A stretch of 64,000 nucleotides of DNA, from NCBI GenBank assembly GCA_037447605.1, contig CM074811.1, positions 1,116,001 to 1,180,000 on the forward strand, read 5' to 3'. This DNA comes from Zygnema circumcarinatum SAG 698-1b. Lineage: Eukaryota; Plantae; Zygnematophyceae. The notes beneath the pieces are model-generated. The model did no database searches. It had not been told where the DNA came from and was given only the letters and a program-made list of their open reading frames with translations. A program made the position numbers and the translations under genes. Of this stretch, positions 1 to 64,000 are shown in pieces. Position 1 is the first letter of the stretch; every line of letters starts with the position of its first letter.

Positions 1-201
1 TCATACTCCTCCTGCAAGGTTGTCCTTCATATCCTCCTGGCATATATAATATGCATTTGTGCAAGAAAAAGGTAATATATGCAGACTTTCTGATCATAGA
101 ATAAGACGCTTGATCTTAACAAGTCAAAAGGAGCCATAACATGCTAACGTGCATGATGTGAATGCCATCAGATCAATTAACAAAGTACGGGGTGAGTGCA
201 G

Positions 202-3200
202 GTAGAAGAGGGCAACCCCAATGTCGTATGGAGTGCCGGTGAAGATGGGACACTTCGCCAGCACGACTTGCGGCAGGAGGGATGTGGCGGGGAAGATTCA
301 AGATGCCGTAGTATATTAGTAAGCTGCCTTCCTCCTGGATTGGACCTCCAGCTTACCAACACAAAACACTAATGTTAAGATACCTTAATTATAATCAATT
401 AATTATTAATATAACCTGTTAATCTTTAGGTCTCATCGATTATGTTAAGTATAGCAGCCATTTCGCTGACGATGGAATTATGTGACCCGTATCCACCCAG
501 TTTCAACCTATGACCAACACTTGTCTTCGTGTGACAGCTCGATTTGCGAGGAGCAGCAAAGCGATCATTGGTTGATGCCCCTCGACAGTGTTTAGCACTC
601 AAAACATGTGCGATCAGTCCTACGTACCCATACTACTTGCTGGTCGGAGGAAGGTACTCTCCAGCCCTGTAACTGTACCTATAGTAACTCCAGATTTGTG
701 CTATGGAAACGGACGAGCCCTCCCTATGCTGCACGCTGTTTTGGACAAGAAGAGTGAATGCCCCATTGTATGAATGCCTTCTCTTCCAGCGACCCCTTTG
801 CTCGCCTTTACGATCGACGCATGCTGCCCAGCCCATCTTCTGTGAGACGTCAGCCCGCAGAGAAGCCCCCCCTCCCCGTTTGTTATCTTGCACCGGCTCA
901 TCTATCGGAGAGTGTGAGTCCCTCACTCAACCATTCCCTTTTGATATTGTCAATTTGCCCGTCTATTATCACATTGTGGGTATCGGCCAATCTGCATCGC
1001 CTATGGCTGTTTTTGGTCACCCATTCCCATAGGAGGTCGTACATTTAACATAGGCAGAGGGGCAATCGTTTACAGACCCGGACTTGGTTACATCTCACAC
1101 ACGTGACGTTCAGTCCCGACGGCCGAGAGGCTCTTTTGAGTTACAGTAATGAGCACGTCTACCTCATGGATGCTTTTGCAGGTACGATTGTGCAGTCTCT
1201 CTTTCGTTAAGGCAATAGCCACAACTCATTTTGAATGTGTGGTGATAAGGATAGTAACGAGATGACCAAATGGTCTACCTTCCTTCCCTTTCCAGTTCCA
1301 TTGGTCGTGTCTTTTCTCTTCTGTGCGTAATTAGCTGTTATTCGAGTTTTGCAATCTGGGCGTTTCTCATCCATACAGCTATTGACTCCTCGCTGTTACA
1401 AGAAACTTTCTGTGCAGGTAGTGGTGGTGCGGTAGTGTACCGTGGCGATGAGCTGTCCCAGAGAGTGATGTTGCCTCCACTTCCGGAACAGGAGCATGAG
1501 AGGAGTTTCTTCATATCCAGCGGTAGCAGCAGCAGCAGTAGTACAAATCGCAGAAAGTGGGCCTATCAGCAGGAATGTGAGGAGCTTCTGAGTGAGGCGA
1601 AGGCAGGCTTGGAGGATGGTTCAGCCGGAAGTTTAGCTCATGCCATAGAATGTTGTGGGGAGGTTTTGGATGGTCGCCCAAGAGGATATGTAATTGAGCA
1701 AAAGCTGCGACATGAGTGTCTGTGCGTTCGTGCGGCCGCGCTAGTGCAGGTGAGCCCTTCCATCAGAAGGCATGAGAGAGAGAGAGAGAGAGAAAGAGAT
1801 AGAGAGAGAGTGTAACTGCAAGCACCTCATGCTTAGGTCATTTACAATATCATGCGTTACTATCATCGTCAATGCGTGCCAATGCGTTTGTAAGCACTGG
1901 TGATATTACTTGTGCATCATTAAGGCCAAATTCACAGCCTTACCCAGGTCTAGCAGAGGGTTAGATCTGTCTTGCTCCTTTTGGGGTACCCATTTAGATG
2001 CAAGGATAGCTTATCGTATGTTGAAGATTGCGGCCTTCGGAAGGGAGTTCGGCAGCATATTGATGACAGGGGTGATAGTGGGAGACTGCAGAGAGGGTGG
2101 AAGAGTGACGCGAGCATGGCCATTAGAGACTGCAATGAGGCGCGGCAAATGCATCCTTCTTCTGCTCGAGCGCACCATATCATGGCTGAAGCCCTCTCAC
2201 AAGTGAGGAACATGTAGCACCCAATCTCTGTGTTTCATTAAACGTTTTCACAACGCGTTTCCCTTTGCTGGGGAATGCCTTACTGATGCTTCCCCTCCGC
2301 CAAGCCCCTCTTTCCCCTTCGTCCTTCCTTTCACTTCCTTTTCTTCCCCTTCCTCTGCCTCTACCCGTCACCTTCCCTCCCTATATGTTCTGAAGACCTG
2401 CTGCCCCGCCCCCCCCTCCCCTTCCCCTTTTTCTCTGCTCTCTTGTTTGTTAATAACAGAATTGGGGCTGTGTGTGATATTGCAGACAGGAAAGGACAGC
2501 ATTGCAGTCCTATTTGCTGAGAGAGCTCTCCAGCTTGTTCCGGATAATTTGGAGTATTCAGTACTTGTCCAGAAACTGCGGGAAAAGATGGCATTAGGTA
2601 CACATCTTTCCATAGTGCATTCTGTGCTGTTCAAACCTTATTCGTAAACGATAGACTGCTATCTAAAGCACGGGCTGTAGTCTTAAGTCACATTGAAGGA
2701 CTACTGGGCGCTACCATCTGATCATATGGATGTGGTCAGGTAGTTGTACAATGTAAAATTCTTCTATTCTTCTTCTGTACTTTGGAAGAGACCGCTCCTC
2801 CGGTCAGTCTTTAGAGCTGGCTAATCGCCTATTCAGACTGAACGCCGTGAAGTTTGACCTCAAAACTAAGTACGGAGTGATGGATGAATGTGATATCCTC
2901 CTTGTGGTTGCAGAAAGTCACATTAATGGAAACGATGGCAGGGCTACAAGCAAGGAGCGGAGGAGGGGACGAATCTATAGCATCACCAGCTTTGTGAGGG
3001 CCCACATGTCTCGTGAAGCTCACTTACCTCAGCCTGAGACATCAAGAACAGAGTGGGATGAAGAATCCATGGAGGAGGCGGAAAGAGATGAAGGAGAGGA
3101 TGAGAATGGAAGAGAAAGCCATGGAGACTATGAAAGCGAAATCCGGTTGGAGGTGGAAGCTTCACCGGTTGAAGCCCAAGAGGAGGAGAGGAGAGAGGGG

Positions 3201-4804
3201 CCGAATGCAGGACGAGAGGAGAGTCCCATTGGGTTGAGATTGCGATGGCGACAAGTGGAGAGTGATGGCTCTGAGCAGGAGGCTATCGGGGCAGGAGGTG
3301 GTAGTAGTAGTAGCAGCGATTCTGCAGCAGCAGCAGCAGCAGCAGTAAGTTTCTGAAGCTGAATCTCCGTCTCTCTTTGAATGTTTGACTTCATCATTGA
3401 TATGTTTGAAAGTCTACTGTGCAACAATGTGTTGCTGTCCGACTTGTGGAGCTCCTCCTTCAATTTTTCATTTGTGAGATAGGCCGAAAGGGTTGCAGGT
3501 TGAGAGGGCTGTTGATATGCGGCAACGTTTTGTTGGGCACTGCAATACGGGCACAGACATCAAACAGGCGAGCTTTCTGGGTGAGAGTGATGAATGACAT
3601 CTTCAACTGAATGTAATATTGTCAGCATTGTGAGGGCCTCTGAAACAAATGAAAGACCTTGCGACTCAAATGATGAGTGACCGGTAGTTTATATACTTTT
3701 ACCTCTCCATTTTCCAAGGTCCAAGTAACTTACTTGTAGTACGTTACTTTCACAGGAGGAGACTTCATTGCTAGCGGCAGTGACGATGGGAGGTGTTTCA
3801 TTTGGGAGAAACGAACAGCGCGGTTAGTGAAGATGCTGGCAGGAGATGAACATGGTGAGTTCAATCTACATTCTGTAGAGTTTTTGCGTCTTGACAGAGT
3901 TTCCAAGGGTACTTGTAAGGTTTCTGGGTGTCCTTCCCTGGAAATGAGACACTGCCATGCAAAGTACGAGACATGCTGTTTGCTCAACAAAACAAGCTTT
4001 GGTGATGCCTTTGTTCTTTCATTGTGAGCAGTCGTTAATTGTGTACAATGCCACCCGTTCGACTGTACTATCGCTACAAGCGGAATTGACGACACGATCA
4101 AGGTATGCTCCATCCTCTTCGCAATCGAAGTGCCTGTCTCGCTGTCAGTCGATTAGCTTAAATCAAACTGAAATTGGGCCGAAATCGTTTATCATTGAAG
4201 TGAAGTGGTTTTACCTATACAGGTGAGGGCTTCTATTCATATTGAAATTGAACAAAAATCGTGTAGTAGAGAAGCTATGTAGTATTCTACCCTTGGTTTC
4301 TATTGGAAAAATAAGGGTATATCACAGTCTCAGTGTGCTTAACAGAAATTGAAACGAAAGCATAGGAGTAATACGGACATATAGTGTTGACATTGTTCCT
4401 CATGCAGCTTTGGAGCCCTCGAGCAGAAGTCCCGTCTCCAGTAGCAGCAGGACCTGCAGGCCCCGAGACAGGGGACACAGTGAGAGTGATGGCAGACAAT
4501 CAGCTCCGAATGAGACGACCTGGGGAGATAGGCCTGTAAGTTGCGCCCTCTCTGCTTTCACTGGGAAAAGGGATGGGGAGAGGAGAAGAGAGGGGCAGGG
4601 ACAGGGCAGGGCAGGGCAAGAGGCTAGGGAATTGGAATAGTAAAGCTGTGGAGAGAGGGAGAAAGAGGGGCCATTGGGTGTGAGAGAGTTAGAGCTGAAC
4701 GGAAGGGTTTGTAATATGTGTGCAGCCCCATGGAACTGCTTCAGCGGCTGCGTTTTCAGGAGGGCATGGAGGGAGGGCACCATGTTCAGTGCAACCAAAG
4801 CTGA
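202..4804 (+). CDS. WD40/TPR DCAF protein (ASG2/WDTC1-like), multi-exon, 5' part upstream of window
   Basis: Spliced exons read VEEGNPNVVWSAGEDGTLRQHDLR (202-318), LDLRGAAKRS...YLLVGGSDPFARLYDRRML, LHLTHVTFSPDGREALLSYSNEHVYLM, TPR-like RGWKSDASMAIRDCNEAR, DMRQRFVGHCNTGTDIKQASFLG, FIASGSDDGRCFIWEK, VVNCVQCHPFDCTIATSGIDDTIK, LWSP and a last exon (4726-4804) ending VQCNQS*. GT-AG boundaries. Motifs match my recollection of the plant ASG2/WDTC1 family. Confidence 0.92.
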
Positions 4805-5722
4805 GGCCTGCGGACCACTCTCATACGAGCTCAGTGGCTTCTCTCTCTCTCTCTCTCTCTTCCTCCACATAATAAAGGTTGTTCAATGGCTGCCAGACCA
4901 ACTAACAGCCCATCTCAAACTTTTGAAGCTCAGTCGAGGGCTCTCGCTAGGGCCTCGTTTTGCCTCATGTAATTTGCTGTTTTGGCAAATGTCGCTTGGC
5001 ACCACTCCCCAGTTTGAACATAGCTGTGTACAGTAAAGAGATAAGGTGTAGGTGTCCGAGCTCTCCCTCCCGCCCCCTCTTGTCTAGCAGAGATGTGTAC
5101 ATGCCTGATCTCCGTGCTGATGGGGAGCACCCTGTTGTAGGGAGCAGTGTTTTGGGCCAATCATTGGGCGGCTTGTCTTCCAGAAACTATAGATTTCAGT
5201 TTGTACTACACGTGATTTGGTGCTACACGAAGAAGAGGATACAGAATATCGCCGATTATTGCCCATGGAGTTGCTCGTTTGTGAAGCCAATGTTGACCAA
5301 TGCTGGTGTTTGTGCGTGAACTCATGAATGGTGCATGGACTCATCGACATGAGAGTTGGAAGTAGAACAAGGATTCACTGGCAGGGATTTCTCACCCCCC
5401 CTTCTCCCAATTCGAACCGTACGGCAGATCTACCACAGCGTTGTGGAGCCAGCCACGAGGGTCCCCAGATACGCGCACATCCTAGCTGCCATTGTGGGAA
5501 TTATCTCCCAGTTGTAATACGAGCACAGGGGAGAGCCGGCCTACTGCCAACTTCGTGTAAGAAACCAAGACTTTTTCCGAATGTAAAGGCATTGTACGGC
5601 ACCAACGGAAAGCTGCCAACTGGCGAACTGGGGCTGTCCGTGGAAGCATACGGCTCCCATGACGTCATCAAAGGACGTACGAGAGTCCGAGCAGCCCAGC
5701 TAGGGATGGACATTAGAACGCA

Positions 5723-5796
5723 GTGTCGTGTAGTGTCGTGTCGTGTCGTGTCGTGTCGTGTCGTGTCGTGTCGTGTCGTGTCGTGTCGTGTCGTGT
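5723..5796. repeat. (GTGTC)n pentanucleotide microsatellite
   Basis: About 14 tandem GTGTC units read directly. Confidence 0.95.
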
Positions 5797-5839
5797 ATTG
5801 TATTAGAATTCCAAAAAAAAATTCTAAGAAAAAATTCTC

Positions 5840-6136
5840 GGGCTGCGTTGTTGAGCCTAGGCGTAGTTTTCCGCTCATAGCTTTTTTCTTCTGTGCTTAG
5901 GTCCATTGCGACCAGTTGGTTCCTCGTCGTTTCCAATGCTCATTTTGTCCATGTACATTTGATGGCATCATCAAATGTGACATATTTCAACTTATCTTAT
6001 CTTATTTTATCTTTTTCATTTTTTTATTTCATCTTTCATGTGGCATTGATCTCACGATGGCGATGATGCCATCAAATGTGCATGGACAAAAGCAGCATGG
6101 GGTTACGAGGAACTAGCTGGGTGCAATGGACCTAAG
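5840..6136. repeat. Foldback (inverted-arm) dispersed repeat, copy 1
   Basis: 5896-5972 (CTTAGGTCCATTGC...GTACATTTGATGGCATCATC) is inverted at about 6062-6136. The same sequence family recurs at about 40290-40715 and 57980-58135. Confidence 0.8.
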
Positions 6137-6429
6137 AGTCGTGCTGTTTTATAAAACACTTTTAGAACCTCCGTACAACAGTATGGCCATACGGTCGTAC
6201 GGAAACCTCTCTGACGGGCCATCGCCACATTCGCCGACCGAACGACCGTACGTTTTCATTCAACTTCAACAGCCGGACGGCCATTCTAAAAGTGTTCTAA
6301 AACTCTGAAACTCTTAGATATTAAACCGTTCCTAATTCTGAAATCTAAATCTCCAAAAGTTCCCTTGTAAGGACTTTTTGCCATCCCTTGCCCCAGCTCG
6401 CACTAGTCCGTACGTCGTAGAATACTTTC

Positions 6430-6683
6430 CACGTGGCATCTTATGACTTGTTGCCGACAAACGACGTAGGGGACGGTCCACTCACCGACCTGCACGTGGC
6501 AGAAACATGTCGTTTATGAGGCCAATGAGCCCTTGTCGTCACATGCCTCAACCGCGTCGCGCCGATTGGCTGGCGGCCACGTCGCAAGATCCGCGGTGAT
6601 CCTGAGCCGTCGATGACACGTGAGCAAAATTTTGGCCGTAAGCGTTTCTAGCTCCTACTTCGTGGCCGTCCATCACACACGTG
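6430..6683 (+). promoter_or_regulatory. G-box/ABRE-like cluster upstream of the P-type ATPase
   Basis: CACGTG at 6430, 6493, 6617 and 6678, two of them in CACGTGGC context, 230-480 bp upstream of the ATG at 6913. Confidence 0.5.
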
Positions 6684-6912
6684 CAAAATATCTCGACCGT
6701 CCGATCCTTCGGAAGGAGAGTGAGCAACATTATGAGCGCCCTTGCTCGCTGCGCACTCTACCTTCCACCTTGTGATGCACGTCCTGCTCTTGTCGCGTCT
6801 GCTGTAGGGGAGGGAGGGAGGGAGGGAGGGAGGGAGGGAGGGAGGGAGGGAGGGAGGGAGGGAGGGAGGTGAGTAGGGGGAGAGGGGGGAGGGAGGGCGG
6901 GAGTGGGAGGTG

Positions 6913-15158
<8,246 letters not shown>

Positions 15159-15784
15159 GAGTGTTCCAAAAAGTCGCGTGCGAGTGAGGAAAAATAGGGC
15201 TTGGTATTTATTTCCAGCAGATAAATAGCTGTGGAAGCGAAATTTCACGCTTTAGGTCCACATTGTACACAGTCCCCCCGTGTATATAATTTACAATTTT
15301 GGGCCTCGACCTTGAATTTTAGGACTTTAGAATGTTAGGGCTTTAGTTAGCATTGTGATTATTCTGTTGAACATTAAGTCCAGCTATGAGAAAATTATAC
15401 CATTTTAAGGGCAGTAGCAGTCAAGAACTAGTTTAACTGTCGTCCTGTAAAGCGCAGTTCCTGTTCTCTTCTCCATTCTTTTACAAAACGGTGCAGTTTT
15501 GCGACTTTTTTTCTGTTTGCAAGAAATGCGTAACAGCCCAAAGGGGAAGCGGCGAAGTATTGTACACATTGTGCCACACGGCCTTATATGTTAAGAATAC
15601 GTGTACTCCCTAAAAAATAAGCCGTTCTGCTTCTTTCAGTACCTCCCTCTCCCTCTCCCTCTCCCAAAAACGTGATAGTATCTCGACTTTTCTTCCTAAG
15701 GCTGAGCATGAATCTGCATGGTAGGGTTGGCAGCACGGGTTACTCTTTAAGCGCCGCGCGAAGGAGCCCCGGAACAATCCTTCA

Positions 15785-18700
15785 TTAACTTAACCCAATG
15801 AGTCGAAAAATCGTGGAAGCCTTCTCCTTCAAAGAATCGGTGATCACCCCTTTCTCGGCTGCAATTGGAAAAAAAGCGCTTGGGCCTCCCAATGTGTTGA
15901 CGGATTCCTTCAAGTGATTCCTTAAGTATCTTCCCATTTGCTTGATAACCCTCTCCTGTTCTTTCATAAGCCTCTCCAGGGCAATCAGACGGGATTCAGA
16001 CATATGGAAACGGAGTTTCCAGGTATCATCGCGGCCCTGCTTTAGAAGGAGAAAAAAAACATTCAAACAGTGTTATTGCTTGCTTTGCACCACCTATTCC
16101 TCCAGACTATTTCAATAAGATCACACAAAGGAAACTTACAGGGACCAGCTTTTCAATAAGGCCGCGATGTGTAGAACCATCACATGGGATGTTATCTGAA
16201 GAGAAAATGTGAAATGTTCTCTCACCGTGAGCTGTAAGGAGGAGAGCAGTTGGTGAAGCCTTTCTTTTTCCTCCCTCTCCAAAGACACAGCATCCTTTAA
16301 GCTCGCAATTTCACCCAACAGTTTTTGAACTCCGTTCGGAAGAGGATCTTGCAAGTTGGTGATATTCTGAAGAGATCGATCTGAGTGAAAAAAACAAAAA
16401 AATGTAGAAAGGAAAATGAAAACGCAATTCTTCTTGATTGAGCAAACGACGAGAATAATGTGTGAGCAAGCTTACCTCTCAATTGAGCATTCTCAAGTTG
16501 AAGTCGTTTAACCTCCTTGGAAAGCACGGCTATATCTTCGACTGCATCTTCATTCACAACGGCGTTATTGTGAATAAGCTTCGCCCTTTGAGCGAATCTG
16601 AGTGTCGATAAAGTTTCGTCAATGGCTCTCTCCGCCGGGCTAATGTTTGCAATGAGAGTGCATTTGGAGTTGCCTCCAAGAGCGTCCTGAAAGAAGTGAA
16701 TGAAGACAGGAGAATGAGTCCTTCACGTTAACCTGTTTATATTCAGATGATCCATTTCCAGAACCAAAGAACAAGATCACAAGGAACAATTTGCATCACT
16801 GCATGTTTTGATGCAGATTTCTCCTCTACAGTACCCTTACATCTTAACATATTCACAAGTTTTTTTTTCAAATTTTATCAAAGTCGAAGCTCTAAAGGGC
16901 TCTGATTCCGGATCAAAGAATTCATCTTACTTTGAGAAGAAATGTCAGTTTGGAATCCCGATAAGGGACATGGCTTGCCCTCCGGTCAGCACTGTCCACC
17001 AAAGCCTGCAAACATGAACGGGAAGAGGATCTCAGGTCGTTTATGAATTCAATGACTGTAAGGAGATAGTTTTATTCTTGAGTTCGAAATGCATTCGACT
17101 TTTCAGTATCCTCAGGTTTTCGAATTTTTGGGCGGCTAGCGGTTCTAGTGCGTGCAGGTATCGTGTTCGTATGTACAGTATGGTGGGAATGATGACGAGG
17201 TAGGTATCAAGATCCTAAAAACTGAATAATATGTATATTTGCGTCTGGTTTTTCTGAGGGACCGAACTAATCGATTGAAAAATCCTAACTAGAGCGAACC
17301 AATTTTGACTTTTAAGTGCTTGTACATCCTTTTTGTTTATCCTTTATCCTTTTTGTCAAGCCTTGACAGCTTTATTATTCTGAACACAGTCACAGCCACA
17401 ACTTATCAGTTTAAACGATGCAGATAGAGAATTGCATACTTTTGGTACTACTACCAATTACTACTTCTATTACTGTGAAATGCATAGCTCTACTTCAAAA
17501 ACCAGATGCAAGATACATACTTCTATATACCAACCACATACTAAACATAATTATTGCCAATGGTTAGTCACCTTAATGACATTCCCCAAGGCTGAGAGGG
17601 ACTTGTTGATGCTGCTCGCCTCCTTGAGCCGCACGCCCGCTGCCTCCGTCTGCTTCTGCCGCTCCGACCCCGCCAGGTCCACCAGGAAGAAGCGCGAAGC
17701 GCGGAAGTTCAAGTTGCCCGACGCATCTCTCCTCTGCATGCGCCAAAAAATGTGGAAGTCAGTCTCCCTTCCAGTCCAGTTCTAGCTTCCAATTCCAAGT
17801 GTTGCTTCAGATTGAGGACTGGCTTCAATATTCAACGAGGGATCGCAGGTCTAGGTCTGCCTAAGAATTCAGATTAGAGGCAACTGTCATACGCTAACGA
17901 GAAACATACAGCGTCAACACCAAATGCAAAAGCTGATGAGCCGCAGTCCATCCTCACTCGCCATCATTCACATAACCACAAGAAAGATGTCACAAATTTG
18001 TTTTGATCAACAGAGGTAGAGAACAAATGGAGAAAATTCAGAGAGGTTCATTCTAATAGTAGCGTCCCTACAACTCAAAACGGTCACACAAGTTAACATG
18101 TTGTTTTCATGCCTGAGAGTCAACATGTAAGTTAAAGACGCTGTGAGAGCGGCTGCTCCCTCCATTCATAGCCGTTGCAGCCACGGCCCTGTTCTGCGTG
18201 CCATGCTTAAAGACTGCATACGTCGCCTCTGCAGAGGGCAGCACTACCTCCAACGCACCCTCCACAAAGACGCCTGCTTCCGCATCCTCCCTGAGGGCTG
18301 AGCAGCAGTTTAGTCAAGGATGCATGCCTACCCTTACATGCCAAAGGTTAAGAGGTCTCTCTCCCACTACCCTCTTCATGTGAAAGTCACCTCTCTATAT
18401 TAAGAACTTGCATAGGTGTAGGATACTAAGGTTGTCCGCATGAGGCTCCAAGAGGTCTTGGACTTGCTCGTTATATATCTGCAACAAAAAAATTCCACGT
18501 ACTGCGTTAGTTTAAGAGATAGTCGAGTAGAGCTAGTATGTTTTAACATCGGAATACATGGAAAAAATCAGTAGCATGATGATAGCAATAAACAGTTTTC
18601 TGTATGTGGTGGACGAAGGTGCAGGAGGGAGCAAGACTAGGGAAGGGGGGGAGAGCGTGGGAGGGAGGGGAGGAGGGAGAGAGAGAGAGCGGGGAGGGGA

Positions 18701-20275
18701 GAGAGAGATTGGACGACGTTGCCTGCAGATAAGAGCATTTGATTGTAAAATCCATGTGATATGGATCCTGCACGGCAAGCAAACACGTGGATGTTAAAAA
18801 AATGGTCAGTTGAATCAATTCAAATCTGAACTCCTTCAGTCCCTTGTTTGATGTCACTGACTCTTGATGTTTGGAAATTATGCAAACTTTAAGCAGAGGA
18901 CTATTATGCGTGCTGTGATTCTGTCTTGGAGAGTCACGGTAACTAGTTTGTTTTGCATGCATGTACCTGACTTTTCTCTTCCTTCAAACGATCGAATATG
19001 TGATACAAAATTCGGGGAACCAACCCACGCTCATCGTTCCCTTGCTGTGGATCTTTCGATGTTTCGTCTCTCGGTTTATCGGCACCTTCGCAGCACATCC
19101 AAAAAAAGATCACAACACACAAATACATGATTTTTTTCGTCCAACGACAAACTCCTGTATCTTCAAAGCGTCATTCTATTGAAGGCAAACCTCCAAAAGT
19201 TTGCCAAACTTTGAATCGAATACCAAGTTTGTACTAAAAGTGCCAAGTCTGGTCTCAGAAGCGCAGAGAACCACAGAAGTTGTGAGCAACAATATTACAA
19301 TTGGCTCGTATAAAATATTTTCTATGAGATTAGGGAGGAAGAAAAATCACACCGAACTAAGGACGAGAACATAACTGTGGAAAAGGCAAGCGAAATCTGT
19401 TCAGAAATGAAGAATGCCCGTATGCGGATGTACCTTCCATTGTGAACGTCTTGCCTGCTCCAGTTTGACCTGCAATTGTCAGGATTCAAGCATAAGGCAT
19501 GACAAAGGATTAGATTGCAAGGATACGATTGGGTCAAGCAAAGTTTCATACATTCTGATCCATACTCCTTCAAATGAAACAGTAGTCACTTTCGAAAACT
19601 GTTGCATCGCCAACATAGGGAAGGAGAATTACAAGGTTTAATAAATCATAAGAAAAAGTTCACAAAAATTTAGTTGGATAATTGCAAGCGCGATCGTGTA
19701 TTTCAAGGAAGGGCCTTACCATATGCGAGGAGACAGCAATTGTAGCCTTGCAGGCAAGCTTCAGCAATTGGTTTCCCGACCACATAAAAGAACCTCTCCT
19801 GCAAAATGTTTGAAGTGTAAGATAACTGAATGTCTCTAGTCAATTTAAATTTATCTATCGGCCAGCTTTTTCCTATGCCAGTCTACGTCGATCTCCTCCC
19901 AGTGTGGCCTATTGTTTCGTATAAAGCAGCGGTAAGTATGAGAGTGAAATGAAATCATTAGATTTGGCAGCTATCTTGACTGGAGAATGGCGAATGCTGA
20001 ACTGATATCGATCTCGCATATCATAGGCATAGCTCAAATCAGGTTTCCTGGCATACCTGGCTGACATCTTCATCAGCAATGACGTCAAAGTTGAACACTT
20101 TAGGCTGCGGTAGTCTGTCCAAGGCAAGAGAGTTGGCAGCAAGATTAACCTGTCCACATTTCACGTATTCATTCTCAAGTTCTTTTTTGTTTGGTGGCCG
20201 TAATCTGACTACTACTTGCACATTGTTTCCTTCCAATGGAAAATTATTTTTCCCTTCCATCGGTTTCTCTGTCAT
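15785..20275 (-). CDS. Kinesin motor protein, kinesin-12/KIF15-like, with short coiled-coil tail
   Basis: Exons encode [10 protein letters not shown] (start 20275), [22 protein letters not shown] (P-loop), [33 protein letters not shown] (switch I), [11 protein letters not shown] (switch II), [58 protein letters not shown] and a coiled coil. Stop at 15785. The subfamily call is inferred from the neck motif. Confidence 0.9.
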
Positions 20276-21533
20276 CACTTCTTTGCTCTGACTTTCCCTC
20301 CTCTCTTCCCTTTCAGTTCGAAATGTTTTCCTCCCTCCCTTATCTTCCTCTCACTGCTTCTTTTTCTCCCGTTCCCCTCCCCTCTCTCTCCCTCTCCCTC
20401 TCCCTCCCTCTCGTCCTGTGTCCCTCTGCCCGCCCTCGCTCGCCGGCGGCAAAAGCGCGTTAATATTTGGCTCCAACGTCACATGCGTTTCCAGTAACGT
20501 CCCGTACAACGTTGGAACCACACACATGGAACCTTAACCGGCGGGTCAAAATTTGACCTAGATCCGACTGTTGGGCCATTCAGCCCCTCCCAAGCGTGAT
20601 GGTAGTGTGTGAGGGAGGGAGGGAGGGAGGGAGGGAGGGAGGGAACGAGGGCGCCATATTGATATTATGGGCAGTCTAAGGGAAATCTAAACGAGTCAAC
20701 GCATTGTCATTGAATGGTTGATTGATTGGGTTTACGATGGCGATGGTGAGAAATGTACAGGGTCAAAGACAACATGGGGAACCCCGAGGAACCAACCGGT
20801 CACAATTTGATATAGGAGCAAAAGAAAAGCTTTGAGCGGAACTCTGCTATGGTGTCATCCAAGGGGTAGGAGTAAGTGAGAAATCTGAAGTACCAGCGTG
20901 AAAATGTAATAAGTTTCCAGAAGTCGAATTAAAGCTACGAGCGGGATTCTGCAAGTGACTTGAAATCTAAAACGGTTGAGAGCCAAGAGTGGCCTGCGAT
21001 TGGCTAAGTTCAGCAGTCATACACAACAGTGTGTTATCGGTTAAGTTCTGAGGATCGAAAGCGCTCGTCCTTGGAAGTAAGGGCACGGAGGAAGGGGAGG
21101 AGAATTGAGAGTACATCAACAGCCTATGGTTGATTGGAGAAGCAAATCGCTAACCCATACTCATAGTGGTCATCGGTGCCATGTTGGCAATCAATAGCAT
21201 ACCAAGAGGCAATACATGTGAAGAAGAAAAGCCGTATCAACATCAGCATTTGGACATTATTGCGTGCCAAGTGATCCGGACCCAAGGCCGCTTTGCTATT
21301 GAAATATTTTCAATGGAGAAAGTGGACACATTCATCACAACCTTTTTGAGCCAATTGAACCATTCGATATGTTGAACTTCGTTAAGGCCTTAAATCTCAT
21401 TGTGTATTATTGGGCTTCATGACGACATTATCCACGGCTTATCCAAAAACAACCATGAAACAGATGTTGTAAGTCCAGCCACAAGGTCAAAAAGGGGATC
21501 TATCTCTACTTTTGAGCCGCATTTTCGGGAAAG

Positions 21534-24500
21534 CTACCCTCCTGTTGAACTGTGCTCTGCTTTCAGCCACGCAGTACACTCGTCCAACCCAGCAGTCGGA
21601 TGGGCCAGCTGCCACTCCATTGCCTTCATGACCTGACCAGGTCAAAAGGGAGCCGCCAATTGTCAAAGGCATGAAGCTCATGAAGGAGCTGCACGAAACT
21701 GCTCCAAGACCTAAGCATTGTAACTATGATTCCAAAAACTGAATACCTTAACCAGTGCAAACACCGTTCAAGCTTCATTATGACAAAAAGAACTCGAGCA
21801 ATTGCCTCGGTTTTGAGCTCCACAGACTTCTTCCGCTTCAGAACTCAACTGCCTTCACGAGAAGCCAATTTCAGATTCCTATGAAATCCCCTATTTATGC
21901 AGGCAATGTGTTTAAGAATAAATCATACCCATTTGCCGATGGCAGGCCCACCCCCCTTCAACTTGAGCACTTCCATTAGCGCCTTCCCACCCAACAAGGG
22001 CTTCAACTCCCACGCCTTCTCCAGCTCTGAAGCAAGATGTGTAGACACGTTAGCTTGAGAATATTCCACTTGCAACTCTTCTTTGGCCTTCTGAAAAGAG
22101 TCACTTTCACTCTCAAAGAGACTGTGATGGAACAAAGAGAGAGAGAGAGAACACAATGGACGGAGGGAGGAAAAAGGAAGGCAGGGCAACCGTCCTTTAC
22201 CCAGGCTCTTCACCAGGGTTTCCAAATCCTGCCATCTGCTGCTCGGAGCATTTGCACGCATCCTCTTATTAGACGAATTCGCGGCTCCCTCCAACTCCCC
22301 TCTCTCCCCTTCCTGCTCCGAGGGCACCTCCAAGGGCTTGTGAAGTACAGAGGAGAGCAGCAAAGCCGGTCGCCAGAGCTGCTTCACTCTGCGAACCAGT
22401 AACCCTGCAGCTCCACTATCCCACCTTTCACCAGTAAGGTATAAACAGAGTGCCAGTTCCTCTAACGAAGGTAATCCATTTCGTCCCTTTCAACTCCCCA
22501 ATACTTTCCAACTTGACATAAACAAATACTGAAAGTGACAAGCACCTTATGTTCAAGCAGCCTACCGACTATGACGCGTTTCTCCGCAATAGACAAAATG
22601 GCTTCACTGCCACCTGTTCCCCCTCCCGAGCCCTCCCCCTCTCCTAGAAGCTTGCTTTCCAGAGAACACCACTCTTCAGCTGTCCTATGTAGCACAGCCA
22701 CCTGCACACATAGAGCAGGGCTTAGAGCGGAGAAGCCTCGGAGATCAGGCGTAACTATGCTCTCCAGTTCTGATTCTTCCAATTGGGGTTATACTGAGCG
22801 CATGGGACTGGTAATGGTTTTGTGTAGGTGAAGCAGTTGGCGTATTATCTGAGGTGTACTGAGCCACAATGTCCACTCACACTGCAATGTCTAGGTGGCA
22901 GCAAGGAGCTCATCGACACGCTACCCTGTTCTGTGTAGTGACAGTGCAACCTAATTCTTAGCCAATCCTTACATCGAAATCATGTTTATCGGTTTAAGGT
23001 ACGACAGCATTTGATCTTCAGTTAGATAGGCAATATCATTCAATTCACACATGGCCCCATTGGGTTGTGGTAGTATTTCCGACAGTCTGTCCTCACAATC
23101 ATCAGAATCATCAGCTCGGTTGATAAAAGGGCCACTTTCTGCCTAGCAAGGCTTCTGCCAATCCCCAACTTTGTTCGTGCATGCTATTCAGCCCCTCATG
23201 GCTTGCCTGTGATCTCCACCCCAACATAAAGCTCCTCTATACTTCCCCCCTGACCAAGCAAAAGCGGTCACTATTCACTATACCGTTTCAGCGTGGGAAG
23301 CTTTCAGCTTGAGCGACTCGCGAATGATGGCGGAGGAGACCGGCTCCTGTCCATAGCACCTCGGCCAGCATGCTTCAATATGGGATATGCTGTATCAGTC
23401 GGCATAAGACTGCTCTCGGCTCACAAATTAAGACAATAAGGGCTGCTGCACAACCTCTAGAAGAAGACAATACAGAGATGCATGCTTCGTTTCAAACCCC
23501 TTCCCATACCTCTCGTTTCTTTTTGTCCAAAAACGTAGTGTTCCTCAACGGGAGGAGCAGGCCTGCCAGCAAAGTGCACAGCTTCTCCTCCTCCTGCAAC
23601 AAGTCGCCACATTCCCTCTGAACCGCTACATGAGGGTTTTTTGAGGAATCAAACAGGCTGGAAAGTCATGCAGACATAGTCACAATGTCGATTGGGTTGA
23701 AAAAGACTGGTTCACATGTAATGTTGGTAATATTTGGAAAGTACCTCCAAGTACGGGCCTCCTCTCGCTATCTCTGTTTGATGAAGTGTCTCTGAGACTT
23801 CTGTGAGCATCCCCACACAGCGGCTGGCCCAGTTCCTTTGCATGATTACTACAAGTAGAATTCATAAGAAACAACCTACTGATTGATGAGTTCAGTGACG
23901 AAGTTACGAGCAAGCCTTACTAAGGCCTGCCTTCTATCTCCGAAACTCTATCAGCTAAGTGCGAAGAAAAGTTTCAGATTCAGCATATGGTTGAGGAGGA
24001 GCACTTCAGACGATAATAACAAGGAGGGCCAGATCCTGTGAGCTTCTAAATTCTTCCGCCTCACTCATATGCTGAAAATCTCTTCCCCCTACTCCCTTAC
24101 AACAATTGCCTCACTTCCTCCCTGTTGCTTCAGACCTTTTACCTTGAAATACACAACTAAGATACTCTCGCAGCTGTACTAAGTTCCTTACCATGAGGGA
24201 TGAAACGTATGTGAGTGAGATTTAAACGATGAGCTCCTCTCTACCATAGAAGGCAACTCCAAACATATGCTGCAGTACGAGAGGTGAATAAGAGACACAC
24301 CTTCCCCAGTCTGCCGGCAAAGGAGGGGCCGCCCCCTGCGGTACAGAGAAGATGGCTGGAAAGAGAAGAAGCTCCTCCAAGCGCCGCATAGCGAGAGTGG
24401 GGTCCCTACCACCCATCATCAGCTCTACCTGCACTACCCCTCCTTCCATCCCAGCAATTGCCGAACCTTACTTGTTTGGCAGATTTAACAGCACGCATCA

Positions 24501-27480
24501 TCAATATGACTTAACAGGACTAGAGTTAACCGCAATAATGTTTACAGAATCTGATTCAGATGAAATTTCCAGTCCATTGCTTCACATGCACAGTGGCCTC
24601 TAAGCTTCCTCCTGGGAGTTAAAGCAGAGAGCATAGAGGCACACTTCTCCGACCTGCTTGAGATTCTTAAGTCTCCACATACCTCCTTTCCAATCCTCTC
24701 TCGGCTAATTTTCATTGCAAGAGCCGTCCTCACTTCCTCCAGGCGAGCTGCTGCGATCAATTCTTCATCCATTGAAAAGCCAAACCTTGCGGCTGCACAG
24801 CACCCGAATCAACAACTCAGGCACAGCTTCTGCTTGAGCTCTGACAAGAAAAAGTGAGCAGATAACCACTGTCTTTTCAGAGACGCTAAGTTTGCTGCTC
24901 AACTGAAGAACACGGCAAAAAGAAAAGGGGAGTACCAAATCTGACAGAACGAAGCACCCGCAAGGGATCGTCCAAAAAAGTTTGCTTAGGGGGCAAGGGA
25001 GTGCGCACAATTCCAGCTTTCAAATCAGAGATCCCTGCAGCAGCAGTCAGCAATAGGAGAAATTGAGAAGACTGCGGATTATTGTCTGAAAAAAGGAAGG
25101 GCTTCCCCTTTCTCCTTCTCCCACAAGCAAGAGTTGAAGGGCTAAACGAGCCCACACATTCAACGAAAGCCGCTGGACAGGCAAGACCCCACCTCTGCCT
25201 GTGAGATCCTCCACCTTGCCGGTGTTTACGTTGTAAAACAAGCTGTTTCCCTCGCAACCCAACAGCAAATCCTCCAGAATCATCACAAGCTGCCTACTGA
25301 ACATGAAAAAAACAAAACGAAAAAGGAACATAGGAAGCAATGAATGCTAATGCTTCCTAATTTCCTGAATCTGGCAACATTCCCAGCACTCGCACAGAGC
25401 CCACCTGTTGATAGTGAGGTCTCTCCTCAGAGCATCCTCCTCAGCTGTTCCAAATGCCTGTTATGCTTCCGCTCCCCCCATGCCCCTTATTCCCTGCTTT
25501 CTTAAACTATGCCACACTGCGGCTGCTTGATTCAACCATTCACCAGAAAGGACTTCACAATTTCGGCTCCTATCTCACCATAGTGGGAATGCGTGAATCT
25601 TCTGAATACGACTCTGCGCGGAGATTCACAAAGTCGATCCAATGGCCATGCACGCGCATAGTGGCTGTTTCCAAGTGCTTTGACTGCTGTGGGTTGCTGC
25701 AGACCCTCCACTCCCTGTCTCTATTGGCGAACTCTCTCAACGGAGCTACTTCAAAGGTTCGCAATGTATGACAGTCAATTTGTGCAGAGCCATTAAAACT
25801 CTGGAATTTTAAGATCTTCAAACAACACATAATGTGCATAACTTCAGAGGTGTAAAACGGACACATCTCACAAATAGAAGGCAAGAGATCATCCACAGTG
25901 CAGACGCAAGATGCTGTCGATGATGATGATGCAGATGATTGCCCAGCGAATGCTGTCACAATGATGCGCATGAAATCCTTTAAGAATGAAAATTCTTTAC
26001 ATTGTTCCCGCAAATTATTAGGAAGCTCTACAACGCTTAACGACCTAGAATTACCTTTTAATGACTCCAATGCTTCCCGTCTGTAACTGCTGAAGCTGCA
26101 GATACTCGTTCACCATCTTAGCAAACTCTTCACCCATCATGTTGTCAAGAGCAATGTCAATGTCATGGCTGTCCCTACCAATCAGCTGCAAACAGTTAAA
26201 AACACAACAACTGGTAAGGGCACATAACGACCCCTTGGCCTGTCGATCATGATCCAGTGCATGACTTTGCTACAAAACGGCTTACCACCCCAGCAAGATA
26301 GTAGAGTACAGGGCCCAAGGTTGCCTGCCTGAACGACCGGCAAAGTCGGCCTTTCAAGTAACAATACCTTCGCATCTACAACCTTGCCTCTGACTGCAAG
26401 GTCGGCCAGCCATAACTGTTGGAAATCATCTAAAGTCTGCATAGTTACTTCATCCCTGACTCCGACTCGTGGCCCTAATTCAACATCTTTGTTTCTGACC
26501 ATATTCCAAACTCTAGTAACTAATCTGACTTTAAACCTATATCCTATACCTATATCTAACTCCAATTCTTAACTTAGCCTAAGCATAGCCCAAATATTCA
26601 AATGCTAGCTCCAATTCTAGCGCAATGATTTACCTAGCTCCAATTGCACCCTGACTATAACCATCGCCATAAAGCGTCTCCTACCTGTAACCCTTAACTA
26701 AAGTGAACTCTATCAATTTTGTCTCTAACGCAAGTCACAGTGCTGAATCAAACCTTCACTCGAATTCAACGTCAAATTACCCCATGCGCTGGCTCTAGCT
26801 TCAGCCTTAACCTTATCACTAGCGCAAACTTTTCCCCCGTTTCAGTTCTAACCCCAAGCCAGGCTATGCACAACTCTAAGCCTTATCCTGGCCCAAGAAC
26901 TACACTGCATCAGCATTTGCGTAAGTATGGTATGCCCTCATACCTTATCTCGCACCCAGCCCCCTGCAACTCGTAGCTGCGTTGTAAGTCCATACTGCCG
27001 CACTACTGCAAGGAGAGTCTGGAATATGCGTTCCTCCAGCTCCGTCAATTGTATATCCTCCTTCACGTCTCCTACAATCCGAGACTGCCCTGACGCCATA
27101 GCCGCAGTAACAGTATGAACAAGGGACACCCTACAAAGCTCACTGGATGAAACCCTAAGTCCCTTGGCAGCAAAATCAGAAAACCCACTATCAGATCTCA
27201 ATTTTCTAAACACGCAGCTCTGTCCATCGCCATACCCAGACCCTCCCTTGCACGTATTCCCCCACAAAACTGGGATCCAAGCAGAACTTGGAGAGTTCAA
27301 CGCCCTCCTGCACCCAGAACCTGCGAGAGGCAGCCTCAGAGGCGCGCCCTCAGCAACAATGCCCTTTCTGACCCTCCTAGCGAGAGCCCCCCATGGCGCA
27401 CCCCCTCTGCCTGCAGCGCGCGAGGCGAGGCGCAAAGGCCCCGCTGGAGCCGGCAGCCATGGCGGCAGCCATGGAGCCAT
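21534..27480 (-). CDS. CCA-adding tRNA nucleotidyltransferase (class II) with N-terminal targeting extension
   Basis: LRVAGGWVRDK, DSHDIDIALD (catalytic DxD), NPQQSKHLETAT, DFVNLRAESYSEDSRIP, EDALRRDLTIN, LFYNVNTGKVEDLTGRG, TFLDDPLRVLRSVRF, KISRERIGKE, KPLLGGKALM and last exon MEWQLAHP...STGG* (stop 21534-21536). Confidence 0.93.
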
Positions 27481-27763
27481 GCCTGCCTGCCGGCCATGGC
27501 CATGCTACCATGACCCACTCTCACAGTCCAAACCTGGACCTTGCCAAGTTTGCAACTTGTCGGCCCGGTTGGCGGGCGGCGGTTTGGGGGGAAAAACCTC
27601 CGTCCTTCGTTGGTTTGAAACCTGGAATCTGATAGTTTTCGATTGGCTGAAGGGGAGCCAAGGACCATTAACATTGCGCCACGTTGGGTATAATTTTTGT
27701 TTATGTTTTGAAGAGTTATGTTTTAAATTTTACTTAAAAAAATACAAGCAATAGAACTCTATC

Positions 27764-27836
27764 TCCGTTGTAGTCTAGTCGGTTAGGATACTCGGCTCTC
27801 ACCCGAGCGACCCGGGTTCAAATCCCGGCAACGGAA
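27764..27836 (+). tRNA. tRNA-Glu (anticodon CUC)
   Basis: TCCGTTG/CAACGGA acceptor stem, D-loop AGTCGGTTAGG, anticodon stem CTCGG/CCGAG with CTC at 27798-27800, T-loop GGTTCAAATCC, and T-runs downstream. Confidence 0.95.
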
Positions 27837-28934
27837 TCGCTCCCGAGTGACTACACAATCTTTTGCTTTTTGGCAATGTCAGAAAGCACAGCTGCTTGGA
27901 TGGGTCGGGATTACGTTTAACAGACTTTTCAGCAGCTTCTCCTTTTTTTCTTTCTTTTCAAAAAGGGCAACTTGCACGCCCTCATGCAGCAGCGAACATC
28001 GCGGAGGTTTGGCAGCGGGTGGCCACTTTCTCGACTTTTCAGTGACGCAAGTTGCCACTTTCGCTTTACAAGTACTTCAATTCATTTGCATTAGCTAAGC
28101 ACAGCAAACATTTCAGCTTTTCCACTTCAGTCAATGACCAAAATTTCAAAGCTGAACTCGCCTGTGTGACTGTGTCATGGCTTTCAGAAACTTTTGCTCA
28201 TCACTTCCTTGCATCGGTATGAAGTCATATGACATTACCAACAGAGTCTGCATTCTGCAAGCTTCACATGCTGCCCACAAACACTTGGGAGCTCAGATGC
28301 CACCGCCATCCTTCACACTCCATGAAGTCTTCCAGGGGCAATGATTCGTTTGGGAGAAGCTACTACGTTTATTTATTTATTTACTTACCAATCCAATTCG
28401 CTAGGGCTACAAGGTATGTACTCTTCCAAACGGTAAAAACTCTACTTTTTACTCTATCTCTGCTGTGGGATTGAGCCGGAATTCCAACAATTTTTTGGGA
28501 ACCTGCCCAGCACCTCCTTAGAAAGGGAAAACGGAGCACGTTCACCTCCTGGCTGCAAAACTTCAGATCTTTCCCTTCTAAAAAAAAAATAAAAGAAAAA
28601 GTGACAAGGGGAACAAAGAATGGAAAAGACTCCACACGCTCTCGCTAACCATCAAACTTGGAGCCCTTATTTTCACAAATCGGACTCCTCCCTTTCTTAC
28701 ATCTCCACAATTACATCTTTACAGCGCTCCCTTTCCCACTGCTCTCGTTCTCCCTCTCCCTCTCTCTCTCTCTCCCTCCCTCTCCTCCGCTCCTCCCCCC
28801 TCCGGAGGCCCACATGGGTCACGACTCGTCGACTGCATGTGAACCGGCCGTTAAACTGAAACTGAAATCTCGGCTGTCCGACCCACGCCCCACTTTCTGA
28901 ACGGCGAGCTCTACAGGCTCAAGCAGGCAAACAG

Positions 28935-31900
28935 TCACTTCAGAGAGCTGCTGGTGGGGGGGGGAGGGAAGGGGAGAAAGGAAGTCGACATGGATTTTAT
29001 AGGAGGCAATAGCGAGGCGAACTACATTCAGAAGTGCCTTTGCCGCCCACGCAGAAAGGAGGGTTTGGTAGCAGAAGTATGCCAGCCCTGTACAGCATCA
29101 CAAGGAAGGAAGGTTTTTTAGTGGATATATGGGTTTTTAGGATTTTTAGGTGAAATTCTGTGAAATTTTGTATTTTCTCACATTGTCTAACTAGGTCCCC
29201 CCTTATATTTTCATTTTAGGAAGTTATGGTTACGCAAATAGTCAACCACGTCTTTAAATTCGTTGTTAGTCTCGCAATAAGATTGAAATTTCCATACCAA
29301 TGGATGGGAGGAAAAAGACCGCGAAGCCAACAGAGAGCCACGCCGCCATGAAGGAAAATGCTTGCGCCGCGTAAATCAACCCATCGTATACAAATACCTG
29401 CTCGCATAGAACACCTCCNNNNNNNNNNNNNNNNNNNNNNNNNNNNNNNNNNNNNNNNNNNNNNNNNNNNNNNNNNNNNNNNNNNNNNNNNNNNNNNNNN
29501 NNNNNNNNNNNNNNNNNNAGATGAGGAAGGTCCACATCGTCCTGAGCTCGTCCTTAGTGCGCGAGTCGGAGGTGAACAAGTCCGCGATCTGCATTTGGAA
29601 GGCCCAATAGACCGCCCCTATGCACACGCCTGCAAGGGCGAGGGAGGGCTCACATCAGGAGGATGATCTTCCCCATTGAATCATTTTCCAAATGCTTTCG
29701 ATTGTTCAGTGATCAAATTTTATCACCCCCCCTTCTCTCTCTCTCACTCGCACTCTCTCGCTTTCTCTCTCTCTCGAATGAAGAAAGCATACAATGACCA
29801 TTACCGACAAGAACAATAAAGCCGTGACAGACAAGAGGAAACCCATCTAAAGAAAGAAATCGAAACCGCTTTTCCAAAGCGACCGAACTGTAAAAAAAAG
29901 AATGAAAATCCCAAAAAAAAGAAAAAAAAACCCAAAGGAAAACAAGCACTTTCACTCAAGTAAATGCTCCAACCAGAACACCAACCACCAAACGAAATGA
30001 AAAAGGAAGGGCTCACCTACAAAGGCACCCATGAAAAGGAGCCTATCTGTCATTTCCTGCAGCCCTCTATGTGCCTTCTTCCTCTCCTCCTCCGACTTCG
30101 CCCCCTCTCTCTGCCCCGCCAGTTCGCTCCCTACAATTGTTCCTGCTGTTGCAAAGCCGTCGGCAAAGTACACAGTCACCATCCAAAGCTGCATGGCCAC
30201 CTGGTGGGCTGCCACAGCATGCACTCCCAAACTGGTGACGCAAGCAAGCACGAGGAAGAAGGAGGCCTGCAGAGGGGGGGGGAGTTTGAGTAACGGAGTG
30301 AGTGGGATATGGTACATTTTGCAGTTGAAGGGGAACTGGCTACGTTCTGTTTACTTCAGCTCACTTCGAAGCCCCGGAATGCCTTCTCGCAGCATTAGAA
30401 AAGAAGAAAACGTAAGTGGGACGTTTGTGAGTTTTCGCATTCTGAAGGAGAAGGTGAAGTTTCCTACCTGAACAAGAGCAGTGCGGAGCATCGTACTAAG
30501 CCCGTCCCATGCAAACTTCCAAAAGCTCTCCTTCACGCTGTCCACCTCCACTTCATCCTCCTCTCCCCCCCACTCTTTCCTTCTCGGCCTCTCTTCCCAC
30601 TGCCCACCCGCCACTCTCACAGCTCCTTCTGTCAAAGGAGGGAGAGCCTGCCCTCCCTCCCACTCCCCTCCATCTCCACTCAATGGCTCACTGATTGAGA
30701 TACTTCTCCCATCAGTCGTTTGATTCTGAATCTTCCCTGTTGACTCGCTCCCTTCCAGCAAGGGCTCACTTCCGTAACTTAACTCCTTCGAAAAAAACCA
30801 TAAACGCCAAAACCGCAGCAATTTTTTTGGAAAAATTCGGATTTTTCCTCTGCCTGCAGAAGGAGGCAGCGCCAAAATGCAGGCGAAAGCGAGGAGAGAG
30901 AAGGAGGAGGAGGCGATGAGGCTACCCAAACCAACTCCTCGAATTCCGAGATCAAATACAAAGAGGGCGAGGTAGCTGAGTACGACATCTAGAGTGAGTC
31001 GCGCTATTTGTAGCCCAGCCACGAGATAGACTCTCTGCAGCAAGCAGCAATCAGGCAACCCATAATCAAACTCAAATTTGCTTTACTTCTCCTGGTCAAC
31101 GGTCAACGGCTTTCTCCTTGCCCCAAACCACTTCCTGATGTCGACTTTCCCACTGTTTGAAGCAGAAAAATAAGAAAGAAAAGGAAGGAAAATCCTCCTT
31201 GCTGCCTCACCTTATATCCCTGTAGTATCCCCGAGGTGCACATTGCGAGAAGCTGAGGGAGTACTCCCAGAACTCGTAGAGTGAAGTATTGCTGAGCCGG
31301 AACTAAGGCTTCAGGGGCCGCCTTTAGAAGCAAAAAAATGGGCCCCTCTAACGCCCATAGAAGGAGAGCTGCCACCACTCCCATAATTGAAGCGCTCACA
31401 AGTGCAAGCCGAATCCGTACACCTACTTCGTTCCAAGCACGGGCTCCGACTACTTTGCTTACCTGCAGGGAGGGAAAGTGGTAGAGAAATTTCAAGTTTT
31501 CGGGTCCTACGAACCTTCGGCAGTGTGAATTACGAATGCGTGGGAGAGAGAGAGGGAGGCTGTGCATAATCATACAAAGAAACCTGAGGGAAGGAGAAGG
31601 TTGAAAGGTGCGGGTTATCATTCTATTTTAAGGATATCCTTTATATATCGGGGAGGGAGTCTCTCACCTTCGCTGTAACTCCCACAACCAGGAAATTGAA
31701 GACGACAGTGGCAGCATTGGTGGCAGCTGCATGGGGCAACGGAGCAACATATCTAGGCCACTGCTCAGGTGATATTCTCAAATTTTAAGCCTCTAAAACG
31801 GCTGATAAAGCAAGTGACATTAAAACCAAGGGAGTTTCTAGCTCCCCACCCCTCCCCCCCACCCACCCCTCCGTTTCCCCCCTCCCTCCCTCCCCCATCC

Positions 31901-32140
31901 TTCCTAAACCTCTCCGCCTCTTTCTCCCACCCATCTTCCTCCCTTCCTCACTCTCCTATGCCCTCACTCTCTCTCTCTCGCTTCCTCTCGCTTTCCTTAC
32001 TTGCAACGACAGCCCATGCTGCAACGAGCTCTGCTGCCTTGTGGCCGAGAAATGCTGTCTGGATGGTGATGGCGATCGGAGCACCGCTTTGGAGCAGAAT
32101 GGATGGCAGGGCGAGTCGAAGAAGAGCGCTGTAATGCACG
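28935..32140 (-). CDS. MATE family (DinF/DTX-like) efflux transporter; start not resolved, probably up to about 32960
   Basis: Exons LLRLALPSILLQSGAPIAITIQTAFLGH, NAATVVFNFLVVGVTAK, YFTLRVLGVLPQLLAMCTSGILQGY, AVAAHQVAMQLWMVTVYFADGFATAG, VYDGLIYAAQAFSFMA and LSAWAAKALLNVVRLAIA...LK* (TGA 28935-28937). An N-gap at 29419-29518 interrupts the gene. Confidence 0.85.
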
Positions 32141-32683
32141 GCGGGGTTTTCGCTTCCTTTCCAGATGTGACCCAGAAAGGGAATTCCCATTTGCGAGGGA
32201 GCCTCTCAAATTTTAGGGTTTCAAAGCTTGGCAGAGTAAATGAAGCGTTTAAAGCTGAATGCTCCTCCTCCCCCCTCCCCTCAATACGTATCCTGCACCC
32301 TCATCCACGGCCACCAAGTAGATCAGTTTATACCTCATACCTTTCATGCCAACCGAGGATGAAGGGAACAGAGGTCCTTCCTCGTTTTCATTCCTCCGAG
32401 CTGCAATTTTCTTTAATGATAATCTGAGAAGCCTCTGTGACTTGAATCCGCTTCCACAGTGACAGTTAACAGCTTACGAGGAAAGAAATGTCACCTCTCC
32501 AATAAGCAGCTGGAGCCCGCCCAGCAACTGTCAATACACTAAGTGAAAAAAGCCGAGAGATGTGAGGTCCTCGGATAAAAAAGAGAACGAGAGGGAAAGA
32601 AAATTTAACACCTCCCTAAGAGGGAGAGAAAGAGATATAGAGTGAGAAGAGTGCGACGGAGAGAGGGAGACTTTACTCACCTC

Positions 32684-32745
<62 letters not shown>

Positions 32746-33000
32746 AGAGGAAGAGAGAGGGAGAGCTTACCCCTCCCTCACGCCTCCCTCCCCCTCCCCT
32801 CCCTCCCCCAGCACCCCCGAAGCAACGCGGCGGTTACAGTGCATCCCCGCACGTGTGAAGTAGCGCCGCCAGCAGCCGTCCGTGCCACCACGTGGCAGCC
32901 GCCCGTACGCCCATTCGCGGTCACCCGGTCGCCGCGTCGTGCAAGGGCCTCATGTCCCACCACCCGACTGCATACTCAGCCGTCCAAAACGTCCGTTCGC

Positions 33001-33153
33001 GTACGATACTCGCCTGCCCGAGGTGCTCCGGCGTCCACAGACGATTCGGTACCGGTGAGGGAATCGGGAACGTGCCGTACTGTACCTTGAAGTACAGTAA
33101 GACACATTGCATATTCGTACATATGTACGAAAATGTACGGTACGGCGATGTAC
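33001..33153. promoter_or_regulatory. Dense GTAC (SBP-box/CuRE core) cluster upstream of the MATE gene
   Basis: Ten GTAC tetramers in 153 bp, at 33001, 33049, 33077, 33082, 33092, 33117, 33125, 33135, 33140 and 33150. Confidence 0.45.
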
Positions 33154-34189
33154 GGACTGCAACAAATCGCCAATCGCGGCCGAGCCAACAGCGGTCTCGG
33201 CGGGCGGCCATGTCAAGTGGGCTGGTTATATGGTGAGCAGTTGAGCGTTTCTCGTTTACGCAGTGACACGATTTTCAACATAGATTTGTTGAACAGGAAC
33301 GGGGCTACATGGAGGGACGCGGCTGGCGCAAGCGACAATCATGGAACTTACGCTCCACGTCAGCATTCTGGCTAACTAGAGTCCGCGGCGAACGGTGTCT
33401 TTGGCTTTCAATGTTGTGCTTGTGCTCACTTCGATCTGACATAACATTTCTATATTAAAAAAAAAAGCTTTTATAAAGGAGAAAGAAAAGCAGGCAGTCA
33501 ATTCCAGGTAACCAGTTAGTTCCATGTTGCACGCTGCTGCTTGTGATCTGTCCTGCTGCACGCACATGACATCGCGCATGTGCATGCATGCATGCAGTCA
33601 GTGCTCGTCCCCTGAAAGAACCGTTTCTCGCGCACGAGCAGAGGAAAGGATGCGTAGTCGATTGTAATTTGGAGTTGTACCAGAAACGGCGACTTCAGAC
33701 ATCGCTTCTTGCCATGTTCGACTACTGTGGAAACTGCAACTTTTGAAACGAAGGAGCACGTCCTCCGCAGCTTCTACGGCCCTTTCTGCTGCTGAGCTTG
33801 CTTCAGATACGGTCTATCCTCAGCACGGATCCACTGCTACTTGTCAAACCCTGCTTCAAAGAGTGGAGGGCCCACCAACCCACTGCCATCAATACTATTG
33901 CTCTTACGAACTACTGGAAACGACGAGCGTGATAGGGAGGTAGGGCGGCCGCATGAAAGGAAAGAAGTTGACTGACTACGCCTCTTTTTCACTCATGCGT
34001 GCTTTTCACTTGGAGGGACAAACTTGGACTGCCTTGATACGTAACCCCAAAGACCGCAGCACCTTTCGAAAACTCTGCTGGGAGCCGAACTAATGACCAG
34101 AAGGACGAACAACGGGCACGGCCTTTCATCCACAGCTTGAGCGATTAAAAAAAATTAATATGAAACCCACTGCACTACACAGACCTATC

Positions 34190-37100
34190 CTAGCCTATAA
34201 GTTCCCCTTCTTCGAGTGAGTTTGGGGGCCGCTTTACGCCCCTATCTCTTTCGGATGGCTCCCCCCTTCCCCGGCCTCGAGATGCCCCTCCTCCTATAGG
34301 ACCGCCTTCATGTACGAACGGGCAGGTTGAACCATTACGACACCCTCTTGCCGTAGGATAATAAACGCAAACACGGCCCCTGCCTCGTCCTCTTCGTCCA
34401 GATGCATTTGGGAACCTCTCTCCCGGGCGTTCAAATTCTGGTCGAAGATACGCTCCTGGAGAAATTTCATTTTCACGCGGAGAATCCCATGGTCCCCCGG
34501 GACTGCCACTTGCCCTCACTATAGACGGATTGTTCCAAGTAGGTATGTAGCCATTGGGGCCCTCCTCTTGACTCCTCAACACTGGAGAGTCTCGGCGGCC
34601 TGGAATCTGCTCATAGAGATTAAGCTTCTCGTTTGATGTAATCAAAGGCGTTGGGCCATCCCCTCGTGCAGTAAGATACTCCCCTCTCGGACCCACTTCC
34701 GAATACTGCGGTTTTGAACTATACGGAAGAGCACCGGGATAGGCGGCTCCATCATTTTGCGGCAAAGGTCTCTCTTTCGACATGAGTTCACCATGCTGGC
34801 TAGAATATGGAGGTCTCATCACGGGAGGTGCACCCAAATGGCCTGCTGAAGGAAGGGGAGGTCTAGGCATGCCATAGTTAGGGAGCGGACCTGCCCCCAT
34901 ATCTTGGCTGTGCCGGAAGGTGGGCTCAGAGCTACCAGCCTCCTGTTGGGAAAAGGAAGGCCTTGCTTCTCGAAGAGCATCGCTTAAAGAGGAGTGGTGA
35001 CGAGGAAGCTGGTCACCAACTGAAGCAGGGAGGCGAGGAAACGTGTCCCTGCTACCGTTGTTGATCGGCAGGTAGTCGGCAGAGGGATGCCCTGTGGGCA
35101 CAATGTGAGCTGCTGCAGGAGGCCTACCAATCACAGAGCCGCTGCTCCCTGTGGGAGCACTGCCAGGCGGTGCCAACTGTTGGCCACGCTGAGCCCCTTG
35201 GTCGCTGCTGGGCAATGACTCTGCTCCGCGGGCGAGTTGCCCCTGCATTGCCATAGCAGCAGCAATCATACTGGGATCGGCCAATATCTGCAGGAGGAGG
35301 TCTTTATCTATGAGACCCGAATCACTCATCGTTGCGATTGCAGCCGCTGCAGCTGCTGTCACATCGTTAGCCGCTTGTCCTTCGGAAACAGGAGCCGGAT
35401 CGGTCGGCGCAACAGAAGGAGGGGCCCTTGAGGGCAGAGACGAAGAGAAGGAAGGAGGAGCATGAGTAAACCCTCCCTCTTGCAGTGTTCCTTCCCCAAC
35501 CCCTTTGGACTCAGAAGGTGCATCTGAAGGGGCCACTGCAGCTGATCCCTCCTTCTGTGCAGATGCTCCCCCCCAGCTACCTTCTTGGGGAGTGGACTTT
35601 GAGGCCTGCTCCCAGGGAGCTGCTGAGACTGTGGGCTTTGGGGATTGCCGCTGGTTGACTTCAGTGAGGTTCACTGCAAAAGCACAATGAGGTAAGAAGG
35701 CACAATCAGGTCGGTTCTTCTCCAGGGACTGGCCATCCGGTGACAGTTTTTTTTTCATAAGCATGATATTTGGTTTAACGTCTGCTGCTGTTGATATAGC
35801 GTCAGGTAGTCAGCAACGATTCTGCTGACTTCAAACCCTTTGGATTGGACAAAAGACTGGTTTTGCTTGCTGAACAGTGCGTTGTTGTTTATGTACAGAG
35901 AACCACCACTCCCACCACCAATAAAGAAGTCCTATGAAATGCTTGAAAGTACCATGCAAAGCGTGCATGCAAGATACATAGACACCTGTAAGTCAGGCAG
36001 CACAACAGATATCTCTAGTTCTTTGATCACTTCCTTGAATCGGAAAATTCAATTTCTTCTCACCAACCACCAAGCAACAAAACCTAATCTCGTATCTCGA
36101 TACCATAGATGACCCAAGGCAACAAGCCAGTCCTCGGTGGATGAGGGAAAGGGAACGGGAAAGGACAAGGGAAAGGGAAAGGTTGACCTGACACACCTGA
36201 AGTGGAGTAGTTCGCTGCTCCTGCCATGTCCGTATCCTGATGGTCACCAGCATCTTCGTCCTCCACAGCCACTATGGGAATAACAGGAGTTAAAGAATCA
36301 TCATACTCCTCCTGCAGCTCGAGTGGTTCCTGAGGGCTGCACACACAAAAAAAAAATATCAGATTCAATTGCAGCACGTACTAGCGCTTATAATTCAGGA
36401 CAACGTTGTTCTCTTTGCAAAAGTCTGGTAGCCTGAGCATCCACTCACTTATCCGGTACGAGTGCCAAACGGGGGTAGATGGCTTCCAAGGTCCGCTTCT
36501 CTCGCTCCTGTTGTGCAGCTACCTCCTCACTTCCCCCTCCCGCTACCACCTGCCATTCAGAGTTCAATTCGATCTGCCAAGGGCCCACATCCATGGAATT
36601 GGTCAGTGATCGGCTTATTATGAAGGCTACATTGGAGCTCCAAATAGATGTCCCTTGTGGTTCAGGAATAAACAGATTATGCACACCATGATAAGGCTAA
36701 ACTTGTCATTGTGTCTTTACTTTACAAACATCCGTGCTTAATTTGCTTTTTCCAGAAAAAAAATAATGAATGAACAAACTATTCCGATTTCAAGTGCATG
36801 TATATAGAAAGTTTTGTAACTACCATGTTATCAACAGTGCAGCTCTCTCTTATGAATATGTCTAGATGAAGATCAGCCATATGAATTAAAGGGCCAATCC
36901 AGAAACATTTAAAACGTGTCCCTTCAGTCGAAACCTCTATCCTACATCAGCTTCAAACATAGCCTCCACAATCGCTCCGGAATATGCTCTACTCGATCTC
37001 TGTTCTAAGAGGAAGCATGTGAAAGAAGGGGAAGTAAACAATCTAAAGCATCCTCCCACAGGGCCTACCGGTTGCGGCGTACGCCATGGAAGCTGAACCA

Positions 37101-38141
37101 CCACAGCTGCCACGGCTGCAGAATCAGTTCTCACTCTTCGCACTCCCGCTGTTCCCGGCTTCCCAAATCCGGGAGGGAGGTCTAACCCAGGTGCTTTTTT
37201 TGTTTCCCTCAAAAAGCCCTGCTGATGGCTTTCTCCTGCCATGCAAGGTGCATCCTCAGCGCTGAAAAGCCGGACCTGCGGTGCAGAACCCTCGCAATAC
37301 GTTATAGTGAGAGCGACCAGCCTTGTCAACAGTGTGCTTGAAATCCTTCATTCCATAATGCTGTTCACATCCACCTAGAGAGCTTGCTAATGTCCGTTAA
37401 GCGTTTCAAAAAACCAAACATACCATCTCTCTTTAACTTTGTCAACAAAATAAGCAAGCAACGGACATGTACAAGAAAACGCTGCATATCTCACTGCACA
37501 TTCACGGTTGTTCGAAAGGATTGACCGTTAAGACGCTAAATTGAAACAGCCGAGGTTGATTTCCTTGATCAATGGGGTTCTATCCACAACCTGTTTTTGT
37601 ACTTAGTTCAGTCCTCTCATATCCTTTCTTACATTATTAACAACAGCAGTTGCCACTCCGTCACAGTGCCTGTAAAACTCTAAGTTCTTCAAGAAATTCG
37701 CTTCCTTATGGCAAAAACAACTTCCCTGTCCTGTGTTCCCCTCTATTTCTGCACAAGAACCTTCCGCATTCTCTTCTTTTTTACAGTTTTTTCTTTTTTC
37801 CACCTTGAGGAACCATGACAGACTGTTATTCATCCATGTGACATGCCGATGAGAATACGGAAGGAAACCACCACATGGAGGATTGTATTCCGTGACTTGC
37901 CAGGAAACAACGCAAAGCTCTGCATAAAAGGAGCTGATCTGCCAGAAAATGCAACCCACGAGTGTTGCACCAGGTTGCATGAAAATATGTGTTTCCATTT
38001 CATCATCTCAGTGTGTATCTGCACCTGTCGAAGTCTGTCGTCTGATGCCCATGAGACCCGCTTCAGCCTTGGACGCTTAGGAAGCGGCTGATCAGGATGT
38101 GCATACGACATCGGAGGCATTCCTTTATTAACTGCCTGCAT
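34190..38141 (-). CDS. CCCH zinc-finger protein with KRVSW (PP1-docking RVxF-type) motif; plant C3H6/45-like, PNUTS-like
   Basis: Exons RLKRVSWASDDRLRQ|VRLFSAEDAP...LPPGFG, WQVVAGGGSEEVAAQQEREKRTLEAIYP and YDDSLTPVIPIVAVED. The large last exon carries DLLLQILADP, RGRGRGR and CVYYPTARGCRNGSTCPFVH (C-x8-C-x5-C-x3-H). Confidence 0.85.
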
Positions 38142-40289
38142 ACTCTGCATAGCCAATCAGAACAAGACAGCAATTCAGTTACAAAATAAAAACAGGCAGC
38201 AATGCCAAAGTAGAGATGAAGAAGGCGAAATCTGAAAGTGGAGGCAGTCTGGCAGTCTGTCAGTCTGTCAAGTTGTCCTCGCAGAAGCATATAAGCGCTC
38301 TTGCAGCTGTTTTTGCAACACAAAGGCCTCTTTACTTCATGTTAGGTTGCAATATTCTGGTCCAACTGGGTCTGCCTGAGCACATCTGATTCAATGTCCT
38401 CAGGAGCTCAATGAACTTGCAGAGTTTTGCCATCACAAGGCAGACTCTGCTGTGTTCCAAATGCTGCAACGATGTCTTCACTGGATGTCATAAGCTGGCA
38501 GCACTGCAAGTGTCTCTGGTTCCAGACTGGATGCAGTGCTTTGCTTGGAATTTTTCAGCAGCTTGTTGCTCGCTCCTCATTAAAACATCAGCAATCATTT
38601 GGACGAGACTTTCCGGAAGTTGGCGTGTATTTTGCGTCAACGGTAGCCCTACGGATAGATGCGGCACGACCACAGCTAATTTAGTGGCAAAAAGGTGTTC
38701 GGCCTTCCATATTTCCAGCCATTATACGCTGAACTTGTGCTTCAAATAAAACCCTCATCCGTTGACTGCCGTATCAATACGTGAAGAGTTTGCCTGTGCC
38801 TTGACACATACTCTATACTAGCAACTTCTTCTAAGAGGGTTTCAAGTCGTTGCTCTCAATTGTCCATTACAATCGTTTGCTCCGTGTGTTTCTCAATATA
38901 CGCTCCAAGCAGCCTCGTCTGGCATAAGCTTGCCCTTTTCGGAATGACTTCACTAGATCTTGAGAGAAGTGAAAACAACGGATATTTTTCCATGTCTCAG
39001 TCCAAGTTCGAACTTTAAAGACTTGGATGCTGACGTGTTGCTTGCAGTTCAGATTGACATGAAAACCCCGAATCCTCTCTCTCTTCCGCTCTCCCCCACT
39101 TCCTTCTTCTATCTTTCTCAGTGCTGAGTTTTGAGAAGTTGAGAGCTAGAATGTTTGAGCTGGAATGCAAGATGTGCAGAGTAGATGTTCAACACGCTAA
39201 GGAAAAAATCGCTCTTTTCTTTCAGTGCAGTTTGAGCATCGGGGAGACCACCCGTCTGCTTCTAACCTCTTGTTTTCTCTTGCAGGAAAGTCGCAGGTGT
39301 TCCTCTCCTTCACCGTATATATTGATCAAAACTTTCAAACTGTTAGCGAATTTTTGTGAACCCTAAATTGTCCAAGTCCTGCGAGATGCACGCTGTTTGA
39401 AAGGCAGAGACAAGGCGCGTGGTTTTCAAGAGAGATCCTGCAGTTTGGATGCATATGCGTTGTGCGGTTAAGTTTTACGACAGTCCAGCCGAGAACAGTC
39501 ATTCCGACACGACTTCAAACAAGAGCACTACATCTCACAGTCTCTTCGTGTCAACTCCGAACGCTGCAGCGGAAGAGGTCTCTTCGTCACTTTTAAACAG
39601 CTTTTGAAACAACTGTCAGCTAAGAACGTTGAGTTTCAAGGGTTGCAAACAATCTTGAGTCACTTGTAGCAACTCTTTGAATGTACTACATATTGGATGC
39701 AGGAATGCATCAGACTTCCTTCAACCTCCAGCATCTGCCTACCTGCTTGCTCAGCTCCCAAGCGACACTCTCTGCTCTCTGCCGGCCATCACCAGTACTG
39801 CTGCTCTCCATCATATCCCTCTCTTCCCACTACCCTTCCTTTCCCACTACTTCTCTCTCCTTCTCAAGAAGTGCCCTTTCTCTCAGCCATACCCCCCCCC
39901 CCTTCCCTTCAACCTCTCGCAATGTTACCGCGAGTTTCCACTCACACTCCCTGGTAATACCATTTTCCTCTCCTGCCCACTCTCGTACCCTTCACAAGTG
40001 CCTTCACAGCCCCAAGCCCTGCCCTAAGCTCCCCTCCCTCCCCGCCATGGCGCTCTCCCACAGGCGGCGCACCAACACTATTACAGTAGGGCTTTGCGCT
40101 TCGCTGCAGAAACGACCTCCGCCCGCGTCCGTTCCATGTCGCAGTTAGGGTTTGGGCCTCTCCCTGTTCTGCACTGTATCGTATCGCGATATGGCATCGT
40201 ATTGTGGTGTATTGTATCATATGTTATCGTGGTAGCGTATCGTATCGTGTCGCTATGTTTCTCATAGTTTCTCACGTTGTTTTTCTCAC

Positions 40290-40715
40290 TGTACATTTGA
40301 TGGCATCATCGCCATCGTGAGATCAACCATCAAATGTACATGGACAAAATCAGCATGGGTAACCACGAGGAATTGCCGCAAAGGACCTAAGGATAAAGGA
40401 AAATAGCTAGGAGCTGAAAGCTACACCTAGGCTCAATTGCCATAGAAAAGTGAAAAAATCTTTCTTGTATGAAGTAACGCAACAATGGAGTTGTTGGCGA
40501 CCGTGTCGGTGGCCGTCCGCCGCTCCCTCCTCGATATGGCCGCACATCGATGACCTTCGCGGCTGTTTCTAGGGGCTGCGTTGTGCGCCTAGGCGTAGTT
40601 TTCCACTCCTAGCTTCTATCTTTTGTGCTTAGGTCCTCTGCGACCAGTCCCTCGTGGTTCCACATGCTGCTTTTGTTCATGTACATTTGATGGCCTCGCC
40701 ATCGTGAGTTCAATG
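40290..40715. repeat. Foldback repeat family, copy 2 (two arms in opposite orientation)
   Basis: 40290-40324 matches the reverse complement of 6048-6082. 40572-40715 matches 5840-5972 and 57988-58135. Confidence 0.75.
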
Positions 40716-40900
40716 CCATTTTCTTTCTCTTGTCAGATTTCAAAAAATAGTCAGTACTAGTGAAGAAAAATGTTTTGTTTGATACCAATCTGATCATTGT
40801 TCAATTTCAATTGTTCAATTTGTTCAATCTGATAAACGAGTGCCGTACTATGGGGAGATAGCGATCCGCATGTACTCCCTAAAAACAAGGGTAGTGCTAA

Positions 40901-41880
40901 GGGTAGTGATATTTCCACCCCTTTTTTGGATCCAAACACCCTTTCCCGGCCGGGCAGATTTCAAAAGGGATTAAAAAAGGAAAATGCTTTTTTCACACCT
41001 TTTTGGAATCGATACCCACCTTCTTCCGTCGGCTGATTTTATTTTTGCTAACCAAGGAAAATGATACCCCGTCACCGCATTTTGAATACTGTATCCCGCC
41101 TACCTGAATTTTTTTTTGAGGGAAAGAAATATCTGCCTGCCCGAATCCGCTCGGAGCGGAAGATCCGTCCGCCACGAGATCGTTCGCGGGTGTCCGTCTT
41201 TCACACGTGTGTGTCAATCGCAGCTGTCGATTCCCTCGCAGATCGCACCACTGCAGATCACCGTTCGATCTGCAGCCGGCCTTGATCTCAGCGAATGGAA
41301 AGCGCCCACGAGTCCCGTCAAAGCCGGATCGCACTTGCGAGTGCGCGCGTACCTCGGCCCGAGATCTTGTTCTATTGTCAGCTCCCAGCCAATCAACATT
41401 TGCCACGTGTTAAATTTTTGACGTGGAAAATTCTGATTGGTCCAAACTCTCAATGTACAAAATTTTTGGTACGACCGTACGATATTTGTACGGACAAATT
41501 TTTGAGACGACTTTGGCAAGATACGTGGGCCCGTGCCATTCGCTGTGACCGAGCCCNNNNNNNNNNGTGGGCCCGTGCCATTCGCTGTGACCGAGCCCGG
41601 CTGCAGATGAAATAGTGATCTGCCTCGTTGCGATCTGCGAGGGAATCGACGGCTGCGATTGACCGCACGCGTGAAAAAAAATTCAGGTAGGCGGGATGTT
41701 CAAATGGAGTGAAGGGTTATAATTTTCCTTGTTTCGCAAAAATACAATCTGCCGATGGAGGGTGGGTATCGATTCCAAAAAGGTGTGAAAAAAGCATTTT
41801 CCGTTTTTAATCCTTTTTGAAATCTGCCCGGCCGGGAAGGGGTGTTTGGATCCAAAAAAGGGGTGGAAATATCACTACCC
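40901..41880. mobile_element. Non-autonomous Mutator-like (MULE) DNA transposon, complete copy
   Basis: TIRs of more than 200 bp start GGGTAGTGATATTTCCACCCC and end GGGGTGGAAATATCACTACCC. A perfect 9-bp TSD, TAGTGCTAA, lies at 40892-40900 and 41881-41889. Long G-started TIRs with a 9-bp TSD are MULE hallmarks. Confidence 0.9.
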
Positions 41881-42569
41881 TAGTGCTAAATTCACAATTC
41901 ACTTTTTGCGTTGCCGTAGGCAAAAGCTTTGTCATCGTTTTCATCCGTACGATTATTCGATTAAGGTGTCAAAGATGATTTTGATGAAAATGGGGTATAA
42001 TTTCCGCGAGTGTGACGTTGCCACGTCGCGCGTCCTGATTGGTGTGCTCTTCGTTGGATCGAATGCGGTTAAAATGGGGTATATCGCGTATTTATGTACT
42101 CATAATTACGTTTCGTTTCAACGGACAGCGTTGAAACGAAACGTTATTCAGTTATGCTTTTATCCAGTTAGAAATTGCCACGTTGGTATTGTGGTGTTTT
42201 TTTGGATCGTTTGTAGGATATGGGGTATGTTTTTTATCCAGTCGGGTGTTGCCACGTAGCCCTAAAATGGGAAAAAAAATCAAAAAAAAACCACACACAA
42301 ACTTGACGACAGAATGACACATCATTCTGTCGTCAAGTTTGTGTGTGGTTTAAAAAAAAATTTTTTTTTTTTGGATTGTGGAACGGAATGTGGTATACGT
42401 GTTATCCAGTCAGAGATTGCGACGTGGGTGTTGTGTGTTTTCTTGATTTTTTGTAGGAAATGGGTCTTATTTTATTCAATCAAGTGTTGCCACGTTGCCA
42501 ATAATTTTTGATGTTTATCGATGTTTTCAATTTCTATATTATCGTTAATTCCACGTAAGATGTTTTTAA

Positions 42570-44130
42570 AATGGCGGACTGGCCGACAGACAAAGTCTTT
42601 ATAGTCCAGAGGACTGGCGGACTAGCCGACTGACTGACGGACGGACACGCGAACTGGCCGACAAACCGACCGACAAACCGACTAACTCGCAGACTGCCCG
42701 ACGACCGACAGACTGACTGACAGACGGACACACATACTGTCCGACAGACAGACGACTGACTAACGGACAGACTGACAGACTTCCCGACAAACTGACAAGC
42801 TAACGGACTGACTAAAAACTGTAAAAATTCTGAAAGATTAAAAAAACTGTAAAAGCGCTAAAAATGCTTAAAATATCTATAAAATTTCTAAAAAACCTAA
42901 ATAATAACCTAAATATGTAAAACCTTAAAAATCTTAAAATTCCTAAAAATCTTGAAAATAGAAAATGTCTAAGAAATCATAAAAACCCTTGTTTTTTAGT
43001 CTAACACGCAAATTGAGACACGCACAAACATCATCACAGTCGAAAAAAAAAAAAAACAAACTATACAACATAGGGCCCTATGTGTAGTAGTTTGTTTCCT
43101 TTTTTTTTTTTTTTTTCTTATTTGTAGAAAAATCACACACGCAAATTCTGCCGCACACAAAAACACTCGCAGAGAAAAAAAAAAAAACAATGTAATTATT
43201 ACAACATTAGGCCTTCTGTTGTAATATTATTTTGTTTTTTTTTTTTTTCTATTTTCAGATAAAAGAATGCGCACAGTCAGACAAACATACAGACATAGCC
43301 ACACACACGCCGACACTCACATAATGGAAAAAAACAAAAACATTATTAAAGAAGAAAAAGAAAAGGAAAAAAAAATGGTAAAAGCTCTCTCTCTCTTTCT
43401 TTTCTTCCTCCTGTCTTCTACCATTCTTCCTACCGGTTTACCTCTACAACTCTTCTGTCTTTCTGAAAACTATAAAAGTGGGAGGAATGAGAAATTGAAG
43501 TACGAACCTGTTTTGATGCGGATTTCCAAGTTTGACGATTTCCGCTCTTTTCGATCTTCGTTATCTCCAGGACTGGGTCCTTCAGAAATCAAAGTACGGT
43601 TATTTGTCATTTTACATATGAAAATAAACATAGATACGAACCTTTTCGGTGTTTCTGATTTTCGTTATCTCCAGGACTGGGTCCTTCAGAAATCAAATTA
43701 GGGTTATTTGTCTTTTTACATATGAAAATAAACATAGATACGAACCTTATCGGTGTTTCGGAATTTCGTTATCTCCAGGACTGGGTCCTTCAGAAATCAA
43801 AGTATGGTTATTTGTCATTTTACATATGAAAATAAAAATAGATACGAACCTTATCTTAGTCGAAAATTCCACATAAGAGGTTTTTAAAATGGCGGACTAG
43901 CCGACAGACAAAGTCTTTATAGTCCAGAGGACTGGCGGACTGGCCGACAGACTGACGGACGGACACAGGAACTGGCCGACAAACCGACCGACAAACCGAC
44001 TAACTCACAGACTGGCCGACGACCGACTGACTGACTGACTGACGGACACACACACTGGCCGACAGACAGACGACTGACTAACGGACAGACTGACAGACTT
44101 CCCGACAACCTGACAAGCTAACGGACTGAC
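42570..44130. repeat. Two ~240-bp direct repeats (about 42570-42813 and 43880-44130) with GACT/GACA-rich core
   Basis: Near-identical TTTTTAAAATGGCGGACT...AAGCTAACGGACTGACT blocks about 1.3 kb apart. Confidence 0.85.
43560..43852. repeat. Three tandem ~105-bp units (CGTTATCTCCAGGACTGGGTCCTTCAGAAATCAAA...ATAGATACGAACCTT)
   Basis: Copies start at about 43560, 43665 and 43769. Confidence 0.85.
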
Positions 44131-44659
44131 TTGTTAGTTAGTAACTTTCATCTCCATCAACACCTTCTTCTTCCTTCCATACACCATTCTTCCTTCAGTA
44201 CACTTCTCCTTTTCTTCTTTCTTCTTCTTCCATCTCCTTTCCACCATCTTTCCTTCACCACACTCCATGTTCCTGTCTCCTTCTGTTTCTTCCTTCTTCC
44301 TTCCACCATTTTCCTTTTCACTACAATCTAATTCCTTCCTCCTTCTCTTCTTCCTTCTTTCTCCACCATTCTCCCCTTCATCACACTCCATGTTACTTCC
44401 CTTCCTTTTTTTCCTTCCCCCCTCCACCATTCTGCTCTTTCGACTCTCGATGTTTCTTCTTCATCCTTTTCTTCCTTCATTTTTCCACCATTCTCCCCTT
44501 CACTCCACTCCATGTTCCATCCTCAGCAGACCAGGAGGATCCTCGGAATGATCAGCAGCAACTCTTCTGTTAGACTGGCGAGTGTAAGAAAATGGATGTC
44601 GGGAGGACGTAAAGAACAGGGGAAGATGATATTACCGTGTTTCTGAATCGCTTCGTCAT

Positions 44660-45487
44660 CGAAACGTCGTCGACGTCACCGTACCGGCACGAAACCGGCA
44701 ACAGGCTGTGGAGCCCTGGATGTGGCCCTTTTTTGTACGATGTTCGTAATCGCGGGATTGTGATTGTCGGTTGACAATGCCCGAAACGGCATGTTTGTAG
44801 CCCGTGGCCCGTCCCTCTTGCTAGCCCGTGGCGGTTCGCCACGTGGCCGGCGACGCGCGCGTGCGACACCGGCGACGTCGTTCATGCGACACGCGAATAC
44901 GACGCGCAGATGCGACGCGCGGATGGCGCCCGGCTTTCTAAGTGGTGTGCTTATAGCGTCCATATTGCATGGAGGACCGCCTTAGCGACCGTACAAGTCT
45001 TCGGGGGTTTGCGCGTACTGTAGCGCGCGCATGAAGATTGGGCAGAAATGTAGTTGTACGGAGCGGCGCGCTGGTGTACGGCCAGCGGAGCGCTGATTGG
45101 TCGCGGCGCGAGTGCGGAGCGTGGAGCGCGCGACATGTGGCGCGACGGATGGAGATCAACGGTGGTGCACGAAGCGGCGGAACGAAGCGTCAGTGGAGTC
45201 GCTTCAGAATGTCGGCTACGAATCAAGTGGCGCCACGTGGACCACTCATGTAGCAGCCGGAAAATGGCGAAGGGGACCTGACGGGCAGAGAATCTGTACG
45301 GCAGTCAATCTGTAGGTCGGTCGTCGAACGTCAACGTCGGAACGTCGTCGACGTCACCGTACCGGCACGAAACGGCTCTATTCGGACAATCGTCTTTTGG
45401 ACGAGGATGTGGCCCTTTTTTGTACGGTTTTCGTAATCGGGGGATTGTGATTGTCGGTTGACAATGCCCGAAACGGCATGTTTGTAC
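44660..45487. repeat. Direct repeat pair (about 44660-44800 and 45345-45487)
   Basis: Both copies share AACGTCGTCGACGTCACCGTACCGGCACGAAAC...GATTGTCGGTTGACAATGCCCGAAACGGCATGTTTGTA. Confidence 0.8.
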
Positions 45488-46064
45488 CGGGGTGGGTTGG
45501 TAAACCGTAACAGCTTGTTCTGTCAAACACGGGACACGCAAGATTTGGAATGGTTCGGTTGACAACGCCCGAAACGGTTATGGTGTTGGTCAAATTAATC
45601 ACAGCTCCAACATACCAGGCTAAAAAAAGAATTTAATGAAAATGGGGTATAGTTGCCACGAGTCTGACGTTGCAACGTCGCGCGTCCGGATTTGTTGTGC
45701 TTTTCGTTGGATCGAATGCGCAGAAAATGGGGTATATCGCGTAACCATTCAGTCATTGCCAAGTGTCGTTTTCTACGTACGACAGCGTTCGATTTGAATG
45801 TTTTATGTGACCTACGGATTCGATTAGGTTGTCAAAGATGAATTTAAAGAAAATGGGGTATAGTTGCCGCAAGTCTGACGTTGCCACGTCGCGCGACCTG
45901 ATTGGTTGTACGTTTCATTGAATTGAATGCGCAGAAAATGAGATATATCGCGTACCCATTCAGCTTATGTGTTCGATCAGTTTCCGTTTCAGTTCACTTC
46001 ACATAATTAAGGTTCGAAGACATTTCTATAAAATGGCAACGCACGAGGATCTTGATCCGCAGCC

Positions 46065-46195
46065 TGTTATTTGTCTAGACAAAGACCATTTTTCACCGGG
46101 CAGATTTTAGACAGAAAAGGATTAAAAACAGAAAACGCTTTTTTTTCACACTTTTTTGGAATCGATACACACCTTTTTCCGTCGAGCAAAGCAAA
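46065..46195 (+). mobile_element. Truncated MULE TIR-like fragment, related to the 40901 and 57625 termini
   Basis: TTTTTCACCGGGCAGATT...GGAATCGATACACACC aligns with the TIR family. The terminal GGGTAGTG is missing. Confidence 0.6.
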
Positions 46196-47519
46196 AGCTG
46201 ACTTATGTAAACCGCTCGCAGCCCCGAGCGGGCGCAAGCGACCGTCGATCTCCCGCGATCGCGGAGCCGCAGTCCCTTACGCCCCCGCCTGCCGTACGCT
46301 CCGCAGCCCCGCGAGGCCCCGCCGCCGGGTCGGCGCAGCTCCGGAGGCCTGGGTGGTACGGACGTTTTATCACCCTTTTTTTTTTTTTGGGGGGCGTTTT
46401 TTTTTTTTGGTGCGCTTTTTTTTTTTTGAACTTTTTTTTCTGGGTTTTTTTTTTTTTACTTTTTTTTGGTTTTTTTTTTTTCCTTTCTCTTTTTTTTTTT
46501 TTTTTAGACCACCGCGGCGACCCCGCTACACAGAGACAGAGTCCAGGCACCGCCGCCCGCCGCCTACTCGCGGCTAAGTTTGCAAAACCACGAGGACCAC
46601 TCCCTCTCCAAGCGACATCGCCGTTGCGTTTCTCGTAACGCAATAGCGGACGGGGGGCGGCGGCCATGGAAACGTAAAAATGCGATACGATACGATACGA
46701 TATTTGCGCCTTTGACAATACGGACTGTCTCTCCGCCGCTAAGGGATGCGTCTTCGTGGTTTCTTTCTGCTCTTCTCCTGAACGCCCTCCCCCCTCGCCG
46801 TCCGCCATAGCCCGAGCAAGGGTCCTGCCTGCCTGCCTGCCTGCCTGCCTTCTGTATTTCTTCCCTTCGCCTGTCATTTCTCCGCAGTGATGGAAACGCG
46901 ATCTACCCCCCATTCTGATTGTCCACCTTGGTTGGTAGAGTTGGATAGAAAAATTGATCATCCAAATTACCTTATATGCAAAGATGAATCCGTTTTATCG
47001 ACGGAAGATTTAGTGAGCATTATTTTTGCAGAGCCAGAAACTACTGAGATTGGCTTGGTGGCTGCAATGGAAAATCGTCGCAGCATACCAATTAATGGAA
47101 GGTATGTATACATATGTACATTTTTTTAGAAGGAAATAATTGAGAACATTAATGTGTATTTTGTAAGGGTTCTTTTGTTTCAGGATGAGGGTTTAGGGTT
47201 TCGGGTCTCTCTCTCTCTCCCCCCTATCTGTTTGTCTTTCTCTCTGGGAACTCTCTTTCTCTCTCTCTTTGCCTCCCTGTCCCGCCCTCTTCCCCAAGTT
47301 GAAGTATTTTTGTTTTGCCTTGTGTTGCAGTGCAAATATGCAGCAAGGTCGGTGTTTTCTGACACAAACCACTTCAATGCGTCCACGCAATACCCTTAAA
47401 TCATATGGCGGTGCGGCCGCGGGAGTGGCCGCTAGAGAGGAAGGGAAGGAGGGAGGGAGGGAGGGAGGGGAGGAGGAGGGAGGGANNNNNNNNNNAGGGA
47501 GGGAGGGAGGGAGGCAGTT

Positions 47520-47967
47520 TGCACCATGTTACCAAGCCTTCTCCGCCCCTCGCCTACGAATGAGGACCACCCCGGAGAGGACTGCTGGCCAAAATGCCTC
47601 GTGTCATTCGTGCCTTGCCTCCCCGGTCCGTCTGCATTGGCATCGCGTGGATAATGCTTCGACATCGTATCAAGTGGCTGCTGAATAAATTGTGCCACGA
47701 GCTGCTGAACTGAACCACTGGCCGCGTTGTCAATCATGGATGCGATCACGCACGCGTTTCCCGTCAGTCTGAGCTCATCTTGCGAGTAATCAATCCACCT
47801 GTGCGTCAAGACTCCAACAACCTCGCGGTCACACACAGGACGCCCGTTGATCTTCTCAAACAGCGCATCTTGCCACTTGTACCGTCGCAGAAGCCGCGTC
47901 GCACCGACGCGCCTGACAGTCCGTGCAATGAGAACAGGATGTCTGAGCCTGTCGATGCTGACACGCT
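47520..47967 (-). other. Open reading segment of unknown function, possibly an exon or captured gene fragment
   Basis: Follows a polypyrimidine CCCAG acceptor and reads RVSIDRLRHPVLIARTVRRVGATRLLRRYKWQDALFEKINGRPVCDREVVGVLTHRWIDYSQDELRLTGNACVIASMID. It looks protein-like but I do not recognise a family. Confidence 0.3.
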
Positions 47968-49292
47968 GGGAGGGGGGGAGGGAGGGAGGGAGCCGACGCG
48001 AGAGAAGGGGTGGCTGCGGGACATGCCTCGATATTTGCACTGCAGCGTGCTGGTGTTTTACTTGACTCGTTTACAGAATTTCCAATGCTTGGGACAGTAA
48101 TTCAGTGCAATGTAGCAGGTCTGATGGCGAACGATGGCATTTACCAAGAGACTGTGAAGCATGCCACCAGCCTGCAGCACTTTCAACATTGAGAGCTTTT
48201 TAACCGAGAATTTGTAAACTAGGCCAAAACATATGTCGATAAGATAATCTTGCTAGGCTTTTGGAGTGCGAGTTCCATTGGGAACAGCACTATAACCACA
48301 CAGAAAAAAACTCGAAAACACTTACAAACACAAAATCGTGCAACTCAACTCAATCGCACACTCCCTCCATCCCTCCCTCATTCCCACGCGCACAAAGGTA
48401 ATGCTTTGTAAACGTACCAATGCCATTCGGCGGGCTATAATCCTACAAACCTTTATACGGACACAAGTTGTAAGCTGAACAGAAGGATCTACCAAGCAAG
48501 GGAAACAACGCCGGTTTCATTCATACCAGCCACTAGCAACTACTCACACTTTTAACAATCTAATTTGTACACAAAGCCATTTCATACATACAAGGTTTCG
48601 AATTTTTTAAACGCATACCATCAAGTTGTTGTGTGTCCGGTTCTCTCGATGTACTGGTCTCTACACATTTTACAATTTCGTACAAGTTTACAATTGTCTC
48701 TTGGTTTCAAATTGTGGCTTGTGTCTTGTGTGATACTGTGAGTTTCCTTTTTTTGCCCAAGGGTCGGGCCCCGCCTTCACATCTCTTGTGAACTGAGCAG
48801 CGCAAGGGATTTCGCATTACCTCTGGCGATGCAGCGGCGGCTAAGCCTTCAGAAACCACCAGGACCACTCCCTCTCCAAGAGGCGACTTTGTCGTTGCGT
48901 TGCTTGTCACGCAACGGCGAATTCACTCCATGCGAATGCCTTCCTGGCGGCATCGTGTCCGCCCATTTCATCGACGGTTCTTCGCGAGCTGCGAAATCAA
49001 GCATAACTATGGTTATCGCAACCAGGCAGTTCCTTAACGCCTTCCGTACAGCTATAAGTGTCTGCGCCGGGCCAAAAAATTCGGCCAAACGTCTGCGAAA
49101 TGAAGAATAACGCCCCTTCTTATCAAATAGCCTAATGATAACAAAACAAGTATTGACCGCAACGCATCTTCAAGTCCAACAAGTGTGCAGAGTCGAATCC
49201 AAACATTCCAAAATGATCAGAAGAAAGACAACACTACGCAGAAGCCATAGGAGGTATAAAGGGACAAGGCGAAGAGTACCAGCATCGCTTAC

Positions 49293-51507
49293 GGGAGGAG
49301 GGGCTCAAGGAGAACGGCTCGGAGGGGCTCAAGGAGAACGGCTCGGAGGGGCTCAAGGAGAACGGCTCGGAGGGGCTCAAGGAGAACGGCTCGGAGGGGC
49401 TCAAGGAGAACGGCTCGGAGGGGCTCAAGGAGAACGCCTCGAGGGGCTCAAGGAGGAAACGGCTTCGGAGGGGCTCAAGGAGAAACGGCTTCGGAGGGGC
49501 TCAAGGAGAACGCTCCTGAGGGGCTCAAGGAGAAACGGCTTCGGAGGGGCTCAAGGAGAACGCTCGAGGGGCTCAAGGAGAAGCGGCTTCCGGAGGGGCT
49601 CAAGGAGAACGCCTCGAGGGGCTCAAGGAGAACGCCTCGAGGGGCTCAAGGAGAACGCTCCTGAGGGGCTCAAGGAGAAACGGCTTCGGAGGGGCTCAAG
49701 GAGAGCGGCTTCGGAGGGGCTCAAGGAGAGCGGCTTCGGAGGGGCTCAAGGAGAACGCTCCTGAGGGGCTCAAGGAGAGCGGCTTCGGAGGGGCTCAAGG
49801 AGAACGGCTCGGAGGGGCTCAAGGAGAACGGCTCGGAGGGGCTCAAGGAGAACGACGGCTCGGAGGGGCTCAAGGAGAACGGCTCGGAGGGGCTCAAGGA
49901 GAACGCTCGGAGGGGCTCAAGGAGAACGGCTCGGAGGGGCTCGGAGGGGCTCAAGGAGAACGGCTCGGAGGGGCTCAAGGAGAACGGCTCGGAGGGGCTC
50001 AAGGAGAACGGCTCGGAGGGGCTCAAGGAGAACGCTCTGAGGCTCGGAGGGGCTCAAGGAGAGCGGCTTCGGAGGGCTCAGGAGAAGCGGCTTCGGAGGG
50101 GCTCAAGGAGAGCGGCTTCGGAGGGGCTCAAGGAGAAGCGGCTTCCGGAGGGGCTCAAGGAGAGCGGCTTCGGAGGGCTCAGGAGAAACGGCTTCGGAGG
50201 GGCTCAAGGAGAGCGGCTTCGGAGGGGCTCAAGGAGAACGGCTCGGAGGGGCTCAAGGAGAACGGCTCGGAGGGGCTCAAGGAGAACGGCTCGGAGGGGC
50301 TCAAGGAGAACGCTCCTGAGGGGCTCAAGGAGAGCGGCTTCGGAGGGCTCAAGGAGAAACGGCTTCGGAGGGGCTCAAGGAGAACGGCTCGGAGGGGCTA
50401 AAGGAGAACGGCTCGGAGGGGCTCAAGGAGAACGGCTCGGAGGGGCTCAAGGAGAACGGCTCGGAGGGGCTCAAGGAGAACGGCTCGGAGGGGCTCAAGG
50501 AGAACGGCTCGGAGGGGCTCAAGGAGAACGGCTCGGAGGGGCTCAAGGAGAACGGCTCGGAGGGGCTCAAGGAGAACGGCTCGGAGGGGCTCAAGGAGAA
50601 CGGCTCGGAGGGGCTCAGGAGGGGCTCAAGGAGAACGGCTCGGAGGGGCTCAAGGAGAACGGCTCGGAGGGGCTCAAGGAGAACGGCTCGGAGGGGCTCA
50701 AGGAGGACGGCTCGGTGGGGCTCAAGGAGAACGGCTCGGAGGGGCTCAAGGAGAACGGCTCGGAGGGGCTCAAGGAGAACGGCTCGGAGGGGCTCAAGGA
50801 GAACGGCTCGGAGGGGCTCAAGGAGAACGGCTCGGAGGGGCTCAAGGAGAACGGCTCGGAGGGGCTCAAGGAGAACGGCTCGGAGGGGCTCAAGGAGAAC
50901 GGCTCGGAGGGGCTCAAGGAGAACGGCTCGGAGGGGCTCAAGGAGAACGGCTCGGAGGGGCTCAAGGAGAACGGCTCGGAGGGGCTCAAGGAGAACGGCT
51001 CGGAGGGGCTCAAGGAGAACGGCTTCGGACGGCTCGGAGGGGCTCAAGGAGAACGGCTCGGAGGGGCTCAAGGAGAACGGCTCGGAGGGGCTCAAGGAGA
51101 ACGGCTCGGAGGGGCTCAAGGAGAACGGCTCGGAAGGGCACACGGATAACCGCACGTAACCCCTAAAGAACAACTGCGCCGACTGCATCAAGGAGAACGG
51201 CTCGGAGGGGCTGGGGGAGACGGCTCGGAGGGGCTCAAGGAGAACGGCTCGGAGGGGCTCAATGAGAACGGCTCGGAGGGGCTCAAAGAGAACGGCTCGG
51301 AGGGGCTCAAGGAGAACGGCTCGGAGGGGCTCAAGGAGAGCGGCTTCGGAGGGGCTCAAGGAGGAAACGGCTTCCGGAGGGAGGCTCAGGAGAAGCGGCT
51401 TCCGGAGGGGCTCAAGGAGAACGGCTCGGAGGGGCTCAAGGAGAACGGCTCGGAGGGGCTCAAGGAGAACGGCTCGGAGGGGCTCAAGGAGAACGGCTCG
51501 GAGGGGG
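49293..51507. repeat. ~2.2-kb minisatellite, 24-bp unit GGAGGGGCTCAAGGAGAACGGCTC (about 90 units, with indel variants)
   Basis: Direct reading. It produces the LGGAQGER, GLKENGSE and SPSEPFSL ORF artefacts. A unique insert lies at about 51137-51188. Confidence 0.97.
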
Positions 51508-54500
51508 ACGTCGAGGAGGGGGTCGACGGCTGGGAGGAGGCTTACGTGGAGGGGGCCTTTTCAAAGGGGGCCGAGGACGGGGAGGAGGTGGACGCGGAGG
51601 AGGGGATGGTGAAGCTGCAGAAATGCAGGGCAGTGTGAGAGTTCCCGATCATAATTAAAGGCGAACTACCTTCTTCCATAGCTTCCGTATTCTAATCGAA
51701 ACATAGCTTCCGTATTCTAATCGAAACACGTCCTTATAAACGTTCTTGGAGGATGCAGTACGAAATGAAAATCCATTCAAACCGCATTTAGTGTGCTCTT
51801 ACAGCAATGACAGTGTAAAAGTCGATAGTAATGCGATAGTTTCCACAACATATGCCACCCTTTACTTTTCCTTTCTTGCGAGTATCTACAAGGAGCAGGT
51901 TGCCACTCACCACACGTGCCGGATGCCAACGCATATCCCTTGTCGCATGTGCACGTGGCCGTGTCGTACCCGCACGTGCCGCGGCCTCCGCACGCTCCCT
52001 CGGGAGAACCGCTCTGGCAAAAGGCCGCGCACTGTTTCTTAGGTCTCTGCTTTTGAGCTGCGCCACATCCTGTGATATCGCGATAAATGCAGTTGTTGGT
52101 AGTACTGAAGGAGCAATAAGGATCCCCATATGTTGTAATGTCGATTGGCCCGGAGAAGTAGTTGTCTTGGATCTTCACTTCATAAATGCCATAGCTCGAA
52201 AGAGTTATGGAGCCAGTAAGCTTGTTGTTGTCCAAGTACCTGATGACATTACGGGTGGCGCGTTAGAGACAAAGCGAGAAAGGGAGAAACATTCCAACAG
52301 AATCCCTTCAAGTCTTCCTTGTGACACAGCCACTGAAAACATTCGCTTGTGCTCTCTGCAAAGTCTTTGACTCCATCTTTACGACCCTACGCAACCTTCA
52401 GCCTTCAAACACTGAACCCCTAAATCTCTAAGCCTTTCCCTACATCCATTCGACCTGCAATCCCATAGCCCCTGAACCCGCTAAACCCCCATGGCATCTA
52501 AACCCTTTAACTCATATGCCCCTAAACCCCTTGAGTTTTAAGACCTAAAACCTTAAAACCCTATACCCTAACCCTAATCCGTAAATCCTTAATCCTAAAA
52601 TCTCGACAACGAAGTCCAATCTCCCGCATGCAAAAGTGCGCGTTATAGTGCGTCAAATAAGCCCACGCCGTGGCAGAAGTGACCAGAAATATGAGATAAA
52701 CTCAAAACTCATGCAAGCGCAAAACAAATGCACTAGTTTGAGAGGTACAAATGCTTGGTCGACAGCAAAAATTCAATCTGCAAATAAAACGTTATCAATG
52801 CAGCGGTGCTTACAGGTACTGCAGTCCGGTGAGTTTAGAGATGAAGCCGGACACTCTCCCCTCCAGTTTGTTGCTGCTCAGGCCCCTACAGACATACATA
52901 ACGACAAAAAGTTTAACGAAAAGGATAAGGCTGGTTTTGGACTGAACAGGAGTAAATCAGGTATTCAACTACACGTTCTATAGTCGAATCCTCAAACGCA
53001 GTCTCACAGAAATGCAGTGCGAGATTAAAATTTACTCGCATATAAACACCAAAAGTGAAAACAACCACGCGCAAAGATATGCCACGCAATCATGGATACA
53101 CAACATCGAAAGTTGCTGCTTGCTGCTTTGATGCAATACGTCAATGCACTTATAATGTCAGAAAAAATGTCATACAAATTCACACAAATTCCCGAGGTCC
53201 CCAATAGAGTTCGGGATGATGCCCCTCAAAATTAGTAAAGCGTCTGCATGTGAATTATTATCCACAGATCTTCATTAAAATCTTCACGAGCTCGGCGGAT
53301 GTTTTGCGGCCAAAAAGAAAAAAAAAAGAAACTCGGTTTAATGATTGCTCAAATTCAAACCGAAGCTCGAAGTTGCCACGTGCCAAACGACCAATGAGCA
53401 GCTTCGCGGCATCTCCTCCTCCATGGAGGGCGGAGGGGGCGGAGGGCTCTGCGCAGCGTTGCATGGCATGGAAGAGGAGATGCCGCCAAGGGCCACGCGC
53501 AGTTGACATGGGGGACGTGACGTGACATGACACGTGTCCTCTCAAGGGCGGAAGGCACCGCTCGCAGGCACCGCCACTAGGAAGTACGAGAGAGGGAACG
53601 GTACGGCGGCGGACGGATCAGAGGAGTGGCGCACGGCAAAATCTGACGCGTATCTGACACTGCGACGCGATTGGTTGGAAGATTCTCGACATGTCAGTGC
53701 GATCTGATACGGGTTGAGGGGATTTCAGCTTCTTTAATACTTACAAGTAGTTCAGATTCGCAAGGTTGCCGATAGAATCCGGGATAGACCCCGTTAGGGA
53801 ATTAGAAGCAAAGGTCCTGCCAAAAATAAAAAAAAGGGCACTGAATAAACATGCTGCCACGACTAGCACTTCTATCACTGGCATTTCTATCTCTTTCATT
53901 TCAGATTTATGGGGAAAAATACTTACAGTGTTTGCAGATTCGCAAGGTTACCGATAGAATCCGGGATAGACCCCGTTAGGGAATTGAAGCCCAAGTCTCT
54001 GCCAAGAATAAAAGAAGGGCACTGAATAAGCATGCTGCCACGAACAGCATTTCTATCACTGGCATTCCTCTGTTTGGCATTTCTATCACTCTTATTTCAG
54101 ATTTATGGGGAAAAATACTTACAATTCCACCAGATTCGCAAGGTTGCCGATAGAATCCGGGATAGCACCCGTTAGGGAATTAGAAAACAGGTATCTGCCA
54201 AAGAAAAAAAAAACAGGCACTGAATAAACATGCTGCCACGACTAGCACTTCTATCACTGGCATTTCTATCTCTTTCATTTCAGATTTATGGGGAAAAGTA
54301 CTTACAGTGTTTGCAGATTCGCAAGGTTGCCGATAGAATCCGGGATAGACCCCGTTAGGGAATTGAAGCCCAATTCTCTGCCAAGAATAAAAGAAGGGCA
54401 CTGAATAAACATGCTGCCACGACCAGCATTTCTATCACTGCATTCCTCTGTTTGGCATTTCTATCACTCTTATTTCAGATTTATGGGGAAAAATACTCAC

Positions 54501-55539
54501 AGTGTTTGCAGATTCGCAAGGTTGCCGATAGAATCCGGGATAGCACCCGTTAGGGAATTGAAGCCCAATTCTCTGCCAAGAATAAAAGAAGGGCAGTGAA
54601 TAAACATGCTGGCACGACTCGCACTTCTATCACTGACATTCCTCTGTTTGGCATTTCTTTCACTTCCATTTCTGATTTATGGGGAAAAATACTTACAAGT
54701 ATTGCAGATTCGAAAGGTTGCCGATAGAATCCGGGATAGATCCCGAGAGGGAATTATAACCCAAGTATCTGCCAAAAATAAAAAAAATAGGCACTAAGTA
54801 AACATGCTGCCTTCTATCACTGACATTCCTCTTTCTGGCATTTCTATCTCTTTCATTTCAGATTTATGGGGAAAAATACTTACAATCTTTGCAGATTCGC
54901 AAGGTTGCCAGTGGCAGGTGAAATGTTTCCTTCAAGTCCGGAGTTAAGTAAAACACTGCAAAAGGCAGGTTAGCAGTGATAGCGTCAGAAGAAGAAAGGG
55001 CCGCGGGCAGTAGGACGGCTCCTGGCGGCCCTTTTTAACCGTTTTCTGAGGAGGCTTCTTCCCGCAGACCCTCCTCGCAGCCTCGACCTGCAGTTCAGCA
55101 GCTATGGAATCCGCGGAGCCCTCAACATCACAAGCGGTGTTCAGTCAGAGTGTGGCTCACATCTCAGTTACGTGCTTGCCGCTTGCGTCGCAGGTGACCC
55201 CGTACCAGTCGCTGCAGAAGCGGTTACTCGCTTTCCAGGAGGAGAGGAGTCCTCCTACGTTGGTGAATGCCGCTTTGACAGCGAGAAGAGCGGTCCCTGC
55301 GCCCAAGCGCGAGCAGATGCAGGATTGGATTGAGGCCGCGGTACGCTTCAAAAAGCACAAACAGAGGCCCCGCCGCGGGCAGGCCGCCTCTCCCCTTCTT
55401 CCATAGAGGGCGGGCGGGCGGGCCGCGGCGGCTCACTGTCTCGCGGGTCGATGGCCTGAGCGGCGGCTTCGCGCGGGGCGGCGGCGGCGGCAAAGAGGAG
55501 GACCGCCGCCGCGAGAGAGAGAGACCGCGCGCGCGCCAT
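51484..55539 (-). CDS. Secreted LRR protein: signal peptide, LRRNT, about 10 plant-type LRRs, Cys-rich EGF-like module and Pro/Arg-rich tail (LRR-extensin-like), about 424 aa as assembled
   Basis: Exons 55539-55437 (MARARSLSLAAAVLLFAAAAAP...), 55296-55161 (LLAVKAAF...LSSWKASNRFCSDWYGVTC), seven 72-nt exons (54955-54884, 54768-54697, 54572-54501, 54377-54306, 54194-54123, 53998-53927, 53816-53745), 52885-52814, 52239-51911 (YLDNNKLTGSI...NNCIY...QRPKKQCAAFC...CGGRGTC...CTCDKGY) and 51614-51484 (SPSPPPRPPPPRPRPPLKRPPP...SRSP*). All splice phases are consistent. Confidence 0.9.
53745..54955 (-). repeat. Tandem array of LRR exon+intron cassettes (period 182-196 bp)
   Basis: Seven 72-nt exons separated by six near-identical introns of 110, 124, 111, 123, 124 and 115 nt, forming two intron subtypes. 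Confidence 0.95.
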
Positions 55540-56309
55540 CGCGGCCAAGCGCCCGCCGGAGACAGGAGGGGACGGGACGCGGGGGCGGCCAGAGGCGAGG
55601 AGAGGGCGCGGAGGGGAGGGAGGGCGCCTTCCTCCGCCGTGGCTTGGACAGGGACGGACGGCGGCTCGTTGGCGCGGGGTTACTATACAGTATTACTATG
55701 GGGCCGCCATGCTATGTACGGATGGCAGTCTCGATATTACATTATGGCACCGACATCACACGAGGAGGCCGCGGGCCAAAATGCGCGCTGTGGACCAATC
55801 AGCGTCGATCAATTTCTTTCGCGCCAGCTCGCACACAGGGCGGCGGCCTCCTCCATGGCTTGCGGGGGCCGCGGGGTGCATCAAGACAATGCTGCCCGCC
55901 CGGGCTGCCAGCCTGTGGACGCTCGGCATGCGGACGGACAGCTGGAGTCCTGCCACGTCATAGGCCAAACGAGCGCACTGATTGGCTTCGGTGATACTCC
56001 AGAGGGCCAATGGTGACTGGGCTACGAAGAAGACAAAAGATTTTCCGGCACTGGATACCGAATTCTCAGCGATCTCGGCTGCGCGATTCGCGATCTGTCG
56101 CGACAGATTTGTGGCGCCAACGGTTTTTATGACGTCGTCAATTTGAGGCTCGTTTGTCATCATCGCATCCAGTAGCGATTTTTTTCGTCGTTACGTCGTT
56201 CCTACACCAAACATAACCATCCTGGACAACATTCAGCTAGGAACTAAGTACCAACACCTTGATGTACCTATACATCAATAACATCAACGCAATGTCCGCA
56301 AACACATTC

Positions 56310-56625
56310 GCAGAGAGAGAGCAAAGCATATCAAAGAGAGAGAGAGAGATGGGTGAGTTCTTCAACGATGGATTTTACAACCCACATGTCCTTCTACTTA
56401 GAAAACGTCCCCTTGATTTGGAAAGGGCAATTTTTCAAGCGGCTGGAGGTATGCCTCTTCTTGCTACTCTCTTCTTGACCTTTATTCCTGTAGGTCCAAG
56501 CATTGCAGGTAGAGTCGACGGTTGTCACTATGCTTGCCGATCTTGATGTGAAATCCTTCGTGCTTGTAGTGCTCGGTCATGATTTGTATAAGCTCATCGC
56601 GAGTCTCATACTCAGTTGGTAGCAT
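56310..56625 (-). pseudogene. Degenerate MULE/FAR1-type transposase N-terminal (WRKY-GCM1-like) DNA-binding domain
   Basis: MLPTEYETRDELIQIMTEHYKHEGFHIKIGKHSDNRRLYLQC, then a frameshift to YRNKGQEESSKKRHTSSRLKNCPFQIKGTFSK*KDMWVV. This matches the F/YxSxxE...GFxI...LxC...SR..CPF.I.G...W pattern. Confidence 0.65.
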
Positions 56626-57073
56626 TTCTGTGAACATTGCAAACTAAGAAGAGGAGAGAACGGGAGGGCAGGGGCGGGGAGGGAGGGGATACCTCCTCCC
56701 GAAATATCCAAAACAGGGGGAGTGGATAGCCAAAATGGAAGTACGAAATTTCCCGAAAAGGGGGAGAGGATGTTCAAAACAGTCTATCATTCTCCAAAAA
56801 AAAAACGTAAAATAAAATCTGCCCGACGGAAAATGGAGAACTATATGCCCCCGGNNNNNNNNNNCCCCCCCCCCCCCCCCTCTTTGGCTTTCCCGCCCCT
56901 GTTTTTTGAAATCCCACCTCCCATTTTGGCTATTCCGCCCCCCTCCCATTTTGGATATTTCGGGAGGGGATAACCCGCCTGTTTTGAATATTTCGGGAGG
57001 GAATTTTTTTCCCGCCCCTCCCGTCCACTCCCCTTCCCTCCCCTCCTCTTCCTGGTTTGCAATCTCCACACAA

Positions 57074-57195
57074 ATGACTGAGTATAAGACTCGCGATGAG
57101 CTTGTACAAGTCCTGACCAAGCACTACAAGCAGGAAGGATTTCAGATCAAGATCGGCAAGCATAGCGATAGCCGCTGACTCTACCTGCAATGCTT
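57074..57195 (+). pseudogene. Inverted duplicate of the transposase N-terminus
   Basis: MTEYKTRDELVQVLTKHYKQEGFQIKIGKHSDSR*. Nucleotides 57040-57195 are an inverted copy of 56498-56660. Confidence 0.6.
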
Positions 57196-57487
57196 TAGCG
57201 GGGGGGAACTGCGAGGATAGAGGTCTCTCTCTCCTCTGCTCTCTCTCCTCTAGTCTCTCTCCTCTGCTCTCTCTCCTCTGCTCACTCTCTCTCTTGCTCT
57301 CTCTGCTCTCTCTCTCTCTCTGCTCATACCTTTACGGACGTTGCGCTGGTGTGTGAGTATCCCAAAACAGGGGGAATATCCAAAACAGGGGGCGGGATAT
57401 CCCAAAACAGGGGGCGGAATAGCCAAAATGGGAGGGTAAGATTTCAAAAAAAGGGCGCGGGATAACCAAAAGGGGGGCATTGTATAG

Positions 57488-57625
57488 ATTTCCACGGAAA
57501 ATGGTGTGTATCGATTCCAAAAAGGTGGGATTAAAGCTTTTTCTAACCTTTTTTGTCTATTTCGAATCTGCCCGGTGAAAAAAGGTTTGTGTCCAGACCA
57601 AAAAGGTGTGAATTTAACACTACCC
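57488..57625 (-). mobile_element. MULE right-hand TIR (related subfamily), ending ...TTAACACTACCC
   Basis: The reverse complement starts GGGTAGTG and shares CCGGGCAGATT and GGAATCGATAC blocks with the 40901 element. Confidence 0.7.
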
Positions 57626-57979
57626 AATAACAAATCTCTAGTACTACCGTACTGAAGAATAACCTTCCGTTCGATTTTGTGAAGTCTGACATCGCCGCCG
57701 CCATTCACATGCCATACTCTTTGATGGTGTCTCCACCATGAGAACAATCCCAACTCACTTTGTTCTGTACACAACATTAAGGTTTCATGGTTGTAAAGCG
57801 TTCACTTTGTTCGCGTCAAGTTTACAAGTTCTACGCTTTTTTTGTTCAAACTCAGGATTTCGATAGTACGTTATGAATGACCATGTCAGGATTCTGGTAT
57901 GTATGATTTCTATACTACGATTTGACCTTGTAAAAAACGATTTCATGGCAGCGATGGCAATTTCATTTCCTTCGCGGCT

Positions 57980-58135
57980 GCTTCTAGGGGCTGCGTTGTT
58001 GCACCTAGGCGTAGTTTTCCGCTCTTAACTTTTATCTTTTGTGCCTAGGTCCTTTGCGGCCAGTCCCTCGTGGTTCCACATGCTGCTTTTGTTCTTGTAC
58101 ATTTGATGGCCTCGCCATAGTGAGTTCAATACCAT
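57980..58135. repeat. Foldback repeat family, copy 3 (single arm)
   Basis: GGGCTGCGTTG...CCTAGGCGTAGTTTTCC...GTACATTTGATGGCCTCGCCA, matching 5840 and 40572. Confidence 0.8.
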
Positions 58136-58626
58136 TTTCATTTCCCTATTTCATGCATCCGAGTAGCAGTCAGGATGCTTTTCACTCCCTTGTGACATTT
58201 TTTTCCCGGGAAAGTTACTCACGAACAAAAAGATGTTGCTGCTCCTTCCGGTCCCGTGCTCCATCTAAGGCAACAACAGACCACTCGAGCTGAGAGCTTG
58301 TTCTCAACCACTGAAACTAGTCTGAAATCGCTAACGACTTCGAGAGACTGAGCTAATGAGAGAGAAAAGCTCCCCTTCAAGAATAAGAAAAACCACTGGT
58401 TCTTCTCAAAAGCCTTGAAGAAAAGCTCCAGACTACCAGTTGAATCCTCGAACAGATCAACATTCCGAATGAATATCGTGCTAAATTCGCTGTAGGATAT
58501 AATGAACCCTCAGGAGGAGAGTGCGATACCAGCACATGGTCACATTTAAGATGAGCCAGAAGACTTTTGACAAGTGCAGAGCCAAACGATTATTGAAGAT
58601 AGCTTCCACCTACTAATACTGCTCCA

Positions 58627-59993
58627 CTAAGCAGCTCGTCTGAGTGTTCGGGCGAGAAGCCAGTAGCAAACTTGATCAATCGAGGATAAGAAAATGATCA
58701 TGACTACTACCACTGCCATGGTGATGCTTGCGACTGTAACCTGTAATAACAGAACAACACTAAAACAATGGTTATCTTACTGTCGACAAAAGAAACAATC
58801 ATTTGAATAAAGGCTTCAACAAGAAAGGCACGAACTTAATTGTGAGTGTAGTGAACTGGAGAACATGGCCTCAATAATCTTGAAAACTTATCAGGGCAAA
58901 ACTTCGTTTTCTTTGTAGGGCTGTACGTTTACCAGGTCCCGTAAGCTCGGCCATTTTATCATCGCAGCCTCTCGAGGAAGCCACCGCAGAAAGGCGATCA
59001 TCTCGATGAAAAACCTATGAACAAAACAAAACAAGCAGACCGCCTATATGAGCAGTGAGAAGTGTTAGTCATTTATATTTTCTTGCTTCAGTCTCTTCTA
59101 TAAGAGCGTTTTTTATAACACAAGGGCAGAAGGGCTGAGAGAGGGCCATCGATCAGAGACTGCACAAGTTACAACCATTCGAGCCTGAAATGCCCTATGG
59201 AAAACAAACACACACTGTGAATGATGAACGGTGGTGCCAAACGAACACTGAGTATCACTACCACCTTCTAAATTGAGTGTCCAAGACTTGCTCCATCTTT
59301 GCTTCCTTCCAGGTAGTTCTAATCATGTTTTTCATGAAACATGAGGTAGTGGAATCTGACGCAGGCATCTCTTATACAAGAGGCAAGGATACCGTCCTAT
59401 AGCCTATAGTGCTTAGCTTTCTACTTGTCTCTAACTGTCAATTTGTGCTTCTACTCTCAAATTATAATTTTTCTAATTAGGAATGGAGGCGCTAATTTAT
59501 CTCTACTGCATTCTGACGAATGCATTCCTTGTATGAGTGCCACATCTACCGCAATCCAGACAGCCACAGGTGTTCGCTGCCCTGAAAACCCTAAAGGCAT
59601 GGAAAGGAGCGCAGCTCACTTTGAAAAATCATCCTCCACATCCTCAAGATCTTCTTCTGGTGCAAAATTACCCGCAGAGCATTTCCAGGACTCCTGCATC
59701 CGCCTGTGGGCCGTGCTGCCCGCCTGCTCCCACTCCCCTACCTTCCACCCTCTCGCTCTTCTCAATCTCTCCCCTCCCCTCCCTTGCAAACATCCAACTA
59801 GACTGCTATCCAGGAATACAGGCGTCCGGCCGCCATGGCGAACAGCCTCTCTCACTACGAAGGGAAGGATCTGGCTTCGACAGTCGCAACTGAAGCTCTC
59901 TCGCCCACCATGGCTGCTCTCCTTTTCCAAAATCACACAGGGTCCAGCGACAGCTCCTGCTCCTTGGTTCAGGGAGAGGAAGGCAGCCGCCAT
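58627..59993 (-). CDS. Plastid SecE-family subunit, SECE2-like (middle exons uncertain)
   Basis: The first exon is transit-peptide-like (MAAAFLSLNQGAGAVAGPC...). Terminal exons give IKWPSLRDL|VTVASITMAVVVVMIIFLSSIDQVCYWLLARTLRRAA* (58740-58627), the SecE WPS motif followed by a C-terminal TM helix. Confidence 0.65.
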
Positions 59994-60027
59994 GGCCGCC
60001 ACCAAGCTTCTAGGCTTGGGATAACAA

Positions 60028-60125
60028 TTAGGGTTAGGGTTAGGGTCAGGCTTCAGTATTAGGGTCAGGATTCAGGGTTCAGAGTTAGGGTTAGGGTTAG
60101 GCTTAGCCGACAGTTAGGGTTAGGT
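60028..60125. repeat. Degenerate TTAGGG/TCAGGG telomere-like hexamer tract just upstream of the SECE2-like start
   Basis: TTAGGGTTAGGGTTAGGGTCAGG...TTAGGGTTAGGGTTAGG read directly. Confidence 0.7.
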
Positions 60126-61515
60126 TTAAAGGAGTCATTCAAGGCCCATGGAGCTCCATAGTAAAGTGTCCTCCAATGTGGGATTACCACGTGTAAAATC
60201 GTGACGCCACGTCTACCGTGTGGCAGGGTCGTCATTGGTCAATGGTCCAGGAAAAATTTTCGCAGCGGCCAATCCGGGCGGGCGGCAGGGCCTACACAAT
60301 CTTGACCGGATTCTGTCGGTAAACGTCAGGGCTACGATCCCGCGGGCGTAAGGTGACGTCAGCGCTACGGGCGGCGAGACTTAGAGCAGCCGTCACGTTC
60401 GTCGTGTGGAGAGCAGATCCCCCAGATTCGGGGGGCCCGGCACGTTCGTACAGGTAGGCAATAATATGAATGTACGGTAAATGTACGAACTCGCACCATG
60501 AGTGTACGAAGGGAGCAATGGCGGGCGGGCCAGGGCGGCGTGGCACGTGGGCGGTGCGCCAGCTGGCAGGGAGGGCGCGGCCGGGAGGGCGGAGACCGGA
60601 GGGAACAAGATTCGTTTCTTTATGTCGGAAAAGGACAAGGGAAGAAAATTAAAATGAATTTGGAGAAAAACAGAAAATATTGGAGTATGAAAAACGTTTT
60701 GGGAAATGAAATGGAGTGGGTTGTCGGTGGGAGAGAGTGTTGATGGGCGGGTGTAGTGGGTGGGTCGTTTTGGGGGGCGTCGCCATGAGTTGATCAAGGC
60801 TTTGGTCACTTCTCCGTCATGACATGAGCGATGCGACACGAACGGAGGGAGCATCACCAATCAACATCACCAAGTCAATCAGAGAGGGAATGGGACCGAC
60901 CGCGCACATGGGCGCTGGAAGACGCACGCAGCTCTATTGGAAAACTCGCTCTGAGAGACAAAGCGAAAAGTGCTAAACTCTTACGCGAGGACCAAAGCCC
61001 GAGCAAACTCGAAAGTAGACATGCTACAATTGCCTTCAAATTCTAGAGCGACCCATCCATCCATCCATCCATCGATAGCGACCGCCCCACGGAATCAACG
61101 CTCCAGATCGCGCCTGCAACGCGCGGTCCAATCGAAGCCCTCCATGGCGGAGCAATGGCGCCACATGGAAAGCCCCGAGTTCCAAGCAGGCAGGGCCCAC
61201 TCCGCCCGCCGGGCCGGCCCGTTCCATGCCGCGCCCGTTCGGCGGCCCGTTTCACGCTTCGAAGGGCGCCGCCTCCGGACGGACCGCCCCCTCGGCGCTC
61301 GGCGCGCAGTGGCGCGGCCTCGACCGCCGGCGCCGGTAGTCACGCGTCACGGGTCACGCGTCACATGTCAGGCGCTGACGGGCAGCTCTTGAGCGCGCCG
61401 CAGGGGAGGGGGGGAGAGAGGAGAGGAGAGGAGAGGAGAGGAGAGGAGAGGAGAGGAGAGGAGAGGAAGGGAGGGAGGGAGCGGGACGGACAAGGGGCGA
61501 CAGAAGCAGCAGCCA

Positions 61516-63053
61516 TGGCCGCTCTTGCAGCTCAGCGAAGACCAAGGACTTTCCCCAGCGAATACGTGGGCGTGCTCCTCGTGCAGAAGGAGGGGACTGA
61601 CTCGGAGTTTATCATAGTGAAGTCGAGTTCACAAATGAAGGACACAGCGACAGGGCTACGAGGAGAGGTGGGTGCAAAAATCAAGCATGTGCTTAATCTT
61701 TAAGTTGGTTTCGGTAGCGCAGCCTCACAGTATGTTTTTCCGGCCATGAAATGACATGCAGAAAAGGGAGACGAGCAGTGCACTCTTTCAAAGGCCATGT
61801 GCCTCTGACCGCACGCACATTGTGAGAGTGCCGCCAGTGGAGGCCATGGCTGGGAGAGGGAGGAAGCGAGATGTGTGCCCTCTGCCTGCGGGAGTGCTGG
61901 TCGTTGGGCCCCTCAGGGAGGGCCGCGACTGGAAGCGCGATGCAGGCAGTCGGCGCGAGAGCGGAGTGGCCATTGTGGTGCAGCCCGGGGACGAGGTCGT
62001 CGTCGGACGGCATGAGCTGGCAGAATTGTCTGCAGAGGGGCAAGATGGGCTTCCGCAGGGTTGGCGGCTCTTGCATGGGAGGAGGTGTGGGAGGGAAGTG
62101 CGAGGGCCGCTCTAAGGGGTGGGAGGAAGAAAGAGAGGAGTCGCTAGCAATGATTCGACATTCGAAGTAATTTTTTAGAAGTGATCCATAGCACTGCGTT
62201 GAGAATTTGCATAGATATCGATAACTGGGTGAGAGAATAGAGAGCGGTGGTAGTAGATTCAGAAAAGGGAGAAAAGAAAGGGGAGATATGAGAGATAAGA
62301 TAAAGAGTCTGAACTCGTATGGATGAATTCAAACTGTACAGATTGCAGTACGTTTTGGTAGGGTTTGAAAGACGCAACTCCTTGTTGGGTCGGTACGATA
62401 GGTTGGAAGTCAAGTGGCTAGGCTGTACATAAGACCTTGCCGAACTGGGATATTGCCACTGACCGTTTGAACCTGAGTGAGGCCTTCCAATGAGGCCATC
62501 GTCTCGTCGCCACTTTCTGTTGCTTGCGACTGATTTGATGTACATACAAGCCTGTTGCATAGGAAGGTTAAATGCAACGGATTTTTGAACTTTGTCATGG
62601 TGACTTTGAAGTTTGAATTACAAGAAAGAGAAATCGATTCCCGTGCGTGGACGTAAGTTTGTGTTTCTAATTCTACAAAAGAAGCTAATTCTACAATAGC
62701 TATGGTGAGGATACATGGTCCGTGGCATGTGGGCCAATCGCTGGAAACTGCAAGCTTTCTAAAACGTGATATCAGTCCAGTTAAACGGAGCCGGAAACAA
62801 AGCATCCTGTGGCAGTGATGCAAAATCATTGGCTTTTTCCCTTCAAAAGGATTGAACCAAACCTTCATGCAAATGGAACTGATACCTTCACCATTACACA
62901 CACATACCGTTATGTGAACGAGATCGTCCATAGCATTGTACACATTTCTTATCATAGAGGCATAACCTACCGCTTGCACAAACGAATAATCCTGAAGCAA
63001 CCCACATACGTCAACCTATTAGCATGCTGCATGCGGAATTATGCTTCCATGAG
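61516..63053 (+). CDS. Hypothetical multi-exon protein (family not recognised; probably continues or is truncated 3')
   Basis: GCCATGG start then MAALAAQRRPRTFPSEYVGVLLVQKEGTDSEFIIVKSSSQMKDTATGLRGE with a GT donor. Later exon-like frames read GVAIVVQPGDEVVVGRHELAELS and IEPNLHANGTDTFTITHTYRYVNEIVHSIVHISYHRG...NYASM, ending at a GTAAG donor. Confidence 0.5.
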
Positions 63054-63441
63054 GTAAGCACGCATCCCCATAGAGCCTCCGCGAGGGTCATCCGCGCCAT
63101 GGCAGCGCCGAGGGAGCCGCAGGAGACCGGTACTCTACCACAGTACCGTACGGTAACCCAACGTTCAAATTTCAGAAACTTAAAAAGGCCAAATCAAAAT
63201 TCTGAACTCAGTCCTCGGACATATGGGGTACCAAAAAGTGAGAAAAAACGTGTCTCGTTGTCCTGCTAAAGAAAGTCCCTCATTGGCCTAGCGGCGTTGT
63301 CGCAGGCGTCGCCAGCCAATGTCCGCGCTCCGTGTCGTCGCACGGCGTCGCATGGCGTCGCCCTGCGACCCTCCTTCTCGCCTCGCTGCAGCTTAGGGCG
63401 GGACGCGGTCGCTCGCAAGTGGCGGCCGCTCTCATCAATAG

Positions 63442-64000
63442 GGGTAGTGATATTTCCACCCCTTTTTTGGATCCAAACACCCTTTCCCGGCCGGGCAGAT
63501 TTCAAAAGGGATTAAAAATGCTTTTTTCACACCTTTTTGGAATCGATACCCACCTTCTTCCGTCGGCTGATTTTATTTTTGCTAACCAAGGAAAATGATA
63601 CCCCGTCACCGCATTTTGAATACTGTATCCCGCCTACCTGAATTTTTTTTTTGAGGGAAAGAAATATCTGCCTGCCCGAATCCGCTCGGAGCGGAAGATC
63701 CGTCCGCCACGAGATCGTTCGCGGGTGTCCGTCTTTCACACGTGTGTGTCAATCGCAGCTGTCGATTCCCTCGCAGATCGCACCACTGCAGATCACCGTT
63801 CGATCTGCAGCCGGCCTTGATCTCAGCGAATGGAAAGCGCCCACGAGTCCCGTCAAAGCCGGATCGCACTTGCGAGTGCGCGCGTACCTCGGCCCGAGAT
63901 CTTGTTCTATTGTCAGCTCCCAGCCAATCAACATTTGCCACGTGTTAAATTTTTGACGTGGAAAATTTTGATTGGTCCAAACTCTTTATGTACAAAATTT
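63442..64000 (+). mobile_element. Second copy of the non-autonomous MULE (left half; runs off the window)
   Basis: Nearly identical to 40901-41465, differing by a small indel and a few substitutions. Confidence 0.92.

Follow-up and report, generated by a model that had tools for sequence, protein, structure and literature searches.

Gene structure and predicted product

The LRR gene lies on the minus strand of the window (the whole 64-kb stretch of Zygnema DNA that was analysed), as do all of the features described below, and its array exons E1–E7 are located at 54955–53745. Exon 1 (55437..55539), identified by direct reading and from splice contexts, carries the start codon and a hydrophobic N-terminus, judged by eye to be a probable signal peptide, and has a phase-1 donor. 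It is followed by exon 2 (55161..55296), which contains the plant-type LRR N-terminal cap (Pfam LRRNT_2, PF08263; E 3e-10, 40.6 bits versus a cutoff of 20.7). On the other side of the array, splicing and exon alignment placed E8 (52814..52885), a diverged, older LRR exon of 72 nt in phase 2. The next exon, E9 (51911..52239), provides the final LRRs, the NC..C Cys cap and an EGF-like Cys module, and ends in phase 1 directly after the last Cys. The predicted last exon (51484..51614, direct reading) adds a Pro/Arg/Ser-rich tail of 42 aa, which stops at the first TGA of a 24-bp satellite.

Splicing by hand resulted in an open frame with canonical splice sites in all 11 predicted exons, and the 24-residue LxxLxLxxNxLxGxIPxxLGxLxxL repeats were present in the spliced translation. 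The predicted order of the product is thus a signal peptide, LRRNT_2, approximately ten LRRs, the Cys cap with the EGF-like module, and a short Pro-rich tail; we infer a protein that would be expressed, is probably secreted, and would function in binding. The profile of the last LRRs matches the ectodomains of FLS2, GSO1, BRI1 and MIK2. A regular-expression scan of the window found six N.L.G.IP..IG.L..L cores, all within the array, and Rfam returned a chance DicF match only.

The designation of this gene as a receptor in the first-pass annotation was not borne out. No protein kinase motif was detected in any frame of the 64-kb window, no transmembrane stretch was seen in or near the gene by a scan that small exons could escape, and the product ends in the Pro-rich tail. 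The sole TM-like stretch of the window is located ~8 kb away in low-complexity DNA, and no suitable downstream ORF for a TM or kinase part was found in the window.

The homology, fold and Pfam searches were performed with single exons as queries. Comparison of E9 with 1.84 billion representatives yielded 26 weak matches with identities of 32–45% (none above 45%), and these 26 proteins share the C-terminal module NC..C..QR..C.(A)FC..G.CGG.G.C..C.C..GY, in which 11 columns are invariant. The EGF-like assignment is a tentative one, made from the Cys spacing together with sub-threshold matches of E9 to Pfam EGF_2 and EGF_Teneurin (E ~0.01). The AF2 model of E9 (pLDDT 76) had no significant Foldseek match in the PDB, its fold match to LRX8 being insignificant (E 7.2), and an atlas search with E9 returned generic LRR clusters only.

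The gene shares its C-terminal module, at 32–45% identity, with a streptophyte-algal family of LRR proteins with a Cys cap and EGF-like part (P0002–P0026 and a Closterium gene). Within this family, P0004 has the same LRR–EGF–Pro-rich order, and P0012, P0026 and P0009 possess a TM helix and a kinase; the homologue of the module in the genomes of Closterium NIES-67/68 is encoded by an intronless gene. Together with the LRRNT_2 match, this homologue bears out the streptophyte-algal origin put forward in the first-pass annotation. P0003 (GCA_947471745.1), the sole intron-bearing relative compared, has 72-nt phase-2 LRR exons and carries this C-terminal module in a long last exon; a tandem cassette array was not seen in it. 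Since P0003 shares the exon design without the array, the design appears to be ancestral and the amplification local.

The tandem array of exon–intron cassettes

Tandem Repeats Finder (TRF) delimited a block at 53736..54909 with 6.1 units of ~192 nt and a higher-order period of 378 nt, i.e. two units; the periods reported were 195 and 379, with 86–87% matches. Hand splicing confirmed the cassette anatomy proposed in the first-pass annotation, namely, seven in-frame 72-nt phase-2 LRR exons connected by homologous introns, in which the symmetric phases are preserved throughout. The frame across E1–E7 is open, an intron interrupts each beta-strand, and the seven strands listed previously correspond exactly to those in the spliced translation.

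The first LRR exon, E1 (54884..54955), is a hybrid according to the exon alignment: its positions 1–46 are unique and positions 47–72 are array-like, and E1 position 47 corresponds to 54909, where the TRF array stops. The grouping of similar exons consequently holds for E2–E7 and applies to E1 from position 47 onward only. Three of the remaining 72-nt exons carry unique ends, namely, E2 (54697..54768, after I1; YLGY..QY), E5 (54123..54194, after I4; YLFS..VE) and E7 (53745..53816, after I6; TFAS..NY). The other three have standard ends: ELGF..QT in E3 (54501..54572, after I2) and E4 (54306..54377, after I3), and DLGF..QT in E6 (53927..53998, after I5). The GGTGCT ("GA") patch, said to be common to exons with different 5' halves, is indeed carried by both E3 and E5.

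The six introns I1–I6 are homologous, GT-AG and phase 2. Their alignment reproduced the two subtypes noted earlier: type B comprises I2 (54573–54696, 124 nt), I3 (54378–54500, 123 nt) and I5 (53999–54122, 124 nt), and type A comprises I4 (54195–54305, 111 nt) and I6 (53817–53926, 110 nt), in which 15 nt have been deleted between direct repeats of AATGCCA. I1 (54769–54883, 115 nt) is A-like and lacks this deletion, and from I1 to I6 the types read A' B B A B A. The introns had been described as near-identical; homologous they are, but they diverge by 2.4% (I3/I5) to 11.5%, plus indels. The double unit is seen in I3+E4+I4+E5 and I5+E6+I6+E7, each of 378 nt, which differ from one another at 24 positions.

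These differences bear on the possibility that the copy number was created by the assembly or that the locus is a drifting, unexpressed pseudogene, to which the entry of the predicted 3' end into the 24-bp satellite lends some support. Copies that differ by 2.4–11.5% plus indels, and double units that differ at 24 positions, argue against an assembly artefact; the 11 open exons with canonical splice sites argue against a pseudogene, and the sparing of core and introns while the ends change argues against drift. We consider an artefact or a dead locus highly unlikely.

Beyond the array lies intron 7 (52886..53744, 859 nt), of which the first 9 nt alone match the array introns; neither a second copy of it elsewhere in the window nor a promoter-like duplicate was found. 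It contains a relic LRR exon of 68 nt (53176..53243), ~70% of which is alignable to the array exons and which retains its AG and GT. Its phase-2 frame meets a stop, and its length of 68 nt would shift the frame on inclusion. The repeats thus extend from E1 position 47 as far as the ninth nucleotide of intron 7; their register lies inside an exon and not at the splice sites, as predicted for unequal crossing-over.

No free or reverse-strand cassettes, exon copies or intron copies were found outside the array in the 64-kb window. The 21-nt intron core had six matches, all within the array, and no match in metagenome contigs. That the introns derive from introners or a transposon was rejected, as the exon cores are co-duplicated with them and no copies are present elsewhere in the window. 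Dscam-like docking/selector pairing was also rejected, the one complementary pair (intron 2/I3; 26 nt, 73%) being at chance level.

The first-pass annotation had inferred a recombination- or splicing-based system of receptor diversification; in a dedicated system of this kind, programmed recombination, conversion from donor cassettes or regulated exon skipping would derive many specificities from one locus. The symmetric phase 2-2 cassettes of 72 nt do allow any subset to be spliced in frame, and new neighbours would create new strands because the beta-strands are split by introns; moreover, the end patches diverged at both synonymous and non-synonymous sites, as patch import would give, and brown-algal ROCO genes of the same exon design undergo alternative splicing (PMC11378527). 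Against this stand a complete and open germline gene without donor cassettes in 64 kb, array splice sites that are equally strong and nearly identical, intron complementarity at the chance level only, the in-exon register of the repeat, and the same "variable" residues in three of the six array exons. With a pN/pS of ~0.8 in addition (see below), the proposal gained no support from the window, and we regard such a system as very unlikely.

Divergence of the exon ends and origin of the array

Nucleotide diversity (pi) was 0.43 in the 22 end positions of the exons, 0.08 in the introns and 0.05 in core positions 14–63, with 18/22, 17/98 and 6/50 segregating sites, respectively. The ends are approximately fivefold more diverse than the introns, and their excess is significant against either core or introns (Fisher p 1.5e-8). 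The differences are concentrated at the solvent-exposed xxLxLxx positions, so the earlier observation that exons differ mostly at their ligand-facing ends is well founded. Its extension to variable binding positions in general applies to part of the array: the diversity resides in E2, E5 and E7, whereas the ends of E3, E4 and E6 are identical or nearly so (0–1 differences). E5 and E7 differ at 12/22 end positions, with two to three nucleotide differences in each variable codon, while their flanks differ by only 2.4–4.5%. The ends of E3 and E4 are identical despite a divergence of 8.9% between I2 and I3, and for this reason the rates must be strongly heterogeneous.

An excess of nonsynonymous change, which the first-pass annotation proposed as a check, was not evident in the NG86 estimates, which gave a pN/pS of ~0.8 at the variable codons. 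At the x positions, pN was 0.50 and pS 0.62, both being near saturation. At the same time, pS reached 0.6–0.7 in the ends compared with 0.10 in the core, and 0.74 in those codons of the ends that specify the scaffold Leu residues. Because the synonymous sites of the ends have also diverged, dN>dS is unsupported, and the ancestry of the ends may differ from that of their flanks.

These data are relevant to a model of diversifying selection by point mutation only, in which a clean duplication was followed by evolution along a single genealogy, with the ends changing 5–15 times faster and no exchange. The pi of 0.43 in the ends versus 0.08 in the introns and the location of the changes at the five x positions of xxLxLxx would agree with this model. 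However, three synonymous Leu-codon events were counted on ~1.7 sites, where ~0.4 would be expected from the intron tree length (p ~0.007 by our own Poisson estimate). The differences of two to three nucleotides in each variable E5/E7 codon, the lack of acceleration in E3, E4 and E6, and the sites incompatible with one tree (the GA patch in E3/E5 and exon position 4) are likewise unfavourable. This model in its pure form is, in our opinion, unlikely. For the ends themselves, we judge patchy sequence exchange to be as likely as selection on point mutations. Neither simple duplication with divergence nor simple homogenisation covers all of the site patterns.

The reading that we favour, and consider probable, is a recent germline tandem amplification within a single gene, whose plant-type LRR product is probably secreted. 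In the ancestral state, each 72-nt phase-2 exon of the family would have encoded one LRR. Adjacent LRR exons would then have undergone unequal crossing-over in their conserved 3' thirds, by which a unit of ~192 nt (exon positions 47–72, the intron and exon positions 1–46) was copied, followed later by the copying of a 378-nt double unit, with LRRs being added to the solenoid and the frame kept intact. The type-A intron arose via the 15-nt deletion at the direct repeats. Introns and scaffold core have since remained 90–98% alike, probably owing to their youth plus some sequence exchange, and the divergence of both ends in E2, E5 and E7 may reflect diversifying selection, short-patch conversion or the retention of older patches, or both. 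The TRF periods of 195 and 379, the in-exon register and the decayed LRR exon in intron 7 all agree with recent amplification by unequal crossover accompanied by some sequence exchange, and dedicated recombination or splicing machinery is unnecessary. Counting against this reading are the pN/pS of ~0.8, the uneven rates among the exon ends and the sites that conflict with any single tree.

Known LRR systems and significance

In plant LRR-RK/RLP ectodomains such as those of ERECTA and SERK, each 72-nt exon encodes one LRR, and Cf-2/Cf-5-type R proteins have near-identical alternating LRRs, Cf-2 being intronless; these land-plant genes are not known to be recent tandem arrays of introns plus exons. 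The Zygnema gene shares with plant LRR-RK/RLP ectodomains the 24-residue consensus, LRRNT_2 and the variation at xxLxLxx, but the TM and kinase parts were not seen here. LRR-extensin (LRX) proteins consist of an LRR part, a Cys-rich hinge and a long extensin domain with Ser-Pro(3-5) repeats. The order of LRR, Cys-rich and Pro-rich parts is the same in the Zygnema gene, although its predicted tail has only 42 aa and few SPPP motifs. Somatic assembly of the lamprey VLR type, where an incomplete germline gene is flanked by donor LRR cassettes, is unmatched, the Zygnema gene being complete and open without donor cassettes in the window.

The ROCO genes of the brown algae Ectocarpus and Saccharina also have one LRR per 72-nt exon with phase-2 introns; exon duplication and shuffling, inactivated LRR exons in introns, and variable residues on the concave face have been described for them, as well as the dispersal of LRR exons on both strands, their mobility between loci, positive selection in site models and alternative splicing (Zambounis et al. 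2012, PMC3341825; Teng et al. 2024, PMC11378527). The Zygnema gene resembles them in its 72-nt phase-2 LRR exons and in the relic exon of intron 7. In contrast to the cytoplasmic LRR-ROC-COR GTPases of brown algae, which have another LRR consensus, its product is predicted to be secreted and carries LRRNT_2 and the EGF-like module, with the ROC-COR GTPase domain absent from the predicted protein, and within the window its cassettes form a single, strictly tandem array. In Tetrahymena, arrays of 90-bp LRR exons with phase-2 introns have undergone clonal expansion by unequal crossing-over, and nucleotide similarity, introns included, persists in young arrays (Xiong et al. 2019, PMC6564038). They differ from the Zygnema array in their exon length of 90 bp, their occurrence in thousands of genes, their links to LINE-like elements, and the lack of plant-type LRRs or an LRRNT cap.

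The array is thus a tidy case of a known growth mode for binding proteins and not a new mechanism of diversity. There is only a very slim chance that the LRR cassette arrays of the genome form one system, in which beta-strand patches would be converted between loci, using the conserved core and the shared introns as homology, or in which exons would be skipped, a reading with which the excess of synonymous change in the end patches is compatible; if this were true, a fast-evolving extracellular binding repertoire would exist in a streptophyte alga, independent of the brown-algal one. As it stands, the locus offers a nucleotide-level view of a plant-type LRR binding surface growing and diversifying in an alga closely related to land plants; it may serve as a basis for a genome-wide study of the LRR repertoires that predate the immune receptors of land plants and would provide a green-lineage parallel to the LRR exon arrays of brown algae and ciliates.

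Structure and amplification of the LRR-exon array

The tandem array detected by Tandem Repeats Finder at 53736-54909 (periods 195 and 379, 86-87% matches) lies in a gene assigned to the minus strand by its reverse-strand reading and the location of its donors and acceptors. Seven 72-nt LRR exons were mapped on this strand, E1 (54955-54884), E2 (54768-54697), E3 (54572-54501), E4 (54377-54306), E5 (54194-54123), E6 (53998-53927) and E7 (53816-53745), separated by introns I1-I6 of 115, 124, 123, 111, 124 and 110 nt, respectively. Five of the six donors are GTAAGT and one is GTGAGT, all six introns close with GGCAG behind a T-rich tract, and all are of phase 2, falling between the second and third bases of a Leu codon. 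Splice-site mapping and the open frame of spliced E1-E7 bore out the in-frame exons and phase-2 introns proposed in the first-pass annotation, and its seven beta-strands (LQRLYLGYN, LQYLELGFN, LQTLELGFN, LQTLYLFSN, LVELDLGFN, LQTLTFASN and LNYLGLSSN) were all reproduced by spliced translation. One LRR per exon is also the arrangement of ERECTA and SERK.

The start of the repeated block lies inside E1 and not at a splice site: positions 1-46 of this exon are unrelated to the array, and from position 47 on it matches the consensus exactly. At its other end the block takes in the first 9 nt of intron 7. A mechanism specific for exons would not give this register, with the block beginning within E1; a register inside the exon fits unequal crossing-over, which would have produced the amplified unit by exchange between the conserved IGNLANL-coding thirds of adjacent LRR exons. 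Type-A introns, one of the two subtypes, derive from the longer form through loss of 15 nt between AATGCCA direct repeats. Intron 7 (859 nt, downstream of E7) carries a relic LRR exon at 53243-53176 on the minus strand, 68 nt long and with AG and GT intact, about 70% of which can be aligned to the array exons; its length breaks the reading frame, and it is a decayed cassette.

Variation among the cassettes

When E2-E7 were compared, the 22 positions of the exon ends, which hold the xxLxLxx beta-strand codons, contained 18 segregating sites (pi 0.43), against 6 in the 50 core positions (pi 0.05) and 17 in 98 ungapped intron positions (pi 0.08). The reported concentration of differences at the exon ends was significant against both core and introns (Fisher's test, p 1.5e-8 each). 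At the same time, this variability is not general: end diversity comes from E2, E5 and E7, whose 5' and 3' ends are both unusual, whereas the ends of E3, E4 and E6 show 0-1 differences, despite 8.9% divergence between I2 and I3. Each beta-strand is unique only through its assembly from two neighbouring exons. Comparison of the 378-nt double units [I3 E4 I4 E5] and [I5 E6 I6 E7] gave divergences of 2.4% for I3/I5, 2.8% for E4/E6, 4.5% for I4/I6 and 4% for the E5/E7 cores; the ends of E5 and E7 differ at 12 of 22 positions.

Nei-Gojobori counts by codon partition did not reveal the nonsynonymous excess looked for on the exons, pN being 0.50 and pS 0.62 at the five x codons of xxLxLxx, 0.08 and 0.74 at the two scaffold Leu codons that the ends contain, and 0.033 and 0.098 in the core. 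Each variable codon shows 2-3 base differences, and the synonymous sites of the ends have diverged as well. Three synonymous events were counted at the end Leu codons, against about 0.4 expected from the intron tree length of about 0.23 changes per site (p about 0.007, a Poisson estimate on very few sites). Selection on point mutations accounts for this synonymous divergence no better than end patches with an ancestry unlike that of their flanks; short-tract conversion could create such patches, as could homogenisation of introns and cores that halts at diverged patches. Two kinds of site are at odds with any single tree, namely exon position 4 and the GGTGCT patch, found in both E3 and E5; they are consistent with some sequence exchange but do not prove it.

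The predicted product and its relatives

Upstream of the array, exon 1 (55539-55437) encodes Met and a hydrophobic N-terminus, judged by eye to be a signal peptide, and exon 2 (55296-55161) matches Pfam LRRNT_2 (E 3e-10). Downstream of the array, also on the minus strand, follow E8 (52885-52814), an older 72-nt phase-2 LRR exon, and E9 (52239-51911; 329 nt), which supplies the final LRRs together with a Cys cap and cysteines spaced in an EGF-like pattern; for this exon Pfam gave EGF_2 and EGF_Teneurin only at E about 0.01, below threshold. The predicted last exon (51614-51484, minus strand) encodes a 42-aa Pro/Arg/Ser-rich tail terminating at the first TGA of a 24-bp satellite. All frames of the whole 64-kb window are free of kinase motifs, and the neighbourhood of the gene has no credible transmembrane segment; therefore, the product, called a receptor in the first-pass annotation, is best described from sequence as a putative secreted protein of LRR-EGF-like type, with a Pro-rich tail and a predicted 3' end, not as a receptor kinase.

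The satellite adjoining the predicted last exon occupies 49293-51614 (TRF 50000-51506; ~62 copies, 89% matches), with G+C of 0.63 and a strongly positive GC skew. Its minus strand has a TGA per unit in one frame and reads SPSEPFSL and PLRAVLLE in the other two; all three plus-strand frames are open. N runs, seen as X in ORF translations, at about 41560 and about 47480 downstream of the gene are assembly gaps or masked stretches, and a (TC)n-like microsatellite and a 22-bp repeat lie upstream at 57224-57428.

A search of 1.84 billion representatives with E9 gave 26 weak matches (32-45% identity) sharing the module NC..C..QR..C.(A)FC..G.CGG.G.C..C.C..GY, in which 11 columns are invariant. In three of these proteins, P0012, P0026 and P0009, the LRR-cap-EGF-like module is followed by a hydrophobic stretch (TM) and a protein kinase domain; others lack the hydrophobic stretch and are secreted by appearance, P0004 ending in a Pro-rich tail like that of the predicted Zygnema product. 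Since a kinase domain stands behind the same module in those three, forms of this ectodomain with and without a kinase coexist in the family. A homologue of the C-terminal module in Closterium genomes supports a zygnematophyte context. Another match, P0016, extends about 200 aa past the EGF-like module, lectin-like by eye. An LRR-EGF-family relative at 2001-21587 of CANJKZ010000724.1 (GCA_947471745.1) spans 18 kb, with introns up to about 9.5 kb and 72-nt, phase-2, single-LRR exons; a legume-lectin-domain gene directly follows it.

The proposed diversification system and family history

No other intron or exon copies were found in the 64 kb by blastn, an LRR regex or a 21-mer with 3 mismatches, none turned up in metagenome contigs, and Rfam gave no relevant match. 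The only inverted repeat, a 26-nt pair with chance-level complementarity (73%), joins the 3'-terminal 26 nt of intron 2 of the gene (54957-54982, upstream of E1) to 54432-54457 in I3; its core of 10 bp pairs without mismatch, and CAGTGATAG, the first 9 bp of that core, is present in all six cassette introns. A Dscam-like docking site was considered for this pair and rejected, the complementarity being estimated at about what chance gives for the region. The germline gene is complete. Of the earlier reading, the observation itself is confirmed and the interpretation is supported in part: amplification with some sequence exchange holds, and no evidence was found here for a receptor or for a dedicated diversification system.

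Brown-algal ROCO genes combine 72-nt phase-2 single-LRR exons and exon shuffling with intronic inactivated exons, positive selection on the concave face and alternative splicing (PMC3341825; PMC11378527). The 68-nt relic in Zygnema intron 7 resembles such inactivated exons, as described for Ectocarpus. In P0003, an E9 match from assembly GCA_947471745.1, 72-nt phase-2 exons likewise encode the LRRs and a single long last exon encodes the C-terminal module, with no tandem LRR-exon array at its locus. This combination means that the one-LRR-per-exon design is inherited within the LRR-EGF family and that the amplification seen in Zygnema is local and recent.
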